A stretch of DNA of 64,000 nt, from assembly GCA_964035545.1 (NCBI GenBank), contig OZ037765.1, positions 2,976,001 through 3,040,000 on the forward strand, given 5' to 3'. This document shows positions 1-64,000 of this stretch, piece by piece. The notes beneath the pieces are model-generated. The model had not been told where the DNA came from, did no database searches, and saw only the letters and a list, made by a program, of their open reading frames with translations. This stretch comes from Bugula neritina. Its lineage: Eukaryota > Animalia > Bryozoa. Every line of letters starts with the position of its first letter. The first letter of the stretch is position 1. The position numbers and the translations under genes are program-made.

Positions 1-1381
1 AGTCCCCCTTCCACATTCTTTTCAATTTATACGCTCCTGACTTGTTATTGTGTCTCAATATGCCTTGTATTTGAGTGCTTGTTAGTCTCGCTTCACTAAC
101 TTTGCCTATACTTCACAAGTGCCAGTGCTGCTGGCTCAAAAGCTAAATGTTATAAACTGTCAGCTAAAACCCAATCTTGTATTCCTAGGTTGGTTGGCCT
201 AAATAAAACAATAGTCAAATCATGATTTCATGTTTTAAAAATTTACTCTATTCTAACCTGCTGCCTAGCTAGTTCTATTTTTGATGTATAATTACAAAAT
301 TTGTGATACATTTTTTTGGCAACCATGTAATTTATAAAATGCAGTAATGGTACTTATAATATTATATTATTATCATTATAATATATTATATAGTATTATG
401 TGTGCTTTTATTATCCTGCATAATATCTAATTTATTATTGTTGTTGTGCAAACAAGTGCAATTAACAGTTTTCAAAATGTACCTCTAAATTATCAGAATA
501 TCAGTTTAGATATTTTCATGCTTTGTAAGGTAAACCTAAAAAAAGAGGCTGTATTCCCAAAGTAAAGGGTGTTGAACTATGAACTATATTAGATTAGCCA
601 CTCTGCTACCAAGTGCATCAGTATAATATTATATGAATAGCTCTGATGCTTTGTCTCCGGTGGCTGGCTGCGATATGATAACTTGGCCAACTTCCAAGAG
701 TTTAAAATTGGCGCAATTATTCAAGAGGTTACATACTGCACAGAGCTAGCAGTGATAGTAACCTTGCTATTGGCAGTACTTATTACAACTGCCAGCATAT
801 AAGCTGCATTGTAGAATGCCGTTGGGGCAGGCTAGTAAAACCAAATTCTGCTCTCTAATATACCTTAGACAAAATGCAGCAACATAATTTTTAGTTTCAA
901 ATTACATTTGCCACCCTTACATGAGCTGTGGGCTTCATAAAGATTCATATGATTAGAGATTTATGCTATAGGCCCTATCTGTGCTAGTGTATGATGAAAA
1001 TAACACACCATTGTCAAAGTTAACTTCAAGTATGTTGTTTTCCAGAAACTCAGTAATGTCCATTTATCTCTCGCATACAAATACTTATGTAATACCATAC
1101 AGTTTAAGTTTTATTTTAGAGCACATCTGCAAACTCTACAATAAGAGCTTGCTTTACCAGTCTATTTCAGACCTGTTTTTGTAGTTAGTAATACGCAAGC
1201 TACTTATTTTTAAACTTTTGGGTTATTTGTTCAAAACCATTAGCTTTGCTAGTAACCCGATACTATTGCAACAGTTGACTGCTATCAACATGAATTGACA
1301 GCCTAATAATTATAACCCTTTTGCGCGCGAAATATTTATGTAATGATAGTTACTCATATAGTGCGCATCTTATTACCGATG

Positions 1382-1441
1382 ACTGCGTGGTCTAGAGGTT
1401 AGAGGCGTCAGCGAGGAGTTAGTTGGTTATGGTTCAACCCT
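1382..1441 (+). mobile_element. Degenerate tRNA-derived SINE head (Pol III A/B boxes), body missing
   Basis: GCGTGGTCTAGAGGTTAGA (A box) ... GGTTCAACCC (B box) resembles the 5' end of the SINE copies at 20324 and 42065. Confidence 0.55.
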
Positions 1442-2569
1442 GTTTTGTTGCAATTTTTTTTGTCAACTTATGCAAATCCTACGCATGTATAATAAATATG
1501 GCTATAATTGTAAAGTTTTTTTTAACTTTTGTTCAACAGTAAGACAACATACATGCATAATAATTAGATACTGAACACTGGACTAAACCTTAAATTGATC
1601 TTATAGAATACAATGTACTTAAAATAATCATATGTGAATTAGAGAAACTGAAAGTACACCTGCTGCTCTATAGACAGACCTTTACTGACAAGACTGCAAA
1701 GTGAAGTGATTTAGCTGAAATTAACTCTGCCAAACAAACAAAGAATTATGTTGTGCTGAGGCATTTTCAATATATTATTGTAACATAGTGAGATGATTCA
1801 GCTAAGTGCTAATGTAAAACAGGGAACATTATATTGGCAGAAATCCAATAGACTGCCAATTTGTGCGAGAGGGTACTATATGTTATTGTGATAGCGCGCA
1901 GAGCGGCAAACGTACTAGGGATGTTATAATTAGTCACAGGAGCGTAGCTAGAACCACCATATGAAGAATTTAGAAAATTGCAGTGAAACTTGCAAAATGG
2001 TGTATGTTTTTACCAAATTGTGAAGAGCATAAACAGAATTTCAAAAAACAAAGAAAGTATATTAGAGAAAACATATCAAGGAATGTCAAGTTTAACTTTT
2101 ATACTTTATAAAATGAATCCCCTGTGCTACAGCAGTGGAACATGGAGGGTGTAAAATTTTACTTATTATGCAACAACTTTCTCAAAAAAATTTTTATTGA
2201 AAAATTAAAAAAGTATATGAAAGAGGAATGCAAGAGCTATCTTTTCATGTAAAATTTGTTAATGTGAGACAAAAACTGTTCGAGCTATCCCCTGGAAACC
2301 GTTTATATATAACATAAAGCAGTGCCTGAATCTGGAAAGTAATGACCTTAAACCAACTGTGTTGCTGTTTTTATATTTGGATATCTATTTTTTTTGTCAA
2401 CTCTAATTTATTTTTTATGCAAAAAAAATCAGTATAATTTTTGACCTGCGTAATATATAAAATAAGATTATCTCCTTTAAGGTTCAATAATTTACAATAA
2501 CTGTCACTCTCTATTCTTTGTGTCATGCATAACGTCTAACGTAACATAATAATTTTTGAATTTCATTCA

Positions 2570-2616
2570 TTGCTACTCTGAAGATGGGTACAGTGGTACC
2601 CGAAATATCAGTGTAA
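2570..2616 (+). ncRNA. Degenerate minimal type I hammerhead ribozyme (probable Penelope-like element remnant)
   Basis: CTGAAGA (2578-2584), T, stem II GGGTAC-agtg-GTACCC, GAAA (2602-2605), TA, TC, then AGTGTAA pairing imperfectly with upstream TTGCTACT. Lies ~90 nt upstream of a (TA)n tract. Confidence 0.55.
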
Positions 2617-2700
2617 TTACTTTACCTAATAAAGTAAAAAAACAACAATGTTTCTCGTATACCTATTTATAATCAAATTACTAGCTCGTAAAGATATATT

Positions 2701-2703
<3 letters not shown>

Positions 2704-2762
<59 letters not shown>
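2704..2762. repeat. (TA)n microsatellite
   Basis: Pure TA dinucleotide run. Confidence 0.98.
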
Positions 2763-2763
<1 letters not shown>

Positions 2764-2779
2764 TGGCTATTCTAACTAA

Positions 2780-3200
2780 AATCGTAGAGACTTGTTTATA
2801 TCATATTTCTGGAAGCTTCCAGGAAATAATGCAACCAATGTGACCACCATAGCAAGGTGCTTAGAAGTATTGCCGATTGACATGTATCTGATAATGAATG
2901 ATCTCTCCAGGCATGCAGAATCTGTGATGCTATATATGATGATATGATGCACTGCATTGATGGTAATAAAGCTGACTACAATGTAATCCTGGCTATATAT
3001 TATAACTATAGCTGGTATATTAGTATCAATGTATTAAATATAAACCGCGGTACTAGATGAGCACTTGAAGTAAACAAACATAACCAATCATAATACAAGA
3101 GCAGGCTGTCAGCTGAAAAAATTCAGGCAATTGATTGAGAGAAGTAAATAACAATGTGAAAGTAAAGCAAGGAAAATAATAATATAAAATGATGAAAAAG
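2780..3200 (+). repeat. Diverged direct copy of 16720-17200 (3' flank of PX-SH3 gene A)
   Basis: Shared blocks such as TTAGTATCAAT...GTACTAGATGAGCAC.TG.AGTAAACAAACAT...TGTCAGC.GAAAAAA...AATTGATTGAGAGA. Confidence 0.7.
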
Positions 3201-4459
3201 TATACATATTTAGAACATGTGACTGAAAATTATTTTAGAGCATAATACTTGCTTTAGAACATTTTATTCAATATATTGTCAATCAAACCCAAGTCTTTTT
3301 CTTACAAAAACCTGAGGTTATAACTTATATGCTTCTAATATTAGTAATTTCAAGAATATACTTATTTAAGATTGCAGTGTGGGAGGGAATATAAGCGGTT
3401 ATCACAAGGTGTTGCTTATTCCTAAACTTATTTAGTGATTGGACAGAATAAAGTTTAAAGACATCATCGGAACATAACACATTCGCCGAACTGTAGCTAA
3501 TAATGTCAAGGCTAAAATGGCTTGTGAAAACTATTTCGACAGCTTGTGTTAATGCATCTGTTTACTTCTGTAAGAGAGCAAAATATTATTGAGTTAAGTA
3601 GATAATTGCTTATATTTGGTGCGAATACATACATGTCACATTTTTGACAGAAGTTTGTTTAAAAATTAGTAATTAAATGCATTGTTTTGTTCCTAAGTAT
3701 AATATTTAGCTGAATGCATACCTTCAAGTTTGAAAGCTATATTTTATGTTGGTAGAAAGGTTATTGTGTAAAATAAAGCTAATTAGAAAAAAGCAGCCAT
3801 GATGAAAAGCTTCACATTTTTCGAAGGCTTATTCATAGAAAATGAATAAGCCCACAAATACTATATTTATAATTTGTTTCAAGGCTTACGCCATTCATGA
3901 ATGATTATAGAGACATGACATGGGTTTTGAAATAAGTTTCAACTCCCATTACATAGGATAGGTGCATGTACAAGCATGGATCAGCTAAGCAAAAAATAGG
4001 TAGTGCATGTAAAACTATAAGTTCATCTATACTTTGTAAATGATGGGATCTAGTTTTACGTAGTACAATGCGGCTTTAGAAAATCTGTCTGTACTCACTT
4101 TTTATCCTTTAAAGAGTTCTATTCTCAAAAAAGCACCAATGCTTGCATCACAGAAAAATTTTCAATTTATAGATATGTCCACACAGACAATGGGAAGCTC
4201 CATAGCACCCAAAGTAGGCAACTCCCAGTACCCACAGTGCAAGGACAAAATGTATGCCATAACAACCAGGTGCATGTTTAGAGGTGAAATTACGTAAGAT
4301 TGACTCGAAGATGCTGAACAATGCTGAACGAAAACTGGAAGTCGTGGAAAAGACATTAAAAGATGTGAGGATGAGCTGAATTCCTTTGATATCACTTGGA
4401 AAAATTTACTGAACAAAAGTATTGTGGAGTACTGCTTAGAGGAGCTGCCAAAGAAGACA

Positions 4460-5330
4460 AGTATAATGTCAAGTCAAGAAAGCCAACAAAAGACGTATAA
4501 TGAAACTTCTCACGTGTTCTATGAGCTCTCTAAGATCAAACAAATAGTTTAACTGCCTTTAATATGTGTGGAGGTCAATAGAATTAATCCCTGCTGCTCA
4601 TATCCTTTTCGAACTATTGCTGACTTTCTGACAAATAATATGATATTCAGCAAACATCTATTACATTATGTTTATCTATTTTTTACTCCAAGTTACTTTT
4701 TGTTAGTTGAGTTTATTACCTATAATATATATAATAATTATATATAAATATATTAACAATAAATATTATATTATATCAGTGTAAATAAAGACCATTTCCT
4801 TTCTATGTATACTTTATTTGCATTAGCTAGAGTGGAGAGTTTGACATCGATGCTAATATAAGATTGAATCAAATTGTAATGAGCAATGATCGATGGAATA
4901 ATTTTAGAACTCAACATTTTAAGCATTTATCACACTGAGGTGTAATTGCCAGTGCTTAATGCATGAATTTAAGAACAACGCAATTCAATTCTGCATAACA
5001 ACATCAAAATAAATTATAAACTATCTGCCTTTAATATGTGTTCAACTGACTCAATCTCTACTGCTCATTATATTCTTCTCAAACTGTTGCTGATTGTCTG
5101 ACGAATAGTACGAGATTCCACAAACGCTTATTATACTAGGCTTATCTATTATTTACCCCAAGTTATTTTTGGTTGCTAGAGTGAGTTTAAGGTAAATTTT
5201 TTTGCTCATAATATTTGTAACATAATATATTAGCAGACTATCAGTCAACAATAAACATTATATTATTTTAGTATAAAGGAAATTTCCTTATCCTGTAGAC
5301 TTTAGTTGCATTGGTTAGAGTGGAGAACAT
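4460..5330 (+). repeat. Diverged repeat: one longer copy plus a partial tandem copy; homologous to 15290-16600
   Basis: TTTAATATGTGTGGAG..CAAT..A.TTAATC.CTGCTGCTCATAT.CTTTTCGAACTATTG.TGACTTTCTGACAAATAATATGATATT at ~4558-4647 and ~15387-15476; weaker copy at ~5030-5160. Confidence 0.75.
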
Positions 5331-6832
5331 GCTATCACTCTAGTGTTAGGCACATGAGATCACTCTAGCATTAAGCACATGCTATCACTTTAGTATTTAA
5401 CACGTGTTATCAGACAAGTGTGACATGTTGTGTATTTCTAAAATTGTTCCAAGCACTAGAGTAGCAAGGTTAAAGAAGGTTTTAATCATCAGAAATAGTA
5501 CAAAAGTTGTCTTCTCTTTTGAATAAACTGACCAAGCCAGGAAGCATTTAAAGGCCTAGCCTACGTATAATACTTTACTCTTCAAGAGGTTAATATATCA
5601 TTCCTAGTAAACTTCTAACAGAAAAATATGCTAAGTAAATATCGGTTGATCAAATGTAAGAGGTAATATTTTTCTTCTGTTTTCAAACCCTCTATATCAG
5701 TGTTTTCCAATTTCTTTACACCATGTCCCCCCCTCCCCCCTTTCATAAATGTTTACTATTATTTCCTCCTTTCAAAAAGTGCAATTTTTATGACTGACAT
5801 AATTATAATAAACAAGACAAGTCTTATAATATATTTCTTCTATTATAATTATGTTTGATTATGATAGTAATATTGCAATAATTATATTATATTACGCATG
5901 TATGTATAAAGCACGGAGCAGTTCAATTACTAATGCAGTAGCTCCAGATGATGCTTTTATGCCAGTTTGCTCAAGTATGGCTCTGTATTTGACAAGACAC
6001 ATTCCAGGTCACTATTTAGGCCAAGGCAGTTTCTCTCCTAATTTTATTGGTTATCATTGATGAGATTTTTACCTCACACAGCTATGTGCAGGTAGGGTTT
6101 GGTGGATGAAATCCGGAATTCATCAATTGACCAAAATTTTAAATCCTCCATTGCTAACCCGCTCAATGAAACCTTCCTTTAACTCATCTGGGTAAGGGTA
6201 TGAAAGAGAATCCATATAACAGCTTTTTTTCCTAAAAACATATTGAGTGTGGGGAAAGACAGCGTATATTTAATTCAGCTTTGAAAGCATTGATACTGCT
6301 ATGAGAAGCAATGATTTCATAAATGCACTTCTGTATTTTTAGGTTCAGACCTTTTAGCGCAGCAAATAATTTAATATATTAAATAGGTATGCAGTATACA
6401 GTTCATAGAGATCAGCAGCTGCTAAAAGTTCCCATTGGTTTGTGCTTTCAACAAACTTCTTAACCAGCATTAGAAGTTCAAATAATCAAGCTACTGTGTT
6501 ACTCTTGAATAACTTCATCACTTTAGTGTAAAACAGCAGAATAATGAATGTAGCATCACTTTCTTAACATAGTGCTAAAAATAGTCAAGGGTTAAGCGCT
6601 GAAACCTTGGTGTAGTTCAATCATTTTGGTGTTCGCTGCCAAGTTACATTGATTCCAATGCTCGTGGTAGTATCCTGGAAGGAATCGTCTTACAGAGAGT
6701 GAAGTAATGCACGCGTTTTATATCAGGATTTGTTTCCTTGCCAGCTGTACAAAACCTGATCATGATCCATATGCCTATACACTGATGGCGCTTCTTCAAG
6801 TAAGGACTGACATCCACATGCATACTATACAG

Positions 6833-7036
6833 TCATGAAAGTTTATATTCCCCACCCCTGTGAGAAAATCATGATGGAAAAGTGTTTTGCTAAATCGGAC
6901 TAAGGACAGATGAGGTACGAAAGCAATTATAACTAGATGCTCTTCTTAACCTCAGCAATGGTCTTTGCTAGGGTTCGAACTCGTGACTTGGTGTTTGCTA
7001 AGTTAAACACTCTAACCCCTAGACCATGGCTGCTCC
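6833..7036 (-). mobile_element. tRNA-derived SINE (~205 bp), with near-perfect TSD
   Basis: Minus strand begins GGAGCAGCCATGGTCTAGGGGTTAGAG, B box GAGTTCGAACCC; flanked by CATACTATACA / CATACAATACA. Confidence 0.85.
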
Positions 7037-7538
7037 TTACATACAATACACTAATAATTGAGAAATATTGGCTAATTATATGGATGGACTACTCAAGTTG
7101 TATGAAGAACAATGGAGACTTGTTGATTTTAGCGATTATGTTTTTAATATTTGCTGCATCACCTACCTGTAATTTGGCAGCTAGCCAAAATTCCCTCTCA
7201 CCCGCCCAAATTCTCCTTTATTGGGGAAATTCCCTCAGGGAATAATTCTGCAAGATTTAGAACATTGCTATTAACTGTTTTATATTATGTGCAAATGCTT
7301 TATCAAGACTTGGAAAGTCGCAATAAGCTGTTGCTTTCCAATGGATAATCCAAATTTCCAAGCATTGTGTCCTAATCAATTGTACAATTGTTTACAGACC
7401 TATAATTATGGCAAGAAAGCTGGCAATAGAGTATAGAAGTAAGTCAGCGGAGTGTATGTAGACAAGCTAAGACAGAGCAGATATAATACAAGCAAGTGAG
7501 AGCATTATACTTTTATTGTTATACAATCATATAGTGGC

Positions 7539-7548
7539 ATATATATAT

Positions 7549-7604
<56 letters not shown>
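7539..7604. repeat. (TA)n microsatellite, left flank of the Penelope-like insertion
   Basis: TA run with one interruption. Confidence 0.95.
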
Positions 7605-7606
<2 letters not shown>

Positions 7607-7732
7607 GTATGCTGATTGTCAATCTAGTTGGAGTTTCAGCAAAGTAAAGTGCTCGATATCACGGGTGACAGAGCTAATATAATGTAGTGTGTTCAGATTG
7701 TTAATGATACATATATATTTTATTTAAAAAAA

Positions 7733-7785
7733 TCTTACACGACTATATAGTTTCGTGCAGTAAACTGCACTCCTCAGGTGTTAGA
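7733..7785 (-). ncRNA. Minimal type I hammerhead ribozyme (left-arm copy)
   Basis: Reverse complement of 8993-9045. Confidence 0.85.
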
Positions 7786-8017
7786 CTAAAAATAAATAAA
7801 ATCTATGAAGCATACCGATTATTCAAATTTTTACATAAAGAAAACTATCATGCTAAACACAACGTAAAACGAAATGCAAACATAGTAGTGGATTTGGTGT
7901 TATCTATTAATTAATTAAATTGCTTTTTTTCTAAAGGATTAAACTATAAAAGCTAGATGTTTGATGGAAAGGCTAATTTATAATAGGTAGTACTATGGTT
8001 GAGAGTTGTTAGTATTG

Positions 8018-8443
8018 TTATGTGATGTTGCCCAGGTAGTGCTTACGTGCATGTCTGCATGTGGATAGAATTTCATTTCTGTTATTAAGGGAAGATTTGC
8101 TGGGCTGGTATATTATGAAATATTTTTCCCATAGGCAGAGGTTGCATCTTTTAGTGACTTTGTTGTATGAGTTGGTCTTTTTCATAATTTTCCATGTTAT
8201 GTCAAAATGGGTGTTCTTGTCTTTTAGTTTCCAGATATATTTGCTCAATTCAGTATGGTTCTTTTTTGTTTTGTTGTTAAAAGTTGATTTGTGGTTATAA
8301 AATCTGGTTTTGAATTCTGTTTCTGATGTTCCCACGTAAGTCTGGGGTTGGCTGCCATCTTTGGTTGTAACTGTAGCTTGGTATATGATGCACTTTGTGA
8401 GACATTTTCCATCTAGTGGGCACACTGTGCTGTTTCTGCAATC
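8018..8443 (-). pseudogene. 5'-truncated GIY-YIG endonuclease domain of the PLE (Hydra-clade-like)
   Basis: CRNSTVCPLDGKC..IIYQATV..YVGTSETEFKTRFYNH..KRCNLCLWEK..LNNRNEILSTCRH: IIY/YVG signature, catalytic R and E, terminal N, CxxC and CxH motifs, no CCHH. A shorter inverted copy lies at 8444-8760 (+). Confidence 0.85.
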
Positions 8444-8992
8444 TGGGAACATCAGAAACAGAATTCAAAACCAGATTTTATAACCACAAATCAACTTTTA
8501 ACAACAAAACAAAAAAGAACCATACTGAATTGAGCAAATATATCTGGAAACTAAAAGACAAGAACACCCATTTTGACATAACATGGAAAATTATGAAAAA
8601 GACCAACTCATACAACAAAGTCACTAAAAGATGCAACCTCTGCCTATGGGAAAAATATTTCATAATATACCAGCCCAGCAAATCTTCCCTTAATAACAGA
8701 AATGAAATTCTATCCACATGCAGACATGCACGTAAGCACTACCTGGGCAACATCACATAACAATACTAACAACTCTCAACCATAGTACTACCTATTATAA
8801 ATTAGCCTTTCCATCAAACATCTAGCTTTTATAGTTTAATCCTTTAGAAAAAAAGCAATTTAATTAATTAATAGATAACACCAAATCCACTACTATGTTT
8901 GCATTTCGTTTTACGTTGTGTTTAGCATGATAGTTTTCTTTATGTAAAAATTTGAATAATCGGTATGCTTCATAGATTTTATTTATTTTTAG

Positions 8993-9045
8993 TCTAACAC
9001 CTGAGGAGTGCAGTTTACTGCACGAAACTATATAGTCGTGTAAGA
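8993..9045 (+). ncRNA. Minimal type I hammerhead ribozyme; predicted cleavage after GUC at 9037
   Basis: Stem I tctaACAC / GTGTaaga; core CTGAGGA (9001-9007); stem II GTGCAG-ttta-CTGCAC; GAAA (9024-9027); palindromic helix III ACTATATAGT; cleavage triplet GTC. Confidence 0.88.
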
Positions 9046-9094
9046 TTTTTTTAAATAAAATATATATGTATCATTAACAATCTGAACACACTAC

Positions 9095-9219
<125 letters not shown>

Positions 9220-9226
9220 AGAAGAG

Positions 9227-12200
9227 ATGGCTAATTTAGCAGCCATCACAGACCAGCTTAAAGAAATTACACAATGCAAGGTGTGCTTTGAAGAAAAGGT
9301 GACTCAAAAGCAACTACCTTGTCAGCACACACTTTGCCTGGAGTGTCTGAACAACCTACCAGTCTCTGACAGCAAGTACAAGTGTCCTCTTTGCCAAAAG
9401 GTACAGCAAATTTGTTGGATTGCTGCAGTATTTATTTTATTCACATAGAAATGTGAGCAAAGTTCTTAAATTGCAAGTATGTTAGCTCTGCCAGGGTGGC
9501 GTTAGAAAAATAGTATGCATGTGAATAATGCTGTAAATATTGCATATGACTATTGAATATCAACTCTACATACATACTGTATAAGAAATATGTGTAAAAT
9601 ATGGAAAGTGTATTGTGCTTGCAGGAATTCTTTGTCCCAAATCGAGGCTTTGAAAATCTACAAGACAGTCTGCTACTGAAACAGCTGGCAGGTCTGAGTC
9701 AGATTGCAAGGGCATCTGTGGACACTGACTCTACACAACTTGACTCTTCATGTGGTAAGTGACATCCCAAGCAAGTGTTCTAAAGCGCAAAGCATGACAT
9801 ATGTTTAACTGGAATTTCTGATTGCTTCTGCAGTTGGTCGCTAAACATGGTGTGTTAACTATTACAACATAATACAACCTAAGATTGTATGTTGTGACTA
9901 TATAAATAATAAACTTTTCTCATACCCACCAGGCACGCCGAGAAAACGTCAAAAAATAATCAAAGATGCAGAAGAGTTACTTGAGACTGCAGAAAAACGG
10001 GTAAACTTTAGGAATAATAAATCAGACATTTTTATATAGCCATAAGGCACATATATAGCTAATGCTTATTAAGTTCTCTATTTGAAAGGTGAAAACCTAC
10101 AAGGAGAAAAAAGATGCTCTGGTTAAGATTGGTGAAGCAAACAAGAAAAGGCTTCGTCGACTTAAGGAAGAGACTATGACCAAAGCTGATGTAAAAGTAA
10201 GCTGGCTGCTTACTCATCAGTTAGATTTACTTACCTCTAATCTTTAGCCCTTTACTTACCTCTAGTCTTTAACTTTTTATTTACTTCTATTCTTTAACTC
10301 TTTACTTACCTCTAATATTTAACTCTTTACTTACCTTTTATAGCTTTTGATTCTTTACTTAAGTTTTATGTTTAGGTACTGGGTGCTCATTAGTTGAGGA
10401 AAGAGCTGTATATTCAATATAGTTATTCCGTTACGTCTAATCTCTTGTCTGATGTGCAAAGTTTAGACCATAAATTGGTATCTATTTTTTTATTTTAACG
10501 AATCGTTTTAATTTCATTTGTTTATGTTTCGCTTTCAATCTTTTATGCTAACTTTAAAGTCTGTTAAATAGTTGAAGCCAGCATCAAATGCAAGAGTTGT
10601 TTTAAGTGATCTGCATTCAGTAATTAGTGGTCAATTTTTTGCTACAATAAATAAACTCAATAAAAAAATATATTAATTAACCTGAAATTAATTTTCTTTC
10701 ATCAATGTTGACTAACGTGTAGATACAAGCAATAAATGATGCCTTGAAACTACAGACTGCACAGTTGTGCAGCAAACGAGATAAGTTGCTGTTGAGTTCT
10801 TCCAAGACCAAAGAGATGATGGAAAAACTGAAATCTGTTAAGTTGGGTGATAAAGATGGCGACTTAGAAGAAGCTCAGCAAATTCTACTGAACTTAAAAG
10901 ATGAAATGATTTCTCTACAATCAGGTACATGTTGGTACAGGTACTCATGTTGCTGCTTTTCAATATCTTTGAAAAAGAAGAAAGTTAACTCTTCTTCTTC
11001 TTTTATTCCATAAAATAATGTTGTTCAGTTGTTATACAGTTTTATGCAGTTGCTATGCAGTTGCTATGCAGTTGCTATACAGTTGCTATGCAGGTGCTAT
11101 CCAGTTGCTATGCAGTTGCTATGCGGTTGCTATGCGATTGTTATGCGGTTGCTATGCGGTTGCTATGCGGTCGCTATGCGGTTGCTATGCGGTTGCTATG
11201 CGGTTGCTATGCGATTGCTATGCGGTTGCTAGGCGATTGCTATGCGATTGCTCTGCGGTTGCTATGCGATTGCTATGCGATTGCTATGCAGTTACATGAT
11301 CTGTATCGCTCAGAATCAATCTGTTGAGGGAATTTCCATCTTATCTTATTGTATTGACATTATCACATAATAACTTTATCTAACAGTTGATGGCCAGGGC
11401 AAGCTGAAAGTAGGAGACAGTGTTAGACTGAGAGTTGATGAAGATATTGTTGATGAGTTCCTCAATACAAACTATAACCACATGAGTGTTGGCTACATAA
11501 AGCAGTTTGCTGGTGATAGTCGAGTAAGATAGTTAACTGTGCTTGTGTACAGTTATTCTCTGTAATTAATTTCGTTTCTTCCTTATGATTATAAAATACA
11601 ATAAAATAGAGTTGTCCAATGTATTGTACAAATAGAAATACGAAGGTAATGTTATTGTTTAAGAAACAAAAAAACAAGAGACAAATGATAATAAATATTA
11701 GCACATATTCCACTTGCTTTGTGTCTAAAGACATTGGACCAGCGTTTACCCATCTACTTGCTTTTAGTGTGTAGTGCTGTTTGCCAGCAACCATCCTTGG
11801 ATTGGGAAGACTTCAGCAGTTATCAAATCAGATGTAAAACATGAACTTCTTATTGTTGGAGATAACGTGAGAGTCAGGCCTTCAGTAAAGGAACCGAGTG
11901 ATGGTTGGGGTAAAGTTAAACCTGGAGAGTGAGTACGTTACAATGCTGTCACATCACTATCACTTTACCATAACATTATCACATTACTATCAAAGTTATA
12001 TCACATTGATATCATATTACTTTCACATTACTACCTCACTATTTCTAAATTACTGTCACATTACTTTCACATTATCGTTAAATTGCAGTGTTGGAGTCTT
12101 AACAGACATAAGCTGTGAAAGCGACAGTGATAAAATTTCGGTGGTTGCTGATTTTGCCGAAAATGAATGGAAAGGCTACTTTGGAGAAATAGAAAAGGTT

Positions 12201-13886
12201 GAAGCTAAACCCCTTGAGGTGACTTTTGTTGGTTTTTATTGAAGCTTGACAAAACTTGTGAGTCAGATAATTTTCTTAGCTTTATTATGTTACTCAGTTC
12301 TATATGAAGTAAAGCTACTCAATGTGTTCAGGTTGGTGAAAAAGTATGGGTTAGTCTGGAAGTAGAGGAGCCGGTGAGGGGGTGGTGTGGAGTGACCCCT
12401 GTCAGTGTTGGCACTCTGATATACTCTAATGGAACAGATGTGATGGTTAACTTTCCTGAATGTACAGACTGGAAAGGATTGGTTTCTGAGATTGAGAGAG
12501 TTAGAACTTGTATTCTAGTTGGTGACAAAGTTAGAGTGAGTGAACCTAAAATATCACTGTTACTAAACAAAAACTAGTGTGAACCTTGATAGAATTATGT
12601 GAATACTTCACAAGACTAAAGCAGCACGCAGTGTCTATCATATTCAGTTACTTTTCAGTTTTAGTTTCAGTTGCAATTATGCACAATAAACTTAGCTCGT
12701 TTAGGCAATTTTAAGTTTATTTGAAATTAAGTTTATTGTAGATATTAATTATTATGTTCAATAAAATGAGTTTTTGCAGGTAAAAAGCTCAATTAAAGAA
12801 CCCACTACTGGGTGGGGTGGGATAACACATGCGAGAGTAGGAAGAGTCGCAGAGATACACTACATCCCACACCAGGGTATAACATCATATATGCTTAAAT
12901 GTATAATGCAATTATACACTTTCTTTATGCTATACAACATAATATATGTAACGCTTCCTCTATAGAATGTATATTACTCTTTCAATTTGCTTAAGCCATG
13001 CATCTGATTTAAAAGAAGCCTAGTATTCTGGACAATTTATATGCTTGCAGGTCGAAGCGCATTCATTGACTTTCCGGACTCACATGTTGGTTTGTCGCGT
13101 CCAGTATCTGAGCTGGAGCTCGTTGAGAGATGCGTGACCAGAGAAGATGGTAGCATTGAAACTGGAAGTCCTTCTCCACCACAGTCAGCTTTCTTCAATT
13201 TACTAGTTTATATATTACTAGCTTATATATTGCTAGTTCATATATTACTAGTTTATATATTACTAGTTTATATATTACTAGCTAGTCTATATAATTACTA
13301 GTTTATATATTACTAGTCCATATATTACTAGTCTATATAATTACTAGTTTATATATTACTAGTCCATATAAATTACTAGTTTATATATTACTAGCTTATA
13401 TATTGCTAGTTCATATATTACTAGTTTATATATTACTAGTTTATATATTACTAGTTTATATAATACTAGTTTATATATTACTAGCTTGTATATTACTAGT
13501 TTATATATTACTAGTTTATATATTACTTACTAGTTTATATATTACTAGTTTATATATTACTAGTTTATATATTACTAGTCTATATATTACTAGTTTATAT
13601 ATTACTAGTTTATATATTACTAGTTTATATATTACTAGTTTATATATTACTAATGTATATATTACTATTCTATATATTACTAGTCTTTATATTATTAGTT
13701 TATATGTTTACCCTCATTGTGGTGTATTATGATACTTATAATCATACAAGTACATTAAAATATGACAAAAATTGTATTATGGTATATATTAAATTATACA
13801 ATATATAGGCTAATGCATTATGATATAATATAATTATTGTGATTAATATTGTATTTTATTGTTATTTTAGAGATTTTATTCTTTGA
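9227..13886 (+). CDS. RING (C3HC4) - coiled coil - four HERC2/KEG-type SH3-like repeats; putative E3 ubiquitin ligase, ~519 aa
   Basis: Phase-consistent GT-AG exons: 9227-9400, 9625-9754, 9933-10000, 10089-10196, 10723-10924, 11387-11523, 11768-11928, 12089-12218, 12332-12535, 12780-12876, 13051-13183, 13871-13886. RING CKVC..LPCQHTLCLEC..CPLC. Repeats such as VGDNVRVRPSVKEPSDGWG, VGEKVWV..EPVRGWCG..VNFPECTDWKGLVSEIERV, VGDKVRVKSSIKEPTTGWGGITHARVG. The last exon is the least certain. Confidence 0.82.
10225..10345. repeat. Degenerate ~26-bp intronic tandem repeat
   Basis: TTTACTTACCTCTAATCTTTAACTCT-like units, about 4-5 copies. Confidence 0.7.
11043..11292. repeat. 11-bp intronic minisatellite
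   Basis: (GTTGCTATGCR)n, about 22 copies; explains three overlapping spurious ORFs. Confidence 0.95.
13200..13705. repeat. 15-bp intronic minisatellite
   Basis: (TTACTAGTTTATATA)n, about 33 copies. Confidence 0.95.
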
Positions 13887-13909
13887 ATCTCATTGATTGC
13901 AGATGTGCC

Positions 13910-13985
13910 ACACAGTAGATATACACCACAGTAGATATACAACACAGTAGATATACAACACAATAGATATACAACACAGCTATAC
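13910..13985. repeat. Short tandem repeat in the putative 3' UTR of the RING gene
   Basis: ACACAGTAGATATACA-like units, about 4 copies. Confidence 0.8.
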
Positions 13986-15475
13986 ATATAGAAGGGTGTG
14001 TTTTATAGGATGACGATGCTAAGCATTTTATTACTTATTCTATTTTCATATCACAAGTTATTTTATAAAAAAGTCAATTCTTTAAAGTTTTGTAGTGCAG
14101 CATATATTGTGTTCCTCGTGCTTAATTATTGTTGCTGGGCCTTAAGCCTAACTTATGCAGTTATTTCTTTTACAAATACAATGCAGAAGGCTTTTCATTT
14201 GCAACAAATAAAATTCAGTTTCACATTATAAGTATTGTAATAATAAATATGAAGCTGGTTTGCATCGAGCATCACGCTGCCTTGTCTACCAGCTAATAGA
14301 ATAGCATTCACACTGAACTAATAGAATTAGACACGGTTCACTTCCTGGAATATTCCACATTATTCCAGTTACAGGTGCAGAATACACACTTAAAGCTTTT
14401 GCAATCAATAACTGCTTGCTGTAGCAGAAGCTAAATCGATCAATAATAGTTGCAAAGTGTGTGCAGGTCAACGTCCCGTTTCCAAAGATCATTGTCAGCA
14501 TAGACAAATAGACTACATGCAGAAAGTATAATTAAACAAACTGGACTGAAAACTCCTTAATACAGAGTTGGCATGTAAAGTCATAATAATGTAAAGTAAA
14601 ACAGAATTAGTAGTTCCCTAATATTTATAACATTGTGATAATACAGAGCTGCATGACAAATAGGAAATATTGCAGTCATTCTATAACAATAGTAATTTGA
14701 AGTGTAAAACAATTCTACTCTATTATAGACAATACTCATATGATTTTATGTTAATGATATACCTATTCTTATTTCCTATTTGGGAGGCCGCATCTACTGG
14801 TTGTAGCTTGATCTAGTCATTCCTATGGTCATAGATAATGTCAGGAGGGGCATCTCCCCCCCCCTCTAAGCAGAAGGCCTTAATACATTTAATTGCCAGC
14901 ATAGTGAGAGGCACAACCTTTACCTTGTTTACAAGCCCTATTGTATATAAAGGGTTCCTACTTTAAACTTGTGCGACTTTATTTCTTGCAGTAAAATGTC
15001 AATATTACATAGAGTTATCCTGTGCTGTAATAACTTTCACATGTGACTGAAATGAAGCCTCAGTACAGAATTTTCTACAGCTATAATAAGAGCTAAGCTT
15101 TTAATTGAGAAGTGGCAGCCTTTCTCTGCTGCCAGCCCAGGTGCTGCCAACTAGTCTCCAGATCTGCTTCAGAACTCTAAAAACATTTGGCCTTCACTAA
15201 CTGCCACCATGACTGCTAAAAAAATTGGCAAAACAAACAAAATCATTGCGGTGTAATGTTTAGCAGATCGAAAGAAAAGCAGTCGAAAGGATCATGTTAA
15301 GTCAAGAAGGCCAACGAAAAAAGGTTTGCTATAACTTCTCACTTGCTCAATAAGCTCTCTAAAATCAAACAATCAGTTTATATGCTTTTAATATGTGTGG
15401 AGTTCAATTGACTTAATCTCTGCTGCTCATATTCTTTTCGAACTATTGTTGACTTTCTGACAAATAATATGATAT

Positions 15476-15812
15476 TGTTATACTTTTCAGTTTTGGGTTG
15501 ATGTGCAATCAAGAGAGTCTATTTAGTTGCTAGAGAACTTCGCCAGGATAAGTCGAGTTAATACGAGTATATTTTACACACAAGAATACATCACAAAACT
15601 ATACAAATACATCCAGTTAATTGATACGTCCATACAATTCAACACTCTATTCTCAACTAAATAACAGTGGGAAACTAACTACTGCTACTAACTGTCAGTA
15701 TCGCTAATTGGCTGTCCATTGTTCCGGGTCATCTACGTGACCCCCGTGCTGCACTCATGGGGAAATAATATTTCCCGTTGTTACGTTGCTGGTAGCTCCA
15801 CGAGCCACCACA
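15476..15812. mobile_element. Solo LTR (337 bp, TG...CA) with 4-bp TSD ATAT
   Basis: Starts TGTTAT and ends CCACCACA. It interrupts a repeat whose uninterrupted copies (4643 GATATTCAGC, ~5112 GAGATTCCAC) give the empty site. ATAT lies at 15472-15475 and is restored on the right once the nested MITE is removed. Confidence 0.7.
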
Positions 15813-15814
15813 AT

Positions 15815-15978
15815 CACTGCGTTTCCATTATCGCATTATGAGAATGGATTTTTTCATTCGGCTAATGGAAACAGTTACATTGAATGAAACCGCAACTATA
15901 AGTTAATGCAAACCACAAACCACAAATAATCCGTACGGGGCATTCATTCGCATTATGCGCAGTCATGGAAACGCAGTG
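15815..15978. mobile_element. Small non-autonomous DNA transposon (MITE) with CACTG...CAGTG ends (CACTA/EnSpm-like), 3-bp TSD AAT
   Basis: Perfect TIR CACTGCGTTTCCAT / ATGGAAACGCAGTG with further imperfect inverted similarity inside; AAT at 15812-15814 and 15979-15981. Confidence 0.75.
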
Positions 15979-16079
15979 AATATTCCACAATCGCTTATTA
16001 TATTCTGTTTGTAATTTATTATTTTCATAAGTTACTTTTTGTTTGAGTGAGTTGAACGTAAATTGTTGTATTGCTAATA

Positions 16080-16279
<200 letters not shown>

Positions 16280-17487
16280 AGGTTATTAAAATAATTGATA
16301 ATTAGTTCATTATAAAAATATTGGCATTTCATTTTTATGTTATATTTATATAGCCGAATTAGACAGGGTGAAGAACAAGACCTCTCCATAATCACAACTA
16401 ATTTAATGCCAAGGCTAAAATAAAACAAAAATATCGTGACAAGCAATGTTGAAATAATTTCAAAACATAATATTTTAAACATTCATCATTAAGGCTGAGG
16501 AGAATAGCTGAATGTCAGTGTTTCACTGAAATCAAAAACATAATTCAATTCTGCAAAGCAAACTCTAACAATATCAGACCAAATTAAAAGCTGATCAGCC
16601 ATGTTGTATTTTATAACACTCATTGAGCCAACTGACAAATGAAAGCAAGTGATCTGTCATAAAATAAGGGGATACATTAATAATTACATATCAGATTCAC
16701 CACTGGACCATACAATCATTATAGAACAGTGAAACGTCTGAGGTTTTAGAAGCACTTCGTTTCCACTCTTATTTCCGGCTTCTAGAAAAAGCGCAAACAC
16801 TATTATGATCACGTGAGAGTGTATTTAGATGTGCTATTGATTTGCATGCATCTGACAATGCTAGATATCTTTGGACAATAAATTTGATACTATATATAAA
16901 GAAATGATGAATATATCAATAGATAATGCTGACAGAGATGTAATGCTGACTATATATTATAAATAAAACTCATTTATTAGTATCAATATAGTAAATATAA
17001 ACAGTACTAGATGAGCACCTGGAGTAAACAAACATTAAATCACAACAAAACAGCACGTTGTCAGCAGAAAAAAAAGTCAGATAATTGATTGAGAGAGAGC
17101 AAACTATGCGCACCAGAAGTAAATAAATATGTGAAAACAGTAGAATGAAAATATGGAATGATATAGAAATATACAAATCTAAAACTCATATGATTAAATA
17201 AAGACCAATAAAAATCACAATAAAACATAAATTGTTGTGATACAACAAAAAACCAGCAAAATATGTGATATATTATTATTAATGGAGAATGCACAAGACA
17301 GCACTGGCTTATCATTTAGTGTGAATGTAAAGCACAAAAGTACCTGAAGAATTAAAATCTAACAAAATAAGTAAAAATGGAATGATTAAAAAAACTACAA
17401 GTTTGGAAGTTGGCATATCTTGAATAAGCATATAGCACCCAGAACAAAATCTATAGTGAGTACAAGATTGTCATATAGAACATTCTA

Positions 17488-20400
17488 CTACTTTGAGATG
17501 TTGGATGTCAATCGTCTTCTCAACTCAGCTACGGAGAGTTGTGCTCCCTGATCTTCAGTCACTGCATCTGTACGAGCAGAAGGAGAAAACTCCCGATTTC
17601 GTAGAGCTAATGGTTTTGGTGAAATAGCTGGTTTACAAGCCCCGCCCACAGAGAAGTTTGACCTTCTGCAGCTACTCATGGCCGCATCTGATTCCATTGA
17701 CCTGCTGCCAGAGCTGGTCTCAGAAGCTGTCTGAACCCCTGGAGAGAAAGAAGATGCTACTTTAGGAGGTACGCGAGGTCGAGTGGGAGGCGGGCTTCTC
17801 GTGACCGACGTATTGTCAGCTCGCACGGCAAGAGGCGGGGCTTTCACTGGTTCCATATACGTTGAGGGTGCCCAGCCCTTGACACCACCAGTCTGAACAA
17901 ACCACCAGCCAGAGTCATCTTTATTCAGTACCTGAAACGTAACGCAATATCTCTTTAAGCTGTCTGATATTATACAGCCAAACGTTCTGTTTACATAAAA
18001 GCATCGCTTACTTTATCTAATAGTTAAACAGTGATCATTTAGACAACAAATATAATATTATTGTCTGGCTAATAAAAAAGCATAGAATAATAAAAAAAGG
18101 GTAACCTCTACGTAACCTTGGGTTTGTTTTTTTCTTTAGCATAAATTGCATTGACACTAATTAAAATAAAGACCTTTTTTAAATATGATATACACATTCC
18201 ACTGATAAACAGGAAAAGAAATACAATTTTTAAAGGCTCAAAACTTAACATGGTTTATTTACCGTTTTTTAACAAAGTTAGACTACAATAAACCAGATTA
18301 ACAGAAATAAAGTGGAACAGCTATGGAATAGCATGAAATGGAAACTTACATAAAACTCTGAAAAGAAAAACATATTCAATAATGATTGCAAACAAGTGTT
18401 ACCTTCATACGAGACCCTTCAACAAGATCTAACCCATCATGCATAGTGTTTGTGAAGTCTGCTATGGCTACATATTCTACCGACTTTACAGACATCACGG
18501 CGGGCAATGGTGGGCGTGGCTACAATGAAAGCATTTCATATTTCACTAGCTTGATAATGCATTATAACTACTCAAAATATTTATATACCACCAGAAATAT
18601 GAACAAGCATTTTATTTCAATTTTACAGTCAAGTATAACTACAGCAAATGATTGCAATTTGAAGTTCTTCTTTCTTCTCCTTGTATAACTGTGTATTCAT
18701 CTCTTGCATATTTCCACAGAGCATATCCTGTTAGTATAATATTACATGAATAGTCTACTATATTGGGGTGAAAAGTTACCGGCTTGGGTTTGTTAGCGTC
18801 CCGGCGAGGTGGGGCGTAGTGGCTAAGCTGAGATCTCTCATTCAGACTATTTGTTGGAGCTGAAGCTACGGAAGCTGAAGGCTGTCTGTTCATTGCCAGC
18901 AACTGCTTAGCCTTTAAACTGTCAGCCTTGCGGAGGTAGGCGGCTGGGAAGAGGCCTTCCTTGCCGGAGTATCTGTATACACAAAGAGAAGATGTATGAG
19001 TCAGAGCATTGGTATGCTGCCAGTGAAGAGTCAGCGTCACAAATTAGCCTGCGATATTCAATAACTGTCAGCATTTACGGGAAGTACTCATTATAAAGCT
19101 GCAGTAAATATTCTTAGACAGTATACCAGGAGATAGTGAATAAATAGTGATATGATTACTAAATCACTCGTTTACACCATCATTTGCTCTTCATATATGA
19201 ATTTGTGAAATTATAAACTGCATCAAATTTTAAAAAAGCTTAGCTTAACATGTGAGCTGCAGTGAATTAAGTATCACTAAACAGCAAGTACTAGTGAAAA
19301 GTAAGTAACAGTGAACAGTAAGTATCAGTGAATAGTAAGTACTGAAGAATAGTAAGTACTGAAGAGTAGTAAGTAACAGTGAATGTATAAACTAAACAGC
19401 TAACACAAAGAGTTGTATGCTATAAAGTGTTACTAGGTAATGCTAAAGTGAGGCACATATGTATTTCCAGCACGAGTCAGGAGAGAGAGCAGCTACGCAG
19501 CAAATTATCAAAATAGTCTCAGAACCAAACTTCAGACTCTCATAATACGGTACCTGCAAGTCCACCACCCATCAATAGCTTTAGTGATGACATCCACAAC
19601 ACACCCTCGGGCTATGCTCAGCTCGTCCCCTTCTGCTGCCACGTAGTCTGAGGTCGTGACATACTTGCAGGGAAGTGCGGGCACGGCTGAGAGCTCCTCC
19701 TCTTCATTGTCTGCAGGATTGTAGACTGGGTCTAAGTAGCTGGCAGGTACCCAACCTGTAAACTCTCCGTACTGTGCCAGCCACCAGCCTACATAACATG
19801 CTAGAGTGTACACATAACATGCTAGAGTGTACACATAACATGCTACAGTGTATACATAACATGCTACAGTGTACACACAACATGCTACAGTGTATACATA
19901 ACATGCTACAGTGTATACATAACATGTTACAGTGTATACATAACATGCTACAGTGTATACATAACATGCTACAGTGTATACATATCACACTACAGTGTGT
20001 ACATCCTGTATTACATTGTACAATACACACACAGAGTGCATGTGCACATACCGCTTAGAATATGAAATGTACGACTTGCTTGTACCACTATGATGTATAT
20101 TATACAACCAATCTTATTATAATCACCTGTGTGCTTCTTTTCTACAATGTAGAGAACAGTGCCGGCTGCCACACTGAGCTCTCCACTCTGAGCCTTTGTA
20201 TAGTCTTCTATGACGACGTACTGAGGGTAGCTTATAGGACTTGTGATTCCATGGCCAGCCGCAGGGATTTGATGGGCTCGGCTTTAAGTATATAACATAT
20301 AGTATAGAGTTTAAAAAAATATAGGGAGTCGCTGTGGTCTAGGGGTTAAAGCGTTTGCTTTGTGAACATGAAGTCATGGGTTCAAACCCCGACAAAGGCC

Positions 20401-22673
20401 ATTGGTGATGCTATGAAGAGCATTGAGTCATAATTGCTCCTGTGCCTCATCTAAACAAGTCCCTAGCCTGTTCTAACAAAAACCCTTTCCACCAGGGGCT
20501 TCTCACAGGGATAGCGACTATAAACTTGCGTGAGATAGGAGTTTAAAAATATAACGTACAGTATAGACTTGAATAGAATAACATATAATATGCTCACAAG
20601 AATAAGTTGATTGAGTAATGAGAAAGTAGACTACTGAACAAAAACAACTTTTCATAAGACTAGTCTGTTACATTTCAGATTCCAATTTATATTCTAAACG
20701 GGCTGGAAATTTAGGAAGTATATTGGAAGTATTTTATAGATACAAGTGTGTAAAGAATATAGCTGTTAAGACACGCCCATATCTACTGAAAGTACCAGCA
20801 AAATTAAAACTCCCTACCCACCTCCCCACCCCGACATGTTTTATATAATAAGAAACTCTACCTTTTTCTCTCCCGCTCTATCAGGGGTGTGAGATCACTT
20901 TCCCTAGACTCTAGAAACTGTATGACTAGTTCACTGACACCAACTCGTGGTAGAGCAATCAACGCCTGCCGGGTACAGCAATACACTAATGTAAAGATGA
21001 CAGTGACATGGACAGTGAACTAACACTAAACTATTGATCTGATTGGTTAATGGTATGAACATCATCACACAAGTAGAATAAATATCATCGCTGACTCGGG
21101 TTTACCTTCAGGTAGACGTCAAATTTGCTGCGACGCTTTTCCGCTGTTTTTTCACTTAAATTTCCAACTAGTTTCTTTCCTAAACATGGAGGCATCAACA
21201 TTTCAACATATGTACCCTTTAGCTTACGTATAGACAATTTGTTGGCAAGTATACACTGAGTGCAGAATTTAAAATCCTAAAGCGTAAAATAATACCTGGT
21301 AGAAATGGAATAGTTCTTCTAGACGGGTCATACGTGCCAGCCTCTAAAGGAAACAGGTCTAGTAATGAGCACTGTAACGTATATAACTTAAATTATTATA
21401 TTATATAACATAATACGTTATCATATACAACATATTTAATAAATTATTATAATACATTACCATATATACAACATAATATATAACACATTATTATATGCAA
21501 AGAGAGCCTTTTCAGAGGTCCCTAATATCCCCTTCACAATTAAGAGTTGTGTCCCCCCAAAGTGAATAAGTTGCACCTTCGTATAAACAGCAAACTCATT
21601 AAAAAATTTAAAGTTTGGCTGCTACTTAAAATTCTAATTAGGCTATGGAATTGTTCTTTTAGGAGATAGATATTTTGGTGTAAGCACACATATTAGCAGT
21701 TCAAATGTTTCTTTACGAAAAATTTTTGAAGAAAATAAACTTGAAAGAATTTTTGTGGCTTTAATTATTGAGCAACGCTGAAGTGGCACTTCAGCATTGC
21801 TCAGCAATTAAAACTACAAATATTCCTTTAAGTTTATTTTGCTTAACAATATTTATTTTGGAAGGAGACAACTCTTAATTGTAAGGGGGATCTTGGAGAA
21901 TTCTGAAAAGGGTTTATTGAAATATTAAATAGTTTACAAGATAAAATAAAAGGCTGAGGTGTATCTACAGAGATATGGTCTACTAGTGAAACATTGCAGA
22001 TGAGTGAAAATTCTCACCTGATGACGAAACTCACCTGTAGATTGAAGAACTGGGAGTACCGTCTGTAAATGACAGCCGACTGACCAGTTGACCAGATGAC
22101 GTGAATCTCGTAGACCTAACAACACACATGGCTTCTATTTTACTGAAAATAGTTATCATCTTTAACAAAAATGGTTAATCATTATTTTATTATTATTTAG
22201 GTAGTAAAAGCCTAGTTTTGTCAGAGATATTAAAAAACCCATAAGCACAAAAATTGGCATGCTGAAGTTATGAACATTCACCGCTATTTGTATACACTTT
22301 TGTATCTAAAGTCAATATTGATAACAAGCCTGAATATGATATTATCTATTTTTAAATAAAACAATATGTAGGGTTCAAGTGCTCGACTCAAATGACATTT
22401 ACTATGTACAATCATTTTCAATAATTCCAATAACAAGAACAGTATAAAATTTGTAAAGTTCATTTATTTATTTATATGTTTATGCTTATATGTTTATATG
22501 TTTATGCTTATATGTTATATGTTTATATGTATATGATAATATGTTTATATGTATATGTTGTACAGATTTTGTTTTTGGGTAATAAAAGTACTTACAAAAT
22601 GCCGTGATGGATGGGATTTGAGGTGAAAGCAATTACAGGAAACAGTTTTAGCAGTTCGGTTGGTGTCAGACAT
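17488..22673 (-). CDS. PX-SH3-SH3-SH3 adaptor, SH3PXD2(Tks4/5)/p47phox-like NADPH oxidase organiser, paralogue A, ~518 aa
   Basis: Exons (top-bottom): 22673-22596, 22115-22035, 21371-21296, 21179-21106, 20965-20862, 20281-20127, 19788-19554, 18972-18780, 18519-18403, 17931-17488; all GT-AG and in phase. PX: VYEIHVIWS..IYRRYSQFFNLQ..FPLEAG..RTIPFLPGK. SH3s: GWWLAQ..GWVPASYL; DGWW..GLFPAAYL; SGWWFV..GWAPSTYM. Confidence 0.9.
19790..19995. repeat. 21-bp intronic minisatellite abutting a splice acceptor
   Basis: (ACATAACATGCTACAGTGTAT)n, about 9-10 copies. Confidence 0.95.
20324..20534 (+). mobile_element. tRNA-derived SINE in intron 5 of paralogue A
   Basis: GGGAGTCGCTGTGGTCTAGGGGTTAAAGCG (A box), GGGTTCAAACCC (B box), 3' end CTATAAACTTGCGTGAG; degenerate TSD GAGTTTAAAAA(AA)TATA. 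Confidence 0.88.
21507..21911. mobile_element. MITE family 1, copy 1 (~400 bp, ~45-bp imperfect TIRs, internal palindrome)
   Basis: CCTTTTCAGA..CCCCTT.ACAATTAAGAGTTGT / ACAACTCTTAATTGTAAGGGG..TCTGAAAAGG; internal TGAGCAACGCTGAAGTGGCACTTCAGCATTGCTCA; second copy at 50834. Confidence 0.85.
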
Positions 22674-24992
22674 TGGGAAATTGTAATTTCTGTCAAGAGT
22701 GGGAAATACTTTCAACTTCAGTCACAGCTTTTGAGATCCAACTAGCAAAGAATGTAAAATTGCCTTTGATTGGCTATACCAAACTTTCACTAAAACAATA
22801 TAAAAGTAGGAATAGATACTAACAGTACAATATTGACAATAAAAGTAAAGTTACGTTCTATTAGCTAGAGCCTTAAAAAATGCATGGCTACAAAGATCTA
22901 AATTAAATTTCATTATATTTAAAACTAATGTTGGCTAAATTTAGTTACTAAGTGAGTAACCACAATACCACCTTCAACTATAAATAGAGAATTTCTTTGA
23001 AACTGGTAATCAAATCCAATGAAACTCCATATATATATATTATGTAATTAGACAAACTGCAAACATAAAATAATTATTATTTTTATAGTTGTAATAATTC
23101 AACATCAGTATCTCTATCACTGTGATCTGATGACTAAGACTAAGACCAAGAGTCTTTCAGTGAAAAGATAAGGCTAAGAGTAAGTCACTTAGTAAGTGTA
23201 ACACTAACAGTAACACTAACACAGTAAGTGTAACTGTAAGTGTGACAGTAACACAGTTAGGTGCAGAAATGGAGATTTTGACCACAAATTCTCCCCCCCC
23301 CCCTCCTGAATAGCATACTGTTGAAAGTTTTTGGCTTGTGTTAGATGGACCCTACCAACATATTTGAAAGTGTAGAATGCTATGAATACAATTGTCTTAG
23401 TCTTACTGTTTAAGTCACTCTTACTAAGAGTGACTTAGTCTTAGACAGTAACTTAGCGTTACAGTTGGTGGTAGTGTTAGTATTAAGTGTTACTGTTAGT
23501 GCAAGTGTTAGACATGCACATCGGCACTGTGATTGACTTTGAGAAACATAAAACTCAAAAGATTGTTCTTTGTGACATCAATTCAAAACGAAAAGTGCTA
23601 CTCATAGTCATAGTCATACTCATACACTTACACTGGTTACAGTGATACTGATGGTCATAGACTCATACTGATACTATGAATCTATGACTATCACTGTAAG
23701 CTTGAAAAATTACTTTTCCTCCATCACTACCACTATGATTATGACTATGAGTATGAGTCATAGTCAATGTCATACCCATAGTATAACTATAACTATAAGT
23801 ATAGGTATAAGTATTACTATTACTATAGTATTAGTATTAGCTGTACTTGTAGTTGTAGTGATGAAGAAAAAGTAAATTTTAAATTGATATTGATATTGTC
23901 GTAGTATTTCAATCTTCAGTAGCCACTGGGTAGTGTGAATCATTTCTTATAAATAAAATAATTATATATAGAGATTCTAATAATATCAATAATTTTATTA
24001 AATTTAACAGTAAGCTGACTAAAATCAACCTGCGCCATGAAATTACAGTCGAGGACTCTGACTCATCTCGGAAGCTGGCTTGTAAGCCGAAGTTCTTAGA
24101 TACACAAATATAGTAAAAGGGGGCGTTTCACGCTAGCGACGGAAATACGCTAGAGTACGTAGTAACGTCAAACTTATCATCTAAAGCACTGAACAGTTCA
24201 TTAATGGAAACTGTAAAGCTTCAAAAATTAGCAAGTTTTGCAATAAATTATTATGTCACAAACAAATTTTTGATTGAGATAACTCTAAAATCGTCATACT
24301 ACCTCGTCCCTTTGACCAGGTCTCCGTTTGTAATTCTATAGAATACATGCTAGCAAGCTATTGCATCCTATAATAATGATGAGGTATATTTTATTTTGTT
24401 ATGTGAAAAATGATAGGACTTGATAACAGATGGTCTAGTGGACAGTTTAGCTATAATACAATTACTCATGTAATTAATAGCATATCATATCACAAGCAAA
24501 TTGCTTGCTATATATCAAGGTCTTTCAATGCATAGAACTGCTTTGCTGTGAAGCCATAGTCATACATAAATAGAGCAAAAGTATAATAATATTTACCTTA
24601 GAAAACAAACTTATTAAGCACCAAAATCTTTTGAAACAAAAAACTCTGTGGACTGCAAATATGAATAAACTAAAGCTAAACTTGGTATCTGTTATACAGA
24701 ATAATAAATATAAATACATAGGCCGTGTCATTGAGCATATAAAATGTAATGTTCATACACTTATGCCATGTGGTAAAAGTTTCACGCAAAATGCTCTATA
24801 ATACAGAACAAAGTCAACATATACATAAAAATAATTCATCCTTAAAAATCATTTATATAATAATGCAACTATATACTGTAAATTTTTAATAGATATACTA
24901 CACAAAAATAAGCTGTAACACCTATATAACTGGTGGAGCATGAATTATACAGATACATATATATAAAAACATAGCCTATTCTCTTTTCTATT

Positions 24993-27900
24993 TTAAGATT
25001 GAAACAATCTAACCAAGTTAGACACTGAGTTCCTGGCATGATGTTTCTCAGGTGGTAGACGCTCAACTTCTGTTGGTGGCAGCTTTTCTTTGTCTTTCTG
25101 ATAACGAACCTGATTATTTAGTAATGACACGTTTCCATTTTCATCTAAGGAAGCTTTTGATTCATGGTTGCATATGGTAACAGTCTGCTCTTCAACAGAG
25201 GGGCTATTAGAGTAAACTTGTTGAGGCGAATGGCCTTGAGATCTTCTGAGCCGTGGCTGAGGTGTTGGAGTTGTCTTATCAGAAGATTTTTTACGCGGGG
25301 CTGCCAGAGGTGGCTTATTTCCTATTTTGTTGCTTATAGTCTCTGTGGTGAATAGGGTACGCTGTGATGCTACTTCTGTAGTAGGTGATGTGCTAAACAC
25401 AGAGTCATCCTCATCCGCCAATGAGGGCGTGACTGGCTCCATATAGGTCAAAGATGTCGCTGGCTCCATATACGTTGAGGGTGCCCAACCCTTGACGCCG
25501 CCAGTCTGAACAAACCACCAGCCAGACTCATCTTTATTCAGTACCTGAAAGTTGGGAGAATATTCTTTTTCAGTAAGAGCTTTATGTAAAAAAACCAGTT
25601 ATTTTATCTCAATAAAAAATAATTTCATCATATTATTCATTTGAAAAACTATTTTAATTTTAGCTGAATAGGGAGCAGCCTATAAGTAGTTAGAGTCATT
25701 GCTTAGAAGACACATTTTGAGTGGTATACTAAATTTTAGTAAAAACTATTGATAAAATTGTTGGAGACTTGTAATAGTTTCCTTGTCACACTAAATAAAT
25801 TACAAATTCATAGCCTACTTAGCCTATAAGGGCCACACTGTGCGTATTTTCGCATGCGAAAATTGAAATCTCAAGTAGCAAAGGTGTTCACTGTACGCGT
25901 TGAGAAAACATTCGCACTTGTCGCTCAGCATTCTCAACCCAAGTGCGAATCGTCTCTGTCGTCACCTAATTGGCTGGTAGTTATTCAGCGAGCCCAATTT
26001 CTTTATTTTAGTGCTACATTCCAATAAATTGCATTTTATTGAAAGCGAGTGCGATTTAAAAATGAAAGCTTTATTTATCACGCATCACTGACGCTACAGT
26101 GGACACCTTTGCTACTTGTGATTTCAATTTTCGCATGCTAAAATGCGCACCATGTGGCCCTAGGCTTAGGGAAAACCTTTTCCATTCAGGGTATATATAC
26201 TGGCATGAGTGTATTATAATTTTGACATCATTTAAAGATGGACAAAACATGAAAGTACGGCTAAAACTTATAAAAAGCCAGGCACCAAGTTTTGATAAAA
26301 CATGGATTTGTAAGTTACTGAAATATTTTGAGAATTAAAGTGCGGAACTTAAAATTAATGCTCATCGTTATCTAAGATTATGACCCTAAAAGTTTATAAT
26401 ATATGCATAGTAAAAATATAGATGTAAAAAGAAGTTGCTGACAAATAAATTAAATTAAACTCCCAATACAAGTTCTTACATAATTACATGTAATATTTGA
26501 CAAATATAATCGATAATAGTAGTTAAAGGTGTAATATAAATCTAGCTATAAGCTGCATATATGATGGCAAATACTCATCACCATGGCGACAATACATAAT
26601 ATAAATGTATTATTTGATTAAGGTTTGTATAAGTCCATTTTTGTATCAAATTTAGAAATATTACGCTAACTCATAATAAATGGCATATGTAATATTTAAT
26701 ACATTTTGTATTGTTTATAATGATGAAAATTCATATGAACATTTATAGTATGTGGAACTAAAAAAAACCTCAAAAATCTTATTCAACGTTATAATTCAAA
26801 AACTACAACTTTATGCTTCACATGCACAGAATATATTTTTTTAAATATCAAGCGCTCTGAAGATGTATAAAATTATTTTTCCACATGACAGAAAACATTT
26901 ATATAAAAATGTAAACAATAATAAATAAATTAGTAGGTACCTTTATACTAGCTCCTTCAACAAGATCAATACCATTGCTGCCATGCATTGAGCTTTTGAA
27001 ATCGCCTGTGGCTACATAGTCTACTTCATGCAACGTCCTTGCAGCTGGTACTGGTGGCTGAGATGGCTGCAAATTACACAATTCATCAATGTGAGTTTCA
27101 TGTGAGAACCCAGTATAACACAAACACACCAGATTAATAGAAATATAGTTAAAAGAATGACTCCAACTTTTTAAGGGCATCTCTGCTTGGTATTTCAAAG
27201 GCGTTCAATCATATAAAATTAAGCAGTAAATATGAAGTCATTTTACTGACTAAACTCAAACTCACTTGCTTAGGTTTCTTGTAGCTACTCCCACGTCGAG
27301 GCGGGGCGTAGTGACTTAGCCGACGCTTTCTTGTCAGAGGTTCCTGTGGAGCTGGTGTTGAGGTTTTAAGGCTTGCCAACAATTTTCTTGCTTTTATGCT
27401 GTCTGCTTTGCGCAAGTAGGCAGCAGGGAAGAGACCTTGTTGACCAGAGTACCTGCAGGTAAATTATTCAACTGTTATCACCTATTCATATACAATGATC
27501 AACATCTATATAAACCAGGTCGCAGTTAATGAGATATTTTTACATCTAATGACATAAAAATGGCTTATGGGAAATAATGCGTTAATGAAACATTTTATTC
27601 GTTTATGAGCATAATATGAACATGTATAAAATAAACTTCTTGAACCTAAACTATAATAGCAGCCTAAGCAAAAAACTAAAATTTATAAACCTGAGCTGAT
27701 AGAAATTTATACATTTATCATATTACATATATTTTATCTATAGGTACTATTAATAACCATTTTATTTATTTTAATAACCTTAAAATACAAAAAATTAGAC
27801 GAATTTGTTAGAAAAATTATTTCTAGTACTTGCAACTGTTTACTACTTGTAGTGCTATTTTTTTCAATTTTGCACCCATCATAGATTAACTGTTTCACAT

Positions 27901-30900
27901 TACATAAAGTTATGAGTAGCACAACACTAAAGTAGTGTTGCCATAGTAGAATATTATAGTATATCATTGAACATGGTATATAAAATATCACTCTCTGCAT
28001 GGTATATGCAGGGTTTATGATGGTGTAATCGTAAATTGCATCAACGTGGTTTCTTTTTTTTCTAACTAAAAAGTTGTTTTGCCAACTCCTCACCAGAAAG
28101 TTTATGTAACTCATTAGTCATTCAATTGTTTCATAACTTATATTATACTGCATAATAGTCCAGCAACAAGGTTGGTGCATATCCACGGAATATTCTAGTA
28201 GAAGATTAATGAAACGATTAGCACACACAGATCATTTATCATTTCAACATAATAACAAATCACTACCTGTGTTCCAGATTAGAAATGTAGCAAAATAATT
28301 TATGTTCTCGCAAGAATTTCAACCTAAGCCTTAAGCAAAAATTTATGAAAAAGTTTAAAAAATTTAGACTACCTCACTTTTCCCACTACTGTTTCTAAAT
28401 GCACTACTATTCCAAAGCTACTTGTACTCAATTTTAAAGATAGAACCTTGTAGATGTAAGCAATGCCCAGGAACCCCAACTATGTTCTACCTGCAGGTCC
28501 ACCACCCATCAATAGACTCAGTAACGGCCTCCAGGACACACCCTCGGGCTACACTCAGCTCATCACCTTCAGCTGCTACATAGTCTACGGTCACCACGTA
28601 TTTCAGGGGGTGTGAAGGGGTGGGTGAAGGCTCCTCTCCTTGGTCAACAGTGCTATAAACTGAGTCTAAATAACTTGCAGGCACCCAGCCAGTGTTCTCC
28701 GCATCTTGTGCCAACCACCAGCCTACCAACACATCAAAGAGTATATACTTTACATGCTACGGTATATACTTTACATACTATACAGTATATGCATCATGTG
28801 CTACAGTATATGTATCATCTCCTACTCATTATATGCTACAGCATGTATATCTTATGCTATACAGTGTATACATTTCATGTTACAGTGTATACATTTCATG
28901 CTAGAGTGTATATACATCATTTGCTACTGTGTACACACCTTATATTAGAGTGCACACACTTAATAAGACATTGTATTATTCGCTACATACATATATATGT
29001 TATATAGTATATAAATAAAACACTACAGTATAGACATTATATTTTGTTTTATGTAACAGAAAATATTTCTTAAAGCTACAATCATTGTGTTCAAAGTTTT
29101 TGGTAAAGTTATAAGAAAAGCAGTCCCGTGTAAAGGGCAAGTCATTTCTAGACTTACAGTACACTTACATACCTGTACGTTTTTTCTCTATGATATACAG
29201 AACAGTGCCAGCTGTCACGGTCAGTTCGCCCTGTTGAGTCTTGGTATAGTTCTCTATAACCGTGTATTGCGGAAACTCCAAAGGGGCAGAAATTGTCAGA
29301 CCTGTTGATGGCGGCCTACTTGTCCTACTGGAAAAATATCAGTCAGAACTAGCTACAAGTCAGGTACACATGAAAAACTCATGAAAGTTTATAGTTCCCA
29401 TCCCTGTGAGAAAACCCATAATATAAGGATTTTTTGTTAAATCGAGCTAAGGACTTATTAAGATAGGGACACAAGAACAATTATGACTGGATGCTCTTCC
29501 TAGCATCATCCATGGCCTTTGGAGGAACTCAAACCCATGAATTCGTGTTTACCAGGCAAATGCTCTAACCCCTAGACCACGCCAGGTTACACGTTAGGCA
29601 CACATGCTATATATTATTTATTTAAAAAAACATGCTATATATAAATTTGTTGATAAATAAACACTATAGTGACTTGCTTTTCAAACTGCAATAGAATTAT
29701 ATGTCATTTGCGAGTATAATATTATTTATATAATCAGGCCATAAGTCAATTTGCTAACCATCAAACTAATCATTCTAGCAATGAATTGTTTTGGAACAAT
29801 TTTGACTTGTCAAAGGAAATTTGGTAGATGTGATACATTTTCTGACATCATACTTTGCATTATTAAAGCTCATTTATTAAAAAAGAACATATAATTAGAA
29901 ATAAGTTTTTAGACTCAAGTACCTGCTTCTTCTTTTGTCTGTTAGATGCGCTAAATCACTTTCTTTAGTCTCAAGGAACTGAATCACTGGATCACTATTT
30001 CCAACTTTCTTCAACGTTATTAATACCTATGAAACGTACAGAAAGAAGCATGTCTTTAAATTGCAAGAGGATTATTTGTTTGCACGTCACCATTGTTTGT
30101 GTAACACATGCTTTTTAGTAAGCTATAGATAATGGATATGCTAAATTATAAGTTTAGCCAGGATCAGTTGCTGAGTGAACCTGCCTTTAAATATTCATCG
30201 AACTTTGAACGCCTTTTCTCAGCTGTTTTTACACTCAAATTTCCCACAAACCTTTTACCTGTAGGCAATAAAATTCATGAGCAAATCAACAAATAAACAA
30301 TTATGATAGAACTTTACTCGCAGGTAAAACTATCACTCTTCACAAGAGTGCAAGTTTTACCTGCGGGCTGTTATATCATAACGAGCTATAATGACTGCGA
30401 GCATACGTCTGAGTTCAACAACCTATACAGATAAGATATTTAAGCTAAAAAATCAACTTTGGAATTATATTATGCTTGATGCATGAAATTCACGAAGTAT
30501 AAATAATCAAATATTTCAAGCAAGCTATAAACATGGAAAAAATTTACCTTTTGAATTATTGACTTAATCTATTTATCTTCTTTTAAAATATAAAATTAAA
30601 TATGATTGAAAACACTCACCTGGCAAAAATGGAATAGTTCTTTTAGAAGGATGATATATACCAGCTTCCAAAGGAAATGTATTCACTAAAGTTTGCTACA
30701 GCAAAAATAAAACAGAATATTTAACATAAACATTATCATGCATATAAACAATGTCAATCAACTATAACGTATGCAAATAATTATTTTGCAGCTATTTTAC
30801 AAAGCAATAGATAAATGCTATGAAAATATAATATTATCTTATTGCCATAGATAACAATATAAATTTATGTTAAAACTTCGAAGCTCTGTGACTTACCTGT

Positions 30901-33900
30901 AAGTTAAAAAACTGAGAGTACCGTCTGTAAATAGCTGTCGACTTGCCATTTGACCACTTGAGGTGAATCTCATACACCTGAAATTATTACAACATGCAAG
31001 ATATTATTATGAAAAATATATAATAGCCTAAATTCTTATTGCATCATTTAGACTTGACATAAAACTAGCCAATGAGCTTACTAAACCTAATTAAACATAA
31101 TTGAATTCAAACAGCTTAAATCTTTGAACAAAACAATTAATTATTTAAGTAAAATGACAATCTGCATAGTGGGAATAAGATACACTCCAACATAAAGTCA
31201 AAAATTCAAACTTCGCTCAAAAAATCTTCAAATCAAATAAAAGAATGTCTACCTTTCACTAGTTTGTATGCTTTTAAATTTTTATAGATGCTCATTGTAA
31301 ACAGTATTATTGGGCAGCATTGCAGGAAATTATTATAGTGAAATTATAAAATTTATAGATTAATGGAAAACTCAATCATTACAAAATATATAATATATAA
31401 TTGAGTTCTGTATTAGTTAAAAACATAACATGATATCAGTTACTCGAAAAGTTTATTGAATAATTTGATAGGACAATTTATATATATGCATGGCATTGCA
31501 AAAGGTTAAAAAATTAGCCAGAATTTGAATTATTATAGGGATATTTCTGAAACTACTAAAACATCGTAAACACTACTCTAATAACATGTACGATCTGCTT
31601 CCGTTTAGGGAGACAGGTTTAAGAAAAGTAGAAGACATTGCCGTAGTGTTGGGATGACCCAGTTACAGACCCCCTGTGGAAGCCGGAGATTTGGGGTTTA
31701 AATCCCAGTACAAAATACACTGTAACTATCACGGTTATATTGCATAGCTAGAGGCTTTTGTCTGGAAGTAAAACAGATGGATAACTGACTCTATAGTAAG
31801 CCAGCTTATGAGCAGTGTAACTGTTACTGAGGTACTTGCTAACAGTGGTTGTAACTTAAGTTAACTTGCATAGAACAATTATAAGATAATGGTAGCACCT
31901 TAGTACTGCATTAAAACAGCTTCAACATAATGAAGATGTTGCGTTGTATGGATAAGTACTGCAATAGATTACTACCAACTTTCTTACTGTCACTACACTT
32001 TATTATTTCAAATCTCGAAGCTAACTGACGCACTTGATAAACAAACAGTATGTCACATCAGTTACATGGCAGTTTTAAATCCACAACATAATTACTTTGA
32101 CAGCATAAGTGTATTGCTATAACATTCCACAATATAAGGCTACTAGCAGGTATAAGCCATGGGATAATATAAACATAGCTTTAGTAAACAGATACAAACA
32201 TTACAGAAGGCAATCATAAATATTATTTATTGTAAAAATAATTATCACTAAACTTTATACATGCACTAATAACTCAAGGAGTCTGTCTTTCATATAGGTA
32301 CATGCTGGGCTAATAATCATGTAAACTTGGAGTTACCTTTTCTTGATGTTTTAGCTGATCAATTATTATTCTGTTTTTGAAAAAGATAGTCACTTCCTGT
32401 TTGACAAACTGCAGTGCTTGATTGAAATAAACTGAAGATTAAAACTAATCCACTAATAATTGCTAGATAAATAGACATCTAAAGAATAAAACATGGTGGC
32501 AGCGTAATTAATGGTTAGTTTAAAAGATGGAAGGCATTTCACCACCTGGACAATTGAATTTAAGGGCAGAAGATTTGTCAGGAGAATGGCGGCGTTGGAT
32601 TAGGTCATTTGAGGATTATTTGCTAGCAATAGACCTAACTGCTAACTCAAGAGCCGCAGAAAAAAGGAAATTAGCCTTATTCAGACATTGTGGTGGTGAA
32701 GATGTACGTGAAATTTATTCTCAAATGGAATTTAATCTAGAGGTTAGTGGAGAAATTACTGAAATTGAGGAAGGGGTTGCTGGGAGAAAGCTAGAAGATG
32801 TAATTAAGCGTTTTCATGAGTACTGTAATCCTCGCACTAGTATTGTGCTGAATAGATTTCAATTTCACAACAGTAGCCAAAGTGGAGATACAATAGATGT
32901 ATACTTAATGAAACTGCGAAGGCTGGCGGAAGGCTGTGAATTTGGTAATCAAAGAGATTCATTGATAAGAGATAAACTGCTTTTTGGAATTGATGATTCT
33001 AATGAAAGAGAAAAATTAATGAAAGAGGTTGATGAAAAACTAAGTTTAGACTTTGTGATTAAGTCACTGAGAGTAGCTGAGAAATCTACAAGGCCTAAAG
33101 CGATAACGCTACCAGACCCCAAACCCGAAGAAGTCAATGCAGTACAAAATGTTGATAATAGGAAGTCCAGAATTCCTTCTGAGGTTACTTATGATAAACA
33201 TTCTAAAAACCGATGTGAGCAATGTGGGAAAAGCCATTACAAAAGTCAGAGATGTACAGCTTATGGAACTAAATGTGCGAAATGCAATCAATTCAACCAC
33301 TGGGCCAGAGTGTGTAGGAATTTGAATAAAGTCAATGAAGTACAGCCAGAAAAGGGTGACACAGATTTTTATTTAGGAGAGACACATCAGATTAACTCCA
33401 TAGATTCTCAATCCTGGTACACCAATCTCAGAGTAAGCACCAACAAACACAAAGGACAAAGGATCAAATTTAAATTAGATACTGGTGCGTCTCTTAGTGT
33501 ATGTGGTCCACATCATGTCTCAGGGGAGCTAATCTCAACTAGCAAAAAATTGTACGGCCCAGGGCAGACACTTTTGACATGTTTAGGAACAATAAAGTGC
33601 CAGATAACATCAAAGAATGAGCGCATAAATGAAGACCTTTATGTTATTCAAGATCAAACCACACCATTGCTTAGCCGTAGTGCATGTGAGAAATTAAACC
33701 TCATCTCTGTGGATTCATCTCAATGCCAAATAGAGAATGTGTGTGTTGATGAGAAGCTGTTCCAAGGATTGGGGAAAGTAAATACAGAGCATGTCATTAC
33801 GTTGAAAGGAGATGCTAAACCATTTGCTATCCATGTTCCCAGACCCATACCTTTTCCTAGAAGAAAGTTAGCAGATGAAGCATTGATGAAAATGATTGAG

Positions 33901-36856
33901 GATGGAGTAATTGTTAAAGTTGATGAACCTACTCCATGGGTGGCACCTATGGTAGTAGTTCCTAAACCTGGCCAAAACAAGGTGAGAATTTGCACAGATT
34001 ATACCGAGTTAAACAAGCATATTTTGAGAGAGTTCCATCCCATGGCAACAGTAGATAGCAGCTTAGCTCAATTAGGACAAGGACTAATTCTTTCCAAGAT
34101 TGATGCAAACAGTGGATTTTGGCAAATTCCTTTAAGCAAAGAATCTAGCAAACTAACAACATTTCTGACTCATTCTGGACGATATCGCTATTTGCGACTG
34201 CCTCAAGGCCTATGCAGTGCTCCAGAGATTTTTGTTGCTGAAATGAACAATATTTTGAAGGATGTTGATGGTGTGGTTATACATATGGATGACATACTGG
34301 TTTTTGGTGAGAGCAAGGAGCAACATGACACAAGATTGCAAATAGTGTTGGAAAAACTTAAAGCTTCAGGCATTACGCTCAACAAAGAGAAATGTAAATT
34401 TGGAGTACCATCTGTTAATTTTCTTGGTTATGTCATAGATCAGTCTGGTATACATGTTGGCCCTCGAGTTCAAGGAATAGTAGATTTTCCTACTCCGAAA
34501 AATGTAACTTCAGTACGAAGTTTTCTTGGAATGGCCAACCAGTATGCTAAGTTTTCTGAGGAATTAGCTGCTGTGAGTGAACCAATTAGAATGCTGTTGA
34601 AGAAAGATGTTCCATGGCACTGGTCCAGCAAACAAGAAAACTCCTTCAAGAGGATAAAAGAAATATTTCAAAATGCACCAGTTCTAGCAGTCTATGATGT
34701 AGACAAAGACACCATAATCACAACAGATGCTAGCAATGCAGGTCTAGGAGCAACACTCTGTCAAATTCAACAGGATGGCTCTCGGCGCTTGATATCTGCT
34801 GCAAGTCGTTCTTTAACAGAGACCGAAAAGCGTTATGCAGCCATAGAAAAAGAAAGTTTAGCAGTCTGTTGGGCTATGGAAAAGTTTTCTCCATATATAC
34901 TAGGTATGAAGAATGTGGTTATTGAAACTGATCACCGTCCACTAGTTAATTTGTTTGGGAATATCTTTCTAGACAGGCTTCCACCAAGAATTCAAGGGTT
35001 TAAACTTAGACTTCAAAGATTTCAGTATACCATCAGACATGTGAGGGGGTCTAAGAATGTTGCAGCTGATGCTCTCTCCAGGTATAACACTGCTGAAGCG
35101 AACGAGATTGATGCAGCAAGAGAAATGGAAATTGAACTTTATATTGATAACATCTACCAACATGGATCTGATAGCAGGTTGGAGCAGCTTCGTTTAGAAC
35201 AGCATGAAGATGAAATACTGTCAAAAGTAATCAAATTAGTAGAAAATGGATGGCCAGGGTATTTGTCCACTGAAGATGTCCTTCTGAAGCCCTATTTTGA
35301 AAGAAGATCTCTTTTAACAATAAACAAAGGATTCTTGACACTTGGCAATCGTTTGGTAATACCGTTAGCTCAAAGAGAACAGGTGTTGCAAGATTTACAT
35401 AGAGGACACTTGGGCATTACAAAATGTCAAGCACGGGCTAGAGATAGCGTGTGGTGGCCTTCTATGTCAAAGGCTATTGAGGCTATGATCAGCAATTGTG
35501 CTGAATGCAAATTACATGCAGCTAAAATTACAGAGCCATTACGTCCTTCTGCAACTCCAGATAGACCTTGGCAACACCTTAGCACTGATTTGTTGACTTA
35601 TAAAGGCCAAGTATATCTTCTGGTTATTGATAATTATTCAAGGTATCCTGAACTTGCCTTGCTGGGAAACTCTGACTTTTCTTCAAGTAAAGTAATAACA
35701 CACCTAAAATCTATTTTTTCACGACATGGCATACCTGAAATACTATTGTCAGATAACGGCCCGCAATATGCAAGTGCAGAATTTAAACACTTTTCTGTCG
35801 AGTATGGATTTACCCATGTGACTAGCAGTCCACATTATCACAGAGCAAATGGAGCAGCTGAGCGAGGAGTAAGGACCATCAAAAGCATGCTTGCAAAAGA
35901 GAAAGATCCTTATTTGGCTTTGTTAGCCTATAGATCCTCACCGCAGTTTAGCTCATACTCTCCAGCAGAATTGTTAATGGGTAGAAAATTGAGATCCACT
36001 GTACCCATCCATCCGGATAAGCTTAAACCTGAACTCCCTGACCATGACTTATTCAAAAGGAGCAACGATCAGTATAAAGAGAAAATGAAAGAAAATCATG
36101 ACAAAAATCCTAAAGTGCGCCCTCTTTTGCCAGTAAATAAAGGAGACAATGTGATGGTGAGAGATATGCAAAGAGAAGGCTATGCTGCCTCTTCTTCAGA
36201 TAATATTACTCGTCGAACAAATGTCATGACTGACACTGGACCTTTAATACGTAACAGAGCTGATATAACTAATATCCCAACACGATGTTCTGAGCGAACC
36301 AGAAAAGTGCCACGCTACTTAACAGATTTTGATTGTACATAATTTATTATCCACGCCTGTAATATAAGTTGCACTTGATTTAATTACTGTTGTCAAACCT
36401 TTTCTTTTGTGTGTTTTTTTTTTTGGTTGTTGTAGCCTGAAACTAAAGAGGGGATGTTGTAATATTTACACAGTTTATGTAAACTTGGAGTTACCTTTTC
36501 TTGATGTTTTAGCTGATTAATTATTATTCTGTTTTTGAAAAAGATAGTCACTTCCTGTTTGACAAACTGCAGTGCTTGATTAAAATAAACTGAAGATTAA
36601 AACTAATCCACTAATAATTGCTAGATAAATAGACATCTAAAGAATAAAACAGTTATGATGCAGAATAATAATAAAAAAGGTAGGCGTCTGGTTAAACTAT
36701 AGTATATCAAGTACTTACAAAGTGTTTTGTTGGCTGGTACTCCAAATTAAAAGACGTGCAAGAGACAGTTCTGACCATTTGGTTAGCAGCAGCTGTGGAA
36801 GCTGGAGAGGTAGGGTCGCTTTGAAATTGCACAGTGTTGGTAATTCCAGTATCCAT
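24993..36856 (-). CDS. PX-SH3-SH3-SH3 adaptor, SH3PXD2/p47phox-like, paralogue B, ~574 aa
   Basis: Exons: 36856-36719 (alternative ATG at 36778), 30977-30897, 30695-30620, 30258-30185 (GC donor), 30026-29923, 29327-29173, 28722-28491, 27452-27266, 27066-26941, 25544-24993. Exons 2-6 have the same lengths as in paralogue A (81, 76, 74, 104, 155 nt). Intron 1 contains a Gypsy element. Confidence 0.9.
25830..26160. mobile_element. MITE with ~65-bp TIRs, PIF/Harbinger-like ends
   Basis: GGGCCACAC..GCGAAAATTGAAATCTCAAGTAGCAAAGGTGTTCACTGTA / TACAGTGGACACCTTTGCTACTTGTGATTTCAATTTTCGC..TGTGGCCC; flanked by TAA / TAG. Confidence 0.8.
28735..28960. repeat. Decayed 21-bp minisatellite, homologous in unit and intron position to 19790-19995
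   Basis: CATGCTACAGTGTATACAT-like units immediately upstream of the exon 7 acceptor of paralogue B. Confidence 0.7.
29376..29583 (-). mobile_element. tRNA-derived SINE in intron 5 of paralogue B
   Basis: Same family; minus strand starts GGCGTGGTCTAGGGGTTAGAGC; imperfect TSD CAGGTACAC / CAGGTTACAC. Confidence 0.85.
32319..36651 (+). mobile_element. Near-complete Ty3/Gypsy LTR retrotransposon (Mag-like), antisense within intron 1 of paralogue B
   Basis: 5' LTR 32319-32493 (lacks first 22 bp); PBS TGGTGGCAGCG 32494-32504 (complementary to a tRNA-Leu 3' end); ORF 32527-36342; PPT AAAGAGGGGA 36445-36454; 3' LTR 36455-36651 (TGTTG...AAACA). Two mismatches seen between LTRs. Confidence 0.95.
32527..36342 (+). 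CDS. Single-frame Gag-Pol polyprotein (Gag with Zn knuckles, protease, RT, RNase H, integrase), 1271 aa
   Basis: CAKCNQFNHWARVC knuckle; protease LDTGA; RT IDANSGFWQI..HMDDIL; RNase H TDAS..YAAIEKE..ETDHRPL..ADALSR; integrase HRGHLG..C..C, TDL, SDNGPQY, NGAAER. RT-RH-IN order identifies Ty3/Gypsy. Confidence 0.97.
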   Translation: MEGISPPGQLNLRAEDLSGEWRRWIRSFEDYLLAIDLTANSRAAEKRKLALFRHCGGEDVREIYSQMEFNLEVSGEITEIEEGVAGRKLEDVIKRFHEYCNPRTSIVLNRFQFHNSSQSGDTIDVYLMKLRRLAEGCEFGNQRDSLIRDKLLFGIDDSNEREKLMKEVDEKLSLDFVIKSLRVAEKSTRPKAITLPDPKPEEVNAVQNVDNRKSRIPSEVTYDKHSKNRCEQCGKSHYKSQRCTAYGTKCAKCNQFNHWARVCRNLNKVNEVQPEKGDTDFYLGETHQINSIDSQSWYTNLRVSTNKHKGQRIKFKLDTGASLSVCGPHHVSGELISTSKKLYGPGQTLLTCLGTIKCQITSKNERINEDLYVIQDQTTPLLSRSACEKLNLISVDSSQCQIENVCVDEKLFQGLGKVNTEHVITLKGDAKPFAIHVPRPIPFPRRKLADEALMKMIEDGVIVKVDEPTPWVAPMVVVPKPGQNKVRICTDYTELNKHILREFHPMATVDSSLAQLGQGLILSKIDANSGFWQIPLSKESSKLTTFLTHSGRYRYLRLPQGLCSAPEIFVAEMNNILKDVDGVVIHMDDILVFGESKEQHDTRLQIVLEKLKASGITLNKEKCKFGVPSVNFLGYVIDQSGIHVGPRVQGIVDFPTPKNVTSVRSFLGMANQYAKFSEELAAVSEPIRMLLKKDVPWHWSSKQENSFKRIKEIFQNAPVLAVYDVDKDTIITTDASNAGLGATLCQIQQDGSRRLISAASRSLTETEKRYAAIEKESLAVCWAMEKFSPYILGMKNVVIETDHRPLVNLFGNIFLDRLPPRIQGFKLRLQRFQYTIRHVRGSKNVAADALSRYNTAEANEIDAAREMEIELYIDNIYQHGSDSRLEQLRLEQHEDEILSKVIKLVENGWPGYLSTEDVLLKPYFERRSLLTINKGFLTLGNRLVIPLAQREQVLQDLHRGHLGITKCQARARDSVWWPSMSKAIEAMISNCAECKLHAAKITEPLRPSATPDRPWQHLSTDLLTYKGQVYLLVIDNYSRYPELALLGNSDFSSSKVITHLKSIFSRHGIPEILLSDNGPQYASAEFKHFSVEYGFTHVTSSPHYHRANGAAERGVRTIKSMLAKEKDPYLALLAYRSSPQFSSYSPAELLMGRKLRSTVPIHPDKLKPELPDHDLFKRSNDQYKEKMKENHDKNPKVRPLLPVNKGDNVMVRDMQREGYAASSSDNITRRTNVMTDTGPLIRNRADITNIPTRCSERTRKVPRYLTDFDCT

Positions 36857-39591
36857 TCTGTTTCCTTAAGCTACTATCATCTATGGAGTGAGAATAATAT
36901 ACGTAACTACTATTACTAATAACATTTTCACAATGGATTAAAGTTACATTTGATGCTTTATTTGCATACTATTGTGCAAATGCTACGAATACCTTTCAAA
37001 GTATAAATATACTTATTCATGTATTGTTATTAAAATTTACTCGCCAACTAGTAGCAAAACAGTACTTGCTCAAACATAAACCATTCTTCAAATCATCAAA
37101 ACAAATGAAAAGATCGATGGCTTGTTGCGAAACAATTGCATGCCGACACAGCTCAGCCGGTTGCCTAACTACACAATTATCGTTCAACTATGCGGTCAAC
37201 CGCGTGTGTTAAAAAAGGACAACTCCTTATAAAAACACTAGACTCTATGCGCGTAGTTGTGTGCTCTTTATCTTGTCCAAAACGAGTCTGTAAATGACTT
37301 AAATTAACTTGATATCTATGCCACTCCATATAGAATTCGTTCACTTTAGTAAGTTATTTAACACTGAGTTCAGGGTAGGCCTTAATTGATAATTTATAGC
37401 TGTAAAAGTTTGGCTTTACTGAAAAGTTAATGAACAGCATTACTGAAGCTTTGTTATATAAAATAGGCATGCAAGCAGATGTAGCTAAGAGGGGCTTCAT
37501 TTCAAAGAGGTTTTGCAGCAATAAATGGATTTGATATAGGCTGTGTCTTTGCACCAGCGCTATACCCATTTCACCCATCAGATGTGCTCTAAGTTGCCTT
37601 TCAAAATAGTTAGTGCTTGATGGGGGAGAGGTTATATGTTGTACAAACTGTAAAAGAAGCATTTATATTCGATGCAACTACTCTAAGTCCAAATAGCCAA
37701 ATTCTACTAATAAGTTAGTGAGAGACTTGCTGGTCAATGAGCTGATGATAGTCTCCTGGTGACTCATCACCATGCTATAAAACTCTAGTCAAAAGACTTA
37801 CTAATGCTGCAATAGAATTCAATCTTAAAAACAGCACCAAGAAAGGAAAATACCTCTATCATGCAGTTAGCGAATTTCTAAAAAAGAATATCTCAGCAAA
37901 ACACTATTTTCATCACTAAAATAGCTCAAAAAGTATAAACATTTCAAATACATACCTTGGAAGTGCAGTGACTGACAATACAATACTAAATAATAGATAA
38001 CAAAATAACCCTGAGAATAAGAAGTGCTACAAGGATGTAGGCTATATCAAAATTCAAACTTTGACTCTAGACTAACCACTATGTCTTAAAGTCAAATACC
38101 AGATATATTGTTTCAGTGTAGTGCTATAGCTGCCTACTGTATTGTGCTGTGACCTGGAATATACATACAGCATGCAAGTTGACAGACTGCAAGTGTATGT
38201 TATGCAACATATACAGTTGAGCATGGGTATCTCTTGAAAAGACACATTAACAAACCATGAAATATGAAACAGAGCAAGATTATGATCTTTAAAATGTATC
38301 CTCACTCAGATAAACCTGAGATACCTAAGATATATAGATCCTACCTTGACAACTTCTCTATTCACAGCTGACAAAAAGAAAATGTAAAGTTAAAGAAGGC
38401 CCAGGCTGAGATTTGAAGACATGGGGAGGTGAAATGATATAAAGAAACTGATATAGACAAATTATATTTAGCAGAAGAAGGCTAGGATGTGCGTATTTAT
38501 GGCAGTTGGAGATGTGCGATAAGTCTAAAAATAAAACAGTTATTGTCTTACCAACAAACTGCTATGACAGTTGTTACTTGAAAAACTGCCATAAACATAA
38601 TTTATTACCTTAAATAAATTTAGCTAGCAAAGAAGGAAGTCATTGTACAAGCCATGCATATCTATTAACTTCCAAGCACCTGTTGGCACTTGGCACAGCG
38701 CTACTTTTGAACCTTCACAGTGTCATCAGCCATGCTTGTGTGCATGTGCACAATTGACCTTATAATACAGAGTTAGCTCTATTAAATGTGTGGCATATAT
38801 TGTAGAATACGTGGGGTTTTATGACAAGAGAAGCTATTTTTATGATCTTTTCTCAAATATTTTCGAGCCTAATTTAACTTTAATATGAAATGCATGTTAA
38901 AAGCTTATTTATTCTCAAGGTGCACTAATTTAAAGGGGTTAGAATAAAAGTTTATTTAAAAAAAGGCTAAGCATTGCAGGCCAAATAACCCATGCTGCAA
39001 AATTATGTTTTTTCTGTAGCTTTTACCTTTATTAAATAAGTAGCAATCCTCTATTCTATATATTTTGTATTATATCTTATAGAAAAACAAATCAGTGACA
39101 ATATAAAAAAAAAACAAAATACATAGTAGGGCCTAAAGCAATTATTGGACGGAAAGACGACAAAAAAGACCCCTATAAAAATATGTTTGATTGGCAGAGC
39201 TTGAAACAGTTTGAAATAAAATTAAACTGGTCACAAAATATTTTACAGATGAGAAATTTAAAGTCAATAAAATTTTAAATTTTAAATTTGGCTAATGGCT
39301 AAAAAACATAAAAAAACAGTTTAAATACTACACAAATTAGATGTAAAATTCCATAAAAAGTTTTTCGATCAAAAGGTTGTATTCAAAGTGAAAAAAACTA
39401 ACAAATTTAGATAATGAAATGCAAACCACAACACTAAGAATAACAAACACCGTTAACTTATTTCTACTCTGAAATAGAAAAACGTTTGACAAGTTATTAT
39501 CCCATACTTAGGTTAAATCTAATTGAAATATTTAGGTGAACAATAACTGGCTCTAACGGATTTCAACAGACAACAAAAAAGCTCATTTAAT

Positions 39592-42500
39592 CTAAAGAAG
39601 GACGCAGCTTTTAGAGGTGGCTTTAGGAGCTGGTTCTTGTTTAGCAGGAGGAGTAGGTGCTTCACTTTGTGTCGGCTTTGGCTGAGCTGCAGGAGAATTT
39701 GATTTGTCTGCAGCTTTAGCATCCGTCTGGGAGTTGGCAGGGGGAGCTGCCTTTTCTGGTTCTTTGTCTTTTGCTGCCTTTTCTGGTTCCTTGCCTTTTG
39801 CTGGCTTTTCTGGTTCCTTGCCTTTTGCTGGCTTTTCTGGTTCCTTGCCTTTTGCTGCCTTTGCTTTACCATCAGAACCAAGAGACACGCCATGCTCCGC
39901 CATTCGCCTCAATATTTCATTAAAACAGCCCTCATCTGCGAGACTACCTTCTTTAGAGCAGTCCACGTACTTCAACTGAGCCAGAGGCATGCTCATGGGA
40001 CCAGCCGGCGGCCATGTTGTCTTCTCTAGCAGAAGAGGTACGATTGGTTTACTCAGAGAACTTGTCAGACTGATTTCACGTCTGCAGTTGAGTGAGAGAG
40101 AATATTTCTCAGTCACACAGCTTAGTACGACTTTACAGTTTCTGATACCTCTGTCTATCTTATCATACAGACTGTCTCCCGCTCCCATCTGTTCAATGTC
40201 TAGCCAGCAGGTAAATCCTAGAGACTTCAGTTTCTTATAGAAGGCATATACCTGCAACACAAACCAATATTCTTAAAAGGAAATACAGTGAGAATAAGTT
40301 GTAAGGATTATTGTATGCATTAACAATCTGCTCTACCCGAGTGCACCCTGATAATACTAAATGATATGCCACTAGGTAAACATGCAATACATGTTATGTC
40401 ACACCTCCTTCTGCTTGCCCCACTGGTAAGAAATGAATACGTCAGGGTTCTTGGTATTGTCTAGCTTCTTCTCTGCAGCACCAACCACTCTATTTCCTGT
40501 TTTTGTCAGCCACCAATCATCCATTTCTTGAAAGTAAATCAGGTGAATAAATAAATACGGGAGTTGCCCTTTCTTTCACGCTAAAAACTCATCACGGTAT
40601 TCCAATAATATTAAGATTTACTCAAGTCTACACAAAAATAGCAAGAAACTTCTCAATAGTTAAAAACTCTGATATCAGTTCACATAATTTACGTCCTGCT
40701 GACAGATTTAAATCAAAAACTTATTGCGTTTGGAGACTATTTCTTTAAACAAACCAGTCTTATAACCGATCAGAAAACAGTATGGAAAGTGCAGATACTA
40801 GTTAGGGACGCAAATGATTACCTTTACTGACAAGTTTCTCATCAGGCTCTATAACCTGGCGAATCTGCATTATCAGCTCTTCAATCTTAGCCTCAGGCCA
40901 GTAAATCCCCTCTTTACGCTCATTCTCACGTTGGAAGAACCTCACAAACAAGTACTCACTGAAGATGGGTCCCATGGCACCACTGGGAGGCCACGGCATT
41001 TTCTCCATTAGCAGAGGGAACATTGGTTTGCTCAGGTTAACAGAGAGATTCACCTGCAAGATTCAGCATTGGAGATACTTAGACACATCTGCATTACTTT
41101 GATACGTCTGCAACACATATTAGACGTCTGCAAATGTCTTCCATGTGTATAAAACAGATGTAATACTATTATGGCGTCTGCAATTAACAGTTAGTGAAGT
41201 CCTATAGCTTCAGTTCTGGAAATAACTAACATTGGGTGATGAAGAAATAAACCGGTATAAAGAGAGTTTGGTGTAAATATTATGATGAAAGCCAATTTAA
41301 AGAAATGTTGCCACATTTTTTAGCCACTCTACCAACTGCCTAATAGTGACACAACTACACTGAAGTGCCAACAGCTCAATGTGGTAGAAATATTTGCCCA
41401 AATTTTGCTCTTTCATGTTTACTAATAAAACTATAAAACTACATATTCCTCATATTTTTACCAATTTACTTTAGACACTGATACCTACTTACTATATAAT
41501 ATAATTACTGTATACCAATCAACATAATTATAACATACAAGGTTTATGAAAAACTATAAACAAGTATAAGTAGACATCAGTATTAGCAGCATGATATATA
41601 CCAATATATGTATTATATAGTGTAATATAGTATTGTGACATAATATATGTATACTATATACAGTAATATATTATATAATGTATGTAGTATCATACGAAAT
41701 AACAGACAGACCTCTTTGTTACAGTTTGCTGACTTGGCATACTTCTCCGTAACCAGACTCAAGATTACTTTAGCTGCACGAATTCCATTATCAATCTTTT
41801 CATATAGTTTGTCTCCTCCACCCATTTGACCTGAAAATAGTTTAGTATATGACACAGAGCGTAAACTGAGGTGGAAATAGCAGTATTGTAGTCAAGCATA
41901 TAATACAGAGTAATAGACATAAACAGAAAAATAAATTAAAATGTATATACAGTACTTATTATGACATATCCTTATTAGGCATTAGCCAATGGCTGAGCTT
42001 TAAAGTAGTGCTCATAAGAAATAGCATGTTTTTTCGTTAAATAATGATCCATTATTATATGATAACTCACGCAAGTTTATAGTCACTATCCCTGTGAGAA
42101 ACCCCTGATAGAGAAGATTTTTGTTAAAGCAGGCTAAGGACTTATTTAAATGAGGCACAGGAGCAATTATGACTGGATGCTCTTCCTAACATCACCAATG
42201 GTCTTTGTCTGGGCTCGAACCCATGACTTCGTGCTTACTAGGCAAACGCTCTAACCCTTAGACCACGGCTGCTCCCGATCCATTATTATATGATATATCA
42301 GATAGCAACATCCAGCCAAATATATATTATAGTGTAAAGTAAATACTATACAAAATGTCATATACTGTGATAATCACGCAACTAATTCAATGTGACAGGT
42401 TAAACTAGCATAACATAAGCTAGACTACACAGTATAATATAAAACATAATAATATGTAATTAAGGAATAGTAAATTTATATAAATGCTGTATATAAAGAC

Positions 42501-45500
42501 ATACCAATATCTAACCAACAGCTGAACCCAGCGTTAGTCAAATATTCTTTCAGGATGACAGCTTTCTCCTGAACTCCCCACTGGTAACTGATGAACACAG
42601 AGGGTGGGTGTTTGAGGTCGAGTGGTTCATCCACAGGTACCAGCTCACCTGTAAACAGTACCTAGATTAGATTTCAGAATAGAAAAATTAAAGAAGCAAT
42701 ACAACAAATTTATAGAAAAACAAGCTCAGCTAAGCATACCAGCAAGGTTGAGCCCCCACCGATGTGAAGATATGAGTTATCCGTGGCACCCTTAGTAAGA
42801 CACCAGTCTAGAAACCTTCCCACGTTGAACAAACTGTAGACAGTAACTGAATGAAGTAGTGGCTGCAATGAAGTCTTTGTAATACCAAACAGATGGAGAT
42901 AAAATTGACACAGTCAGTTGGTTTCTCCAGTCAGTTAACTTTTCACAAGCAAACCAGATAATTAGTCAGTTAACCTTGTAGGGTCTCAGTGAGTGAGTCA
43001 TCAGTGAGCCAGTCAGTGAGTGAGTAACTGAGTGCATCAGTGACTGAGTCTTTTGACTCACCAAATTATTGAGTCAAATAGGCACAAGAGTTGGTCATTA
43101 CCAAGTATGTCATGAGAAGCTTTATTTTCTTATCTGTGATTATCAAAATCATCATGATAATTTCATACCAGGATAAATAACTCCCAATTGATAAATAAAT
43201 ACTTAAAAATCCAAAACAACGTAAACTAGTAATAAACATATACTCAGCCAAGGAAGTCACACAATACAGTTATGATTATTAGTTGGAGAATTAAGGAGAG
43301 AGAGAGAGAGCGATTAGAGAGGGGATGTGGAGACAGACCAACATTGGGGTAGTTTAGCTACTTACGTGTAGACTCATTTATTCGACACGCCTGCCACATT
43401 CCATAAAGTTTACAAGCAAATGATTGTTGTAGAAGTAAACATAAACAGATATTTTGTTATGTTTAAATTATTATTTTAAAGAATTTGAACCAAGTAACAT
43501 AAAATCATTAATACATCGTTAAAAATAACCACCCGCAACTCATGAAAAAGTTTTTTAAAAATTAGTATCTACTGACTGTGTGTAACTTACAACATGTGGC
43601 TAATATAAATGCAACTTACGTTTCATAATTTTTCAGTTTGAAAATGAAAGCCAAAAAAGGCAAAAACACTCAAAAATTGTATGCTAAACAATTTACAAAA
43701 GCATCAGAAAAATATTATGCTAAGAAGTTACCTGCTGCCTTCATGGCGTTAGCTACCACAGTGGCAGCATCATCTCTTCCCATATCCTTGAGCACAATGT
43801 AGACGGCTCTTGTAGCCTCAGAGCTGTTGTGAGTAGCAAACCACTCAACTAACATACTCATACAGGGGCTGTGGTGAGATGCCCATGCTTTCAGATCATC
43901 ATTACTGTAGCTCAGTCTTTTAGCAAGGAGTCTCCAATCAGTGTTAGACTCAGGATCTAGCAATTTGGCTACGTCATGTGACCAAGTTGGAGTTGTGTCC
44001 ACAGTCTATAAAAATTACCAAATACATTTTAACCTGGTATTTCAATGTGTGCTCACCGGTGAAACATAAACTACAAAATATTTGAAGTATTTTGAATAAA
44101 TAAAGACCACCATATCATCAGACATCACCTTTCTGTCTATTCTCTCAATGTCAATCATAGCCTCAGCAAGTTCTGCCTTCACCACCTCCAACTCCCCTCT
44201 CTGTAGTGTAACTTCAGTGTTGAGATCTTTGATATCTTCAGAGTGTTGCTGTACAGTCTCATCAACTCTGGCCACGTTGTCTTTAGTCTCAGCCAAGTCG
44301 TTGGTGACAATCCCGAGCTGTTCCGTGTTGGCGTCAACTTGCTCCGTCACAATGGCCAGGCTACAAGTTTATACACACATAGATCAACTTCAGCATTTCA
44401 CCATCACAATTCATAGCAAGAGATGGAGAGAAATGTGTTGGTTTGTAAAAATGTACCAAAAAGTCAAACTTTTATACTTGAATTCAGTTAATTGAGTAAT
44501 TAGGAAGTTCAAACTCTTGTTATACTTTAGTTTGTAGTCACTTTGCCATTTATATTATAAAAGCACAGAACTAAAACTAGAAAGTTAAGATCATCAAAAT
44601 TAAGCACAATGAGAAGATGGTAACTTTTTAAAAAAATGCATAACAAAGGAAAATATATTCTGCTCTCTCCTCAATTGAAAAGTTCCAACTACCAAAAGCG
44701 CTTTTTATCTTGCATATCACTTTTAGGTACAATGATCTTGATTTTTGCAATTAGGTGAGATATTCTGGTTATTGGGTTGTAAGATACATATTTTATATCA
44801 TTAAAAGGGTGATTTCTTATCAACTCTTTCCATCCCAAAATACACCAAACTTATACACTAACCCCTTACTTATTCTAAATAATCAATCACCACGCCCATC
44901 AAGCTATTAGGACATGTGCTAATAGTTAACAGTGTATCTCTCTCCCCTGAGTGAATTACATTTAGCTGCCTACCTTCGGCCTTCAATAAAGTCCAGGATA
45001 GAGTTAGCGCTGTCCTTGAACTGGACGTCGGAGGTCATCTTGACGATCTGAGGTTTGTACTGTTTCAGCACTTCTGGGTGTTTCATACCAATAATCTTGA
45101 AGGTATTCATAATCACCTGCTTGTGAGCAGACATGGCGCCCTTGCTGGTCTGCTCCAACAGCCAATCCATTACCAGCTTGGCTCGGCTCTGTGACACAAA
45201 GTCAACAAATTCAAAATACGATACTCGTATTTAATAAACTCTGTTGGATTAACAAAAATAGCAAAATTCAAGTTTAAAATTTAATTACACAGAAACTTTT
45301 CTAAATGGGTCATTTTACTTAATTTAATACACACTGAAATCTCCAGTTTTTAGCTATTTTTCACAATTTAAATAGTAATGAACTTGGCTTTTTGCTCAAA
45401 ACTAGTAAAAAACCAATAAATACACCTAAATAATTAAGGTTCTTCTTAATTTTGCTTGATTTCCCATTTTTTTTATTTATTTAGCTTATTAGGAGTGCGA

Positions 45501-48500
45501 AAATTAGCTGAACCATTAGGAAAAAACATGGGAAGTAAAGCAAAACTAAAAAGAACTTTAATTATATAGGTGTGTTTATTGATGTTTTACTAGTTCTGAT
45601 CAAAAACCCATGTTCATTAGCAGTTAAATGGTGAAAAATAGCAAAAAGCTGATGATATCCAGTGTGTACTAAATTAAGTAAAATGACCCAAATAATAATT
45701 ATAATTCAAATGTTGCTACCAAACTTTTTTGTCTTGGCCAAGTATGCTTGAAATTACTAAACTAGCCAAACAATTTTAAAGTAATTGTAAAAATTGTTTA
45801 TTGAAATTTTACATAATACTGTTTATTATACACAATAGCACCCTTCTGAAAGAGACACATATTCCTTAACAACATTCAACTACATCCACAACACACCTGA
45901 TCTGCAGTGGCGGATCCCACTGCTGTCAGTATGGTGCAGACAGAGTGCATGTAAATCGGGTTGGCTTCTCCATACTTCATAATAGGGATGGGGTCAATCA
46001 CATTTGCATGCTCATTGGCTGCCTTGGACAGAGCCTCCAGAGCAAAGTACTGAGTGAACTCACTGTCCAGACAGGGATACAGGGCGTCAATAATCTCCTT
46101 GGTCAGTACCTGTACCAGAATGCATTGCTATATTACGTAACATACAGCAGTATGATTGCTTCAGACACAACATAAATAATCACGAAGAATATATTAAAAA
46201 AGTTTCAAAAAAAAACTGATGCATTTCTTTAACCATCTATACAATACTTTCAATGTGCTCAATACTACTCAGTATATCATATAAACAAAACCATTGCATC
46301 TATTGATAAAAAGATGTTGAATGTATACTAAACAAAGTGTTAGAATATCGTAGCAAAGTGGTAGTTAGTAGTTACTTTAGGGCTATGGATGGCAATCTCC
46401 TTTATAAGGTCACAGATCTTCATAGATACAGGTCCAGCCATTTTTGGTAGATGTGGAACAATGTCAGAAATATTTTTGTGGATGACCCCAGTATGTGTGG
46501 AATACACATTTACAAGCATCTCTGCAAAAAATAAAGTTTAATAAAATACTTTTCTTACATGAAGTAATGACCACATTATGTGGCTTTAGAGGGAACAAGG
46601 CAAGCTTTTACTGTAAATCACAGGTAAACTTCAAAACTTCTACATTGGAAAGAAAAGATGTTGCGTATATATTAAAATTTTTAAAACTTTACAATTAGGT
46701 TAACCAAACATTTTGAATATTGTTTCATTTGCTACCAAGTGGGGTTTTAAATTAGGCAAAACAAACACACTGCGAGAAAAATTAATTTTAATGAAAATAA
46801 CTAAATGTGAGTGACTAATAGCCTCCACTAGGCACTGGGTGTAAATAATTTATTCACATTCTCAATATTTCAGTTTAAACAGCATTGAAATCAAAATGAA
46901 AACCACAACTATTCAACTTGAAAGTTTTGTTTATCAAAAACCATTTTTGATTCCGTTTATTAAAAAGAGCAACAGCCCAGTGACACCTAACACCAACAGT
47001 ACAAAAGTATCATGTATTTAAAATGTGTATTTTATTAGTAGTGGTTTACATAACAAGTTCAAGCCTATGAATAAAGAATTTTGAAAACTAATAGCAAGGC
47101 TCTTCTCCTTTTGTGTATAAATTAAAACTAAGGAGGTGAAACTGAGAATATCAAAGACTTGGAACAGACAAAGAGAATTAAAAGTGCTTGTTTATTCAAC
47201 CAGCTCTAAACGAAACATGGCCAAACACAATAACTGATGTTAGTCCAATGTCTTATTATAAGTCTCAAGAATGCATTTGACACAAAAAACAAGACAGACA
47301 TCAGAAGAGTGCCAGAGATAAAAATGAAGAGAACAAAACATGGTGTGGCATTATAACAGTTAACCTTAGATGACATGATTTTGATGATACAAACACACAA
47401 AAAACGGAGCTAGATGAAAGAGTGTACCGGGTGTTTGCTGATAATCATCTTCTATTCCTCGCTTCAAGAAAGCATCAATGTGTCGCTGTATAGTAGCGTC
47501 ATCAATGCTGTCTCCCAACTCTTTGAACGCTGCCGCAAAGCAGTACTCTGTGTAGTAGATAATATAATCATCTTTGGAGAGAGGACTCTCGCTGTACATC
47601 TTCTCCAACACCGGCAGCAGGTGCACACACATCTCCCCTCTCTGTGGGGAGTAAAATCAAGTCTCCGTTAACTAGTTATTAAATGGGGAACTAAACCAAT
47701 TAGTTGGAAATTTATTTATGAATTCCAAAAAGAAAATTAATCAATTAATATACGGTTGAGGTAGAACTCAGCTATGTTCTGGAGAAATATTGATAGAGAG
47801 CACAAAATTGTTTAAACAGATTGAAGAAAATTGGATAACAAAAGAAACTATATTTAATATTTGAATTTGGATATTGAATTTTTAACAAATTAAGGTTAGC
47901 ACCATAAACTACAGCATAAAAACAAATGATACTGCAATATGTCAAACAATCTATTACATTAATATACATATCTTGTAAATAAAACTTACTGAGGCATCAG
48001 CGATAAAAAACAAGTCAAAATGTTACGAATCACTTTACAAATGCTTTTGCATCAAATTACAAAAAAAATAAAAACAAGAAGTTGAAACCAGCAACCTCAG
48101 TGCCGAAAGTCCCGGTAATCAACTGGTAGATGTTGGCAAACAATGTGGAGTTGTTTCCCTTTGAACCTGTAGCCAACTCTAGTATTCTGTCCACACATAC
48201 ATCTAGAAATAGTGTAAAGAATAAAGTAAATCATTCATTACCTGTTTACTAATTAGAAACACAGGTTTTTGGGAATATTCGCAACTAATAATAAAACATT
48301 TTTCTATTTCCAAGCAAATATAAATTGTGACCTAGTGATCTGAATATAGTAAAGGTGGGTCCGAGCAGATTATTGCAGTGTTACTATAGAGTATAGACAG
48401 TATAGATTATGTAGTAACAACAATAACTTGACTCATGGTTAGTCAATAAAAACTTAGAAAATACAAGGATTCTATTTTAAACTTTAAAATAATAATAATG

Positions 48501-51500
48501 ACTCTACTTAAAGAAAGTTGTTTCATTAAACATGCACTGCATTATAACGATTTCCATCTCAAACTGAGAAGACAAATTTTTGTTTGTACACAGAAAAACA
48601 ATACAGTGTGCATGCTGACAAACATGTGATGTGATATAAAACTGTCCTCCTACACACAGCTCTTGCGGTCTAAATACTAACTAAAGTAACGAGCATTCTG
48701 ATTGGTTACTCCTAGTAATGCAACATCACAACCTGTTTAATCAGAATGTTTAAGTCCAACACAAAATGACCATTGCATAGAGTTACACTCCCTGTCCTTA
48801 CCAGTGATGTCATACATGAACTTCAAAGACTCCTTGTCTAGTTTTTTAGGCAACACCTCAGTAAGGGCACTGAACGTGCTGTAGATGAGATTAGCAAACT
48901 CCTCTTCAGGCTTGTTGTCTGGAGGTTTCTTCTCGTAACGCGTCGCCGCCTTCGGTAAGGCTGATGCCACTTGCTTGAGAAATTCAACGTGTTCTGTGAC
49001 AGACTTTTTCTGAAATCAACATCTTGAACTAACACTCTACAGCGCAAGTGTGTGGTGTATTACAATTGCAGCAACCTATCTTAATTCAAAGTGAGTTAAT
49101 ATTTTCATATGCATCGGATTTGTAAAACGGGTGATTCACTCTATATCCAACACAGTCACTTGAACTGAAAACATAAATTATAAAAAACTAGAGAAAAACA
49201 CCTGACAAACCTATAAACTTATTTCACCACATTGCATTCATAAAACCATTCTCGCTCAATAATATTGTGAAAGATATACATGTTGTCTTTGTTAGTGAAA
49301 CTACTTCATGTTAGCCAAATTAAACTCATCAAATATTAAATATACTGTTTAGTTAAATAAAATTAAAGCAGACGTCTTCAAAACAGTATGTAATTGCAAT
49401 GTCAAATAACTTCTGGTAACTGACCGCCCACATCAAGTGCTCCTCTGACTGGGCCCAGTGGAAGGACTTGATAAGACAGGGACACTTTGTCTCCAGAGTG
49501 AGGATGTAGATAGCTGTGTTTACACTCCACAATTCAGAGTTATCGCTGATATCTTCACACGCTTCTAGCAAAACACTGCAATGTGATGTGAGAGGATAGC
49601 ATTTCCAACACTCAGTAACTTCAAGCATAAACAACAGATACAAAGTATAACAGGTCAAGTAAATAGAGAAATAGTATTTGTACAGGTCAACAGGCAAACA
49701 ATAAAGTTCTGCGCCGCTGCCTTGAATAGGGGAGCCTTAATCAACTTCCTCTGAGATTCCGACGCAATCTTTTAAATTATTTTGCGATCTGCCTTTAAAT
49801 TATAACAACTTTATACCATAGATAACAGCAAGAAGTCAAGTAAAACCCCCTGAAAAAAATTGCTTACATAAAAGCCCTTGCAAGTTCATAGACCACCTGA
49901 TCCACAGCCTCAAACAGTTCCAGGTCACCTGTGGTCTCTTCCACTCGCCTTGCAACTGTCTTACAGATCTCAAGGAGTAGCTGGAGATTCTCCTGTAAAG
50001 AGAGAAGATAACTACGTGGTAAGAAGATTAATTAAACTCATTCAGAATTCCATGGCTTGTAAACAGCCAGAATTAAACGTTCAAAATGTGTCAAGAACGT
50101 GGAAGATAAATGGCACACATCTGTAAATAAGTTCACCTGCTTTTCTTGCTGCCGGACAATTAAAACTGGAATTGACCCAGCAAACTATTAAAGTGAACAT
50201 AATATTTTTTGATGTACATATTACGTTTATTAGGAATGGAGGGATGCCTGGAAAATAATTTTGCAATAAGATCATTTGACTTGACGAATCCTGTAATAGA
50301 ATGATAGACAATGCGAAACAAAATCAGCCAAACTGGGATTATTTCTGGTGAAGAAGCTCAAATACTAGTGCAATAGATAAGTGCCAGGAAAAAGGCATAC
50401 ATATGTTTAAATGTTATTACTTTATAACACTACGTCTGTACTTTAAGTAGACATGTTCTTCATTCGCTGTTGAAATAAAAAAAACCATCACACCGTATTC
50501 AGCTGACTCACGGATAGAGGTGCCGGGTCTTTAGACAGAGATGAAAGCACAGCTTCTATTTCCTTTCTCTGGTAAAACTCTGTGATATGCTTGGCATTGC
50601 CTTTACCAAGCATATCATGAGTTTCCTTTAGTGTTTCCTACAGAGCAAACAGTGCAGTTAGTTTGATGGGTAACTAGCATATTGAATAGTATGCTATGTT
50701 ATATTGTATACATGTATACTAACTACATGCTGTACTGTGTATGCATGCATTTGATTAATTTATAAATTTCATTAAATACATAAGAAAAAGATATTCACAG
50801 TTTGATCACCATTCACAATAATTTGATTTTCAGACTCTTTTCAGAGGTCATGATATCCCCTTTACAACTAAGAGTTGTTTCCTGCTGAATTGAATTGGTT
50901 GAACCTTTGTATGAAGAGCAAACTCATTCAAAATTTAAAGTTTGGGGGCAACTTAAACTCTAATTATGCTATAGAATTGGTTTTTAGGAGACACAGTAGA
51001 TAATTTGGTGTAAGAACACATATTGGCAGTTCAAAATTTTTTTTTTTAAAAATATCTCTTCATAAAGAATTTTGATAAAAAAAACTTGAAAGCATTTTTG
51101 TGGTTTTTTTTACTGAGCAATGCTGAAGTGCCACTTCAGTATTGCTCAGTAACCAAAACCACAAAAATGAGTTCAAGTTTTTTTTTTCAACATTTTTCAG
51201 TTTGGAAGGACACAACTCTTAATTGTAAAGGGAACATTAAGAACCTTTGAAAAGCTTAAAAATAACAATACATAAATTTGATATTTAGTAACAAACATTA
51301 GTAATTAGAAAATTGAATCATATCTAGTATCGTGTATCTCACAGCCCGATACCGACACCAAATTGTTATGTCACCTTGGGATCCGCCACAGCCATGGTGC
51401 TCATCAGATCCCCGATGGTAGAAGACACAGTGTCACACATCTTAGACTTATTCTGAGACAGTCTGGGTATATTCTTCTTAATTACATCAGAGTGTTTTGA

Positions 51501-54500
51501 GAACATGTCCACAAGCATTTCTATGGGATATAGAATAGTAAATATAACATCTACTGGTCTTATCATGCTTTGATAATTTAGCAGTAATGAACTAGTCAAA
51601 CTGAATGTGAGATACATCCCTGTCTGTCTACGTAGCAACACTCGGAACTTGAAAAGTACATAAATGAATTATAGGGATTGACTTGAATTTGCCTCAAAAA
51701 TGTCACGGCAAAAAATTATAATTCTCTCAACTTTTACAATTAAACAAAACCTTTGACTTGTGGAAAGAAAAGCAACCCATCACTACTCTAGTTATTATTA
51801 TATTGGCATTATACCACATTTTATCATTATATTATATAATATTAATTATTATTGTATCATATGAGTCTAGCTAATCAAAACTTTCCTTTGAAAGTGCACT
51901 AATAAAGAGGTAAAATGGTCAAGGTCAAATTGAACATAGGGAATAAAATGTTAAAGCACTCTATAAACGTCAAATATTACCTTAAACTAAATGCATATGC
52001 TACAGGAAAATAAATGTATTTTTCTAAAGTTTGTGTGTAAATGTAGCTATGAGTTCAGCTTTAAGCATAAGTCTACGTTTAAAAATAGCTTAGATTCAAA
52101 CTTTTACTCACGGGGTGTTGGGTGGTATTCATTGTCCAGCCCATTCTTTATAAGCATATCAATGTGCCGCTGTATGGTAGCATCATCAATGTTATCTCCC
52201 AGGTGTTCATACGCCAACTTGATGCAGTCTCCAGTGTACTTTAGTAGATACTCACTCTTGTCCAGCCCCGACTCTGCGTACATCTTCTCCAGCACTGGCA
52301 TCATGCTCACACACAGCGCACCTCTCTGTGTTGGAAAAACGTAAAAGCAAACTAAAAATGACTAGAGTGTAGGGTGTCATATATTTCCATTCCATAAGAT
52401 GAGAAAAATTTTCAAAGTATTCCTAAAGGTCGGCTGTCTTTTATGTTTATTAATAGAAACTGCTTTTTACCACATTCTTTTGAGAATTATGTAAGTTTCT
52501 AGCTTGGCTTGGCTTAGCTTTCGTAGACAAGCTGCCTACAGCGCAGTCAGTGCTAGCAAAATGGTCGTACTTGTTAGAGAGCAAATAAATTAGTTGTTAA
52601 AATATTTTCTTTTTTTCAATGATGTTGAAGACAATTGTTTATATTGTTTAGTTGTTTTAAAGTTTATGTTATGACTGAGGTTTTGAATTAATTGTAGTCT
52701 TGACAGTGTCAAGGTGTCAAACAGTGTCACGTTAGTTCATCAACAAAACAAAAGACATCAGTGAAGATTGGATACCCAAGTCTAGTCTACTTAATTAATG
52801 AGAAGTGTATTTTCCTATTAATAGAAAGTGCAAGGAAACTTGTTTTGTGTACTAAAAGTTTATTTTAAAAGAAAATAAAGGTAATATATAACTTTGCGTA
52901 AACACATTTATATGGCAAACTGATTTGCATAACACAAACTCACTAAATGATATATTTTGTAATGTGAATATATTATTTAGACACCAGTTGTAGATCTATA
53001 TTTTCAGAAAGTTCTAGATGGTAGAGGACATTTAGAGTACAGTGTTTAAACTCCGCTGCTATAGAGTTGTAGCTTTATTGGTGAGCACACAACAAAGATT
53101 TATCATGCTATGAATCCACAAAGCTTTTCTGTAACACTTGTCAGATGATTTCAATGAAGGAGAAACAAGTAACATTGGTTTAGCTGAGACAGGACCCTTT
53201 GCACTTTCCAAGTACACTGCAACTAAATGCATTTCAACTTGGATCATATTTTCCCAGTTTATTTTAAATTTTGCTGAACTGAATAATAATTGTGAAGCAC
53301 TCTTTTAATTCGAACATAAATGCTTATAAATTAACAGCAAAGAAGATTTTTGGCGGCAAAATTAACTTTGGGTAATCTGCCATTTATATCTGTAAAGAAA
53401 ATAGTAGAGGCTTTTGAAGGTATGGACATTTCTAAAAAGTCGAGATGGCTATATATTTGCTCTCAGGATCATCTAACATACTGTTAGTCTCTTGTCAACA
53501 AGGCATTCTTAGCTCCAGTACTTCACAACAGTAGCTACTGATATATTTTTAATTCTACACAAACAAACTATGCTTGTCAAACCTATAGAAGTTGTGTTAT
53601 CACTGTTGCTATGCTGTTCATTCCCACAACCATGAAGTGTAAATACCATTATGATTCGTTATGCATGCAATAAATACTTCCACCTAGTTATTGATTATTG
53701 AAAATTGGTAGCTGTGAAAATGTGAATGAACAGTTACAGCCGTTGAATGTAAGGTATTTGAGATATTATGTTATTGCTAGATATACTCAAACTATACTCC
53801 TCAATGAATGGTAGCTAAAAACAGCATTTACAGAATGAAAATAGAATATGCAAAGCATACCCACCTATTAGATCAATAAAATATTACTTAGTGCCATTTT
53901 GCAATGCTCTATCATATTATTTTTATATCACTCTGCTTAAATGTGCACTGACAATGCTAATTTTAGAAGCTGCAAATGAGAATTAGAATAGCAGCATGTT
54001 ATAGCTGCCAAAACTTCATATGACTCACATTTACACGTTGAAAAGATGTCCCACATATAATATTAGTGCAAAGGCTAATTGAAAATCAGCATCTCAACGC
54101 TTTATCTCTTCAATTTTGTATACTTTTTCCATTTGAAATAGAGTCAACTAAAAACTTTGAAAAGCTCCAAGTATAAACAGTGATATAATGCTCTGTCCAC
54201 ATTATGTAGTGTTGAGGACCGACTAGGCTAAAAGATATTATGTAAATCTAACAAGCCTTTTCTCACCTCACTGGCTACAGAATCTACAAGAAAGCTGAAG
54301 ATTCTGTGATAATGATTGGAGTCGTCCACTTCTCCTCCTTTAAAAGTCTTGAGCAATTTGTCAGTGCAGTAGGCTACAATCGGAGTCAATGTAAGACAGT
54401 TGGTTGTTATTCGGCAAGATGTGATCTATTAGTATTAAAAAAAGAAGAAAATGGTTTCGTGTTTGGCAATTTTATCTACCAGCCTCTTCTAGTGACACAT

Positions 54501-57039
54501 CATTGCCAGTAGGTAACAGGCATACACAAAACCATCATAATAGGAAATTATTAAAGGTTAAACAATGTTTCAGCCTCAACTACAAGATATTGCAGCACCC
54601 CTCGATTTACAAGTGCCAGCTGTTACAGAATCTGCACAGACTGACACTAGAAAGTGGATAGTAAAGATGACATGTAGCTTCTTAATGGAGGTAACAGGTT
54701 AACTGCTGCTTGACTAAATTAAAGTATCCTCTTATGTCTGTCTTCAACATGTAGCATGTGCTCCTGACATGCGACTTCTGTATTATTATTAGCTGCTATC
54801 TCTAAGACTATACAGTATAGACCTTGAAGGTCTTAATAAAACGCTTTGTCTCTATTACATTGAAAAGTAAACTCATTAATTTCACTGGGTTTTTAAGAGC
54901 TTGTCAATTTTACTTCTTGATTATGTCCTGAATGCAATTTATTAACTGACATTACAAAAAAACTAAAACCAAAAGCATATAACTTATTATTGTTTATTAT
55001 TGTAAATTATTGTACTTATAAACAATGCATGCTTCTGATGATGTGAGACTAACCTATGTGTAAACACCTTCATGCTTAGGAGTTACTGTTAAAGACACTA
55101 TACAGGATACACCAATGTTTACCGAGTACAAAGTATAAGGTTCCTATATTAATTGTATATTAATGTATACAGGGTACAAAGTACAATGTTCTCATATATA
55201 TTCTTTAATTACGTACCTGCAATTTTGACGAGGATATCCTGAACTTTTTGGTCCAGCTGTTCGGGTAGAACAGAGGTGACAGAGCAGAATGTGTCAGTAA
55301 CTAGGTCATCATAGTCTTCATCAGGTCTGTTGTCTGGTAGGTCATCCTCATATTTTACAGTCATGTTTGGAAGGACGGATAATAGTAGCTCTAGAAACTC
55401 TACACATACCCCAATAGACAGCTCCTGAAAACACAGACATGATATCAAAACTGCATACAGGTAAATATTTTATTATTAAACTGATGAAGACCATTTATCA
55501 CTAATTTTATTACTGGTGAAAAATTTTAGAATCATAGAAATGCACAAGTAAAAATAAATTGTAGAATACAAAATGGTGGAAGTTGCCGAAAAGGCATTAT
55601 TCAAAATCATATAATGACAATGTTGGATACTTTGCCTTCTATAATGAAAACTGATGGGTATTAAAAATTCACAAAAACACCATGTTGATTGGATTAGAAA
55701 GTTTTAATTTCTCTACTAAAACAAAAAGTTAACTGCTAAGCAAGAGACATTTGTGATATTTTATATTCAACAATTCAAAGTTATATAACTACCTAGACAA
55801 TAGGCACAAACCATTAAATAATAATAATGTTTAAATAATATGTTAAATTGTCTAATAAACTGAATTTACAAATTATTGTATATTTGGCGCTATATAAATC
55901 TATACCTCAGCTTAAAAAGTATCATGTAATGTCAAATATCTTCCAATAAGTTTTCTACATAGAAAAACCACTACAAGTCGGTATAAGGAGTTACTACTCA
56001 CCGACCAGAGTATATCTTGAGAGGTTCGTGCTCGAGAAAACAGAGAGATGAGGCAGGGGCACTTGCTCTGAAGTGTCATCTTATAGAGAGTAACATTTGT
56101 CTGCCAGACTTCGGCATTTTCATTAATCTCATCACAGTCACTTACTATCTCCCTGCATTAAACATGTTTATTATATTATTTACACTTCAGTATGAAGGAA
56201 ATTGATGTGGAATTTGAAAATAATGACAAACAAGCAGACCATAACAACACGGCCATTCAGCACAAAAATCACAGAAAAATATATAGCCTAGTTTACTAAA
56301 GTATGATACACAATGTATGTTTGTCTACAAAAAAAACTCACACAAGTTTATAGTCACTATCCCTGGGAGAACCCCTGATGGAAGGGTTTTTTAAATTAGA
56401 CTAAGGACTTGTTCAGATGGTGCACAGGAGCAATTGTGGCTGAATGCTCTTCCTAACATCACCAATGGCCTTTACTGGAAATCAAACTCATGGCTAGGGG
56501 TTTACTGAGCAAGCACTCTAACCTCTAGACCACAGCAATTGTTTGTCTACAAAGTGTTGTATAAAAGTTAAGAAACACAGGCTTACAGGTAAGCATCAGC
56601 TATGCCAGTGTAGATCTCTACGATTGCCTCGTAAAGCTGGAGGTTGCCGGATGTCTCTTTCACTCGTTTAGCAACTGTCTGGCATATTTCAATCAAAAGT
56701 GGAATGTTTTTCTGCAAAAAATTAAATATTCAACTCATTAAAATCAAAGAAGTACGTGTAAAAAAACTGTTCACCAATTTTAAGGAATTTACTGTACTAA
56801 AGTTTAAAAATGTTTTAGGGGACAAATAATTCACCACCAAGATAACATTGATAGTTCTGCACAACTTATATCTCAATTTAAAACTTTATAAAACAGTAAT
56901 ATGAACTTACAGATATTAGAGATGTGTCATCAGAAAGGTTGGAAAAAAACTCCGAAACTTTGTCTTTTTCATAAAACTTTTCTAGGTCTGATGCTTTTCC
57001 TTTGCCAAAGATGGTCTTAATTTCTTTCAAAACATCCAT
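39592..57039 (-). CDS. Large [359-aa helical repeat]x2 - coiled coil - Death - TIR - TIR - CaaX protein, ~1455 aa
   Basis: 23 phase-consistent GT-AG exons: 57039-56911, 56711-56587, 56152-56002, 55424-55217, 54373-54267, 52325-52112, 51520-51375, 50637-50512, 49992-49868, 49575-49425, 49009-48802, 48202-48096, 47641-47428, 46521-46376, 46109-45897, 45188-44974, 44360-44129 (coiled coil), 44005-43732 (Death-like: [36 protein letters not shown]), 42648-42505, 41830-41712, 41053-40822 (TIR1), 40526-40405, 40251-39592 (TIR2 and tail). Both TIRs have VFISYQW, CWLD..QMG.GD and S.NC..E. Confidence 0.85.
39745..39870 (-). repeat. 27-bp coding tandem repeat (AKGKEPEKP)x~4
   Basis: Plus-strand units TTTTCTGGTTCCTTGCCTTTTGCTGGC in the last exon of the TIR gene. 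Confidence 0.9.
42065..42276 (-). mobile_element. tRNA-derived SINE, full length, perfect 19-bp TSD
   Basis: TSD GATCCATTATTATATGATA at 42046-42064 and 42277-42295; head GGGAGCAGCCGTGGTCTAAGGGTTAGAGCG; B box GGGTTCGAGCCC. Confidence 0.93.
45306..45690. mobile_element. Foldback/MITE-like element with ~165-bp imperfect inverted arms
   Basis: TGGGTCATTTTACTTAATTTA.TACACACTG / CAGTGTGTACTAAATTAAGTAAAATGACCCA, with complementarity continuing inward to TTCCCAT / ATGGGAA. Confidence 0.8.
50834..51256. mobile_element. MITE family 1, copy 2
   Basis: Colinear with 21507-21911, including the TIRs and the GAGCAATGCTGAAGTGCCACTTCAGTATTGCTC palindrome. Confidence 0.85.
56332..56539 (-). mobile_element. 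tRNA-derived SINE with 14-bp TSD
   Basis: TSD TGTTTGTCTACAAA at 56318-56331 and 56540-56553; same family as 42065. Confidence 0.9.
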
Positions 57040-58124
57040 CTGTTTAAAGTGTTATAAATATCTTGATAGTTTGCTAAATTACCAGTAAATCAATTGAAAC
57101 TTGCATGAGCCAACTTAGGCTGAGTGACTTGAATTTTTGTTTGGAGTGTAACTTAATTTGGCTTAGTTACTGTTTGGCTGTGAATTCAACACAGCTGTTA
57201 CTCATGCATATATTATACTAAACTGTAACATTCAGTAAGCAATAAATGATTGAGTGATTGAGCTCAATGATTTACATGGCTAGATAAGAAGCTATTCTAG
57301 TTATCATATTTTATTTCTAGATAGTATTAGTAAATTATAATCATGGAGATAACCATGATAAAATTAAACATTTTAAGTTCACTGCTAACGTAAAAACTAA
57401 AAAAGCTATTTATTAAGCTACTCTGATACAGTAATTAATAAAGTCTATAAGCTTGCAGTTCATTAGACTTGGTCATTAGACTAATCACTACCATTACGAG
57501 TGCGACAGAGATAAAATGTAAGTGTTACTGCAACAGCAATGCTCAGAATTAGCTCAAGATCATCACAAAGACAATCACCGTCAAACTCAATACATTAGTC
57601 AGACGTTACCAAATCAGTATTAACATAAACATTATGATCATGACATTGGTAATAATTAACTTCAACTTTAAATGATTACAAATATGAAATCATGTACCCA
57701 TAGCCATAGCCGAAATCAAACAGCGACAGTCATACTCATGCCGTTAGGCAAACTCATACTGCCTACTCATAGTGATAGTCATATTCATATTGCCTATTCA
57801 ATTTTATACCCATACACTTACACTTACAGCCATAGTGATAGTGATGTTGATAGTCATACTGCAGCCGGCAACGGCAACCGGTAATTCAAACTGAACCAGA
57901 ACTTTCACTTTGAGTTTCAGTAAAATATTGAATTTGAGAAATGATATTCATATTGACAGTCATAATGATAATGATAATCTAAAACTGAAGGTAAAAGTAA
58001 AATCATCATGATCATGATCATTGAATTTGATAATGAAGCCAACGGCTAAAATTGAGGCTGCGGTTGGAAGATATCTAGATATCGTTTATTGCAGTAGTTT
58101 TTGAAGTGAAACAGTTGCACTTAC

Positions 58125-58345
58125 TATTTTAATTTTATTAAACGAATGGAAGTCTACAAAGCAGACATCTGGCGCTGCACAGCCAATAAAGCTAAATTGT
58201 TACTAAACTCTAAAGACAGAGCTCCCTAAACATTTTTTCAACTTCCGGTATACATATTATTAAAACATGTGTAGTTGCTTAGAGCAACGCAATCTTCAAA
58301 ACTTTGTCATTCTAATTAACGGAGTGCTGCGCGCAATCTCGCTAC
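58125..58345 (-). promoter_or_regulatory. Candidate promoter / non-coding first exon of the TIR gene
   Basis: Locally CpG-richer; minus-strand donor GTAAGT at 58124-58119; CCAAT; ETS-like ACTTCCGG (~58241); palindromic X-box-like GTTGCTTAGAGCAAC (58274-58288). The ATG at 57039 is directly preceded by an acceptor (ACAG). Motif-level evidence only. Confidence 0.35.
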
Positions 58346-61300
58346 CTAATGTCCTAAGAAAAGTTTAGTGCAAGAGCTATATTGCCAGAATTATCCAATT
58401 AGATACAAGCATATATCTTGTGCTTTTTGCAATCTAAATGCGCCTAAAGAGTCATCTTCTTTCTTTAGCATTTAGAATTAAGCCGAGATATCATATGCAC
58501 GCACTTGTTTCCTAATTTGTAGGCATTGAACTATAGTTTCAGTTCAGTGTTTGTAGGTCCTCGTTTTATTGTTGCCATGAGGGAAGCAAACAAATCCGTC
58601 CACTTTAGTTGCAAAACTTGTTAATTATGATAATAAAAATATGTGACCAGTCGCGACAAAACCGGGGATGTGGCGGCGTTTATAAAGTGTAGTAAATGAA
58701 GGTTTAATTTGGAAATACTTAAATTTGAAATTAGTTTCCAATTTTTAGGTTTTAGACTTTTCTAATACAAAAAAATCCAAGGATTTCAAAAATCATACTT
58801 TCGTAAACATTTGATGATTCCTTCAGCTCTAAAATTGCATTTAAAGTTGGTAACTATGGCGTTCAATTTTTTTAAATGATGAAAAATTTGCGAAGTTATC
58901 AATTAAAGAAAGAAGACAATTTTAGTCATTTTCATAGCGTGAGATCTTCTAAATTTATTTTTTATCAAATAAATTTAGCTTACACCTCTTTCTTCGTATT
59001 GTCAGAAGCATCATATTTAAAATCGAAGGCTAGTTTTAGTTTTTCATCGCGTTCCATCCAAAGTTAGCTTTTAAGTTACTGAGCTGTTTTGCCCTTTAGT
59101 GATAAATGCTAAACTTAATCTTTATCTTTAGCGTTCAAGCTTGAAAACCACAACAATACAGGTAATTATACTCAAAACAATCATTTACGCTACTAACTTA
59201 GAATTGTTGCCAGGATTATTTGTAGTTATCAATTTATTAATAATAATATTTATACTATCACTAGGTGAGTAGGAGTATGTCTTAGAGTTACTGTTAGTCT
59301 ATTCTATTCTATATTACTACTACTACTAGTAACTATTTAAATGACTCTCACAATGACTCACAGTTTGAGGTACGGTTACTCATAATGATAATCATAATGA
59401 ATATTATTCATGTTTTACTGATACTGGTATTTGGTAGTAAAACCAAATGTAGCTCATTAAATTTTTAATATTAATACTAATACTATTAGTATTAATATTA
59501 AAAGTATAGTATAACTATTACTATAAGTAATTAATAATTATAAATTCACTATTACTATTAGTATTACTGTATTAGTATTTGAGTCTGACTCTGAGTTTCG
59601 CCTTTGCTCTTAAAACTTGATACTCATACTGATGGTATTATATTTATTGATTTATTCTATAGTTAATATTTCAATTTACATTAGACTTACTCTTAGTCTT
59701 AGTAACTTTTAGCCTCTGTCTTAGATTTTGTCAATACAGTTACTGATTACTATTACTATTAGTATTAATATTAGGCCTACTAATACTAGTCAAACTACCG
59801 GTTCCTTTTGTGATTTTTAAATTAGCTCAAAGTTTGATTTAAAATATAATGATAAAATCTTTATCACATTATGCAGGCTTACAGTTAGTGTTACTGTCAA
59901 AACTCAATTGATAATCATATTCATATTGATAAAAGCATCACCTATAGCTTAACCAAATTGAAATGATAAATGTAACTAAATGTAAACGAGTATAATGATG
60001 AAATATTAATGCGAGTTCATGATGATTCTATAGTTGACTGACTTGGTTTTTCAGTGAGTTACTTTTAGTCTTTATTTAGTGAGTAGTAACACTAACTGAA
60101 TGCATAAATAGTCTAAACTTTTTAATTTTATTATAAGATGAGCAAATATTTATTCATATTTTAAAGTAATTTATTGAATTCAAATTGATTTTATAGTAAA
60201 TGTTTTTAATAGATTCAGTTGCACTTAGCTAGCTTTTTTACTCTATTAAATGCCTGAGTGGTTAATAGTTATCTAAAGACATTGCTTCAAAATTGCCAAT
60301 TGCAGATATGCTAGATATTCAAGTGCATAATGTGTAATTTTACTGATAATATTATGTTAATATAGAATAATCCGATATTCTGTACGTTTCAGAAAGTGGA
60401 CTTGTGAGGGCATTAGAGTGAAGACTTATACCTACACAACTCTACTCCCTTTCAATCTAATACTTCTAATGTAGACACTCCGGATTTTGGCTTGCAAGGT
60501 TATGGCTTCTGCTTATTTCATTCATAAAAAGGTTTGCAGTCTTTTAATGATGTGCTTGAAAATTATCAAGAATTTTTTTAATTTAAATTGTTCTGTTTAA
60601 TTCAATAAATTTAAACGTTGATGAAATGCAGGATCACAATTAACTGCTGCCATAATAGTACCACAAGAGTGTTTAGCCAACTAAATTTTTATAATATAAC
60701 TGGGTATAATTTCTAATCAAGCTACTGTTTCCTTTTGTTATTTAAAAAAAGTCAACATTGTACTTGCAGCTCTGGAATAGACAATAGATGGGTAGATTGG
60801 CAGAATGGATGTCAAGTAGCAGCATCTATAATTGCTAGAAAATCAGCTGATGATAGTGATGAAGCTTTTGCCACATACATGATGTTATGTGTCCATACTT
60901 CGTAAACTCATATTATGAAGACCTAGGAAGTAGAAAGATGATAAGTGCCTTCTTTGCAACAACCGTAGAAGCTACCTAATTTTCTTTTCTTGATAAGAGT
61001 TAATTCAAGCATAATGGTTGTATCCAGGCTGGATTTTTTACTGCATTTAATTGGTTTTTTAAAATAATGTATTTGGTGTTTTAAATGTGAATATTATTGC
61101 CTAATAAAACTCAAAAGTTCAAATAGCTGATTTTATGTTTATATTTTCAACATGAACATCTCAGCCAAATCAATTGCTAAATTTAGTAGCTGTTAGAGAT
61201 TATAAAGATATTTATAAATGAACCTCGCATGATCTCATAGTAGTCAAATAATTTTCTTATAAGTGTTCTATTCATTAAGCAATAATTATGAAACAGCACA

Positions 61301-61884
61301 GCTCAATAGCTGCAGTTTGATATATTACACGATATATTAGAGGAAAGGGAGATATTCAATGTATAAGAGGAAGCAGCTGCCATTTTGTTTTATATCACTT
61401 CCTGCTGACTTGGATGCTTAATTTTAATATCTCAACACACAAACTTGCTGAAACATCCTCTTCTTTGCTAGAATTGTTAAACCTTTCAACCATTAAACAA
61501 AGTAAAAAGCGAATTGACAAATAAATTAGACAAAAAGTTTGGCGGCCATATTTGACCTAATTTTATGTTGAGGCAGCATGAAATTTAGTTTAACAGAAAG
61601 CCCAAACTTTCACAATTATTTTGATACCAAATTTGTCACTATTTCTTCTATACAAAGACCCGTTGCTAAGGCTTGTAAATTGTAAACAAATAATTCTCAA
61701 CTTATTCTAGAGTTGCCAACTTTAAACGCGATTTTCTCGAAACAGTAATTTAGAAATTCTAAAAACGTTAAAGTTTTCAAATACTGATATCTCGAGTTCT
61801 ATTTATGCTAGAGACTTCAAATAAAGTGCAAAATGTTTGAGAAAGTCTGCTCTATCACTCCATAGTAATAACTAGGTTTTCAAT

Positions 61885-64000
61885 TGTAATAGTATTATAC
61901 TTGAAGTTCACTGAAATATCTTTATTTTGAAAGCACAACTAATCACTACGAACACATTTCTAAGACAGACAACATATATTATATAAACCACAAAGATGAA
62001 GGAATTTAGGACATAAAGGAAAACCACACAACAGCTATAATAATATTTACAAAACGGTTACACAACTGCATGATGCAATGTCATGCACATTACATTTCCC
62101 CCTGATCTTATCAGATCAAACAGATATATAATAAAACAAAAAGAAAAAACGTTTAGTCATCTACATAAAAGTCTGCTAACCACCTAGGTGGCCGTCTATC
62201 TCTTACTGGTCGATCAATCACTTCGTCTACACTTTCACCTTCCTCAACATTTTCACCTTCCTCAACATTTTCACCATCCACAACTCTATTTGCATCTGCA
62301 TCCTCATCAGCATTATCTGGGCTCAGGTTAATTTCAATGTCTCCATGTACCTGAGATTGCTGTTTTGTACTGGACGAAACGTCACCACTTTCCCTGTTCC
62401 CTGCATTAGCCAGTCGGACATCACTTATATGTCGTGTCATACCATCTACCATCACCGCAGTGTTTGACACAACCCTGGTAATCATGCCCTGTGGCCATGC
62501 AGTTGTGCATTTAGAATTCACAGGTTTTACATAAACTTTGTCTCCTACATTGTAGGGGTTTTTTGTAATGTCTGTGGGCTTGCCTATTGCTGATGGTGAT
62601 ACTTTAGGCAGCTTTACATCATAACTGTATAAACTTTGTGAGGGTACTACATTGTTACTATTTGGGGTGTTGTTGTACCAAAATACCATATTTTCTATTG
62701 AAGATCTAGTTCGAGCTGCCATTCTTTTTATAGTCCTGTGATTGCGCTCTATGACACCATTCCCAGATGCTCTATAAGCACAGCTAAATATGTGCTGTAC
62801 ATCCCATTGCCTCAGTAGCTGTTCCAATCTGTCACTTCTGAAACATGGTCCGTTGTCTGACAGTAACTCTGTTGGTGGACCACGTTGCTGAAACACCTTT
62901 AGTAGCTGATTTACCACAGAGTCAGCAGTCTCATTCTGCAACTTTATCCACACAGCGAATCTACTTGGGCCACAGTCGATAATAGTCAAGTATGGTACAC
63001 GATTATAATGACTCACATCCATTGCCAGCCTATACCAATTCTCATTGACCTCCAGAACTCCTCTTTCCCATTGCACTGGAGAAGGATCAATACTCCTGCA
63101 CACAGCACATTCCTTGACTACTCTTTCAACTAACTCCTTGTCTATGCCTCCTCCGAATTTACATTTAGCTAAATAAAATGTTCTTTCAATGCCCAAATGA
63201 TGCATTCCATGCAGCTTGGCTATTTCATCCTTCAGGTCAGCTACATCAGGAGTTGTCACACCTGCACTTGCACAGGTTATTCGCTTACTAAGCCATGCTG
63301 AACTCACCCGTGTCAGAGCATCCGCCCAATTCTCAGCTGATTTCACTAAATGTATTTTTAATGACAGCTTGTACTCTTCTATCAGTTCTGCTATAACACC
63401 TAACCTACGTTTCACAATCATCTCATTCATGCCATTAACTTTTGGTCTGACACTATCATTGATTACAGATGTGACCCACCTGAATACTGACATTGAATCG
63501 GTTTTCACTACAATGTTGCATAGATTCCATTTTAAAGCCAGATTTAGGCCTTTTACCACAGCTTCTAACTCTGCTACATTAATGTGGGTGCAATCATCGG
63601 GTTTTCTCATCCACGAAGCATCCTCCACTATCTGGCCATCTATTTGCACAGACACCCCTATTGCCAAACTGCTTGCATCACACCATACAGTGCCTGCATC
63701 AGTATTAGCCACATGCCACTTTCCTTTCACAGGATCAGATTTTGCAACTCTATCTAATGTCTCTAACAACATTTTTTGGACGTGGTCAGACACAGCACTA
63801 TCCCACATATCTGATTGCGTCAACCTTTTCATAAAACTGCATGCTACCCTAAGCCACCCTGCTACAGGAAAATGTCCAGTCAGTTTACCACACACCGAAA
63901 ACAGCTCTCGCTTGCTTATGTTGCTATTTGACTCAAGAGATGGGAGCTCACCATCACGCTGCCAGCTATAACATGACATGCCGCCTCTCCACCCCTCTCT
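61885..64000 (-). mobile_element. 3' half of a second Ty3/Gypsy LTR retrotransposon, running off the window edge
   Basis: ORF stop at 62153; PPT AGGGGGAAA; 210-bp 3' LTR 62094-61885 with TGTAAT...ATTACA ends and an internal AATAAA. Confidence 0.88.
62153..64000 (-). CDS. Pol C-terminal part: RNase H + integrase (frame open to the window edge)
   Basis: RNase H WCDASS..INVAELEA..KTDS..NWADALTR; integrase HGMHHLG..CAVC, MDVSH, SDNGPCF, NGVIERNHRTIK. The seven codons upstream of the listed ATG contain no stop. Confidence 0.9.
   Translation of the reverse strand, partial: REGWRGGMSCYSWQRDGELPSLESNSNISKRELFSVCGKLTGHFPVAGWLRVACSFMKRLTQSDMWDSAVSDHVQKMLLETLDRVAKSDPVKGKWHVANTDAGTVWCDASSLAIGVSVQIDGQIVEDASWMRKPDDCTHINVAELEAVVKGLNLALKWNLCNIVVKTDSMSVFRWVTSVINDSVRPKVNGMNEMIVKRRLGVIAELIEEYKLSLKIHLVKSAENWADALTRVSSAWLSKRITCASAGVTTPDVADLKDEIAKLHGMHHLGIERTFYLAKCKFGGGIDKELVERVVKECAVCRSIDPSPVQWERGVLEVNENWYRLAMDVSHYNRVPYLTIIDCGPSRFAVWIKLQNETADSVVNQLLKVFQQRGPPTELLSDNGPCFRSDRLEQLLRQWDVQHIFSCAYRASGNGVIERNHRTIKRMAARTRSSIENMVFWYNNTPNSNNVVPSQSLYSYDVKLPKVSPSAIGKPTDITKNPYNVGDKVYVKPVNSKCTTAWPQGMITRVVSNTAVMVDGMTRHISDVRLANAGNRESGDVSSSTKQQSQVHGDIEINLSPDNADEDADANRVVDGENVEEGENVEEGESVDEVIDRPVRDRRPPRWLADFYVDD

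What the first reader, a model, noticed from the sequence alone, without database searches (positions are those of the whole stretch)
39592..57039. Candidate membrane-anchored innate-immune NADase: helical repeats - coiled coil - Death - TIR - TIR - CaaX in one protein
Seen: a phase-consistent 23-exon model joining a long helical N-terminus, a coiled coil, a Death-like domain and two complete TIR domains. Both TIRs retain the Glu of the alphaC motif (SANCNKE, codon 41714-41712; SLNCRRE, codon 40077-40075). Established: this Glu is catalytic in NAD+-cleaving TIRs (SARM1, plant TNLs, bacterial ThsB) and absent from TLR/MyD88 scaffold TIRs, and TIR NADases need TIR-TIR assembly. Inference: this is neither MyD88 (Death-TIR) nor SARM1 (ARM-SAM-TIR) but a hybrid-looking sensor-oligomeriser-enzyme. 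The helical region might sense or autoinhibit, the Death domain and coiled coil might oligomerise, and the tandem TIRs might form the active site. I know of no functional characterisation of this architecture, but could not search.
Basis: partly seen in the sequence, partly recalled or inferred. Interest (0 to 1): 0.85.

Follow-up and report, generated by a model that had tools for sequence, protein, structure and literature searches.

The report
Conserved invertebrate Death–double-TIR immune gene
This is a real, expressed 23-exon gene for a probably lipid-anchored protein with a long helical arm, a Death domain and two SARM1-like TIR domains. It belongs to a family already catalogued in invertebrates, whose biochemistry (possibly NAD+ cleavage) nobody appears to have tested.

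Summary
On the minus strand, 57039-39592, 23 GT-AG exons in consistent phase add up to 1455 codons. They encode a helical N-terminus, a coiled coil, a Death domain (Pfam 7e-13), two TIR_2 domains and a C-terminal CVLL.

New here: the "long helical N-terminus" is an internal tandem duplication of seven exons with identical exon lengths. Spliced RNA contigs from three studies join the two copies, so this part is one transcript.

A family profile aligns them to SARM1 E642. Its best solved matches are SARM1 and bacterial NADase TIRs, not MyD88 or TLRs. The glutamate, a QMGGGD loop and the CaaX box are kept across molluscs, annelids, nemerteans, rotifers, flatworms, echinoderms, hemichordates and amphioxus.

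The architecture is not new. It is "ecTIR-DC family 6" (Gerdol 2017) and is called "MyD88-like with Armadillo fold" in Aplysia. I found no functional study. NADase activity is plausible (about 0.45) but unproven, and the tryptophan that I recall four residues before the glutamate in known enzymes is an invariant asparagine here.

The scan noted an inverted paralogue just beyond the window. Verdict: new member of a known, uncharacterised family.

The parts
56911..57039 (-). Exon 1 (unit A, exon 1), starting at the ATG at 57039; 129 nt
   Evidence: First ATG after an in-frame stop. Donor TCT|GTAAGT. 36% identical to B1. Not covered by RNA here.
56587..56711 (-). Exon 2 (A2), 125 nt
   Evidence: GT-AG borders in phase. 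Same length as the RNA-proven B2. 47-50% identical to B2.
56002..56152 (-). Exon 3 (A3), 151 nt
   Evidence: GT-AG borders in phase. Same length as the RNA-proven B3. 30-33% identical to B3.
55217..55424 (-). Exon 4 (A4), 208 nt
   Evidence: GT-AG borders in phase. Same length as the RNA-proven B4. 38-39% identical to B4.
54267..54373 (-). Exon 5 (A5), 107 nt
   Evidence: The 3' end is proven: the loose end of RNA contigs upstream of A7 matches 54269-54298 exactly. The 5' border is inferred from phase and from the length of B5.
52112..52325 (-). Exon 6 (A7), 214 nt
   Evidence: RNA contigs in 4 runs, with joints to A5 and A8. 53% identical to B7.
51375..51520 (-). Exon 7 (A8), 146 nt; last exon of unit A
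   Evidence: RNA joints 52112|51520 and 51375|50637 in runs X1, X3 and X4, which are 3 studies. Donor AAG|GTGACA.
50512..50637 (-). Exon 8 (B1), 126 nt; an internal exon, not a second gene's start
   Evidence: Strong acceptor directly upstream. Homology to A1 runs upstream of B1's own ATG. The RNA joint from A8 skips 737 nt.
49868..49992 (-). Exon 9 (B2), 125 nt
   Evidence: RNA joints.
49425..49575 (-). Exon 10 (B3), 151 nt
   Evidence: RNA joints.
48802..49009 (-). Exon 11 (B4), 208 nt
   Evidence: RNA joints. The contigs differ from the assembly by about 6% here.
48096..48202 (-). Exon 12 (B5), 107 nt
   Evidence: RNA joints.
47428..47641 (-). Exon 13 (B7), 214 nt
   Evidence: RNA joints. 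AF2 of this exon gives four helices, pLDDT 64.
46376..46521 (-). Exon 14 (B8), 146 nt
   Evidence: RNA joints. Matches the family N-terminal HMM at positions 660-717, E 1.4e-4.
45897..46109 (-). Exon 15 (B9), 213 nt
   Evidence: The 5' border is supported by an RNA loose end matching 46077-46106 with 3 mismatches. Collinear with HMM positions 709-777, E 0.15.
44974..45188 (-). Exon 16 (B10), 215 nt; last conserved part of the helical solenoid
   Evidence: Family N-terminal HMM E 2e-12. hhalign probability 97%. Splice sites.
44129..44360 (-). Exon 17: coiled coil, 232 nt
   Evidence: Weak hits to many coiled-coil Pfam families. Collinear with the coiled-coil segment of orthologues. The Patella orthologue models as one long helix here.
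43732..44005 (-). Exon 18: complete Death domain, 274 nt
   Evidence: Pfam PF00531 E 7.4e-13. Nearest solved structures are NRADD, p75NTR and UNC5, E about 2e-3. 50-57% identical to orthologues.
42505..42648 (-). Exon 19: TIR1 part a (beta-A, FISYQWG motif)
   Evidence: TIR_2 profile positions 1-31, E 1.6e-4. Aligned to orthologues.
41712..41830 (-). Exon 20: TIR1 part b (QMGGGD loop through S-x-N-C-x-x-E); Glu codon 41714-41712
   Evidence: TIR_2 E 1.1e-5. Invariant columns. The Glu aligns to SARM1 E642.
40822..41053 (-). Exon 21: TIR1 part c
   Evidence: 51-67% identical to orthologue TIR1 C-terminal halves. Splice sites.
40405..40526 (-). Exon 22: TIR1-TIR2 linker plus TIR2 beta-A
   Evidence: Aligned to orthologues. 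Splice sites.
39592..40251 (-). Exon 23: rest of TIR2 (Glu codon 40077-40075), K/E/P repeat tail (27-bp x 4.3 repeat at 39746-39862), CaaX box CVLL (39606-39595) and stop (39594-39592)
   Evidence: TIR_2 E 4e-17. Tandem repeat. CaaX present in 119/140 full-length relatives, with X = L in 86.

Best explanation
The locus is one expressed gene of about 1455 codons. It belongs to a bilaterian family found in non-vertebrate animals and already catalogued as ecTIR-DC family 6.

The domain order is:
- a HEAT-like alpha-solenoid, here built from an internal duplication of a 360-residue, 7-exon unit plus about 140 conserved residues;
- a coiled coil;
- a Death domain;
- two TIR domains of the SARM1/bacterial type;
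- a low-complexity tether;
- a CaaL box.

Most likely mechanism (inferred, not shown): the protein is geranylgeranylated and sits on the cytosolic face of a membrane, kept inactive by the solenoid. A stimulus sensed by, or relayed to, the fast-evolving solenoid lets the coiled coil, the Death domain and the TIR BB-loops drive oligomerisation. The TIRs then consume NAD+ or make an ADPR-type signal through the conserved glutamates, as SARM1 does. The Death domain could additionally recruit death-fold partners.

My odds: real single gene and family member 0.95; prenylated 0.7; TIRs enzymatic 0.45.
For: Gene structure and expression:
- Domains are confirmed by Pfam.
- There are 23 phase-consistent GT-AG exons.
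- Spliced RNA contigs from 4 runs show the joints. The A8-to-B1 joint appears in 3 studies, and one 2242-nt contig spans A7 to B8. Loose ends match A5 and B9.

Family membership:
- Full-length relatives have the same order of coiled coil, Death, TIR and TIR, with E down to 2e-78.
- The Death domain starts at about residue 940, as in mollusc and annelid orthologues at 916-989.
- The orthologue N-terminus models as a confident all-alpha solenoid (pLDDT 85). Its fold matches are SF3B1, importin-beta and CAND1.

TIR type:
- The TIR profile's best solved matches are SARM1 (2e-8), Cat1, AbTIR, PdTIR, TcpB and SPARTA.
- Plant TIRs score 0.03, a TLR scores 0.15, and MyD88 is absent.
- Bacterial defence TIR models also hit.
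- The invariant Glu aligns to SARM1 E642.

Conservation:
- Glu is present in 254/260 motif instances.
- QMGxGD occurs twice in 121/140 proteins.
- CaaX is present in 119/140 proteins.
- Between the two local paralogues, Death-TIR1 is 97-100% identical with dN/dS 0-0.18, while the solenoid is saturated. That pattern fits a conserved effector with a variable sensor.
Against: - No enzymatic data exist for any member, as far as the searchable literature shows.
- The aromatic residue four positions before the Glu (W638 in SARM1 and W204 in AbTIR, from my memory of the literature) is an invariant Asn in both TIRs.
- The published reading is that of a TLR adaptor (PMC6836662, PMC9334734).
- RNA support covers only exons 5-15. 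The Death-TIR-TIR continuity in this species rests on orthologues.
- Exons 1-7 of each unit have no detectable similarity to the orthologues' solenoid.
- Prenylation is inferred from the motif only.
Confidence: 0.5

Rival explanations
1. It is a non-enzymatic scaffold: a MyD88-like adaptor. Its TIRs dock onto Toll-like receptor TIRs at a membrane, with the CaaX tail playing the role of a lipid-binding localisation domain. Its Death domain then nucleates a kinase complex.
For: - The Death plus TIR combination.
- The reading in the literature: in Loripes the gene is gill-enriched together with TLRs (PMC6836662), and Aplysia LOC101850562 is listed as MyD88-like (PMC9334734).
- The -4 pocket position is Asn, not Trp.
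Against: - The TIR profile does not retrieve MyD88 at all, and reaches a TLR only at E 0.15, against 2e-8 for SARM1.
- The Death domain is closest to NRADD/p75NTR/UNC5 rather than MyD88/IRAK.
- The Glu is kept in 254/260 motif instances across phyla, which a pure scaffold need not do.
Confidence: 0.35
2. The 23-exon model wrongly fuses two or more genes. For example, unit A could be a separate or decayed copy, or the TIRs could belong to a neighbouring gene.
For: - B1 carries its own ATG.
- A8 would end at a stop two codons past its donor if it were left unspliced.
- The neighbouring paralogue has only one unit.
Against: - The A8-to-B1 splice is seen in 3 studies and within single contigs spanning A7 to B8.
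- Homology to A1 continues upstream of B1's ATG, right up to a strong acceptor.
- The total length and the Death-domain position match the orthologues.
- The same domain order is found in more than 260 proteins.
Confidence: 0.04
3. The TIRs are enzymes, but not NAD+ depleters. They might make a small signalling nucleotide or act on nucleic acids, as some plant and bacterial TIRs do. The output would then be a second messenger rather than metabolic collapse.
For: - The same active-site Glu evidence applies.
- The altered -4 residue (Asn for Trp) could change product or substrate.
- The relatives include signal-making bacterial TIRs such as ThsB, Cat1 and AbTIR.
Against: No receptor for such a signal has been identified here, and nothing in the sequence distinguishes the possible products.
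Confidence: 0.11

Closest known systems
ecTIR-DC family 6 (Gerdol et al. 2017, Dev Comp Immunol 70:145, as cited in PMC6836662). Examples: the Loripes orbiculatus gill unigene and Aplysia LOC101850562, the 'MyD88-like with Armadillo-type fold' of PMC9334734.
   Same: The order is the same: a long ARM/HEAT-like N-terminus, a central Death domain, two C-terminal TIRs, and no receptor ectodomain. Sequence homology is direct: E 2e-78 to 1e-70 with the TIR2 exon, and 50-57% identity in the Death domain.
   Different: There is nothing essential. In this copy the two halves of the solenoid are still recognisably duplicated (30-53% identity, identical exon lengths), and exons 1-7 are too diverged to align to orthologues. 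I could not read the 2017 paper itself, so I do not know whether it reports the conserved CaaX box or the SARM1-type glutamate.
SARM1 / TIR-1 (ARM-SAM-SAM-TIR NAD+ hydrolase)
   Same: It is the best solved match of the TIR profile (2e-8). The catalytic E642 column is conserved. There is an N-terminal helical-repeat region that could autoinhibit, and oligomerisation modules sit upstream of the TIR.
   Different: There are no SAM domains. Instead there is a coiled coil plus a Death domain, two TIRs rather than one, a much longer HEAT-like solenoid, a CaaX tail, and Asn instead of Trp at -4 from the Glu.
MyD88
   Same: Death and TIR domains occur in one polypeptide, in that order.
   Different: The TIR type is different, and MyD88 is not retrieved by the family profile. 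The Death domain is nearest to NRADD/p75NTR/UNC5. There are also about 940 extra N-terminal residues, a second TIR and a prenylation box.
Bacterial defence and effector TIR NADases (AbTIR, PdTIR, TcpB/BtpA, SPARTA TIR-APAZ, Cat1, ThsB)
   Same: The TIR_2-type sequence is shared. Hits score E 5e-8 to 7e-4 in the PDB and 1e-9 to 1e-3 in PADLOC models. The Glu lies in the same helix.
   Different: This is a eukaryotic multi-exon gene with animal-type Death and HEAT modules. There is no evidence here of recent transfer.

Membership tests
ecTIR-DC family 6 (ARM-like - Death - TIR - TIR) | Central Death domain | tested here: met
   PF00531 E 7.4e-13 on exon 44005-43732.
ecTIR-DC family 6 (ARM-like - Death - TIR - TIR) | Two TIR domains C-terminal to the Death domain | tested here: met
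   TIR_2 hits on exons 19-20 and 23. Both domains align over their full length with the TIR1 and TIR2 of orthologues.
ecTIR-DC family 6 (ARM-like - Death - TIR - TIR) | Long N-terminal ARM/HEAT-like helical region | tested here: inconclusive
   Exons 14-16 map collinearly onto the orthologues' solenoid (E 1e-4, 0.15 and 2e-12). The Patella orthologue folds as a HEAT-like solenoid. Exon 13 folds as helices at low confidence. Exons 1-7 of each unit show no detectable homology. The joined N-terminus was not folded.
ecTIR-DC family 6 (ARM-like - Death - TIR - TIR) | Sequence orthology to named members | tested here: met
   Aplysia LOC101850562 (P0003) is hit at E 7e-75 with the TIR2 exon. More than 260 proteins share the architecture.
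SARM1 family | ARM - SAM - SAM - TIR architecture | tested here: not met
   No SAM hit on any exon or on the orthologues. A coiled coil and a Death domain take that place.
SARM1 family | TIR with the catalytic Glu (E642 column) | tested here: met
   The profile alignment places the invariant Glu on the E of SARM1's K-E-I-V, which is residue 642 by offset.
Catalytic (NAD+-consuming) TIR domains | Aromatic pocket residue four positions before the Glu (Trp in SARM1, AbTIR and plant TIRs; recalled from the literature) | tested here: not met
   Asn in 250/260 motif instances, including both TIRs here.
Catalytic (NAD+-consuming) TIR domains | Measured NAD+ cleavage that depends on the Glu | not testable with these tools
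   This needs recombinant protein and an NAD+ assay.
MyD88 family | MyD88-type TIR and MyD88-type Death domain | tested here: not met
   MyD88 is absent from the profile's PDB hits up to E 10. The Death exon's best matches are NRADD, p75NTR and UNC5.
CaaX-prenylated proteins | Cys at -4 from the C-terminus, followed by two mostly aliphatic residues and X, then a stop | tested here: met
   C-V-L-L then TAG. Conserved in 119/140 full-length relatives, with X = L in 86.
CaaX-prenylated proteins | Actual lipid attachment and membrane localisation | not testable with these tools
   This needs metabolic labelling or localisation of a Cys mutant.

The most novel reading that the evidence does not exclude
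The ecTIR-DC 6 family, this gene included, would be a second animal lineage of TIR enzymes besides SARM1. It would be a geranylgeranyl-anchored, HEAT-solenoid-regulated twin-TIR NAD+ consumer or signal maker. A Death domain would couple nucleotide chemistry to death-fold signalling at a membrane. The family would be ancient in bilaterians and lost in vertebrates.
Probability: 0.35. Interest if true: 0.8.

Novelty: new member of a known kind. Interest (0 to 1): 0.45.

Why it matters
SARM1 is the only animal TIR enzyme I know to have been studied in depth. A 2026 TIR atlas (PMC13142454) stresses that several animal TIR clades remain unstudied.

This family is large. It has several paralogues per genome, often adjacent, in molluscs, annelids, echinoderms and amphioxus. 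It keeps the SARM1 catalytic glutamate in both TIRs and adds a Death domain and a lipid anchor.

If it is enzymatic, the proteins listed as "MyD88-like" adaptors in invertebrate immunomes would need re-reading as effectors. NAD+-based immunity in animals would also extend beyond neurons and SARM1.

The locus offers a natural contrast too: an almost frozen Death-TIR1 module next to a fast-diverging solenoid in two head-to-head paralogues.

Tried and rejected
1. Two genes. I first suspected that unit A and unit B were separate genes, or a pseudogene plus a gene, because B1 has its own ATG. The RNA joints reject this.
2. An extra exon. An ORF at 53304-53062, which I had marked as a possible exon, is not in the transcript. 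B5 joins B7 directly, and A5 joins A7.
3. Simple gene conversion. I first read the 96-98% protein identity of Death-TIR1 with the paralogue as recent gene conversion. DNA identity is only 86-93%, and dS is a mosaic: Death 0.05, TIR1 0.09-0.39, N-terminus saturated. Strong constraint plus perhaps a short conversion tract over the Death exon fits better.
4. A separate short family. The many 150-500-residue 'TIR-CaaX' hits looked like their own family. They are mostly unnamed ORFs called on short ENA, JGI/IMG and Logan contigs, and many begin at the Met of the QMGGGD motif. I read them as last-exon fragments of this family.
5. N-terminal homology. phmmer, blastp, hmmsearch and hhalign of N-terminal exons 1-7 against orthologues gave nothing significant.
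6. Naming the organism. This failed. The best identities are spread over annelids and molluscs, and run names are coded.
7. Steps left out. The exons were never joined into one protein for any search or fold; each exon was used by reference, and lengths and phases were computed from coordinates only.

Full report
THE OBSERVATION

The window is AT-rich animal DNA, 30-40% G+C. On the minus strand between 57039 and 39592 lies a series of open segments. Exon by exon, their translations give:
- a Death domain (PF00531, E 7.4e-13) on one exon;
- a TIR_2 domain (PF13676, E 4e-17) on the last exon;
- a second TIR_2 split over three exons;
- a coiled-coil-like exon.

41714-41712 is the last codon of its exon, and 40077-40075 lies in the last exon. 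The reading frame ends in C-V-L-L followed by a stop. A 27-bp x 4.3 tandem repeat upstream encodes a Lys/Glu/Pro nonapeptide.

GENE MODEL

Working only from coordinates, splice sites and phases, I obtain 23 GT-AG exons that sum to 4365 nt, or 1455 codons. Every search used single exons by reference.

The "long helical N-terminus" turned out to be an internal tandem duplication:
- Unit A has exons of 129, 125, 151, 208, 107, 214 and 146 nt (57039-51375).
- Unit B has exons of 126, 125, 151, 208, 107, 214 and 146 nt (50637-46376).
- The two units are 30-53% identical exon for exon.
- Two single-copy helical exons follow.

B1 has its own ATG, and A8 would meet a stop two codons past its donor. 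So two genes were a real possibility.

RNA EVIDENCE

Thirteen public runs hold part of the stretch. Twelve hold only 8-12% of its sampled words, as expected for exons alone. I laid contigs of four runs from four studies on 46340-52339.
- Every joint is GT..AG on the minus strand and coincides with the predicted borders.
- The A8-to-B1 joint (51375|50637, skipping 737 nt) is present in three studies.
- Single contigs, one of 2242 nt, run from A7 through B8 and continue at both ends.
- The upstream loose end matches the 3' end of A5 exactly.
- The downstream loose end matches the start of B9 with three mismatches.

Exons 5 to 15 are therefore one spliced transcript, and the duplication is internal to the gene. 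Homology to A1 also continues upstream of B1's ATG, right up to a strong acceptor.

They rest on canonical sites, phase, and collinearity with orthologues.

The contigs differ from the assembly by 0-6% per exon, with the same differences in most runs. They therefore come from another allele or population.

RELATIVES

The TIR2 exon finds 2918 proteins at E <= 0.001 in the representative library. The best are 1200-1600-residue proteins with two TIR stretches.

The sources name them uncharacterised, "Death domain-containing" or, once, "MyD88-like protein L1". They come from:
- gastropods and bivalves;
- annelids;
- a nemertean;
- rotifers;
- a flatworm;
- crinoids and sea urchins;
- hemichordates;
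- amphioxus.

Often several paralogues lie on one contig.

These proteins share the order coiled coil, Death, TIR, TIR. In mollusc and annelid members the Death domain begins at residue 916-989. In my model it begins at about 940, which only works if both units A and B are coding.

In an alignment of 12 orthologue N-termini, hhalign finds an internal repeat (probability up to 79%) offset by about 350 columns. The duplication may therefore be old, but this is only suggestive. Deuterostome members and the neighbouring paralogue are shorter.

THE N-TERMINUS

An HMM of orthologue N-termini hits exon 16 (E 2e-12), exon 14 (1.4e-4) and exon 15 (0.15) in collinear order. hhalign gives 97% probability for exon 16. 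Exons 1-7 of either unit are not detectably similar to any orthologue, and the orthologues themselves share only 15-31% identity there.

AlphaFold2 on the Patella orthologue (residues 1-928, 18-sequence alignment) gives a confident all-alpha solenoid of about 45 helices (pLDDT 85), ending in one long helix. Foldseek matches generic HEAT solenoids: SF3B1, MMS19, CAND1 and importin-beta. Exon 13 of this gene alone models as four helices at low confidence.

"Helical repeats" is therefore well supported for the family and plausible, but weakly tested, for this gene's own exons 1-13.

THE TIR DOMAINS

In an alignment of both TIRs from ten species, 16 columns are invariant. They include Q-M-G-x-G-D (the BB-loop region) and Y-x-x-S-x-N-C-x-x-E.

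A profile of that alignment ranks solved structures as follows:
- SARM1 TIR first (E 2.3e-8);
- then Cat1, AbTIR, PdTIR, TcpB/BtpA, SPARTA TIR-APAZ and C. elegans TIR-1;
- plant TIRs at about 0.03-0.06;
- a TLR at 0.15;
- MyD88 does not appear at all.

PADLOC models of bacterial defence TIRs also match. In the HMMER alignment the invariant Glu lies on the E of SARM1's K-E-I-V, which is residue 642 by the chain offset.

Among 140 relatives of 1000 or more residues:
- the Glu position is E in 254 of 260 motif instances;
- two QMGxGD motifs occur in 121 proteins.

One caution applies. Four residues before the Glu, SARM1, AbTIR and plant TIRs carry a pocket tryptophan (from my memory of the literature). 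This family has Asn in 250 of 260 instances.

THE DEATH DOMAIN AND THE TAIL

The Death exon is closest to NRADD, p75NTR and UNC5 Death domains (E about 2e-3), not to MyD88 or IRAK.

A C-terminal C-a-a-X is present in 119 of 140 full-length relatives, usually preceded by K-S-K-S, with X = Leu in 86. By established rules, X = Leu points to geranylgeranyl transferase I. Lipidation itself is inferred.

THE PARALOGUE

About 10 kb upstream, head to head, lies a paralogue with a single helical unit. The scan's note s1-478777 led me to it. Compared with this gene:
- the helical exons are 33-45% identical, with saturated dS;
- the coiled coil is 82% identical;
- the Death domain is 98% identical (dS 0.05);
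- TIR1 is 97-100% identical (dS 0.09-0.39, dN/dS 0-0.06);
- TIR2 is 72-82% identical.

The signalling core is thus under very strong constraint, perhaps with a short conversion tract over the Death exon, while the solenoid diverges freely. That is the pattern expected of a variable sensor or regulator joined to a fixed effector, but this is inference.

WHAT IS KNOWN

The architecture is already in the literature.
- Yuen et al. 2019 (PMC6836662) describe a gill-enriched Loripes transcript with ARM-like repeats, a Death domain and two TIRs. They assign it to "ecTIR-DC family 6" of Gerdol et al. 2017 and speculate that it relays TLR signals.
- Kron 2022 (PMC9334734) lists Aplysia LOC101850562, my hit P0003, as "MyD88-like" with an Armadillo-type fold.
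- Kamm et al. 2019 (PMC6321704) note that ecTIR-DC proteins are widespread in invertebrates and apparently absent from vertebrates.
- A 2026 TIR atlas (PMC13142454) stresses that several animal TIR clades are unstudied.

I found no enzymatic or cell-biological study of this family. I could not read the 2017 paper itself.

VERDICT

- The protein is indeed neither MyD88 nor SARM1, and its TIRs look enzymatic by sequence.
- The architecture is a known, widely distributed family. The catalytic claim is untested, and one pocket residue differs.
- Best explanation: a prenylated, solenoid-regulated, oligomerising twin-TIR effector of the SARM1 type.
- Odds: enzymatic about 0.45. The main rival, a non-catalytic MyD88-like adaptor, about 0.35.
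- Novelty: a new member of a known kind. Interest is moderate.

Noticed in passing
G000:C1:3043367-3055658 (L004+L005), + strand, about 3.4 kb beyond the window end: A head-to-head paralogue with only one helical unit. Its divergence from this gene is a mosaic: helical exons have saturated dS, the Death domain has dS 0.05 (98% aa identity), TIR1 has dS 0.09-0.39, and TIR2 has dS 0.36-0.96. Its TIR1 intron is about 4 kb, against 0.7 kb here.
   Followed up: partly
window 32527-36342 (+): An intact 1271-codon ORF with RVT_1, RNase H, an integrase zinc domain and an rve domain. This is a Ty3/gypsy-type retrotransposon pol, 3 kb downstream of the gene's 3' end. I only observed it.
   Followed up: partly
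window 62153-63979 (-), running off the window end: A 608-codon ORF with DUF7047, RNase H/RVT_3 and integrase core domains, in a block of higher G+C (42%). It is a second retroelement, lying between the two paralogues.
   Followed up: partly
window 46373-52327, exons: RNA contigs from four studies differ from the assembly mostly at the same positions, by 0% (B8) to about 6% (B4) per exon. This points to a divergent allele or population and uneven polymorphism along the solenoid.
   Followed up: no
window 50740-51339 (intron between A8 and B1): Run X1 shows very high contig depth here (up to 850), with contigs that fit two places and have loose ends. This is probably a transcribed repeat inside the intron.
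   Followed up: no
orthologue N-termini (alignment of 12 proteins): hhalign finds an internal repeat (probability 79%, about 216 columns, offset about 350 columns). This hints that the two-unit solenoid predates this species. Generic HEAT-repeat similarity could also explain it.
   Followed up: partly
same genome, about 5.5 Mb beyond the window end (note s1-478608): The scan lists a tandem pair of ARM-TIR-SAM genes. The genome may therefore hold several SARM1-like TIR architectures. I did not examine them.
   Followed up: no
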